IMG/VR virus record: IMGVR_UViG_3300010376_000085
Coordinates: 1 to 36,181 of that record
Direction: 5' to 3' (one strand)
Length of the DNA stretch: 36,181 nt
From: a virus
Lineage: Duplodnaviria; Caudoviricetes
Position numbers and translations under genes: made by a program. The notes beneath the pieces are model-generated. The model was given only the letters and a program-made list of their open reading frames with translations. It made no database searches and was not told the DNA's origin. This document shows positions 1 to 36,181 of this stretch, piece after piece (positions within the stretch are counted from its first letter, which is position 1; each line of letters opens with the position of its first letter).

Positions 1-1121
1 AGATAGCCGATATCCAAAATGCTGGCCTGAATGCCGCGCGGCTGGCCCGGCTCCGGCTCTTGAGCAGCATTCATATAGGTGGCCGCTGTCCGGCGCAGAT
101 CGTGCGGGGTGAATTTCGCCACGCCCAGCGGAGTAAAGCGATCTTGCTGCGGAATGCCCGCCTTCTTGCCGCCGAAAGCCCAATACACCGCGTGCGAAAT
201 TTCGATATTGGTAATCGCCCGGTCGCCATAGGGAAACAGGAAATCGCCATTGGTGAGGCGCATCCTGCGGCTAAGAATTTCGACCGCCAGATCGTTTAGC
301 GTCACTTTGTGCATGTGGCCATTTTTGGTTTCAGGGATGGTCCAGATGCGATGCTGTAAATCTACATCCCCACGCCTGACTCCAGCGCATTCGCCGGGGC
401 GCTGGCCAGTGGCCAAGATAAGGCGCAGCACATCAGGCACGATATCGGCGTCATAAAGTGCATCATCCGCCCGATGCCAGATTGTGGCGACTTCTGCCGG
501 GCTAAGGAAGCGGGTTTTGGCTTCGCCCTTTTCGCAAGGCGTTTCCGCGCACGCCAGCGGATCGATGCCGGACTCGATATGACCCTCGCGCACGCCAAAG
601 GCCGCCAAGCCACGCACATATTGATAGAGCTTTAGCGCTGCCTCATGCGTGCCCGCCGCCATGATGGGCTTCAAAACCATCTTCCAGTGCTTATAGCGGA
701 AATCTTTCACCAGCACGCCGCCGATGACCGGAGTCACATGAAGCGCGAAAGCGGCCTTGACCCGGTAGCCGGTCTTGATCGATTTGGGGCCCGCCACCCG
801 TTCGGCGCAATACAGATCAATTAGCTGCGCCATCGTTATGAAATCGGAATCCAAGGTATGGTCCAGGCTAGGGTCTTTCCCGGCCTCGATCAGTTTCCAC
901 TTGGCTTCGCAGCGCTTGCGGGCATCTTCCAGGCTGGTGCTGGGATAGGTGCCTAAGCCCAAGCGCGTGCGCCTGATCGGCTTGGTCCCGGGGATGGGAT
1001 AGACCATCCCCCAAGTCTGCTTGGTCGCCCCAGTGCGCAGGAATAGCCCACGCTGGCCCAGATCAAACATTTCCGGGCCTTTGGGTTTTTTGCAGAGCAT
1101 ATCATTGAGAAGAATTTGCAT
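1..1121 (-). CDS. int: Tyrosine integrase, P4-like with N-terminal arm-binding domain (3' end beyond the window)
   Basis: Not in the ORF track because there is no stop in the window. Hand translation from ATG at 1121 (SD AAAGGG) gives MQILLNDMLCKKPKG..GLFLRTGATKQTW..RLGLGTYPSTSLEDARK (arm-binding domain), LILATGQRPGEC (catalytic R), WTIPETKNGHMH (K) and FTPHDLRRTAAT (HxxR). The frame is open to base 1. Confidence 0.95.
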   Translation of the reverse strand, partial: MQILLNDMLCKKPKGPEMFDLGQRGLFLRTGATKQTWGMVYPIPGTKPIRRTRLGLGTYPSTSLEDARKRCEAKWKLIEAGKDPSLDHTLDSDFITMAQLIDLYCAERVAGPKSIKTGYRVKAAFALHVTPVIGGVLVKDFRYKHWKMVLKPIMAAGTHEAALKLYQYVRGLAAFGVREGHIESGIDPLACAETPCEKGEAKTRFLSPAEVATIWHRADDALYDADIVPDVLRLILATGQRPGECAGVRRGDVDLQHRIWTIPETKNGHMHKVTLNDLAVEILSRRMRLTNGDFLFPYGDRAITNIEISHAVYWAFGGKKAGIPQQDRFTPLGVAKFTPHDLRRTAATYMNAAQEPEPGQPRGIQASILDIGY

Positions 1122-1147
1122 TTTGGTCCCTTTCTGGCGGACTTGGT

Positions 1148-1456
1148 TTGGAACGCGATTGGAACGGAACGGTTTCGCTTGTAACAATCTTGTACCGACT
1201 AAGTACAACTATAAACGACTCTGAAAATGCAACAAAGCCTTTATCCATGCGGGTTTCTTGCGTCTTAGACAGTCGTTTACTGGTTGTTACAGGCGACTGG
1301 AGAAATAGCAACCTTTTCCCTTATGCGCAACAGGTTTCTTTGCTGGATTTTTGGGATCGACACCAATGAAATCAATGGCTTACAAGGCCATTTTTTGAGG
1401 CTCAAAATCAATTTGGAACGCTATTGGAACGCGAATCCGGTCGATCTCCGTTCCAA
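1148..1456. other. Putative attP with arm-type repeats and an IHF site
   Basis: TTGGAACG direct pairs with 11-bp period at 1148/1159 and 1413/1424, an inverted copy CGTTCCAA at 1449-1456, and AATCAATGGCTTA (1370-1382) matching the IHF consensus WATCAANNNNTTR. AT-rich, non-coding, and adjacent to int. The core was not identified. Confidence 0.7.
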
Positions 1457-1469
1457 GGCCCAAAAGCCC

Positions 1470-1510
1470 AAAGCAATCCGGCCCCGATGCAGGGGTGCAT
1501 CGGGGCCGGA
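1470..1510 (-). terminator. Intrinsic terminator-like hairpin
   Basis: Perfect 15-bp stem TCCGGCCCCGATGCA/TGCATCGGGGCCGGA (1477-1510), followed by TTGCTTT on the - strand. Confidence 0.7.
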
Positions 1511-1596
1511 AAGGGCTGTAAGCGGGGCCACTGGGGCTAACGGGCTGGGGGCGGGTTAGGGGCGGCCCCGCCCGTCAATAGTGGGGCTACTGACAA
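1470..1596 (-). ncRNA. Candidate sRNA-1, multi-hairpin with C-rich loops
   Basis: Promoter TTCCGC-N17-TACATG (1630-1602). Hairpins at 1574-1594 (loop CCCCA), 1549-1573 (loop containing GCCCC) and 1477-1510 (loop CCCC). No credible ORF. Confidence 0.5.
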
Positions 1597-1603
1597 ACCA
1601 TCA

Positions 1604-1620
1604 TGTACGCCTAGCGCACA
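1604..1620. promoter_or_regulatory. Operator TGTAC-N7-GCACA (1 mismatch)
   Basis: TGTACGCCTAGCGCACA overlaps the -10 box of a leftward promoter. Confidence 0.6.
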
Positions 1621-1665
1621 TTAAGCGGAAGGGGGGAGCGGCTAATTTACTAGTGCATAGGTAGG

Positions 1666-2127
1666 TCAAGCATCCTCCCTCAAGACTGGCATCCGGCGAT
1701 AAGGTGCCGTGCAGCCTTCATCCCACGGAAACCGCCCCTGCGGATCAGGAATTATCACTTGCATAATTTCGTAATCGTCGCCCCAGATATTAGAGGCTTG
1801 GACTGCGTAGTCCGTGCGGGCGGTCTTACCAGCTTTGAGGATATGGACGCCGAACTTGCCGCCCAGCGATACAGTTTCGCCGTCGCGCAGATTCATTCCC
1901 GACAATTTATTGAGCAGCACCATAGCATTGATCTGATTGTTGATCCCGATGACTAGCAACTCCGGGCGATCCTTCAAGGCGTTGCCAATCGTGTAAGCGA
2001 AGGGAATGAAATCCGGCTCATCCTTGCTCTGGAATACGCCAATCACGCTCCGGCCATGCTTCTGAATATTCTGCAAGACTGACCGTTGCAGCCTGCGCAT
2101 CGCGGCTTCTATTTCTTTCTTACGCAT
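1666..2127 (-). CDS. DUF4262-like protein
   Basis: Motifs PFAYTIGN..PELLVIG and QVIIPDPQGRFPWD. Overlaps the upstream ORF. Confidence 0.75.
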   Translation of the reverse strand: MRKKEIEAAMRRLQRSVLQNIQKHGRSVIGVFQSKDEPDFIPFAYTIGNALKDRPELLVIGINNQINAMVLLNKLSGMNLRDGETVSLGGKFGVHILKAGKTARTDYAVQASNIWGDDYEIMQVIIPDPQGRFPWDEGCTAPYRRMPVLREDA

Positions 2128-2410
2128 CGCGGCCTCGCTTCGCCAGTGGATTACACTCGATGCAAAGCGTCACCAGATCGGCTCCGCACTCAAAGCAGCG
2201 AATGCGACCGGGAAGCGGAAGCTCGATGGTCGCAAAAAGCTCACGCATCTGTTTGGCTGTGACGCTGGTAGAGGCTCCGCTACCCATGAAGTGCAGCACT
2301 ATGGAATCGTCAGCGATTGGTTCCTTGCGCAGCACAGCGTCAGCCTGCACCATTGCCCACCATAGGCCAAGCGATGCAAAGGCATCGGCGCGAGGATCAT
2401 CTACGCTCAT
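2120..2410 (-). CDS. Hypothetical protein with C-terminal CxxC..CxxC Zn ribbon
   Basis: CFEC..CIEC. Start MSVDDP chosen from overlap with the upstream gene; the ORF extends to 2443. Confidence 0.55.
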   Translation of the reverse strand: MSVDDPRADAFASLGLWWAMVQADAVLRKEPIADDSIVLHFMGSGASTSVTAKQMRELFATIELPLPGRIRCFECGADLVTLCIECNPLAKRGRDA

Positions 2411-2573
2411 GCTTGGTCCGCGCGTCCTTTTGTTTTTTCTCATCGATCAGATTGTAAGCCTGATCGAAATTCATCACGCGCCCCACCGTTTTGCCATCAA
2501 GCGTGATATAGACGGCATCCGCACCGCTCACTTGCTCGATGGTATAGCCCCGGTATGTTTCTTTGCGCGTCAT
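2397..2573 (-). CDS. Small hypothetical protein (58 aa, MTRKETYRGYTI)
   Basis: SD GAGGA before the ATG at 2573. First gene of an overlapping three-gene operon. Confidence 0.65.
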   Translation of the reverse strand: MTRKETYRGYTIEQVSGADAVYITLDGKTVGRVMNFDQAYNLIDEKKQKDARTKHERR

Positions 2574-2584
2574 CTGATCCTCAA

Positions 2585-2697
2585 TTAAAGCGCTGGCGGG
2601 ACCATTACAGCTATCACGCAACAGAAGCGTATCGATCCCGCCAGCTTGCAACGCGCGCAGGCTAGCCCAAGGATGGGGGGCAGCGCGCGCCGCAATA
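2585..2697 (-). ncRNA. Candidate sRNA-2 or structured leader with two hairpins
   Basis: Promoter TTGGCC-N17-TACATT (2731-2703). Stem 2646-2658/2683-2695 encloses CCCCCCAUCCUU. Stem 2592-2645 has loop UCUGUUGCGUGAU and is followed by GCUUUAAUU. Confidence 0.6.
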
Positions 2698-2704
2698 GGT
2701 TGAA

Positions 2705-2721
2705 TGTACTCGAAACGTACA
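2705..2721. promoter_or_regulatory. Operator TGTAC-N7-GTACA
   Basis: TGTACTCGAAACGTACA, perfect match, overlapping -10 TACATT. Confidence 0.7.
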
Positions 2722-2737
2722 GGCTGGCCAAGCCCGG

Positions 2738-2980
2738 CTAACCCCTTGGTTTCTTTGGCACCAGATCGGCCAGATCGATGCCCAGAACCTTGGCGATATC
2801 GGCAAGGCGGCCCATCGTAATCCGATTTTCGCCGCTCTCATACTTCTGAATCTGTTGTAGCGATACGCCAAGCGCTTGGGCCAGTTTGCGCTGGGTTATG
2901 CGCGGCTTGGTCGCCAAACGCGCTTGGCGAATACGCTCTGCCGTCGCCACATCGATGGCATGGGGCCATTTTTTGTTCAC
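2738..2980 (-). CDS. XRE-family HTH regulator (PraR-like)
   Basis: IDVATAERIRQAR..TQRKLAQALGVSLQQIQKYESGENRI. GTG start 5 nt after TATTAT, probably leaderless. Confidence 0.85.
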   Translation of the reverse strand: MNKKWPHAIDVATAERIRQARLATKPRITQRKLAQALGVSLQQIQKYESGENRITMGRLADIAKVLGIDLADLVPKKPRG

Positions 2981-3071
2981 TGGGCATAATATGCACACTA
3001 GGGAACAAATAACAAAAATTAGCCGCCAGCCTTTCGGCCAGCGGCGTTTGTGGCTTACCTGTAAAGGCAGG

Positions 3072-4463
3072 CTATAGCTCTGCGCTTGCGATCCAACCGC
3101 CGTCAATTAAATAACTCAAACCGAGAGTAAAATTGCCTGCATTGGTATTCACCTGTCCAGTGAACCCGCCCGCACTGTTAGGTGTTAAAGACATTCCAGT
3201 GCCCGCTACCCATGCAGAACTAGTGGGATAGTAAAAATTCCAGACACCGTTATTGCCTGCATTGGTGCCGCGATACGCGACCATTCCCGGCGTGGCTCGC
3301 ATTGGTGGAGAAAATTGTGTAAGCACTCGCGCAGCGGCGGTTGTATAAGCCGCCACGTTGCCAACTGTTGAACCAGCCGCCCCATCACCTGGAACGATCC
3401 CGAGTGGATAACTTGTCTGAAAGTATCGCTGACACAGCAAAAGCTCTTGGCCAAATTGCCGCCGCTCGAATGGCGTTGCCAGTGGCACGGCTGGCGTTGC
3501 GCCGGGCGGGGCAAGCTCTAGCTGAATATCTCCAATGTACATATTCGCGCCGTTGGTCGCCAAAATGCCGCCGCCAATCGGCCCATTAAACAGATTGCCG
3601 GTTATCCAAGCGTTGGGCGTTTGCACCCCGCCCGAACCGATGTTGAAACGAACCACAAGCGCGGCTGTGTTATCTCCCGAAATGGCATGAGCAGTGTCGC
3701 CTGGAATAGTGAAAATAACTCTTTGCGGTGTGCCCGCCGTGGCGGAAAACGATAAATTATAAGTCCAGCTATTTGTGACATTCACCAAGCTCACGTAATA
3801 GGTCGCAGTAATATCCGCCTGAAACAAAAACGATAACGAAAGCGATTGCGCAGAGGCGTTGCCATACGCCAAGTCAGGGACATTAAGCCCCTCTATAAGC
3901 TGATCCACTGCAAAATAATCGGATGAAAGCGTGGCATACGCCGAAAGCGATGTGATTTTGAGAAGGTGCGAGGAACCGCCAAGCGTGGCGAACCTATAAT
4001 CACCGCTTACGCCTTGAACGGAAAATTTATTTCCCAGGCTCAACATGCAACGCCAGCGGTCAACGCAGTATTGACCGCCTGCTGTGGTTGTTAGCGCCGC
4101 GCCAGCGTTGCGCTGGTCAATCCTGAAATCGCCATTTATAAGCCGGTTGCGGCCTACACCCGCACCATACCCACCAATCGTTGCTGGCCCCGTCACGGTC
4201 AAGCTGCTGACATTCGCTGGCTGGCCATAACTCAGTGCGTCGCCCAGCGTCGTGGCCGCGCCCAATCCCGTCAGCTTGAAACCGCCCATCGGGATATTAT
4301 TGGTCGGCGTCGATTGTCCATCCTTACAAATGCAATTCGACAAACCTGCCGCAAGATCGGTATTTAGCTGATTAACAACCGTGCTCGAAATCACTGTGCC
4401 GGTTGTGAACGGCAAGCCCGTCCCAGTAATGACGAATTGACCGGAGCCATTGAATGCACTCAT
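3072..4463 (-). CDS. Tail fibre / receptor-binding protein
   Basis: N-terminal attachment-like DLAAGLSNCICKDGQST, plus RNRLINGDFRIDQR and ATPFERR..ELLLCQRYF motifs of phage fibres. Last gene of the virion operon. Confidence 0.8.
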   Translation of the reverse strand: MSAFNGSGQFVITGTGLPFTTGTVISSTVVNQLNTDLAAGLSNCICKDGQSTPTNNIPMGGFKLTGLGAATTLGDALSYGQPANVSSLTVTGPATIGGYGAGVGRNRLINGDFRIDQRNAGAALTTTAGGQYCVDRWRCMLSLGNKFSVQGVSGDYRFATLGGSSHLLKITSLSAYATLSSDYFAVDQLIEGLNVPDLAYGNASAQSLSLSFLFQADITATYYVSLVNVTNSWTYNLSFSATAGTPQRVIFTIPGDTAHAISGDNTAALVVRFNIGSGGVQTPNAWITGNLFNGPIGGGILATNGANMYIGDIQLELAPPGATPAVPLATPFERRQFGQELLLCQRYFQTSYPLGIVPGDGAAGSTVGNVAAYTTAAARVLTQFSPPMRATPGMVAYRGTNAGNNGVWNFYYPTSSAWVAGTGMSLTPNSAGGFTGQVNTNAGNFTLGLSYLIDGGWIASAEL

Positions 4464-4472
4464 GGAGAATCC

Positions 4473-6596
4473 TTATTGGCCGCCGAATGCACTTTGACCG
4501 GAGAGAATTGCAGCTAGCGCCGCTGGCGGAATCGATTGGCGAACATTGACGCCGCGCTGGCCTTCGCGGCGCATGGCATTCTGAATCGCATCAGCAGCGT
4601 TATCGGGATTTTGCAACAGTCCGGCGAGTTGTGTCGCGCCCGCTCGATCCAACGCATTGCCGATATAACCAGCCGCTTGACCAATAATACCACCGCCTGG
4701 AAGCGCACTGAGAGAATGCCGCGCCATGAGATTTGCAAGATCGGCTGCTGTTCCTGGGCCGCCACCAGCGACGGCCATTTTAACGAAATTTGGAGCTTCC
4801 ATGCGCTGTGACGCTGTTCGCACTGCATCTAAGCGAGCCTGAATATCCGGCGCGATCAGATCGCCATATTTGCCGGTAGAATTGCTCTCGATAATCTGAT
4901 TGATCGCTGCGCGCGTCGAAATTGGATTTTGACCGCTCAGATCGATTGCGCCGCCTGTTACTTTATCGGCCAAATCATTGCGGATATTGCGCAGCGCTTC
5001 GATGCTGTTTACATCCGCCGAATGCTCTCGAAAAGCATCAAGATAATCGCCCCACATTCCGCCGCTGGCATGATTTAAAATAGAATCCATCATACCAACG
5101 GCACCAGTGGACGCCGCGCCCGCCGATTTAATTGCTGATCCTTGCTCGCTTAACGGTTGTCCAGCCCGCGCACTCAAAGCCTGCGTAATTGTCCTACGGG
5201 CCTCACCGATTGTTTCTGCGCCTGCTGTGCTAGTTTGATCCGCAGTACGGTTAAGCAGATCAGCCAATCTACTCACGCCCGCATTGACGCCGCGCGGCCC
5301 TGCCATTTCTTGGGCGGCCAAATCGCGAAGCGGCTGGACTCCAGTCGTACCAAATAATTCTGCGCGATCCGCAGCGGGACTCTCCAAGCCAACTTGACCA
5401 ATCTGCTGGCCAACGCGATTGGCGGCTGCTGTCGCGGGATCAGTCATCGTAAATCCCGGTCCCGCAACGCCGGGCGTATTAACATTTTGTTGCGTCCGCG
5501 CCGCTTCCGTCGCTGCTTGCTCCTGAGCGATTTGGGCCTGCCGCGCAATTGGATCGGCAGGATAATGCGCAGCGCTCAAATCTTCCCAGCCGCCAAAGCC
5601 AGCGCTTGGTTCTAAGCCACCTTGATTTGCTAAAGAAAAAGCGGCTGCGCGCATTGGATCGGTAGCCGTCGCACGCGCCTGTTGGGCAGCGCGGAACGCC
5701 GCATCATCATAAGGATTCACAATATCGCGCATCGCACCATATAACTGGCTATTCTGCTGCGACTTAAAACCAGCCCATTGCGGCGATGCGCTGGGGTGCA
5801 TCTGATTAGCGCGTTCCAACTGTATGATACCGGGATCTAAGGTAGCTTGGCCTGCCGACAAATCGACGCCCGGCACGCCGCTATCGGAATTGCGCAGATC
5901 GGAAACCACTTGCTGCGGCGTGCTGGTAATGCGCGAAGCATCAAGCAGCGCATTCTCGGCCCGATTGGCTGGAAGTAGATCGGCCAATCGCGATGCTGCC
6001 GCCGTCGCTGGGCGCAACAATTGCGGACTTCCGCCCAGTAGCGCAGCAGCAAGCCGCGCAAACGGCTCACCCGATGTGCCCGCCGTCGCTTGGCCTGCGC
6101 TTTCACTGGCTACGGCTGGAAGCAATACATTCCGTGCGCGCGCTGCTAGTCCAGCTTCCCCACCTAATGCCGCAGGCGCAAACTCGCCTATCGTTTCGGC
6201 ATACTTGCCCGGCAAAGTTTGTGGGGTATGAAAACCGGGGCCGTACATCGAAAAAGCTTGATTCAATGCTTCGGCAGAAAGCGGGCTTTTGGGCGTTTGA
6301 ATATTCTGGCCAGTAATCTTATTGGCTAGCCAATCCATGCCGCCAGTGGCCCAATCTTCGACCGTACCGGGCAATCCAATTGTGCCAGTTATTCCTTTTA
6401 CTACGCCACTAGGCAAAGATTTTGCGATATCCTCGACATAACCAACACGCGCGCCGCCACCTTGCTGCTTAGCCGCAGCAATTGCTGCATCAGGATCGAA
6501 ACCCTTTTTCTTTAAGTCATCGGGCGAAATCATCGGCGCAGGCGCGGCCTGCGTTTGCTGTGCCGCTGCTATCGCCGCATCGGGATCGAATGCCAT
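4473..6596 (-). CDS. Large DNA-ejection (internal virion) protein
   Basis: 707 aa, Ala/Gly-rich, with FDPDAAIAAA twice at the N-terminus. Position typical of podovirus ejection genes. Confidence 0.65.
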   Translation of the reverse strand: MAFDPDAAIAAAQQTQAAPAPMISPDDLKKKGFDPDAAIAAAKQQGGGARVGYVEDIAKSLPSGVVKGITGTIGLPGTVEDWATGGMDWLANKITGQNIQTPKSPLSAEALNQAFSMYGPGFHTPQTLPGKYAETIGEFAPAALGGEAGLAARARNVLLPAVASESAGQATAGTSGEPFARLAAALLGGSPQLLRPATAAASRLADLLPANRAENALLDASRITSTPQQVVSDLRNSDSGVPGVDLSAGQATLDPGIIQLERANQMHPSASPQWAGFKSQQNSQLYGAMRDIVNPYDDAAFRAAQQARATATDPMRAAAFSLANQGGLEPSAGFGGWEDLSAAHYPADPIARQAQIAQEQAATEAARTQQNVNTPGVAGPGFTMTDPATAAANRVGQQIGQVGLESPAADRAELFGTTGVQPLRDLAAQEMAGPRGVNAGVSRLADLLNRTADQTSTAGAETIGEARRTITQALSARAGQPLSEQGSAIKSAGAASTGAVGMMDSILNHASGGMWGDYLDAFREHSADVNSIEALRNIRNDLADKVTGGAIDLSGQNPISTRAAINQIIESNSTGKYGDLIAPDIQARLDAVRTASQRMEAPNFVKMAVAGGGPGTAADLANLMARHSLSALPGGGIIGQAAGYIGNALDRAGATQLAGLLQNPDNAADAIQNAMRREGQRGVNVRQSIPPAALAAILSGQSAFGGQ

Positions 6597-8359
6597 TAAG
6601 GTATCCCATAAAGCTGCTTAATCGAAGCCAAACGTGGATCGCGCGCATTCTTAGGGTCTTGCGCCCACTTCATTGCATCGTCGCGACTCTGGCCGCCGAT
6701 ATTGCCCTTGCCGGTTGCTTCTTCTGCCGCTTGCCCTTGCGCCAATAGCTGCTTGCCTAATGGCGAGAGTCGATCCGGCAGATCGGTTAGACCTTGTGTC
6801 ACAGATTGATAAGTGCGGTTGCTGTTGGCCATCTGACTACCCAGCAAACCCTTCGCGCCATTGATCGCGCCCATGATCGCCTCGGGCGAGTTAGAGCGTG
6901 AAAGATTGGTTGCTGCTGTATTGCGCTCACCTTCACCGCCACCGCCCGGTACAATGCCCTTAACCAATTCCTGGGCTGCGATATCGCGCACGGCATTGTA
7001 GGTTGTTGGCGCAGGCTGTCCTAGCCAAGATTCAACAGCATTCTTTGCACTGTTAAGTATGGGCGACCCGGTATTATTCAGATTCGCCGCTAGTGTGGCC
7101 AGCATATCAAGATGATTGGCAACATTATCCATTGACATGAATTGCTTACCCTGAGCGCTTGTTGCCCATGCCGCCCGCGCTTTATCTTTGGTTGCAAACG
7201 CAGTCTGATCGTAATTTGGATAAGCCTGATCCACCATATTCATAAACTTGATGCTGGCATCAGTGACGCGATTAGCGCCGGGCTGGCGATAAGTGCCAAC
7301 GGCTTCAATCTGCTTGGCCAAACCCGGATTTGTTTGTGCCACCTTATCCAAAAATGCTTGGCCAGCTAGTCCGCCTGTACCTTCAAGCGGCGCATAAGGA
7401 TTGGCCGCACGCTGAATCGCTTCGGTTGCACGATCATGCTGCACTTCTTCATTGACTCGCGCCTGAGCGATCCGCGCATTGGCTATTTGGTCTGCTGTTT
7501 GTGGCAGCTTATTTTCGTAATCAGCAAGGTCTTTCCTGGTCTGCTCATCAAGATTAGCGGTTAAGATCGCTTTGTCATGCTCTGCCTGCGACATTGGCAG
7601 AGTAAGATTGTAAAGCTGATTTTGCCGCTGCATAAGATTATTGAATACGGCTTGCTGATAGGCTTGTGTTTGCGGCCCGCCACGCACTCCCATTATCTGC
7701 GCCATCTGATTGGTAATTTGATTTTGTTGATCCTGAATCCCCATGCCGGGTTGCATGCCAGCTTGTGGCAGCGCTAGCGCTCCAATCTGGCCGGGCATCT
7801 GAGTCAGTGGAATATGCGGCGGCATCGCTGGCCCAGTCGGCGGCGGCTGCGGTCCAGCCGGACCTGCTATGGGAGCGCTAGCAGGCGACGGTAACGCGGG
7901 ACCAGCCGCTCCGCCGCCTGCCGTAGCGCCTGCGCCTGCCACTGGCGACGGCGCAGAAGGCGCAACAGGACCAAGTTGCTGGCCGGAAGGCGGGGCCGTT
8001 CCTTGCCCGCCTTGGCCCGCCAATATCTTGGCGATCTGCTGCGTTCCCGCAATATCTTGCTGGCCCATCGCGGCCATCTGTTGTCGTGCGCGCGCTTCAT
8101 CGCGAGCCGCGTCAAAGCCTTGCAAACCTTTGGCCAACACACTGGCCCACGAAATCGGCGCGGCTGCGCCCCAGCCGCCTCTTTGTATATCGATGGGCGA
8201 AGCTGCTTGTTGCCGCAATTGATCGGCAAGCGCTTGGTTGCGCTGAATCTGCGCCTGTTGCTGCTGCCATGTTAAGGTACTGGGATCGGGTGGCGCGAAC
8301 ATATTTACAACGGAGTTGTAAGCGTCACTGACTCCTTGCTGTATTCCGGGCCAACTCAT
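6596..8359 (-). CDS. DNA-ejection (internal virion) protein
   Basis: 587 aa, Q/P/G-rich, overlapping the next gene. Confidence 0.65.
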   Translation of the reverse strand: MSWPGIQQGVSDAYNSVVNMFAPPDPSTLTWQQQQAQIQRNQALADQLRQQAASPIDIQRGGWGAAAPISWASVLAKGLQGFDAARDEARARQQMAAMGQQDIAGTQQIAKILAGQGGQGTAPPSGQQLGPVAPSAPSPVAGAGATAGGGAAGPALPSPASAPIAGPAGPQPPPTGPAMPPHIPLTQMPGQIGALALPQAGMQPGMGIQDQQNQITNQMAQIMGVRGGPQTQAYQQAVFNNLMQRQNQLYNLTLPMSQAEHDKAILTANLDEQTRKDLADYENKLPQTADQIANARIAQARVNEEVQHDRATEAIQRAANPYAPLEGTGGLAGQAFLDKVAQTNPGLAKQIEAVGTYRQPGANRVTDASIKFMNMVDQAYPNYDQTAFATKDKARAAWATSAQGKQFMSMDNVANHLDMLATLAANLNNTGSPILNSAKNAVESWLGQPAPTTYNAVRDIAAQELVKGIVPGGGGEGERNTAATNLSRSNSPEAIMGAINGAKGLLGSQMANSNRTYQSVTQGLTDLPDRLSPLGKQLLAQGQAAEEATGKGNIGGQSRDDAMKWAQDPKNARDPRLASIKQLYGIP

Positions 8360-8371
8360 GCCTGTACTCCG

Positions 8372-9280
8372 TTATGGGAAACTAAACATGCCCATCGCTG
8401 CACCACCCAAGCTAGCAAGTCCCTGCATCCCAGCATTGTAAGCGCCCATCTGTTGACCATAGAGATTTTGCGCAAACGTGCCGGTATCCTGCGCAGCTTG
8501 ATACATCGGCGCAGCCGCAACATTCGCGCCAGTGTATTGCTGAAATTGCGGCGCTTGAATCTGCGATCCGCTCATCAGCGCGGAGATTTCATTCAGCGGC
8601 TGATTATAAAGTCCCAATTGTTGCGAAAGCGCTTGCTGGGCTGCGGTATTGCCGAACTGACCCGATTGCAGCGCTTGATTAAAGCCTTGTGCATTAGCCG
8701 ATAGATCAAGGCCAACACCCTGCTGCGCGGCACCCAACATCAAATTGTTGACATTGATACCCTGCGCACGCTGGGCGTTGTTCCAAGCTTCTGTTCCCGG
8801 AGCAATACCTTGATTGGCCAATTGCTGATTCAACGCGGCTTGCTGCTGTTGAATCTGCGGCTGCATCAAAGCCATCTGGGCTTGATAGCCAGTCTGCCCG
8901 GCATTGACTGGGATCGGCGCTACACCGGACGTATTTAAACCCGTCTGAATACCCGGTCCCTGATATTGAAATGGCGTGCCCAAAATCTTTTGCGCTTGGC
9001 CGATGCCTTGTTGACCAAGATTTGCCAAATTCATTTGCACATTCTGTTGTGCGTTTAATGCGGCCTCTGCCTGCGGATTCAAATTCTGCGAAATCGTCGG
9101 CTGCCACGTACCGCCCGGCCCTTGCGAATAACTGACCGTTTGCGATCCGTAAGGGCCATAAATATTAGGATTAGAACCTACTTCGGTCGCGAATGCGGCT
9201 TGCTGATTGGCTGCGCCTTGCGCTTGTGCCGCTGCTGTATAATTAGGTGTAGGCGGGGGCGCGGGTTGACTTTTTCCCAT
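8372..9280 (-). CDS. DNA-ejection / pilot protein
   Basis: MGKSQPAPPPTPNY N-terminus, PNIYGPYGSQT and LANQGIAPGTEAW. Q/A/G-rich; follows the GNAT gene. Confidence 0.7.
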   Translation of the reverse strand: MGKSQPAPPPTPNYTAAAQAQGAANQQAAFATEVGSNPNIYGPYGSQTVSYSQGPGGTWQPTISQNLNPQAEAALNAQQNVQMNLANLGQQGIGQAQKILGTPFQYQGPGIQTGLNTSGVAPIPVNAGQTGYQAQMALMQPQIQQQQAALNQQLANQGIAPGTEAWNNAQRAQGINVNNLMLGAAQQGVGLDLSANAQGFNQALQSGQFGNTAAQQALSQQLGLYNQPLNEISALMSGSQIQAPQFQQYTGANVAAAPMYQAAQDTGTFAQNLYGQQMGAYNAGMQGLASLGGAAMGMFSFP

Positions 9281-9692
9281 AGCGTTCCTTTAAGAAACGG
9301 CAGTTGGATTTTTCGAGGGTGTAGATCAGCAGATCGCCACCGCTGGTCGCGGCGGCTTTGATATTGCCTTCTTGACTAAAACCCATCTTGCGGCACAACC
9401 GGATGCTGCGCGCATTGTTGGAGTCAATTGTGCAAATGATTTTGTGGACGCCGCACACGCAAAACGGATAATCGAAGATCGCGGCAAGAAATGCGGGCGT
9501 CATCCGCCCCTTCACAGCAATCAATGCGACGATGCTGCGCCCGTTGAATTGCTCGTAATTCACACCCGCGACAAATTTGTTGTTGTGCAACAAGCCCAGC
9601 GATACCGTGCCGGGCACATAGCAAGCGCCATCGATCTGCGATGCAACCCAAATGCCTGCACGCGGATTGTTAGAAACTATATCCCAGCCCAT
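9243..9692 (-). CDS. GNAT-family acetyltransferase of the tail module
   Basis: N..SIRLCRKMGFSQEG GNAT motif, between nozzle and ejection genes. Confidence 0.8.
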   Translation of the reverse strand: MGWDIVSNNPRAGIWVASQIDGACYVPGTVSLGLLHNNKFVAGVNYEQFNGRSIVALIAVKGRMTPAFLAAIFDYPFCVCGVHKIICTIDSNNARSIRLCRKMGFSQEGNIKAAATSGGDLLIYTLEKSNCRFLKERYGKKSTRAPAYT

Positions 9693-11275
9693 CCGGCTTG
9701 GAATACGATATCGGTTGACGCCCAACTGATCTGAATACCTTGGCTGGCGCTCTCGAAATCAATCCCGGCGCAGTAGCCCACACCGGCAACGCCTTGCCAG
9801 TCATTGCTGAGGTTCATGTTCTGACCCCAAAGCGCGGCGTCCCAAAGCCCGCTATCCCAGTAACCAAAACCAGTTGGAGAAAAACTGATCGGCTGATCGT
9901 ATTCATTAATGCTGAAATCAATCGCCAAGCCGATGCGAATTGACGGGTTGCCATTGGTCAAAATGTTTGGGCGCGCGCGGGTAAAATATTTCTCGACGCC
10001 GCGCATTTCAAAATAATTGAAAGCCTGAACTACATCGGTATCGATATTCGCGCCATCGTCGGCGTAGCTGCCAATATCCCAAGCATGATAAATGATGCCG
10101 TTGCCGCCGAAATAAGGTTCATCGTTAAACAGTGCAAAGACGTTGGCGGGCCAGCCCTGAAAATTGCACCATGATCCGGTAATGGTATTCATCACAAATT
10201 GCTGTTGCACGCCTACACCCATTGGAATGTTGACGATCAACGCGGCCTGCTTGGGATAATAGAAAATTTGCCAGCCAAAATTCTGCCGGTACTGGCGGAT
10301 CACAGTATTAATCGCCGCCTGTATTTTGAAGGAAATCGCCACGCGGGTATCAATGCGCGACGATTGCAGCCCCTGAGCCAACGGGATAATGCCGTCCAAG
10401 GAGAGAATCAGTCCGTCGCCGCCGAATTTAATCAACAGATTGCGATTGCCGACCGGAGCGCCGATCTGCCAAACCCCGATTTCCGCCCATGTCGCAAGGC
10501 TGGCCGGATCAGTGCCTTGATAAACAACAATCTCACCTTTGCTAGTATAAAAAACCAGATTGTCATTCATGCCGTAACCGGCATCGACGGTCCAAGCCAG
10601 CATATCCACCAGAGTCCCGCCCAGCATGGCGACGCTGGACAGATCAAGCATCTGCAACTGGCCGCCAATCGATTGCGTCGGCAGATACCACGCCCGCAAG
10701 CTATTGGCTTCGATAAACCACACCCGATTTTTGAACAGATAAACGTGAGTTAGCGCAGTCGGGCCTGCGGCTGGGCCGCCGGTTATCGCAATCGGCGTGC
10801 TGGTTGCGCTGATATGGCTCCAATTGATGCCATCGTACAAAAGCGGATTGTCAAAGCCATTGACCGCATAAAGATAGTTTCCGCCCGGCGTCGAAACATT
10901 GGTGTACTCAAAACGGGCATTGGTTAAACCACTGACAACAGCCGCGCCGACTGGGCCGCTATTGGACACATCGAAGATGCTGCGGCTTCCGGCATCGATG
11001 GCGAACATTTTATTCGCCGCCGCCCCGGCATAAACCATCAGCGACTCGATCTGGCCGCTCATGCCGGTTGCCCAGCGCGTGCTGCCGCCGCGCAGATCGC
11101 AACTCGCCCCGCCCGGAAACATATTGACCATGCGCACGGCATCGGTCGGGGCCATGTTTGCCCACGCATCGCGCGCATTCCAGCCGCCCACTGGCGCGGG
11201 CAGGGATGCCACATGCGCTTGCGCGCGCTGGATCGGCGGCGGAGTACCGCGCAGGAAACTACTGGGGCGTGCCAT
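9677..11275 (-). CDS. Tail nozzle / DNA stabilisation protein (P22 gp10-like role)
   Basis: LPAPVGGWNARD N-terminus, beta-rich, WDSGLWD near the C-terminus. Follows the adaptor. Confidence 0.75.
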   Translation of the reverse strand: MARPSSFLRGTPPPIQRAQAHVASLPAPVGGWNARDAWANMAPTDAVRMVNMFPGGASCDLRGGSTRWATGMSGQIESLMVYAGAAANKMFAIDAGSRSIFDVSNSGPVGAAVVSGLTNARFEYTNVSTPGGNYLYAVNGFDNPLLYDGINWSHISATSTPIAITGGPAAGPTALTHVYLFKNRVWFIEANSLRAWYLPTQSIGGQLQMLDLSSVAMLGGTLVDMLAWTVDAGYGMNDNLVFYTSKGEIVVYQGTDPASLATWAEIGVWQIGAPVGNRNLLIKFGGDGLILSLDGIIPLAQGLQSSRIDTRVAISFKIQAAINTVIRQYRQNFGWQIFYYPKQAALIVNIPMGVGVQQQFVMNTITGSWCNFQGWPANVFALFNDEPYFGGNGIIYHAWDIGSYADDGANIDTDVVQAFNYFEMRGVEKYFTRARPNILTNGNPSIRIGLAIDFSINEYDQPISFSPTGFGYWDSGLWDAALWGQNMNLSNDWQGVAGVGYCAGIDFESASQGIQISWASTDIVFQAGWAGI

Positions 11276-12173
11276 AGCCGCTATCTGGAATATTGTCCCA
11301 GCCAATCAAAACATTGCCCGGCTTGGGCGCGAAACTCAGATTGGCGTAACTCCAATCTTGTGCAGTATCGCTCTCATACTCCGTCATCCAATTTCTGAAT
11401 TGCGCTGTGGTATCGAAACCTTTGGCTTCAAAATATTTGAGCTTCACCATATTGATGATGAGGCGATCTTTGAAAATGCAAGTATCGGTATCGGCGGAAA
11501 AATCGGACTTCGGATTGCCGCTAGCGTCAGTTACCCAGCCATTGCTGCGATACTCGAAACCCAATTGCTCCGCATTGGAAAAACCCGGCCAGATTTGCAG
11601 CATGGGACCGAATAGCCGCCAGCGCACGCGCGGGCCAGTGGCAATAAAACCCGACATGATCCATTCCCATTGCTGCGGACTTTCCGGCCCAAGCATTTCC
11701 CAGCGCTTGGATTTGTCCCATTGCGTGCGCGGAATGATGTAATCGTAATCGGCAGGCATGGGATATTGCACTTTTTGAAAATAGATCGTGCCATTGGTAG
11801 CGCTGGCATTGGTCGGCAGGATCAGCGTCACTTGGCTTGCGCTATCGACGCTCTTAATAAAAGTCGCATTGGGAATACCCACGCCGACAACCATGTACGT
11901 GGTATCAAGCCCAGTGGTTGACGGAATCCCGGTAATGACGGGCGATCCTGCGCTGTATGTCCCAGCCGTGGTTGTGTACTGAGTCATAAACAAATAGGAC
12001 TTACAGAGCGCACTCCAAGGAAACTTGCGGATCAATTCATCCCCGCACGCATTTATCAGCGCGAAAAGCTGAATCGTATCCTGAGCCGGATTGTTGACTA
12101 CCGCAGTCGGCGCGATAATGCCAAGCTCATTGGCCGCTTTCTGCAACAACTTCAACAGGGTTGTGCTGCTCAT
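11259..12173 (-). CDS. Head-tail adaptor protein
   Basis: TLLKLLQKAANELG..YPMPADY..LKYFEAKGFD, and synteny. Confidence 0.7.
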   Translation of the reverse strand: MSSTTLLKLLQKAANELGIIAPTAVVNNPAQDTIQLFALINACGDELIRKFPWSALCKSYLFMTQYTTTAGTYSAGSPVITGIPSTTGLDTTYMVVGVGIPNATFIKSVDSASQVTLILPTNASATNGTIYFQKVQYPMPADYDYIIPRTQWDKSKRWEMLGPESPQQWEWIMSGFIATGPRVRWRLFGPMLQIWPGFSNAEQLGFEYRSNGWVTDASGNPKSDFSADTDTCIFKDRLIINMVKLKYFEAKGFDTTAQFRNWMTEYESDTAQDWSYANLSFAPKPGNVLIGWDNIPDSGYGTPQ

Positions 12174-12783
12174 CGGTCGCCTCTAGCTCTGCGATTATTT
12201 CTTCCGCCTTGCGTTGAAATGGTCTGCCGCGCGGCCTGCCTTTGGCTTTCTTGGGCAGCTTGCTTAACACTTGACCAGCCAACAGCCGTTCCATCATCGC
12301 TTTCACTTCGGCCAATTCATCTTTGGTCTTTTGCAATTCCGCGCCACTAATCTGGGCATTCTTGGCCGCCAAAAAGGACTGGGCTTTGATGCGCAAGCCT
12401 GCGCCACCGATGGCGATGCGGGTAAGCTGGTTATCGGTTGCGGCGGCAAGCTGCTCGACGGTCTGGAATTTCAAAATGGCCAACTCGGTTAATTGGCCAT
12501 CCGTGAGATCACCAGGACGCTCGCGCTGCCATTGCAACAGCGATGTGCCAACAATATCGGCCTCGCTGCGCTCCATCTGGAAAGAAAACCACGCGCGCGG
12601 GAAACGCCGCTTGTCGCTTTCCCTCACCAGCCGTTCCGGTCTATTCAACTGATCGCCCGGTATATTAAGCCGGATATAGGGCAATCCATTGTGAGGGTCT
12701 TTGGGATTGTCCTTGTTGTCGTAAATGTAAAACTCGGGATGCAGCTTGGCATCGCCATCGCTGATATCGCTGTCAATCGGCAT
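12127..12783 (-). CDS. Conserved phage protein between capsid and adaptor genes
   Basis: IPGD..DKRRFPRAW..FQTVEQLA. Overlaps the adaptor start. Confidence 0.7.
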   Translation of the reverse strand: MPIDSDISDGDAKLHPEFYIYDNKDNPKDPHNGLPYIRLNIPGDQLNRPERLVRESDKRRFPRAWFSFQMERSEADIVGTSLLQWQRERPGDLTDGQLTELAILKFQTVEQLAAATDNQLTRIAIGGAGLRIKAQSFLAAKNAQISGAELQKTKDELAEVKAMMERLLAGQVLSKLPKKAKGRPRGRPFQRKAEEIIAELEATDEQHNPVEVVAESGQ

Positions 12784-12796
12784 GATGATGTTCCTT

Positions 12797-13162
12797 TTAA
12801 GCGGAAAGAAGTACCCAGTAATTCGCGCTCAAGGCTTTCAAGACGGCGGTCTTTCCGCTGGCCAAAAGATAGCTCGCCGTATTGTTGATGAGCGTTGCGC
12901 TCTCAAACGGATAGATCATGACGCTGTGCGCGCTATCATTGCGCAGCCAAACCTCTGCGCCCATCTCTGTGGACGGCAAAACTACGCCGCTGGCGTTGGA
13001 CGGCAATGAGTTTGAAATCTGCCCAAGCGTCGTGCCGGGCGGCAATTGTGTCGCGGTTGCCTGATTGGTGCCAGCAGCAGAAATGGCCATCGCTCCCAAA
13101 CCGGCGATGCCCAGCACTGCTCTGCTTTGCATCCCGGTTTGGAAAATCTGCGATGGCAGCAT
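12797..13162 (-). CDS. Putative capsid decoration / spike-base protein
   Basis: SAAGTNQATATQL..GVVLP..VMIYP. Abuts the upstream gene. Confidence 0.6.
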   Translation of the reverse strand: MLPSQIFQTGMQSRAVLGIAGLGAMAISAAGTNQATATQLPPGTTLGQISNSLPSNASGVVLPSTEMGAEVWLRNDSAHSVMIYPFESATLINNTASYLLASGKTAVLKALSANYWVLLSA

Positions 13163-13690
13163 TTAGGTGATGCGGCCCTGCAAGCAAGGCCGGTCGCAAT
13201 AGATCGGCAAGACGGTAGTTGCCGCCAGCACGGTTGCGGTATTGGTGGACTTGGCGTCCAGAATTTCCAAACCCGCCGCCGTGTTGCCAATCGCGCCCGC
13301 CGACACAATGCCGACAGATACGCCTGCATTGACCGCAGCCGAAGTATCCTTGAGCGCTTGGACTTGACCCTCGATCTGATACCAGCCCCATTGCCCGGCC
13401 AAAGCCGGGGCCATCGCGAAAGCGATTGCCCGCGACTGGTTAGGCGTGGCTGCGGCTAGCGAAGTGAGAAAATTTCCGTCCCAAACAACACAGGAACCGA
13501 TTTGCGTTCCCGCGCATCCGGCCAAGAAAATAAACTCGCCTTCGCCAAAAACCGGATCGACTGCGCGCACGATCTGGCCCAGTTTGTTGGGCGTACTCGG
13601 ATACGTGATATTGGTGGACGCATTCAAAACGCCAGGATCAACGTTCGCAATCGGCGTAACGCCGATACGATTTTCTTCTACTGTGAACAT
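13163..13690 (-). CDS. Capsid cement / minor capsid protein
   Basis: DPVFGEGEFIFL..GQWGWYQIEG, immediately after the major capsid gene. SD AAGGG before the ATG at 13690. Confidence 0.7.
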   Translation of the reverse strand: MFTVEENRIGVTPIANVDPGVLNASTNITYPSTPNKLGQIVRAVDPVFGEGEFIFLAGCAGTQIGSCVVWDGNFLTSLAAATPNQSRAIAFAMAPALAGQWGWYQIEGQVQALKDTSAAVNAGVSVGIVSAGAIGNTAAGLEILDAKSTNTATVLAATTVLPIYCDRPCLQGRIT

Positions 13691-13704
13691 GATGTTTCCC
13701 TTCT

Positions 13705-14706
13705 CTAAGCGATCAAGACGCCCTGAAATTCGCTGCCGGATACGCAAAGATTTCCAGCAAATCCGATGAGCTTAACCACCGCATCCTGATTCACGGCTTG
13801 GCGTTCGCCGCCGATGGGCACGAAATTGCGATCCGCATGGGGCCTGAATTTCAAGAATTTCGTATTCAGGAACCACATGTGATTAGCGGTCGCGTCATTG
13901 CCAATACCGCCATCCAGCACCACATCGCTCGACATGCCCGCGCCGAAATACTTGAGCGCAGTAAAGCCAGCGCCCGCCACATCGGAGCCTTCCGATGCCA
14001 CGCGCTGGATGTTCTGCATCGATGCCAGATAAAGCCGATAGTAATTATTATCAGCCACGATCAGATCAGGCTTGTCCGTGCCACGGATCAGTTGCACAGC
14101 CACCGCGTCCATATATCCGGCGATATTGGTCGCAGCGACCGCGCCGCCGCCATTGGTTAGGCCGGAATAGGAGAATGGACGCCAGAATGCCCACGCGCTG
14201 CGATCAATCCCGCCATAAACGCCGGTCGCAGGATTGTCAGGTACTGCCGCCGCAAGGCCAGTGATATTCTTACCGGCGTTGCCCGTACCGTCCAAATACA
14301 GATCGGCACTGATGCGATTGGCTAGCTGGGCTTCGGCAACGCCCATGCGACCGTCCAACAAATCAATGATCTGCTCTTTGGAGCTATTCTGAATCATTTC
14401 AAGGCCGGAAATCGAAATCGCAGCCGCATATTGGGTTATGCCGAACTGGGCCGAACTGATCGGGCTGTTTTGAGAAACATTGAGAACTTCATAGCCCGAA
14501 TAGGAATTGACGTTCCGGGTAGTTGGATCGTCGTAAAAAATTTCTTCAAAGATCACATTACCACCCGCGAAGGTCTGGACATTGCCGCGCGTCTTGAGTC
14601 TGCGCAGCATTGCATTGTTATTTGTGCAGTTGTCCGCCAGGACGCCAGTACGCGATTGAATCGTAGTCGCGATAACGTCGCTAACGGAAGCATTGGCGAA
14701 TGCCAT
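13705..14706 (-). CDS. Major capsid protein
   Basis: 333 aa after the scaffold gene. ATTIQSR..LADN..NNAML, YGGIDRS..FW and WFLNTKFL motifs. SD GGAG. Confidence 0.9.
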   Translation of the reverse strand: MAFANASVSDVIATTIQSRTGVLADNCTNNNAMLRRLKTRGNVQTFAGGNVIFEEIFYDDPTTRNVNSYSGYEVLNVSQNSPISSAQFGITQYAAAISISGLEMIQNSSKEQIIDLLDGRMGVAEAQLANRISADLYLDGTGNAGKNITGLAAAVPDNPATGVYGGIDRSAWAFWRPFSYSGLTNGGGAVAATNIAGYMDAVAVQLIRGTDKPDLIVADNNYYRLYLASMQNIQRVASEGSDVAGAGFTALKYFGAGMSSDVVLDGGIGNDATANHMWFLNTKFLKFRPHADRNFVPIGGERQAVNQDAVVKLIGFAGNLCVSGSEFQGVLIA

Positions 14707-14727
14707 TGGCTAGCTCCATCGGTTGAA

Positions 14728-15774
14728 TCAATAGCGCTCGCTCAAGCTGTCGAGTGCCTCTTTCAGCACGGAGCGCCTATCTCTTGCATCGGCTGGTGGC
14801 TGTTTGCCGGGCGTGCCCGACTTCACACTAACCGCTGCCGCTTTCGCCCGCTTTGCTGCCTCGTCGGCTGCTTTTCTTTGCGCCGTTTCTGCCTCTGCCT
14901 TTTCGGCGGCCTGAATTTTGGCGGAAAGATCAGGGTTTAAACGTATTGCCTTCTCGTAAGCGTCTTGCAATCCGTCCGCCATGCCGCCGTACAACAGTTG
15001 CACCATGACGGGACGGACTTCTTCAAAATGTTCGGCTTTTTGGCTGAACTTCTGAATCTCAGTAAGCGTCTGGGCATCAGCCATGGCGCTTTGATTTTCT
15101 TGATAGCTGGAAAATTGCCCGCGCAATTGAGCCAATTCCTGCTGCATATTCATTAGCTGCGGACTGGGGGCTTGAAAATTTTGAATATTCTGCGGATTGG
15201 CCGCTATGGCATTCAGATCGATGCCGTAGCTTGCCGCTACGCCCAATAAGGTCTGGATACGCTGGGGCATCGGCAGCGTGCGCAAGTCATTATCGACTCT
15301 CATCAAGCCAGCGACCGCGCGCGGCAGATCAAGCCCAAGCTGCTGCACAGTGTGCATATAAGGCTCTGCCGCCTTGGTGATCTGATCGGCCAACTGCGCC
15401 TTAGTCACCAAAGGCTGCGCGCCAGTAACATTCTGCTGTTCACGCTCGAAAACATATTGCCGCGCTTCGGGACTCATGGACTGCCAAAGCGCATCCTTGT
15501 CTTTCTTCCATTGCGTCGGGCGTGCATCCCACGGCTTGGCTTCGGGTTTTTCCGCTTTATCTTTTTCGTCAGCTTTTTCGTCGCTCTTATCCTTGGCCTT
15601 GTAGCGCCCGCGCTCATCACGCTCCGCGCTATCGGATTTTGGTTGTTTATCTTGCTGGGCCGCGCTTTCGGCTTCAACCTTATCGAAACCTGCGCGCAGC
15701 ACTTCTTTGCGATCTACCGGCTGCTGCTGTTCCAGATCATCTTTGACTTCTTGCCGCTCGCCTGCTCCGCTCAT
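14728..15774 (-). CDS. Scaffolding protein
   Basis: Charged coiled coil with RDERGRY, P.QWKK and LQDAYEKA. Directly upstream of the capsid gene. Confidence 0.8.
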   Translation of the reverse strand: MSGAGERQEVKDDLEQQQPVDRKEVLRAGFDKVEAESAAQQDKQPKSDSAERDERGRYKAKDKSDEKADEKDKAEKPEAKPWDARPTQWKKDKDALWQSMSPEARQYVFEREQQNVTGAQPLVTKAQLADQITKAAEPYMHTVQQLGLDLPRAVAGLMRVDNDLRTLPMPQRIQTLLGVAASYGIDLNAIAANPQNIQNFQAPSPQLMNMQQELAQLRGQFSSYQENQSAMADAQTLTEIQKFSQKAEHFEEVRPVMVQLLYGGMADGLQDAYEKAIRLNPDLSAKIQAAEKAEAETAQRKAADEAAKRAKAAAVSVKSGTPGKQPPADARDRRSVLKEALDSLSERY

Positions 15775-16133
15775 CGCATGTCCTTAATGGTCTTTTGAAT
15801 GATCCTTTTGATATCGCGGTCGCCCACATCGGCCAGCACGCGATAAAGGCTTTCTTTGACGCTGATCGCGGGCGGTACGCGCTTGCGATTCATGTGGCTG
15901 GTATCGCTGCCGATTTCGACGCAGCCATGCGCTTTCAGATGATCGCGATGGCGCTTTCTGCCGTCGATGATCGATCCGTCAATCATCGATTGATAAGGCG
16001 GAATATCAGGAATTATCTGCGGGCCGCTCGGCTCCGGCGCAGACTCGAAATTGGGACGCGCCCAAATCAGTACATCATCTTGATATTCCGCCAGCTTGCC
16101 CTGACCGTCATAAAAGGCGCGATATCTGCTCAT
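15771..16133 (-). CDS. Conserved small head-region protein
   Basis: PDIPPYQSMIDGSII..HRDHLKAHGCVEIG. Overlaps both neighbours. Confidence 0.7.
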   Translation of the reverse strand: MSRYRAFYDGQGKLAEYQDDVLIWARPNFESAPEPSGPQIIPDIPPYQSMIDGSIIDGRKRHRDHLKAHGCVEIGSDTSHMNRKRVPPAISVKESLYRVLADVGDRDIKRIIQKTIKDMR

Positions 16134-16825
16134 AGCAACAACAGCACATCCTCATCGTCTTGGGTTAGGTAAGCCCGCCAAAGCGCTTGAATTTTTTCCG
16201 TGCGCGCCACGGCAGCAGAAAAATCAAAATCGGCGGCTCTGGCTTCGGGCGCAGCTTCGATCTGGGCCGCAAAATTATCAGCGAGCGCTTCCGATATATG
16301 CGGCTTGCCTTCGATAACTCTTTCCATCGCGGCGATAACTTCGCCGCGTCGGCGCAGCTTGATTTCGATTTCCTGCTCAAATTCACGCCGCCTCTTTTTC
16401 TCACGCTTCTTTTGCTTCTCGCGCCGGTCGGAAATGTCCTCGTCGCCATAGTCAAATCCGTAATCGGGCAGCGCTGATTGTTCCTGATTGGCTTGGATCA
16501 GATCAGCGCCTTCCAGCCACGCCGCCGCACCGGCAATGGCTGGAAGGTTGACGGTGCCCGCCGCCGCCAAGGCATCGTCTGGACTCTCTGTCCAGCCGCC
16601 CGCGCCGCTGATGGCCGGGAAAGCGCTGGTGCCTGTGGCAGCGAGAGCGTCCGCGCCTTCGGTCCAGCCGCCCGCGCCAGTGATGCCGGAAAGGGCTGGG
16701 CCGCCACTTGCGGCGAGCGCATCGGGCGTTTCAACAATCGCGCCTGCGCCAGTGATGGCAGGAGGCGCTCCACTGATCGGAATTTCCGAAATGGACAATT
16801 CGGAAATTGCGTCAAACGAAAGCAT
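16130..16825 (-). CDS. Repeat-containing structural protein (head-fibre linker?)
   Basis: Four roughly 24-aa repeats I(T/S/A)GAGxWxE.xD.LAA(S/T)G, then a charged helix ending DDEDVLLLL. Confidence 0.65.
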   Translation of the reverse strand: MLSFDAISELSISEIPISGAPPAITGAGAIVETPDALAASGGPALSGITGAGGWTEGADALAATGTSAFPAISGAGGWTESPDDALAAAGTVNLPAIAGAAAWLEGADLIQANQEQSALPDYGFDYGDEDISDRREKQKKREKKRRREFEQEIEIKLRRRGEVIAAMERVIEGKPHISEALADNFAAQIEAAPEARAADFDFSAAVARTEKIQALWRAYLTQDDEDVLLLL

Positions 16826-16829
16826 TGGT

Positions 16830-17705
16830 TTAGTTCACGCCAACGCAGATAAACGGTGGCACCCCGGATACTGCGGTCAAAGCCGGGACTTGACCGGGCA
16901 TGCCGGATTGACCCGTCGCATGATAAAACGCGGCGGTCATGGCCGTGTTGGGCGTTGCCACGCCAAACAATTCTGCAAAGCCAACCTCTGCCGTCGCTTG
17001 CGTGCAAGTGTTGATGCTGCCTGCCGCCACTAGGGGCAGATAAGCCGCCCAATAAATTCCCGGCGCTTGCGGCTGCGGCACGGCAATGCTTGGGCTTTGA
17101 ACTTGACCAATCGCGGTATTGGCGTTGCCGCTCGATCCCGCGCCCAACAGCAGATTGGGATAAGCGGAATTGGGCAAACAATTAAACAAGCCAAAACTGA
17201 CGCTGCCGCCAGCGGCTGCCGCCGTGGTTTGCTGGACCGTGACAAAATAATTCTCAAACCATTGCTTGATATAGACCGGCACCAGACAAAGCGCGCCCAC
17301 CGTTTGCGCCGTGCCGGTCAGCACACCCGCCACAAGGTAATTTTTGTAAAGGCCACTATTCGCGCCAATCAAATCAAACGCATTCAAGAATTGATCGGCA
17401 GGCACCACGCACGCCACCGTCACCGTGCCGCTGAATGCCGCAATCTGCGTCGGCGGACTGGCACCATTGGATGAAGCAATCGGCGTGGCGGCGCGCGCCA
17501 AGGTCAACGCGGAATTGCTGTAAACTCCATAATTTATTTCCCAATGCCCCGCCGTATCACTGACGCGATAGACCGCATTGTTGGTATCACCGATGCCGGA
17601 ATTGAAGCTCTGAAACCCGGATGGCGGCGCATTGGCCAGCGTGATGAGGCTTGAACTCTGCGCGGTTGATGTGTCTTTGACCAAATCCGCATAGGGCAAG
17701 GTCAT
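16830..17705 (-). CDS. Putative head fibre / spike protein
   Basis: ADLVKDTST..ITLA..GFQSF..WEINYGVY N-terminal module seen in phage fibre proteins. Confidence 0.6.
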   Translation of the reverse strand: MTLPYADLVKDTSTAQSSSLITLANAPPSGFQSFNSGIGDTNNAVYRVSDTAGHWEINYGVYSNSALTLARAATPIASSNGASPPTQIAAFSGTVTVACVVPADQFLNAFDLIGANSGLYKNYLVAGVLTGTAQTVGALCLVPVYIKQWFENYFVTVQQTTAAAAGGSVSFGLFNCLPNSAYPNLLLGAGSSGNANTAIGQVQSPSIAVPQPQAPGIYWAAYLPLVAAGSINTCTQATAEVGFAELFGVATPNTAMTAAFYHATGQSGMPGQVPALTAVSGVPPFICVGVN

Positions 17706-18118
17706 CAGGTGTTGCTCGTAATCGTCAACGCCGTGATGTTGACGGTTTGCCCATTGCTGAATGCGGTGGAGGACAAATTGAGATCAAACGTGCTGCCCAC
17801 GCCCGCCGTACCGTCCAGCACAGCCACGCCTGCGCTGGTCGTGAGGCGAAACCATGCCGCCGCGCTGGTGAAGCCGCAGGTTGCCGAAGCGATGGCATTG
17901 GCTGTCAAAACACTGGGATGGGCCGCGCTCGATGCCGGAGCGAATGGCGAGCCGCAGGTATGCGAGGAAAGTAGATTTTGACTTGTGATCGCGGTATCGG
18001 GATTGGCAGGCTGGGCACCATCATAAATTTTCAGCAGCGCACCATTGCCCAAGGCGGTGACAATCGCCGCCAATCGCGCTTGGTTCAAGGCGATGCTGTA
18101 CGTCGGGTTATGGGCCAT
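17705..18118 (-). CDS. Small structural protein (fibre base-like)
   Basis: LKIYDGAQPANPD..AAWFRL..DLNL..GQTVNIT. Abuts the portal gene. Confidence 0.7.
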   Translation of the reverse strand: MAHNPTYSIALNQARLAAIVTALGNGALLKIYDGAQPANPDTAITSQNLLSSHTCGSPFAPASSAAHPSVLTANAIASATCGFTSAAAWFRLTTSAGVAVLDGTAGVGSTFDLNLSSTAFSNGQTVNITALTITSNT

Positions 18119-20464
18119 TTACTGTACCGTGGGCGTTGACGGTTGCGGCATCGGCGCAACAGCCACAACGCGGCCATCTGGTCCGCGCACGATGCGCTTG
18201 GGGCCATTGATCTGAGAAAGCACGCCGCCCAACTGGGCCATATGGGCGGCGTGCATATTGGCCAGCGCCATATGGCTGTCGCTGATGTGCTGGGCCAATT
18301 GGGAAACTCCGTCACGGAACACTTGCGCCAAATTGGCCGATGCCGCCGCATTAGCTTCGATAGCGTTGCTGCTCATGGGCTGGCCCGAACCAATCAGCGC
18401 GACTTCGATCTGGGTTGACGCGCGTAGCTCGGCCTCCCACTTGGTGAAAGACTGCTCGGCCTGCAATTTCATCTGAGCCAGTTGCAGCGCGTGGCTTTGC
18501 TCCAATTGCAAGATTTGCTGATCCTGCTGCATCTTCATCTGCTCGATCTGCATTTGGCCTTGAATCTTTATCTGCTCGACTTGGGCATCGGCCTGAGATT
18601 GCATTTGCGCCTGCTGCATTTCGGCTTGGGCCTGCTGCTGCTCCTTGGTAGGTTGCGGATTCTGAGCTAGCTGGGCGGCCTTCTGTTCCAATTGCTGCAA
18701 GGCTTGATCGATCAATCCCTCGATGCTGCGGCCTTCCTTGAAAGCCGACACTCCGAACTTAATCATGCCCATCAGCGCGGGCACGATTTCCGGCACGGCT
18801 TGCCCAGCCGGAACGGCTTCGCGCATGAAATTGGCAAAAGTATTCAAAAACTCCAGCCGCTCCTGCTTGGTCTGCTGCTCATCAAGCTGCACCAGCGAGT
18901 CCGTGGCCACTTCGACCCGGAAGCTATTCAGGGGCGCGCGGCGGATAAGCTCCAAGGCTTGGGGAATTAACGGCTGATCGGTGGGGCTGAATTGCTGGGC
19001 CGCCGCGTAAGAGAGGATCGTTTCATCTTGATACTTGGCGCAGATAATTTGCGCCTTGATGCGCAGCAATTCGCTAGCGAATATGGCAACAACGTCTTGC
19101 ATGGTCTTAAGACGCAAGCCGACATACTGGCCTTTGATCTGCTGGGCGGTCGCGGTTTCCGATGCTGCGCCCTGGCCGCGCACAATGTCGGAAATTCCGC
19201 TGATCTGAAAAACCTGGTTCTGAATATCTTGGCGGGCCTGATAACATTGCTGCAAGGCATTGGCCAAATCATTGATCGGCAGTAAGTCTATCGATCCTTT
19301 AAGGCCGCCCTTTTCGCTGAATGCCGCCCAGCGATCCGTTCCTATGAGAACGTTATTTTCCCCTTCGGTAAGCAGCCTTTGTAGGACGGGCTGGCTAGCG
19401 TCATAAATGCCGCGAACTCGTAGCGCCTTGACCAGCCCATCGATGCGATCAGAGAGTATGTCCAATTCCTGGGCTTGGTCCTGATACAATACGAAATCTG
19501 GAACAGGCACCAAGGTATCGGTCGTGGTTGTGGCGTAAAGCGGTCGGGGGCACGGATAGAAATTCTCCAGCCCCAAAGGATCGTCCACTTGGTCCAGAAA
19601 ATCCTGCACACCCTTAGAGAACCACTGGACTTTGCCAGTTTCACGATCCCACAGCTCGCATATCTTGGCCCGCTCAATCGTCGGCTTTTCGCCGCGAATG
19701 CCTCTGTTCCAGTAATCGGGGCCATCGCCAATAGCGACTTTATCCTCAAAGCCGGGAAAGCGATCCTTGACCGCTTCCTTGGTCATATAAACCCAGCGCC
19801 ATACCGCAGTCACTTCTTCCCATGTGCGCGCCGGGCTGTGGCCAAAATCTTTCCAGTACACGTAATCAACTGGCGAAACTTCAAAATCTATCTTTTCTTC
19901 CGGCGCTTTGCCTTCCGACTTGTCGGCGCTGGTTTGATCGTGCGGTTGTAGATTATCGTTTTTATCGTTTGCGTTTTGTTGCGTGGTTTCCTGAGCTTGC
20001 GTGATTTCCTTGGTTGGGGCTTGCGGCACATCTTCGGTTATCTGCTGATCCTGCTCGGACACATGAGGATCGTACCTTACCCACGCGCAGCCACGCCCGC
20101 CCAGAAAGCGATCTTCGACGCAATTGTGCATGGCGCTGCGAAAATCGCTGTAATGCTCAATCTCATAGTCCAGGCATCGCTCGATCAACAGCGCGGCAAC
20201 GCGCGCGACCGGATCATTGTCCACAAAACGGCGCGACACATCGGCCTTTGGCATCCGGTTATAGACGGCAGGAATCAAAGTCTGGACGTTGGACCAAAGA
20301 ATATTGAACTTGGCAGATTCATTATTGCTTTGGCCGCGATTGTCGTCGCGATAGCGCTTAAGTATCTTCTCGACGCGCGCGCACCATTTCTTAAACTCGA
20401 TATCGTAGCTCGACACCATATCAAGATATTTTTGTAGGTCGGGCTTGGCCTCGGCGTTAGCCAT
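18119..20464 (-). CDS. Portal protein with long Q-rich C-terminal coiled coil
   Basis: 781 aa. FNILWSNVQTL, FYPCPRPL, ISGISDIVRG..ETATAQQIKG. Downstream of terL. Confidence 0.9.
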   Translation of the reverse strand: MANAEAKPDLQKYLDMVSSYDIEFKKWCARVEKILKRYRDDNRGQSNNESAKFNILWSNVQTLIPAVYNRMPKADVSRRFVDNDPVARVAALLIERCLDYEIEHYSDFRSAMHNCVEDRFLGGRGCAWVRYDPHVSEQDQQITEDVPQAPTKEITQAQETTQQNANDKNDNLQPHDQTSADKSEGKAPEEKIDFEVSPVDYVYWKDFGHSPARTWEEVTAVWRWVYMTKEAVKDRFPGFEDKVAIGDGPDYWNRGIRGEKPTIERAKICELWDRETGKVQWFSKGVQDFLDQVDDPLGLENFYPCPRPLYATTTTDTLVPVPDFVLYQDQAQELDILSDRIDGLVKALRVRGIYDASQPVLQRLLTEGENNVLIGTDRWAAFSEKGGLKGSIDLLPINDLANALQQCYQARQDIQNQVFQISGISDIVRGQGAASETATAQQIKGQYVGLRLKTMQDVVAIFASELLRIKAQIICAKYQDETILSYAAAQQFSPTDQPLIPQALELIRRAPLNSFRVEVATDSLVQLDEQQTKQERLEFLNTFANFMREAVPAGQAVPEIVPALMGMIKFGVSAFKEGRSIEGLIDQALQQLEQKAAQLAQNPQPTKEQQQAQAEMQQAQMQSQADAQVEQIKIQGQMQIEQMKMQQDQQILQLEQSHALQLAQMKLQAEQSFTKWEAELRASTQIEVALIGSGQPMSSNAIEANAAASANLAQVFRDGVSQLAQHISDSHMALANMHAAHMAQLGGVLSQINGPKRIVRGPDGRVVAVAPMPQPSTPTVQ

Positions 20465-20654
20465 GTCCGGTATCTGGCCGTCCCAGCGGCATCAAAGGGT
20501 CTTTGCCCTCCATGCTGGTTGACACTTTGGGCGATGTTTCGGATTTGGTTGCGCTCTCGGTTTTGCTTGGGAGATCGGCTTTTTCGTTTTTTCCAGCTTT
20601 GCTCGCCTCTTTAATCTTATCGCCTTCCTTGGTCTTATCGCCTTCCTTGGTCAT
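20457..20654 (-). CDS. Small charged protein (65 aa)
   Basis: ATGA overlap with the upstream ORF and overlap with the portal start. TKEGDK occurs twice. Confidence 0.55.
   Translation of the reverse strand: MTKEGDKTKEGDKIKEASKAGKNEKADLPSKTESATKSETSPKVSTSMEGKDPLMPLGRPDTGHG
20615..20652. repeat. Perfect 18-bp tandem duplication
   Basis: TCTTATCGCCTTCCTTGG twice, in frame. Confidence 0.9.
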
Positions 20655-20911
20655 TGCGTTGGCATCCTCAAAGAAGCGTTGCGCATGTTGGGAGCCATGT
20701 TGGGATAGGCAGGCACGGCGGGGCGCTGGATACCGCCCGAAAGCAGGCGGGCCAATTGCTGATTGCGCGCCTGCCGCACACCTTCCGCCGCCGCAGCGGC
20801 AACCATGGGGTGGACGCCGGTCGCAGTGGGCACGCGATAGCCTGCCGATGATGCAGCCTGCGGATTGTGGGCTTCCCAAGCAAAGAGTCGATGCTGTGCT
20901 GGCGTAACCAT
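20651..20911 (-). CDS. Small hypothetical protein, paralogue of 21090-21320
   Basis: VTPAQHRLFAWEAHNPQAA. Coupled to neighbours. Confidence 0.6.
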   Translation of the reverse strand: MVTPAQHRLFAWEAHNPQAASSAGYRVPTATGVHPMVAAAAAEGVRQARNQQLARLLSGGIQRPAVPAYPNMAPNMRNASLRMPTQ

Positions 20912-21093
20912 CAGTGAAGCGCCTTTCTTGTGACTTCCCGCTCAAGCGCGGGCATGTTTCTCGTAAGCCAATCGATCACGGCATCATGAGGGATATCGCT
21001 GGTGCATTGGCTGCGATGATATTCCGCGACTTGCGCGCTCCAGCCCTTGTCCAACAAATCGACCGTGATAATCAGCACAAGGGAGTCATTCAT
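20911..21093 (-). CDS. Small hypothetical protein (60 aa)
   Basis: Start and stop overlap the genes on both sides. Confidence 0.55.
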   Translation of the reverse strand: MNDSLVLIITVDLLDKGWSAQVAEYHRSQCTSDIPHDAVIDWLTRNMPALEREVTRKALH

Positions 21094-21320
21094 TTCAATT
21101 TCTTCTCGAAATTTTTCGCAGCAGCGCGAAGCGCTTTATTTCTGTCGGGATTTCTTTCCTGGCTTCTATCCGGCGGCCTGTTTGATTGTTTTTTGATCGG
21201 CTCTTTGGCCAGCTTGGTTGCGGTCTTGACCGGAATATCGAAGCCAAGAGTTTTGGCCTTTTTGGGATCGTGTTTGGCCATTTCAAAAGTGCGATGTTGC
21301 TTTGGAGTGACGGGCATCAC
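21090..21320 (-). CDS. Small basic protein
   Basis: VTPKQHRTFEMAKHDPKKA. SD GAGG. Confidence 0.65.
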   Translation of the reverse strand: MMPVTPKQHRTFEMAKHDPKKAKTLGFDIPVKTATKLAKEPIKKQSNRPPDRSQERNPDRNKALRAAAKNFEKKLK

Positions 21321-21386
21321 AGCCTCGCTTTCACAGCCTTGATGAAATGGCCCCGGCAGAAATTGACCGGGGCCACTGTTGGCCTG

Positions 21387-21932
21387 CTAACTCGGAGTCG
21401 GTACGTGCTGATCGCCAGTTGGCACCACCACGACAACCCAGCCCGTTGCTTCGGTCCATACCGGCTGGGCTTGCCAATTCTTTATCGGCTGCGGCCCTTC
21501 GCCGGGTGGAAGTGGATTGCCAGCCACTGGCGGATATCCTGAGCCGGGTGGAAGCGTGACACCGGGCGGCCCCCAGATGGGAAAGGTGGGTTTGCCGGGC
21601 GGCTGTCCTCCTCCAGGCGGCGGGTTGTAAATCGGATGAGAAGGCGTGCCACCAATCGGAACGCCATAGCCCGGATCAACCGGACCTGATGGCGGCATAT
21701 GAATCGGCGGCGTCGGCCATGGTCCAGGCGGCCCCCAAATTCCAGGCGGATTGAAAATAGGATGGGCCGGATACCCCGGCTGGCTGGGCGGCATGTGGAT
21801 AGGCGGGGTCGGCCAAGGTCCAGGCGGTCCCCAGATGCCGGGCGGGTTGTAAATCGGATGAGCGGGATAACCGGGCTGGCCGCTGCCACCATCACCAGCG
21901 ACGGGCGTAATCAAAGCAAGAAATGGCTGCAT
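21387..21932 (-). CDS. Proline-rich repeat protein
   Basis: SD AGGAG. A 32-aa unit is duplicated with almost only synonymous DNA differences. Confidence 0.85.
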   Translation of the reverse strand: MQPFLALITPVAGDGGSGQPGYPAHPIYNPPGIWGPPGPWPTPPIHMPPSQPGYPAHPIFNPPGIWGPPGPWPTPPIHMPPSGPVDPGYGVPIGGTPSHPIYNPPPGGGQPPGKPTFPIWGPPGVTLPPGSGYPPVAGNPLPPGEGPQPIKNWQAQPVWTEATGWVVVVVPTGDQHVPTPS

Positions 21933-22014
21933 TGCATAACTCCTATGGTTAGGGCTGGTTTGCGCATCCCTCGATGCATTTTCCCTTTGCGGGGTTTTGT
22001 GTCTTTTGTGTTTT

Positions 22015-23370
22015 TCAGATTCTGCGGCGCTTGATGCTGCGCTTGGCCGCCGCCCACATGTCGTTAAGCGTGGCGGTATTGCCCGGCCCCACGATCAAAG
22101 GCCGGTCGGGATGGGCGCGGATTGCCGGGACTTCTTCCTTCCAGGCTATCGCCAGCATGCGAAAGGCATCGGCGGCATGGGACGCCCAATTGTGTTTGGG
22201 CGCTTGGCGAAACGCCTTGGTATCCTCATCATATTCGCGTTCGTATTGGCGCAGCGCCTCGATGCCTTCGCGGCAGTTTTCCTCATCAAACCAGCAGCGC
22301 GGCAAAGTGAGGCGCACGGCCTGGATGCCGTCTTGAACCGACAAATCCGGCACAATGGCCAGATCGGTAACGCCAAAATATTCGGCCAATTGCTCGATGA
22401 TCGCCTTGCCTTGGGCGGCCAGCGTCTTGGCCCTGGCATCGTGCGGCAGAAAATGCTTGCCATAATGATAAGGCTTGGACTGGACCAAAGCGACGATATC
22501 GGCAATCGATGCGCCACTGACGGCATAGAAATCGATCACATGAATTTCATTGCGAATGACTTGGTAGAACCAGATCGCAGTATCGTCCCTATAGCCCAGA
22601 TCGAAGGCGGTATAAGTCGGCAGGCTGGGATCGTATTTGACTTCTGTAATGCGCCCTTGCTCGGCCAAGAGGCGCATTTCCGTGCCGTAGTACGCGCCCA
22701 GAATCGCAGCCTCAAAGCTGCATTCCATTTCCTGTAAATATTGATCTTCGCTCTGCGTGCTGCGCATGTCGGCAATTTCCAGCACAGAGAGAATTTTCGA
22801 TTCCGACGCCTTGAGCGTGAGAGTGAACCAATTGCCGGGATCGCGCAGCGCATTGTCATACACATCCCAGAACTGATTTTTGCCGCGTGGCGTGCCCATG
22901 AAAACCGCCCAGCCCGATTTGTCGGCCAAGGTGGGGCGGATCACGCTGCCCCACACTGTGGGACGGAAATCACCGAACTCGTCCATCAGAAGCCCGGAAA
23001 AACCCAACCCGCGCATGGCGTCGGCATTGTCGGCTCCGAACAGGCGCAACTCATGCCCGTTCAACGTGGTGACGATCAGATCGCTTTCATTGACTTTCTT
23101 GATGACGGGGCGGGCATAGAATTTGAGATATTCCCACGCCACGGACTTGGCCTGTGAGCGAAACGGCGCAACATAGCCAAACAGCGCATTGCGTTCCTTC
23201 GATGTGACTGCGCCCTTAATCAGATCATTGACTGCCGCCACGGTCTTACCGGCGCGGCGATGCGCCACCAGACAGGCCCAGCGCTGCTTGCGCTTATGGA
23301 AAGGCTGAAAAGCTGCGCGCGGCTCGTAGGCAATCCCGATATGACGCGGACCAATTCCACTAGCGGACAC
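22015..23370 (-). CDS. terL: Terminase large subunit
   Basis: Walker A AHRRAGKT, Walker B LLMDE, GTPRG, nuclease motifs AFDLG and SHAADAFR. Confidence 0.95.
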   Translation of the reverse strand: MSASGIGPRHIGIAYEPRAAFQPFHKRKQRWACLVAHRRAGKTVAAVNDLIKGAVTSKERNALFGYVAPFRSQAKSVAWEYLKFYARPVIKKVNESDLIVTTLNGHELRLFGADNADAMRGLGFSGLLMDEFGDFRPTVWGSVIRPTLADKSGWAVFMGTPRGKNQFWDVYDNALRDPGNWFTLTLKASESKILSVLEIADMRSTQSEDQYLQEMECSFEAAILGAYYGTEMRLLAEQGRITEVKYDPSLPTYTAFDLGYRDDTAIWFYQVIRNEIHVIDFYAVSGASIADIVALVQSKPYHYGKHFLPHDARAKTLAAQGKAIIEQLAEYFGVTDLAIVPDLSVQDGIQAVRLTLPRCWFDEENCREGIEALRQYEREYDEDTKAFRQAPKHNWASHAADAFRMLAIAWKEEVPAIRAHPDRPLIVGPGNTATLNDMWAAAKRSIKRRRI

Positions 23371-23376
23371 TTTTTC

Positions 23377-23553
23377 TCATCGGACATTCGCCAGTGGCAA
23401 CAAATATTCTATCGCGATCAGGACGCAGATCAGAGCAAAGATGATGCGCACCACCACGGCAATGGGCGGCGGCATCGGAATTTGCGTGATCGCCCACCAC
23501 ACCAGCCACAAGATCGCGCCGATGATAACCAGCACGATGAGAAGATGAATCAA
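23377..23553 (-). CDS. Small two-TM membrane protein (Thivi_2564-like)
   Basis: Below the ORF-track cut-off. TTG start with SD GGAGG: MIHLLIVLVIIGAILWLVWWAITQIPMPPPIAVVVRIIFALICVLIAIEYLLPLANVR. Confidence 0.7.
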   Translation of the reverse strand: MIHLLIVLVIIGAILWLVWWAITQIPMPPPIAVVVRIIFALICVLIAIEYLLPLANVR

Positions 23554-23894
23554 GTGGCCTCCAGCGCGGTTGGAATTTTCACCTTGAGATAGGTTGGTGC
23601 CCAGTGCGGCACGCGGTAATGCGTGCGCCTTTTGGCCAGCGGCAATCCCAAATATTGGCCATCAATCGCATAAGTCAGCAGGCTTGCATTCTTGAACTCA
23701 ATCACTCCGGCAGCGCGCAAGCCTTCAATTTCATCAATAATGGCTTGGCTAAGACCGGACCAAATCACAATATTAGAACAATCTTTCCCGCCCGCATAAA
23801 TCGCCAGCGGACCTTTAGCCCCCGGCAAGCGGGCAATTTCCGCAAAGCTCACGCAATCGCGCTTTAGCAATTCCTTAAGGGTGTATGGTTTCAT
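23550..23894 (-). CDS. Protein resembling SaPI Ppi (phage packaging interference)
   Basis: SD GAGGA. VSFAEI..NIVIWSG..YAIDG..LGLPL..PHWAP matches, from memory, the motif order of staphylococcal Ppi alleles. Confidence 0.6.
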   Translation of the reverse strand: MKPYTLKELLKRDCVSFAEIARLPGAKGPLAIYAGGKDCSNIVIWSGLSQAIIDEIEGLRAAGVIEFKNASLLTYAIDGQYLGLPLAKRRTHYRVPHWAPTYLKVKIPTALEAT

Positions 23895-23944
23895 CAAATC
23901 CTCACTCTGCGCTTGGCGCGTTTGGCCCCTCTGCCAGTTTGTAA

Positions 23945-23961
23945 TGTGCATTTCTCGTACA
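23945..23961. promoter_or_regulatory. Operator TGTGC-N7-GTACA in a divergent promoter region
   Basis: TGTGCATTTCTCGTACA. TACAAT boxes at 23958 and 23971, the latter 6 nt before the ATG at 23983. Confidence 0.6.
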
Positions 23962-23982
23962 ATTGGCGCATACAATGTAGGC

Positions 23983-24786
23983 ATGATCCATCTGCACTTG
24001 GCGTTGGAACGCGCGCCGCCTGAAATGCGGCCCTCTTTGATGAATGCGGAAGGATTCGATTTTGGCCCTGTTCCGCTGAAAAAGCTTACAGGCGAAAAAG
24101 AAGGCTTTTATGAACTGCCGGAATTTACTTCGGTAGAACTGGAATTGTTTGTAACCGGCCTGCTGCAATTGCCAGCGCCGGTATGCTGGTTTGAATATCG
24201 CATGGAAACCCTTAGCGCCATTTTGGTGCTTGAAGATGAAAAGGATTCATTCATCGTGCATCATTATGATGAAGCTAGAGGTTGGGCCACTGATCCCGTC
24301 TTCATTGGCTTCAAGCGTAAAGACAAACCATTTGCACTCTATACTTTTGGCCGTGAAGCCGCATTCTTTTCACGCGAAACGATTGAACTGCTGTATGGCT
24401 CCGATGTTGGGCTGGTGATTTATTTTTGCTTGATGCTGCTATCCAAAACCACTGAAATTGAAAAAGTGCGCGCGCCAAAATTCACCAATGCGGCGCGGAT
24501 CAAGAAAGGCAAGCCGCCGCTAAAAGCCCACACCATCGTCCATATCGTGCCGTACAAATACATTTCCGCATCCCAGCGCGAAGCGGGCCGCAGCCATGCC
24601 TCGCCGCGCTTGCATTGGCGCAGATCGCACTTGCGCATCTACGATCATCGCACACCCGGATCAACCTATGTCGAAAGCAAAGGCTGGTGCGTGCCCATCG
24701 CGCGCTGCTTGGTGGGATCGGCTGCGGAAGGCGAGGTCAGCCATGAATATTTCGTGGACGGCCCGCTCAGTCTAACCAATCGCTAA
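23983..24786 (+). CDS. Hypothetical phage protein with SPRLHWRRSHLR motif
   Basis: 267 aa with LPAPVCWFE, NAARIKKGKPPL and HASPRLHWRRSHLR. Confidence 0.75.
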   Translation: MIHLHLALERAPPEMRPSLMNAEGFDFGPVPLKKLTGEKEGFYELPEFTSVELELFVTGLLQLPAPVCWFEYRMETLSAILVLEDEKDSFIVHHYDEARGWATDPVFIGFKRKDKPFALYTFGREAAFFSRETIELLYGSDVGLVIYFCLMLLSKTTEIEKVRAPKFTNAARIKKGKPPLKAHTIVHIVPYKYISASQREAGRSHASPRLHWRRSHLRIYDHRTPGSTYVESKGWCVPIARCLVGSAAEGEVSHEYFVDGPLSLTNR

Positions 24787-24806
24787 TGAAATGGAGAATG
24801 AGATCA

Positions 24807-24918
24807 ATGATCGTCAGAGAACGAGAAGCCCGTGATCGATGGTGCCCGTTTGCGCGGGTGTCACATGAAATATCGCGCCAATGTGTTTCGTGATCCCTCA
24901 TCGAAGTGAATGGCTTTA
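24807..24918 (+). pseudogene. Possible decayed remnant of a 'WCPFAR..C..SxCMAW' small phage gene
   Basis: MIVREREARDRWCPFARV stops at 24893. A shifted frame reads SSK*MAL. Confidence 0.3.
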
Positions 24919-24961
24919 GCTTTATGTACATCTTTACCTTTATGTACATGCGGCGTACATT
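24914..24961 (+). promoter_or_regulatory. Promoter TTTACC-N17-TACATT with operator (24943-24959) and 18-bp tandem repeat
   Basis: TGTACATGCGGCGTACA, and CTTTA(G/C)CTTTATGTACAT twice at 24914-24949. Confidence 0.7.
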
Positions 24962-24987
24962 GGTGTGGGGCAATGGAGGGACCAAAA

Positions 24988-26163
24988 ATGTCCATTGCGC
25001 ATCAGATCGTCGCCTACATTTTTACTTTACTTGCTTCTTTTAGACCCGCTGCCTTCTTCAAGCCCAAGGAAATCTTGGTGCTTGATTTCACAAAAAAGAA
25101 ACCGGCCCGGAAGGAAAAGCCGGACGTAAGCCAATCCTTCTATTTCCGTGAAATCATTCTGGACTCGCTGGAACATTATTTTCCGCACTTGCGCAACATG
25201 AAGCGCGCGGATCACGAAGCCTATGCACTTTACAGCAAACTGGGCGCGACTTTGTTGCCCGATACCGCATTGATCGATAGCCGGGAAATCTCACCCTGGT
25301 TCCGGCAAAAGCTGCCCACGTTCGGGGCAATCGCGCTCGCAATCAACAGCAGAGCAAAAGAACATGATGAAAAAGAGCAAGTATTTAGTCCGCGCTTTGT
25401 CTGCTTCACGAAATTCCATAAGCAACATCGCCCAGTCAATATCCAAGGCTCGAATGTGACCGGGACGCTCTATCGCATAACCCTATGCTGGGATGATCCC
25501 AGCAAGAAAGCCCATCCGTGGATTTCCGAAGTGGGAATGCTGCTGTGTAGTGACGGGAACGTGGTTCCGCTCAAATACCGCAGCGACAAATATCAGCGCA
25601 TTAAACACAAACGCGGCAGCGACCGTGAAAGCCATATCCATCATGCGGCATGGGATTGGCCGCCGATCTGGTACGAAAGCGCAAAGCTACAAAACCAAAC
25701 CATCGAACAGCACCTGGTCCGCCTGTTCACGTTGACCGCCAACGCCTTCGAGGCCGCGCAAGCAGGCATCACCATGGTCAGCGTCAAAAAAGACAAACTG
25801 ATTGCGAAATTTGGACTCGATCCGACGCGCACAGCCTATTTCTTCAAAGATCGCGATGTGGTGATAAGCGATAACGGCAAGAAGAAAAAAATCTTTCACA
25901 TCGTGCGCACGCATCTGCGCCAGGGTAAGCAAGTCAAAAGCCACTTTCGCGGCTTGCGCTCATTCCTATGGAACGGCTACCAAATTAACATCACAGTCCC
26001 AGTGCGCGAGCATTTCATGCTGGGCGAATTTGATGTTGACGCGCACGATATGGATGCCGCCGAAAAAGAAAATCTCCAGGGACTCGATAGCGGCCAGATA
26101 GCCAACTTTCTGGAAAAAGAAATCATCAAAGAATTGGCGGCTAAGAAAATCACGCTTCACTGA
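24988..26163 (+). CDS. Hypothetical phage protein with FHIVRTHLR..VKSHFRG motif
   Basis: 391 aa. SD GGAGG before the ATG at 24988. Confidence 0.8.
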   Translation: MSIAHQIVAYIFTLLASFRPAAFFKPKEILVLDFTKKKPARKEKPDVSQSFYFREIILDSLEHYFPHLRNMKRADHEAYALYSKLGATLLPDTALIDSREISPWFRQKLPTFGAIALAINSRAKEHDEKEQVFSPRFVCFTKFHKQHRPVNIQGSNVTGTLYRITLCWDDPSKKAHPWISEVGMLLCSDGNVVPLKYRSDKYQRIKHKRGSDRESHIHHAAWDWPPIWYESAKLQNQTIEQHLVRLFTLTANAFEAAQAGITMVSVKKDKLIAKFGLDPTRTAYFFKDRDVVISDNGKKKKIFHIVRTHLRQGKQVKSHFRGLRSFLWNGYQINITVPVREHFMLGEFDVDAHDMDAAEKENLQGLDSGQIANFLEKEIIKELAAKKITLH

Positions 26164-26202
26164 TTGCACTTCATTGGAAAATGATTGCACTGCATCAGAA
26201 AA
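26161..26202. repeat. 21-bp imperfect tandem repeat
   Basis: TGATTGCACTTCATTGGAAAA and TGATTGCACTGCATCAGAAAA. Confidence 0.8.
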
Positions 26203-26303
26203 TCCCCGGCCAATATGTGAGGGGTACGCTGGGGGGCGTTGCTTTGAACACATTGGCCGGGGGCAGTTTCTTGAAGCTCTCCGGGGTTTCGGACTTCAAG
26301 CCG
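26196..26303 (-). ncRNA. Candidate sRNA-3, two hairpins with a C-rich loop
   Basis: Promoter TGGCAT-N17-CATGAT (26337-26309). Hairpin at 26270-26300. A 15-bp stem 26204-26218/26248-26262 has a loop with GCCCCCCAGC and ACCCCUC, followed by AUUUUC. Confidence 0.45.
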
Positions 26304-26338
26304 CGCGCATCATGCTCGCTTGGCGTACAACATGCCAC

Positions 26339-26355
26339 TGTACTTAAGGCGTACA
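26339..26355. promoter_or_regulatory. Operator TGTAC-N7-GTACA
   Basis: TGTACTTAAGGCGTACA, with an extra half-site GGCGTACA at 26322-26329. Confidence 0.65.
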
Positions 26356-26370
26356 GCTATAGCGTTTCAG

Positions 26371-26559
26371 CTATGGCGTTTCAGGCTGGGGCGCATCCTT
26401 GTACGCCAGCTTGAGCGCACCAGTGAGAAGATCGATCCACACTTGCCGGTCTGCTGGGGACCAATAGCTGCCCGCAGGCGGCAAACTCTGAAACAGCGCA
26501 TCGATCACCGCGCTCGATTCCATCGGCGCGCTCAAGCCTTCTACGCGATGCTTGGCCAT
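26371..26559 (-). CDS. Small hypothetical protein (62 aa)
   Basis: SD GGAG. IDALFQSLPPAGSYWSPADRQVW..LAY is a motif I recognise from alphaproteobacterial phage proteins. Confidence 0.6.
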   Translation of the reverse strand: MAKHRVEGLSAPMESSAVIDALFQSLPPAGSYWSPADRQVWIDLLTGALKLAYKDAPQPETP

Positions 26560-26887
26560 GTCCGTGACTCCCATGGTGGGATGTGGAACTTGTTTGCGGG
26601 GATGAAAAAGTAGAGAGGGGGGAGCTATAGCTATAACCATACCCGGGCCTCCGGGGTTCGACCGGGGGCGGGGTCTTACGGGGTAAATGTAGGTCGTAAG
26701 CGATGCTTGTAAACATTGCTGTTTGCACAGCAAACACTACCAAGTCCGACAATCGGACTTTGTTTTGATTGACTAACATATTGATAGTGCTACGTTATAT
26801 CGATGTTAGATCATCGATCTGGCACGCGATTGGAACGCAGGATGGTCTGGGGATGGTCATGCGCTTACTATGTAAAGTTCGCCAGTG

Positions 26888-27271
26888 CTAACCCTTCTCG
26901 CCAATCCAGGAAATAACGATTGGTCTACCGTCATCATCAGCACCAAGTGCAACTCTTTCGCCAAATTTCTTGGGTTTGAGCTTACTTGCTAGCCATTTTC
27001 GCGCGTCAATTCTGATGGTGCGGCTCTTAGGATCAATCGACTCGTCATCCGCAATCGCTTGAATATCCTCAGCCATTGCTTCGGCACGCTCGCTTGTCGC
27101 GCGCGCGTATTGTTCGACGAAGGCTTCATGCCGATACAGCCACTTCCACACCGTCGTCATATTCGGCATTCCCTCCGGCTTGCAGACCGTCCTCAGCGAT
27201 TGTCCATCGCTGATCCGCTCCAAAACCTTGGCCGCTAATTCTTCCGAATAAATTTCTGGCCTTCCGGTCAT
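26888..27271 (-). CDS. terS: Terminase small subunit (Sf6 gp1-like)
   Basis: GRPEIYSEEL..ISDGQSLRTVC..MP..TVWKWL..QYARA..RIDARKWLASKLKPKKFG. Confidence 0.93.
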   Translation of the reverse strand: MTGRPEIYSEELAAKVLERISDGQSLRTVCKPEGMPNMTTVWKWLYRHEAFVEQYARATSERAEAMAEDIQAIADDESIDPKSRTIRIDARKWLASKLKPKKFGERVALGADDDGRPIVISWIGEKG

Positions 27272-27312
27272 AAAAGCCTCTTTTCTTTCATGTTCCTATT
27301 TGCTAGGAATAG

Positions 27313-27876
27313 TGGCAAGGCAATTTCGCCTTGGTATCACGCAACAGGAGTCTGACTTAATGCGCACCAAACTTAAAACAGCCAAACTTGGCGTCATCGA
27401 ATGTACAGCCCCCACCATGAAAGCGGCCAAGGCTAGCTTGGCAACGTCGCTGGAATGGCTGGCTAGCAATGAAGGCAATCTCAAAACCGAATGCCGCTTT
27501 GGCCTTGTCGGCATTCTCGCGCCAATCGCTTCTGGCTGGCTGTATCGCATTATCGATCAAGACCACATCAACCAATCCAAAGATGTTTCTTATTGCTGCA
27601 TGATGGGCCGCGTTGATTATCGTGACGCGCTTTCCGAAATGCGCAACGCCATGTGCCAACGCGCTTGGAACCAATCCGTTGACGATGACGCGCATATTGC
27701 AGCATCAAACTGCCTGGAAAGCACCAAGCGCGAATTGGCTAGCCTATTTCGTCACTATCGCGCCAACTATCCGCACCAGCATTCCGTTCCAGCCTAGTCG
27801 CGCGCTTTGCGCCTTGCAGCGCTTAATCGCGCTGCAATGGCAAGGCGCTTTGCCTTGGTATCACGCAACAGGAGTC
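27313..27876 (+). repeat. About 40-nt leader repeat: hairpin plus GGTATCACGCAACAGGAGTC (27313-27352 and 27838-27876)
   Basis: TGGCAAGGC-loop-GCCTTGGTATCACGCAACAGGAGTC with identical stem and different loop. Shorter copies at 28511-28525 and 29025-29034. Confidence 0.9.
27360..27797 (+). CDS. Hypothetical protein (array gene 1)
   Basis: ATG at 27360 after the repeat's AGGAG. 145 aa. Confidence 0.75.
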   Translation: MRTKLKTAKLGVIECTAPTMKAAKASLATSLEWLASNEGNLKTECRFGLVGILAPIASGWLYRIIDQDHINQSKDVSYCCMMGRVDYRDALSEMRNAMCQRAWNQSVDDDAHIAASNCLESTKRELASLFRHYRANYPHQHSVPA

Positions 27877-27881
27877 CTCAA

Positions 27882-28331
27882 ATGCTATTCCCTAAGATCA
27901 TTCTGCGCGATTTTTCCAAGCCTTTGCGCGAAAGGCATCCCCCGCATGTTGGCCCGTACCGTTGGGAACCTTCGACTCTGCCTAGCACTGGGCGCGGTTT
28001 CTATCTGCACAGCAACTATCTTGCCTGTGGCGATTCAACTTTCGATCTGCGCCTTGACTATGCGGTTTCCCACTGCCCAAGCTATTTCAGCTATCGCAAA
28101 CCCCGCGCTTTTACTGGTGCTGGCGATTCCGAATACACGCCGATTATCGCGCGCTTACCGCATGGGCATGGCTATCTAGCAGGCTGGACTATGGGCCATG
28201 GCATGCTAAGCGCCATCGACAGGGACATTTACCAGGACATAGCCGATGCTGCGCGCGCGGCCTATGACATGGCAGAGCGTAACGCGGAATCAGATCGCGA
28301 TTCCGAATTTCAAGAAGAATTTGAAGCCTAA
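27882..28331 (+). CDS. Hypothetical protein (array gene 2)
   Basis: ATG at 27882 after AGGAG. RLPHGHGYLAGWTMG..AARAAYDMAE. Confidence 0.8.
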   Translation: MLFPKIILRDFSKPLRERHPPHVGPYRWEPSTLPSTGRGFYLHSNYLACGDSTFDLRLDYAVSHCPSYFSYRKPRAFTGAGDSEYTPIIARLPHGHGYLAGWTMGHGMLSAIDRDIYQDIADAARAAYDMAERNAESDRDSEFQEEFEA

Positions 28332-28339
28332 CACGATCT

Positions 28340-28380
28340 GCGGCCTAGGGCGGGATGGTAGCCATCCCGCCCTAGGCCGC
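28340..28380. repeat. Perfect 19-bp inverted repeat
   Basis: GCGGCCTAGGGCGGGATGG-TAG-CCATCCCGCCCTAGGCCGC. Confidence 0.9.
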
Positions 28381-28529
28381 GCGCTTCGACCATCTGCCGG
28401 AATACGATAACGGAAATCTACTCCAGCACTTGAGCGGCTGTTGATCCGCCGCACATTGTGCGCTCTTTACACGCCCGTTCCTAAATGCTAGGAACGGGCG
28501 TTTTCTTTACCACGCAACAGGAGTCACTC

Positions 28530-28967
28530 GTGAATCTCTTTAAACAGGAATCCTATCACCCCAAGCGCAACGCCCAGCTAAACCTTATCGGGCGGACTCA
28601 CTATGTCGATGACAATACCTTGCGCTTTCATCATGCGCGCGTTCTGAGCGCGACTGCCACCGACAACGGTCTATTGTTCGCCTTGGTGGAATCCGTCGCG
28701 CTCGATTACGACAATACGAGGCGCGGCTATCGCTATGTCATCTTTGATTTGTTCGGCAAAGTCATATCGCGCTGCGATCTGGAATCCGCTTTCAAATCAC
28801 GCGCCACGGCGACTAAGGCCATGTGGCGAGAATTAAACGCGCTCGATGCCCACGCCATCACGCGCGCTGGGATCGAACAATCGCGCCGCAACCATGAATC
28901 CGAACTGGCGGACCTTTCCGCCATTGTGGATTCGCTTCCAGTGAAAGCTCCAGTAAAAGCGGCCTAA
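28530..28967 (+). CDS. Hypothetical protein (array gene 3)
   Basis: GTG at 28530 after AGGAG. RTHYVDDNTLRFHHARV; ends in AA. Confidence 0.8.
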   Translation: MNLFKQESYHPKRNAQLNLIGRTHYVDDNTLRFHHARVLSATATDNGLLFALVESVALDYDNTRRGYRYVIFDLFGKVISRCDLESAFKSRATATKAMWRELNALDAHAITRAGIEQSRRNHESELADLSAIVDSLPVKAPVKAA

Positions 28968-29048
28968 CGCGGCTTTAGGCGCGAGCGGGAAACCCTCGCG
29001 CCTATGGGCGCGGCTAGCGCGTCACACGCAACAGAAAGGTTCAATCTC

Positions 29049-29195
29049 ATGTTGACTATCGCGGGCGGGATCATTCTCGCCTTTATCATCGGCTGGGTCA
29101 TGCTCGCCATTGTTGGCGGCAGCTTCCAAGCTGGCCCCGGTTGCGGAATAACCGCGCTGATTGCCTGCGGTCTTTTCCTGCTCTGGATATTGTGA
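29049..29195 (+). CDS. Small two-TM membrane protein (array gene 4)
   Basis: Follows CACGCAACAGAAAGG. 48 aa with two hydrophobic stretches. Confidence 0.65.
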   Translation: MLTIAGGIILAFIIGWVMLAIVGGSFQAGPGCGITALIACGLFLLWIL

Positions 29196-29203
29196 GGCAC
29201 ACA

Positions 29204-29404
29204 ATGAACAAACTCAAAATTTGCTCTTACACCTGGGCGGGGATCATTCGCTTCTACGTCGCGCAACTACCTGGCGATGGTGGCAAAGACTGGGGTTATA
29301 CCGAAAATCGCGACCATGCTCTTAAGCTCTCGCCTTACTGGCAACGCCGCTTTAACGCGGATTGCCGCCGGATCGGTCAAGTCGCAAGAATTGAAACGCC
29401 ATGA
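29204..29404 (+). CDS. Small hypothetical protein (66 aa)
   Basis: SD GAGG. ATGA overlap with the next gene. Confidence 0.65.
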   Translation: MNKLKICSYTWAGIIRFYVAQLPGDGGKDWGYTENRDHALKLSPYWQRRFNADCRRIGQVARIETP

Positions 29405-29691
29405 AACCGGATATTCAAACCCTAAGCGACTTCGGCATCGTGCTCTACGGCCAACAATGGCAAACCCCGCTTGCCAACGCGCTGGGCATTTCCGATAGGC
29501 AAATGCGCAATTGGGTAGCAGGGGCGCAATCGATCAATCCTCGCATTTGGCGCAAGCTGCCGGAGATAGCAGCGGCACACGCGGCAGAGTATCGCCAAAA
29601 AGCCCGATTGGTTGAAAATTTCGGCACGCGCTATGCCAAAGAAATGGCCAAGCCGTATTTCCAAAAATGCCTGGAGAGCGCGCAGAGCTAG
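29401..29691 (+). CDS. HTH DNA-binding protein
   Basis: LYGQQWQTPLANALGISDRQMRNWVAG helix-turn-helix. Confidence 0.8.
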   Translation: MKPDIQTLSDFGIVLYGQQWQTPLANALGISDRQMRNWVAGAQSINPRIWRKLPEIAAAHAAEYRQKARLVENFGTRYAKEMAKPYFQKCLESAQS

Positions 29692-29736
29692 CGCATAGCA
29701 ACTTTTATAACCACGTTTGCAAGGGCCGCGCAATAT

Positions 29737-30294
29737 CTAGCGCGGCCCTTTTCTTTTCAGCCGCTTGCTGGATCGCTCGATAGCATCAGCCAGCGCGTCC
29801 AAACTTTCGCACAATCTAGCCGATACTCGCGTATCACGCGGCAGTCTCGCCCGGACAATCGCTTCGGCTGGCGTGTAGCCAAACCAGCACACCGACCGCG
29901 CGATAATCTTATCCCGTTCTCCCAACCTCATCTCAATTGCCACCAAATGGCGTACCGCGTTCGCCTGCGCCTCTCCATAAGGCATCCGGTGTACCGTACC
30001 CGTACAATCAAACGCCTCTGTACTGTCACGGCTAGGGCTCTGAGAGGCATCATAAAGTTGCGCATAAAAGTTCCCAGCATCGAGTCTGGCGAGCGCGGTA
30101 TGGCTGTCCCGCGCGCCCAGCCGTTCCGCTTGGAATGCAACTTCAAGCTGCGAGCGCTTGCGCCATGCCAGCGGCGCACCAGCGACCTTGGAAGTCGCGC
30201 GATCCTGCGCATGCAGCGGCGTGACAATCGCTGGGCCCTGTATCTCATCGTCGCTTGTTGGCGTTTGCGTGCTGTTACCGGCGCTAATAGTCAT
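29737..30294 (-). CDS. Putative late regulator (Q-position, DUF6456-like)
   Basis: Last gene of the cro operon before the packaging genes. C-terminal LG..DKIIARSVC..RLCESLDALA. Confidence 0.6.
   Translation of the reverse strand: MTISAGNSTQTPTSDDEIQGPAIVTPLHAQDRATSKVAGAPLAWRKRSQLEVAFQAERLGARDSHTALARLDAGNFYAQLYDASQSPSRDSTEAFDCTGTVHRMPYGEAQANAVRHLVAIEMRLGERDKIIARSVCWFGYTPAEAIVRARLPRDTRVSARLCESLDALADAIERSSKRLKRKGPR
29980..30008 (+). promoter_or_regulatory. Intragenic operator plus putative antisense promoter
   Basis: TGTACCGTACCCGTACA (29990-30006) and AGGCAT-N17-TACAAT. Confidence 0.45.
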
Positions 30295-31120
30295 CTGGAT
30301 TTTTCCCCTCGACCAAACCGGCCTTGACGCGCACCAGCCACACATCGTAGCGCGCGCGCCGCTCCAAATCGTCATTGTCGAAATTCAGATCGTCCACTCG
30401 CCAATGCGGTTTCCACCAGCGCTTAGGCTGAAACTCCCAGCCGATTGGCCGTGTCTCTGGCACTGCACCAAAGCGCCCATGGCCTCGCGTTGCGCCCAAT
30501 CCGGCATCGCTCTCGCTTGCGCTCGCGCGATGCGCTGGCACAGACTCAGAAAAAAAAGAAAATCCTTTTCTAGGATTTTCTTTTTTTTCTGAGTCTGGAT
30601 ATGGATTATGGAAGGCATTCCCATGCGGGGGCATTGCGTTGGCATCGCCCATGCCATTGGATTTATTCGCTTTGGCTTGCTCGAAGTCATGCACGTTTCC
30701 AGACTCGTCGAAGCGTTTAATGGTTGCTTTTTTTGCATCCTGTGAAGTTCCATGCGTTGGCATTGCCGTGGCATCATCTAAGCCATTGCTTTTGCTCCAT
30801 CTGGCCTGGGCGTTGTCGCGCTGATGTTGTCGAAATCGCTCGGATTTGGCGCGAGTTTCCTGCAAGCGCTTTTGTATCCACAGCCCGTTATCCACAGAGT
30901 GCAGTGCAGCCAATGGTTCCCGGTAATATCTGCGCCATGTGCGCAGATCGCAGCGCGTCACCTTGCAGAGAAATTTGTCATCGTCGGGCAGATCGCAGTC
31001 CGGCCTGCGCCATGCCGTAAACAGCAACCGCACATAAGCGCCAAGCTGGGCCGAACCCAAATGCTCGGTGTCAGCCAGAAAGGCGTCGGTCCAGATCGGC
31101 AGCATGGGGAATTTAGCCAT
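30284..31120 (-). CDS. DUF1376/YdaU-family replication initiator
   Basis: PMLPIWTDAFLADTEHL..GAYVRLL..W..LPDDD..QKRL. Confidence 0.85.
   Translation of the reverse strand: MAKFPMLPIWTDAFLADTEHLGSAQLGAYVRLLFTAWRRPDCDLPDDDKFLCKVTRCDLRTWRRYYREPLAALHSVDNGLWIQKRLQETRAKSERFRQHQRDNAQARWSKSNGLDDATAMPTHGTSQDAKKATIKRFDESGNVHDFEQAKANKSNGMGDANAMPPHGNAFHNPYPDSEKKENPRKGFSFFSESVPAHRASASESDAGLGATRGHGRFGAVPETRPIGWEFQPKRWWKPHWRVDDLNFDNDDLERRARYDVWLVRVKAGLVEGKNPDDY
30541..30793. other. Putative replication origin inside the initiator gene
   Basis: Perfect 26-bp A/T-tract inverted repeat (30541-30597), and two roughly 44-bp units (30621, 30750) containing GGCAT at 11-bp period. Confidence 0.6.
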
Positions 31121-31493
31121 CCCAATCATCCCAGCTATTCGCGCGCTTGGCGGCCTTAAACAAAGCCCCGCGCTGCTTGGGCGAAAGACTGCCCGTCCGC
31201 TCCCACTGCTCTTGCAGGCTTTCGATAAAGGAGCGAAACCCGCCTTCCCGGCAACTGCACAGCACGGTATCGAAGGCGCTGTTAATTTCGTCGCTCACGG
31301 TCGGGGCCGGGCGCTTGGCGGCGTCGGCGTTCTCAATCGCGTTAAAAATTTCGATCCAATGGACCTTGGCCCGCGTCAAGATCGCGTTGGCCATGCGCAT
31401 GGCGTTAAGGGCTTCGCCGTCCAGATCGGATGCCGTCATGGCCAAGAGTTTGCGCAGCCTGAGCAGATCGCCGGGACCTAATTTTTCTAGCAT
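31113..31493 (-). CDS. Hypothetical protein (DUF2786-like N-terminus)
   Basis: LRKLLAMTASDLDGEALNA..ANAIL and SLSPKQ. Overlaps neighbours. Confidence 0.7.
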   Translation of the reverse strand: MLEKLGPGDLLRLRKLLAMTASDLDGEALNAMRMANAILTRAKVHWIEIFNAIENADAAKRPAPTVSDEINSAFDTVLCSCREGGFRSFIESLQEQWERTGSLSPKQRGALFKAAKRANSWDDWDG

Positions 31494-31882
31494 GGCTCCA
31501 GCCTTTGCTGCTGGTAGCCACGCTCGACGCCGCTCTGTTCCAACACCGCATACACGGTCGCGGGATGAAGGTAATAAATCTTGGCCAATGTGCGCACACT
31601 CACCCCAGCCCGATATGCGCCGCAGATCGCGCGATTGCGCCGGTTAAGCCGATAGACCGGCATACCCTGGCTGGACCAATGCGGCCTTGAGCGCACTTCT
31701 GGGGGACGGGTCGGAGGCTTGACGCCAACTTGGGCGACAAGCTGGGCGATAGCTTCGGCGTCCCGGCCCGTCAGCTTGGCCAAATTGGCGATGCTCGCGC
31801 CTTCCGCGAAGCAGTCAAGCAGCGCTTGAGTGCGAACAATCTGCTGCTCTAGCTCATGCTGTTTTGGCTCATCAATAACCAT
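31487..31882 (-). CDS. HTH protein (Mor-like C-terminus)
   Basis: RNRAICGAYRAGVSVRTLAKIYYLHPATVYAVL. Confidence 0.7.
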   Translation of the reverse strand: MVIDEPKQHELEQQIVRTQALLDCFAEGASIANLAKLTGRDAEAIAQLVAQVGVKPPTRPPEVRSRPHWSSQGMPVYRLNRRNRAICGAYRAGVSVRTLAKIYYLHPATVYAVLEQSGVERGYQQQRLEPC

Positions 31883-32072
31883 CGCTGCCCACGCCCACGC
31901 TGGTTAACTTGGCAATCATCCTGTCGATCACCTTGATCTGCGCGCTAATCCCCATGGCCTTCTTGGTATAGCCGATATCAATGCAGCGCTTGCGCTTGGC
32001 GACCAGATCGCGCCGCTGTTGAAGCCATTGCTGGCGAATGTGATTCTGATTGTTGTAAAGATTGTCAGCCAT
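31872..32072 (-). CDS. Small hypothetical protein (66 aa)
   Basis: SD GGAGGA. Overlaps both neighbours. Confidence 0.55.
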   Translation of the reverse strand: MADNLYNNQNHIRQQWLQQRRDLVAKRKRCIDIGYTKKAMGISAQIKVIDRMIAKLTSVGVGSDGY

Positions 32073-32379
32073 CGGAATCATCCTCCAGGCTGGCGTCGAT
32101 CCCGCCATCGCGCAAAGCACTATCGATCATTGCCTGAAACAGCGCGCGCGCCGTATCGCCATCGGTTTGATCTGGGGGAAAGACAAATCTGAGCGCTGCC
32201 GATAGCATCATGTCGCTAGGCTCGCGCAAAGTGAAGATCGCAACCCGCGCCGCTCTGCGCGTGCGCATCACATCGAATGCCGCATCCGGCATGTCGTGCC
32301 ACGGCATCAGATGATCGCCCGGCGCACTATCCCACATCGCGCGCGCCACGCGCTCGACCATTTCAGGAGTCTTGGGCAT
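32065..32379 (-). CDS. Hypothetical phage protein
   Basis: EMVERVARAM..ARVAI..LREPSDMM..FQAMIDSAL, a motif common in alphaproteobacterial phages. Confidence 0.7.
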   Translation of the reverse strand: MPKTPEMVERVARAMWDSAPGDHLMPWHDMPDAAFDVMRTRRAARVAIFTLREPSDMMLSAALRFVFPPDQTDGDTARALFQAMIDSALRDGGIDASLEDDSDG

Positions 32380-32653
32380 CGGAGCCGCCTTTCCGCCCCG
32401 CGCGGGCTAGCTGGTAATGGATCAAGCAGTAAGGACTGCCAAAAATCTTCGCTCTGCCGCACAACGCCATCGTCGAACTAGGCCCGCCGTAAGGCCAGCG
32501 GCATTCCCACGGCCCGCAATCGCCAATGGTGGCAATGCCGCCATTGATGCGAGGATGCGGCGTAACCCCGCCTTCGCATTCAAACTTGGTGCGCGCTGGT
32601 GCCAGACCGCGACCGGATAATTTCATAGAAAATTTCCGCCCCTTTTTCTTCAT
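32363..32653 (-). CDS. gcrA: GcrA-family protein, C-terminal domain only
   Basis: ECRWPYGGP..LCG..GSPYCLIHYQLA matches the GcrA C-terminal signature. ATGA-coupled start at 32653. Confidence 0.75.
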   Translation of the reverse strand: MKKKGRKFSMKLSGRGLAPARTKFECEGGVTPHPRINGGIATIGDCGPWECRWPYGGPSSTMALCGRAKIFGSPYCLIHYQLARAGRKGGSDAQDS

Positions 32654-33096
32654 CGCGGCCCCAATTCTTCCAGCGTCACCACGACGCAATTTTGGGACGC
32701 ATATTGTTTGATGTGGCGGCCATCAGCGATCTGGGCATCGTCGCCATAAACCAGATTGTTCAAAGCATCCGCGACCAGCTTGAGCGTATTGTCGAAGTCC
32801 GGTTTTGTGGTAATCCATACCGCAGCCGCTTGCTTTTTCGCGCTCCAGCTTGCCGGGCGCGTGCGGAAAGTTTCCACAGTTAGGCGCAACGGGCCTTGCA
32901 ATTGGACGCAATGCTGATCGCGCATCGCAACCCAAGCGATCTGGCGAATTATTCCCTGATCGCTGCGCAGTTTGTCGGAATTAAAAACCCTAAGACCGTT
33001 TCGAGTATCGACGCGCGTGCGCTGCCATGCCCCCAAGCGGCCCGGAATAGTGAAAGTCAGCCGCTTGGGCTGAATCTGCGCGCTCGCTTCTGTCAT
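32650..33096 (-). CDS. rusA: RusA-family Holliday junction resolvase
   Basis: TKPDFDNTLKLVADALNNLVYGDDAQI. Confidence 0.9.
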   Translation of the reverse strand: MTEASAQIQPKRLTFTIPGRLGAWQRTRVDTRNGLRVFNSDKLRSDQGIIRQIAWVAMRDQHCVQLQGPLRLTVETFRTRPASWSAKKQAAAVWITTKPDFDNTLKLVADALNNLVYGDDAQIADGRHIKQYASQNCVVVTLEELGPR

Positions 33097-33165
33097 ATAA
33101 CGCGACTTGCTTTAGTTAATTGCGTGCATCTAGTGTTCACTGGCTGGCCAGAAGGACCGCGCCCC

Positions 33166-33462
33166 ATGAGCCGCATCAGTGCCGCGCCGGAACTCGACGC
33201 CAATTTGCCGCCCCTTACCGCTGTTACCGTGATTTTGGCGACGATGCTGGAAGCCATGCGCGACCAAAACGGCATGGTCGAATGCGCCCAGAACGGCATC
33301 GGCAAAATGCGCCGCATCTTGGGGCCCGTCGCTAGCGCGGAACTCGATGATTTGACGGAGGGTGAAAAGGTCCGCGACCAATCGCGGCTGTTCATGGCCA
33401 ATCTTTGCCGTGTCTGTACGTTTCCAGACTGTCCGATGAAATCCTGGCCCATCAGCAACTAA
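33166..33462 (+). CDS. Hypothetical protein oriented against the cro operon
   Basis: SD AAGGA, GC3-rich codons, C-terminal CRVC..DC, and upstream TTGCTT-N18-TAGTGT. Confidence 0.5.
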   Translation: MSRISAAPELDANLPPLTAVTVILATMLEAMRDQNGMVECAQNGIGKMRRILGPVASAELDDLTEGEKVRDQSRLFMANLCRVCTFPDCPMKSWPISN

Positions 33463-33668
33463 CCCCTGCGTTTGGCTGCTTGTCCTGGCTCCATGAAGTG
33501 CCACCAATCGATGCGGGTTAATTTTTCCAGGCGTAACGCGGTCTTGTAGCTCGCCCCAGTGATACCCCGCCTGATCCGGCTGATTTGTGGACGGGAACGC
33601 TTCACGGCATTAGCCACTTCGCCATCTAGTTTGCCGTTTTTCGTCATCCATTGTTGCAGCGCAGTCAT
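33459..33668 (-). CDS. cro: Cro-like HTH repressor
   Basis: LDGEVANAVKRSRPQISRIRRG..TALRLEKLT. ATG 6 nt after -10 TACAGT (leaderless); divergent from cI. Confidence 0.85.
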   Translation of the reverse strand: MTALQQWMTKNGKLDGEVANAVKRSRPQISRIRRGITGASYKTALRLEKLTRIDWWHFMEPGQAAKRRG

Positions 33669-33674
33669 CCGGCA

Positions 33675-33704
33675 ACTGTACGCCTGCCGTACATCCGCAG
33701 CCAA
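33675..33704 (-). promoter_or_regulatory. Lytic promoter TTGGCT-N18-TACAGT with operator at 33677-33693
   Basis: TGTACGCCTGCCGTACA. Confidence 0.75.
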
Positions 33705-33768
33705 TGGAAAAAATACTTAGTGCATGATATGTACGCCAACTAGGGATAGGTTTTCTGGGGTGTGAGGA

Positions 33769-34158
33769 ATGACAAAGGCTGAAAACGGCACGCACGAAAA
33801 TGGCGTGCATCGGACCCGCACAAAAGCCGCCGAAGGGCACAACATCCGCAACTGGCGAATTTATAAAGGGTATGCCACGCATGAAGCGCTCGCGCTGGCC
33901 ACGGTCAAATACGATCCCAAGGGCTTAGGCATCGCCCGCAATGTGATCGGCAGGCTGGAAAGCGGCGACTATGCCTATCACCAGCGCCATATCGATATCC
34001 TGGCCAAGACGCTGGGCGTCGCGCCGCGCGATCTGATCGGCACGGACCCGTTTAATTCGGGCGATATCTTCACAGTGTACGCGCTGGCCAATTTGCGCCA
34101 ACGCAAAGAAGCCACAGAGATTTTCCTAAAAGCCATGCATGCCGCCAAGCGACGCTGA
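33769..34158 (+). CDS. CI-like XRE repressor without an S24 peptidase domain
   Basis: NIRNWRIYKG..IGRLESG..ILAKTLGVAPRDLI. 129 aa, SD GAGGA, flanked by operators. Confidence 0.8.
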   Translation: MTKAENGTHENGVHRTRTKAAEGHNIRNWRIYKGYATHEALALATVKYDPKGLGIARNVIGRLESGDYAYHQRHIDILAKTLGVAPRDLIGTDPFNSGDIFTVYALANLRQRKEATEIFLKAMHAAKRR

Positions 34159-34175
34159 TTTCCCGTACTGATTGG

Positions 34176-34204
34176 TTTCCAGAAGTGTACCGCTGGCGTA
34201 CAAA
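34176..34204 (+). promoter_or_regulatory. Early promoter TTTCCA-N17-TACAAA with operator at 34186-34202
   Basis: TGTACCGCTGGCGTACA. Confidence 0.75.
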
Positions 34205-34253
34205 GGCGCGGTTAATCGTTAGCCGTTCCTAATTGTCGCTAGTAGGTGCGCTT

Positions 34254-34466
34254 ATGAGTAAATCGACGGATATGGGCGAAATGCTCACGATCCGCGAAGT
34301 CTGCCGCTTCTTTGGTGGCGACGGAACGCCGCTGCACAAAAGCACCATCTATCACTGGATCGCGAACGGCAAGCTGGCCCCGCCTGTGCGCATGGGTGTG
34401 CGGCTGCGGCGCTGGCGGCGCGCGGATTGTCAGAAGCTACTAGACCAGATGGCAGGCAAGCCATGA
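34254..34466 (+). CDS. AlpA-family excisionase / recombination directionality factor
   Basis: LTIREVC..KSTIYHWIANGKLAPPVRMG..RRW. Confidence 0.85.
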   Translation: MSKSTDMGEMLTIREVCRFFGGDGTPLHKSTIYHWIANGKLAPPVRMGVRLRRWRRADCQKLLDQMAGKP

Positions 34467-34924
34467 CCGTTCCCTATGAGGGCGCAACTTCGGGCGCGAA
34501 AGCGCGCGACGAAATCACCAAGATGCTGCGCCGCTTCGGCTGCGACTCCATCGGCTTCATGGATGATTTTGAGCAACAAGAATTGGTCTTGTACTTTAAG
34601 CATCGTGGCCAATCGCTGTTGCTGAAAGCGTCGGCCAAAGGCTGGGCTGCGCTCTATCTCAAAGAGCATCCCTACAATTACGCCCGGCATCAAAAGCGCT
34701 CCAAGCAAGAGCATGAGCAGCGCGCGCTTGCTCAAGGCTTGATCGCGGTCAACTCGATCTTGCGCGATTGGGTGAAGGGCCAAGTGATGGCTGTGGAATG
34801 CGGCATTCTGAGCTTTGAAGCCGTGTTCATGCCGTACATGCTCACGCGCGACGGCGTGCCGCTGATGGAGCGGATTAAGCAGACCAAATTGTTGACGGGG
34901 GAAGATAAGGACGATGGTGCGTGA
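34463..34924 (+). CDS. Conserved hypothetical phage protein
   Basis: EITKMLRRFG..ILRDWVKGQ..VECG..FEAVFMPY. ATGA overlap. Confidence 0.8.
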   Translation: MTVPYEGATSGAKARDEITKMLRRFGCDSIGFMDDFEQQELVLYFKHRGQSLLLKASAKGWAALYLKEHPYNYARHQKRSKQEHEQRALAQGLIAVNSILRDWVKGQVMAVECGILSFEAVFMPYMLTRDGVPLMERIKQTKLLTGEDKDDGA

Positions 34925-34997
34925 ATTTATTATTACCTTGGTGATTTATTTGATCGTCGGACTTGGACTCTATGCCGTGTGGAAAGGTCAACCATGA
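34914..34997 (+). CDS. 27-aa single-TM microprotein
   Basis: MVREFIITLVIYLIVGLGLYAVWKGQP. SD AAGGA and ATGA overlap with the next gene. Confidence 0.55.
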   Translation: MVREFIITLVIYLIVGLGLYAVWKGQP

Positions 34998-35938
34998 GTG
35001 CCCCAGCCCAAGCGAAAAAGAAAACCAAGCTGCTCGCGATCACGCCCGCATCAGTAGAACCAAAGAAACCCAAGGTGCTGATCTACGGCCCGGCAGGCGT
35101 TGGCAAGACTTGGATCAGCCTCGACTTTCCCGATGTGTATTACATCGATACCGAAGGCGGCGCAGACCTTGCTCACTATCGCAACAAATTGCGCGCCGCT
35201 GGCGGAATGTATTTCGGCCCAGACCAAGGATCGCTCGATTTCGATACTTTGATCGGCCAGATCGAAGCACTGGCTACCGAACGCCACAAATATAAAACCG
35301 TGGTTGTCGATTCAATCAGCAAGGTTTTCAATTCAGCGATCACAGATGAGCAGATTAGATTGGGCGAAAGGGATGCGTTTGGGGCGTCTAAGAAAAATCC
35401 AATCCGGCAGATGGCCAAGCTGCTGCGCTGGATCAATCGCGCCGATATAACCGCTGTGCTGATTGCCCATGAAAAAGACCTTTGGGGTCAAAGCAGCACT
35501 GGCCAGCGCGAAGCTATCGGTAAAACTGCCGATGCGTGGGAAAAGCTCGAATATGAGCTTCATCTGGTGCTGCGCATTTCCAAGATCGGCGCTGGCGACA
35601 ATGCCAAGCGCTACGCCAATATCGGCAAGTCGCGTTTGCCCAGCTTCCCAGAAGGCACGCGCTTTGATTGGACCTATCCTGAATTTAGCCAGCGCTATGG
35701 CAAGGATGTAATCGAAACTGCCGCTGTGCCGGTTGTTCTGGCCACGCCCGCCGAAGTCAAAGAAATAAAAGACTTGCTTGAAATCGTGAAACTGCCCGAT
35801 GGCCTGGATAAGAAATGGCTGAATGCCGCTAGTGCCGAAACTTGGGATGAAATGTCCCACGATCAGATTGCGGCCTGCATCGGCGCTTTGAAACAACGCA
35901 TGGCCAACAAGAAAGAGGAACCAGCCCATGAAGTTTAA
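34994..35938 (+). CDS. Sak4-like AAA ATPase (phage recombinase)
   Basis: KVLIYGPAGVGKT, IDTEGG, TVVVDSIS and LIAHEK. Followed by an SSB-like gene. Confidence 0.85.
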   Translation: MSAPAQAKKKTKLLAITPASVEPKKPKVLIYGPAGVGKTWISLDFPDVYYIDTEGGADLAHYRNKLRAAGGMYFGPDQGSLDFDTLIGQIEALATERHKYKTVVVDSISKVFNSAITDEQIRLGERDAFGASKKNPIRQMAKLLRWINRADITAVLIAHEKDLWGQSSTGQREAIGKTADAWEKLEYELHLVLRISKIGAGDNAKRYANIGKSRLPSFPEGTRFDWTYPEFSQRYGKDVIETAAVPVVLATPAEVKEIKDLLEIVKLPDGLDKKWLNAASAETWDEMSHDQIAACIGALKQRMANKKEEPAHEV

Positions 35939-36181
35939 ACCTATGTCCGACTTGGACGCCGATACTCAAGCCAACGCTTTTCGCCTGTTTCAGCGCGGCA
36001 TCTATGATTTTGAAATTGTGGAAGCCAAAGAGCGCATCAGCAGCGCAGGCAACAACATGATGGAAATGAGAGTGAAGATATTCGATAAAGAGGGACATTT
36101 CCGCACCATCTTTGACTATCTGGTTGATAGCGACGCGACCGGCTACAAGCTGCGCCATTTCGCCAAAGCCACTGGCCTGCT
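35928..36181 (+). CDS. DUF669-family ssDNA-binding protein (truncated by the window)
   Basis: Hand translation MKFKPMSD..RGIYDFEIVEAKERISSAGNNMMEM..IFDYLV..KLRHFAKATG, open to the end. Confidence 0.8.
   Translation, partial: MKFKPMSDLDADTQANAFRLFQRGIYDFEIVEAKERISSAGNNMMEMRVKIFDKEGHFRTIFDYLVDSDATGYKLRHFAKATGL

Follow-up and report, generated by a model that had tools for sequence, protein, structure and literature searches.

Antisense control inside temperate phage circuits is known from the P4 CI RNA, which causes termination, and from the P22 Sar RNA, each with one neighbouring target, and in Alphaproteobacteria AbcR1 and alpha-r14 carry generic anti-SD loops that pair with many host mRNAs. 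The C4 RNA of phages P1 and P7 has three stems, is released through RNase P cleavage, acts through two loops on one adjacent operon and maintains lysogeny (PMC5320573, PMC12197685). Start-associated sequences (SAS/ESAS) were described in 2011 in Cluster K mycobacteriophages (PMC3203893), and tags of this type also occur in Microbacterium Cluster EF phages (PMC7302621). Their role is called unknown by Freeman et al. 2024 (PMC11373665) and again in a 2025 survey, the accessible text of which does not mention antisense, reverse or hairpin (PMC12699233).

The window analyzed here is the whole 36,181-nt stretch of IMG/VR record IMGVR_UViG_3300010376_000085, from an uncultured Caudoviricetes phage, and is most of a temperate tailed phage. 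Related capsids among named phages are ~50% identical. The phage DNA is present in soil metagenome runs, and no RNA dataset with phage sequence was found among the sequencing runs listed. A preliminary description had proposed that the minus strand encodes a trans-acting RNA directed at several leaders of a distant accessory gene array. The genes that frame these two loci are as follows.

3-1121: integrase gene
1666-2573, minus strand: three-gene operon behind the proposed RNA (2397-2573, 2120-2443 and the DUF4262 gene 1666-2127)
2738-2986, minus strand: XRE-type HTH gene directly upstream of the RNA promoter (PF01381, E 4e-14)
3072-23370: tail and head genes
26888-27271: small terminase gene
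29737-33096: replication genes
33459-33668, minus strand: Cro-like gene (weak matches, E 0.008)
33769-34158, plus strand: CI-like repressor gene (weak PHROG repressor matches, E 4e-4), with an exact operator on either side (33677 and 34186)

The first gene of the operon (2397-2573) encodes a 58-aa orphan for which the search returned only its own sequence. Further strong hairpins lie between the integrase and DUF4262 genes (1440-1640), among them a terminator-like stem on the minus strand (1477-1510), with a near-operator at 1604. A perfect 26-bp AT-rich inverted repeat within a replication gene (30541-30597) is origin-like.

The array comprises six plus-strand genes (27360-29691) that point away from the small terminase gene. 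We computed tag counts, complementarity, predicted structure, pairing rank and operator distribution from the sequence. The tag CACGCAACAG occurs in five exact copies in the window, all on the plus strand (2615, 27338, 27862, 28511 and 29025), compared with a mean of 0.09 and a maximum of 2 in 100 dinucleotide shuffles, and its confinement to five places, earlier judged by eye, thus holds under exact counting. Four copies lie in array leaders and the fifth at the tip of a minus-strand hairpin. The array features are listed with the net pairing energy of each leader, ranked among 49 phage leaders.

27293-27309, either strand: palindrome TTCCTA-N5-TAGGAA before the array, with a second copy (28478-28494) inside a terminator-like hairpin
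27335-27351, plus strand: tag 1, covering the SD of gene 27360-27797 (-14.0 kcal/mol, rank 1 of 49)
27859-27875, plus strand: tag 2, covering the SD of gene 27882-28331, PHROG 33651 (-13.4, rank 2)
28511-28524, plus strand: tag 3, over the SD of gene 28530-28967 (-13.1, rank 3)
29025-29036, plus strand: tag 4, immediately 5' to the SD of gene 29049-29195 (-12.2, rank 4)
29721-29750, plus strand: terminator-like hairpin closing the array

The tagged leaders have 8-11 bases 5' of AGGAG in common, and inverted repeats precede all four tags. The palindrome TTCCTA-N5-TAGGAA is a candidate array promoter or operator. The array proteins have many environmental homologues, and their functions drew no informative match in PADLOC, NCBIfam, Pfam, Atlas or fold searches; the product of gene 28530-28967 has a confident structure model with no solved-structure match. 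Gene 29049-29195 encodes a small hydrophobic protein and heads 29204-29404 and the HTH-like 29401-29691. This HTH-like gene and the palindromes in the upstream regions of the array resemble the layout of self-repressed anti-defence operons; no family match was found.

The minus-strand locus contains the following predicted elements.

2584-2591, minus strand: short U-rich tail after hairpin 2, a weak terminator candidate not called by the terminator scanner
2585-2697, minus strand: predicted ~110-nt two-hairpin RNA
2592-2645, minus strand: hairpin 2
2612-2628, minus strand: anti-tag segment at the tip of hairpin 2, with an openable 13-nt loop (2613-2625)
2646-2695, minus strand: hairpin 1, with a C-rich, mostly paired tip and no target found
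2703-2708, minus strand: predicted -10 box TACATT, which by spacing places +1 at ~2697-2696
2705-2721, either strand: operator-like palindrome TGTAC-N7-GTACA, spanning the promoter spacer and the -10 box
2726-2731, minus strand: predicted -35 box TTGGCC, with a 17-nt spacer to the -10

The two long hairpins originally described on the minus strand (2695-2646 and 2645-2592) were recovered: 2584-2697 has a folding energy of -65.3 kcal/mol (z -6.0), matched by none of 200 shuffles. The plus strand also folds well (-56.2, z -4.9), and the fold contains four G-U pairs on the minus strand and one on the plus. The loop of hairpin 2 had been drawn with 13 nt; the minimum-energy structure closes two extra pairs and keeps 8 nt in the loop, although all 13 nt can be freed for only 2.2 kcal/mol. 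A hairpin tip as good was found at only 22 of 18,046 sampled window positions (0.12%), and a looser tip test was passed by 4.5% of positions. We infer that hairpin 1 is a 5' stabilising stem. Its loop CCCCCCAUCCUU had been considered anti-SD-like, a role we rejected because the loop is mostly paired, costing 8.25 kcal/mol to open, and the window has no other copy of its complement AGGATGGGG.

The pairing lengths claimed for the loop were confirmed. The anti-tag segment matches the leaders of 27360 and 27882 over 16 nt with one G-U, SD included, and over 17 nt with a second G-U (2612-2628); it matches the 28530 leader over 13-14 nt and the 29049 leader over 12 nt of Watson-Crick pairs, against 13 and 12 nt reported before. 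The duplex covers the SD AGGAG in leaders 1-3 and only the first two bases of AAAGG in leader 4, and the U at 2625 is able to pair with the G of leaders 1-3 as well as with the A of leader 4. With accessibility counted, the tagged leaders take ranks 1-4 of 49 (-12.2 to -14.0 kcal/mol), compared with -6.8 kcal/mol net for the best untagged leader. Duplex score without accessibility places the untagged leaders of 33096 and 32379 above tags 3 and 4. In full cofolding the complex is favoured by only 1.4-4.3 kcal/mol, and the loop pairing appears in two of four leaders, being absent for 27882 and 29049.

The proposed RNA had been given the span 2585-2731, of which ~2585-2697 would remain. Bases 2698-2731 are likely promoter and operator DNA and not RNA, so the proposed RNA is shorter. 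The predicted +1 falls one or two bases before hairpin 1. The promoter has 8 of 12 consensus matches and is therefore unlisted by the scanner, which has a bar of 9/12. The palindrome TGTAC-N7-GTACA occurs in seven exact copies (1191, 2705, 24943, 26339, 29990, 33677 and 34186) and in none of 100 shuffles, and the same half-sites with spacers of 3-6 or 8-11 have no copies. At 33677, 7 bases ahead of the cro start, the palindrome spans the -10 box of TTGGCT-18-TACAGT, a layout like that of the predicted RNA promoter, and the copy at 24943 covers the -10 of TTTACC-17-TACATT before gene 24988; all three operator-covered promoters (2705, 24943 and 33677) were read from spacing. We infer that this palindrome is the operator of the phage repressor, the binding protein being a prediction, and a literature search found no paper on the motif. 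Since the operator lies over the -10 box, the RNA is predicted to be off in the lysogen and would be a ~110-nt lytic-phase product.

The palindrome positions, including 1604 (the near-operator) and 23945, take in sites before the integrase gene and near the attachment region. Palindromes also precede two plus-strand late-region genes (23983-24786 and 24988-26163), and one copy lies inside gene 29737-30375.

We consider it somewhat probable that the ~110-nt RNA is a lytic product that base-pairs to the four tags and keeps ribosomes from loading. In a lysogen the CI-like protein would bind the palindrome and repress the RNA promoter; on infection or induction the operator would be freed, the promoter at 2731 would fire, and RNA running from 2697 to ~2585 would accumulate. 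The array would be transcribed from its own promoters as an immediate-early set until the RNA loop paired with the tag, extended over the SD and inhibited translation, thereby restricting array translation to a short pulse. Read-through past the weak U-tail could feed the 2573-1666 operon. A trans-acting, multi-target RNA, as the preliminary description had it, is the best reading of the tip placement, the ranks 1-4 of 49, the promoter-like element upstream and its right direction; such a multi-target antisense RNA is credible but unproven.

Like C4, the predicted RNA is a phage RNA with a loop complementary to the ribosome-binding region of the phage's own mRNA. Unlike C4, it has two hairpins, one active loop, four distant leaders and predicted lytic expression. 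C4 pairs through two loops, whereas loop 1 here is largely closed by pairing and lacks a complement in the rest of the window, and C4 targets an adjacent antirepressor operon, whereas the targets here lie beside terminase genes. No antirepressor family was found among the array targets in PHROG, Pfam or NCBIfam, the scan covering the first 79 of the 145 residues of the 27360-27797 product, and Rfam C4-type models had no match at E <= 1 anywhere in the window. The analogy drawn earlier to C4 and CI is misleading on timing, as the operator over the -10 box predicts an RNA that is off in the lysogen, while C4 maintains lysogeny. What the locus would have in common with P4 CI and P22 Sar is antisense control inside a temperate phage regulatory circuit. 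AbcR1 and alpha-r14 also direct loops at ribosome-binding regions, but here the loop is mostly private sequence 5' of the SD.

The closest parallel to the tags is SAS. In both, phage tags are asymmetric and lie over the SD a few bases before the starts of non-structural genes, with conservation reaching beyond the SD and with upstream inverted repeats, and in both one copy lies off gene starts, in a hairpin loop. The sequence and host group are unrelated, only AGGAG being common with the Cluster K consensus, and four clustered targets here compare with 11-19 scattered ones in SAS phages. The view that nothing like this had been described must be narrowed, since the tag class is the known SAS pattern; no antisense RNA is proposed in the SAS papers, an antisense partner was not found in print, and a search that took in few subscription journals returned no paper on an RNA antisense to SAS-type tags.

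We scanned the right 33-36 kb of Cluster K genomes, plus the first 2.5 kb of SirPhilip. In Adephagia a long hairpin lies between genes 92 and 93 (58,660-58,720) and carries the single reverse SAS in its apical loop, in an interval in which late transcription appears to start according to the accessible text of Freeman et al. 2024 (PMC11373665); the hairpin here has instead its own predicted, operator-covered promoter. In Cluster K1 the reverse SAS occupies a conserved hairpin loop, and the lower stem is paired in 99% of cells across 10 aligned phages, with double changes in 2 of 10 pairs, a statistic in which related sequences can beat shuffles without structure. Four K5-type phages place this loop on another stem, of 15-16 bp, at a second locus near the terminase genes and after tRNA-Trp. 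Pixie and TM4 have no reverse copy in the parts scanned. Co-variation of loop and tag had been suggested as a check, and the Cluster K analogue does not display it: in Hammy and Ekdilam the loop is changed (one base shorter) and the SAS is unchanged, and SirPhilip has lost the loop and kept 11 exact SAS. In general terms, the Cluster K loop resembles an anti-SD as well. Adephagia gene 39 (L285:6345-6743), itself SAS-tagged, is given an Hfq-like fold in a table of the same paper (PMC11373665), and it is possible that its product is an RNA chaperone for SAS pairing.

Relatives of the RNA itself were not found by BLASTN against 50,697 phage records or as an Rfam family match. An exact 16-mer scan of IMG/VR gave 38 loci, all single matches with no multi-copy leader, and 0 of the 38 lay at such a hairpin tip. 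No close relatives were found in IMG/VR via the integrase or repressor, 10 records with related capsids contained no comparable pair of tag and hairpin, and TGTAC-N7-GTACA was present in 0 of 27 array-related records. A variant contig from another soil run has no change in 2584-2885 among the differences listed, but is uninformative because neighbouring genes differ by <1% and 22 further differences lie outside the listing.

Arrays with homologous genes often bear repeated leader tags of their own. A tag/hairpin script that recovered both positive controls found a repeated leader tag in 22 of 50 IMG/VR records, many of these records being fragments and six ending 1-4 kb early, and several of the 22 tags being plain extended SDs. 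An anti-tag hairpin was found by the same script, which misses the bulged Hammy/Ekdilam loop, in 0 of the 22, so tags need no such RNA, and this weighs against generality. The script also gave one match each inside coding regions of Pixie and Ekdilam, and its bar is therefore not free of chance. It is possible, and we suggest it tentatively, that unrelated phages have repeatedly built translational regulons from tags and a hairpin RNA, with a private tag placed next to the SD in many early genes and a single hairpin RNA fired at it later in infection, wired here to the lysis-lysogeny repressor, and that the same design explains the Cluster K reverse SAS.

Long private leader tags in 4-6 copies, with no antisense hairpin found in the sequence scanned, occur in arrays of L164 (G013) (2557-4704), L158 (G008) (8354-10617) and L175 (4809-6933).

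The 22 records with repeated tags, none with an antisense copy, would also fit a tag that is a DNA promoter element, the copy at 2612 then being a plus-strand promoter or protein site located in a hairpin by coincidence. Leaders 1 and 2 can be read as (G/A)TGGCA-16/17-TGG-TATCAC, the ~28 bases that they have in common include an inverted repeat in the would-be spacer, and Cluster K ESAS have promoters with inverted repeats (PMC11373665, accessible text). However, TAT is missing from leaders 3 and 4, transcription beginning 6-7 nt beyond TATCAC would remove part of the SD, no matching -35 is seen by eye at the 2612 copy, and the hairpin-tip placement is left unexplained. Candidate plus-strand promoters in the array were read only by eye; the scanner lists none. 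We regard this explanation as unlikely.

The RNA may instead pair with the tags at another time or with another sign, either made in the lysogen, where it would silence the array like C4, or acting as an activator that opens the leaders. The array itself has no TGTAC-N7-GTACA operator, so something else must silence it in the prophage, and a lysogenic source could be activation at the palindrome or read-through from the XRE-type HTH gene, whose end lies 7 bases short of the RNA promoter, no terminator being called in the gap. An activating role would accord with the 3.3-5.1 kcal/mol that opening the tag region of the leaders costs. Either variant is rather unlikely, however: as at the cro promoter, the operator sits across the -10 box, where it would repress, and in three leaders the SD itself lies within the duplex.

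The hairpins lie between a promoter and the 2573-1666 operon, with a short U-run, 10 bases before the SD of gene 2573, as would suit a cis-acting leader or attenuator of that operon, and array leaders have evidently been copied between genes, so that the match might be a relic of a duplicated array leader. The sequences on either side of the 2612 copy, though, have nothing in common with the leaders, the tag comes after a hairpin in the leaders and not in its tip, and a relic has no need of 17 nt of complementarity in the tip; we find this origin improbable.

Still more improbable is that an RNA-binding protein, for example a phage HTH protein, recognises the tag, with the 2612 copy a decoy in a plus-strand loop. 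All five copies have the same genomic orientation, the plus-strand hairpin also presents part of the motif, and a protein acting on SAS has been speculated on (PMC11373665, accessible text), but the minus strand is the one indicated by the promoter and operator and favoured 4 to 1 by the G-U pairs, and no plus-strand promoter is listed at the 2612 locus. A chance match is scarcely believable: GC-rich 10-mers do reach 5-7 copies in the phage genome, but the 13-mer TATCACGCAACAG is expected 0.01 times per shuffled genome and the tip placement at 0.1-4.5% of positions.

If the lytic antisense reading holds, a switch of one RNA and many leaders would offer a testable role for SAS in a cultured system (Adephagia in M. 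smegmatis). The common operator would bring translational shut-off of accessory genes under the lysis-lysogeny circuit, a repressor-tied translational layer not found in the accessible text of phage sRNA reviews, and the predicted operator-gated promoter is what this locus adds to the picture of anti-tag hairpins. The compact pair of loop and tag could also be put to use where several genes are to be silenced together by simple means.

Some array leaders elsewhere contain a different element directly before the SD, a hammerhead-ribozyme-like core (CTGATGA...CGAAA). Such cores are found in L288 as three near-identical copies (1000-1045, 2210-2250 and 3200-3245), in L161 (~9950-9990) and in L179 (~5845-5880).
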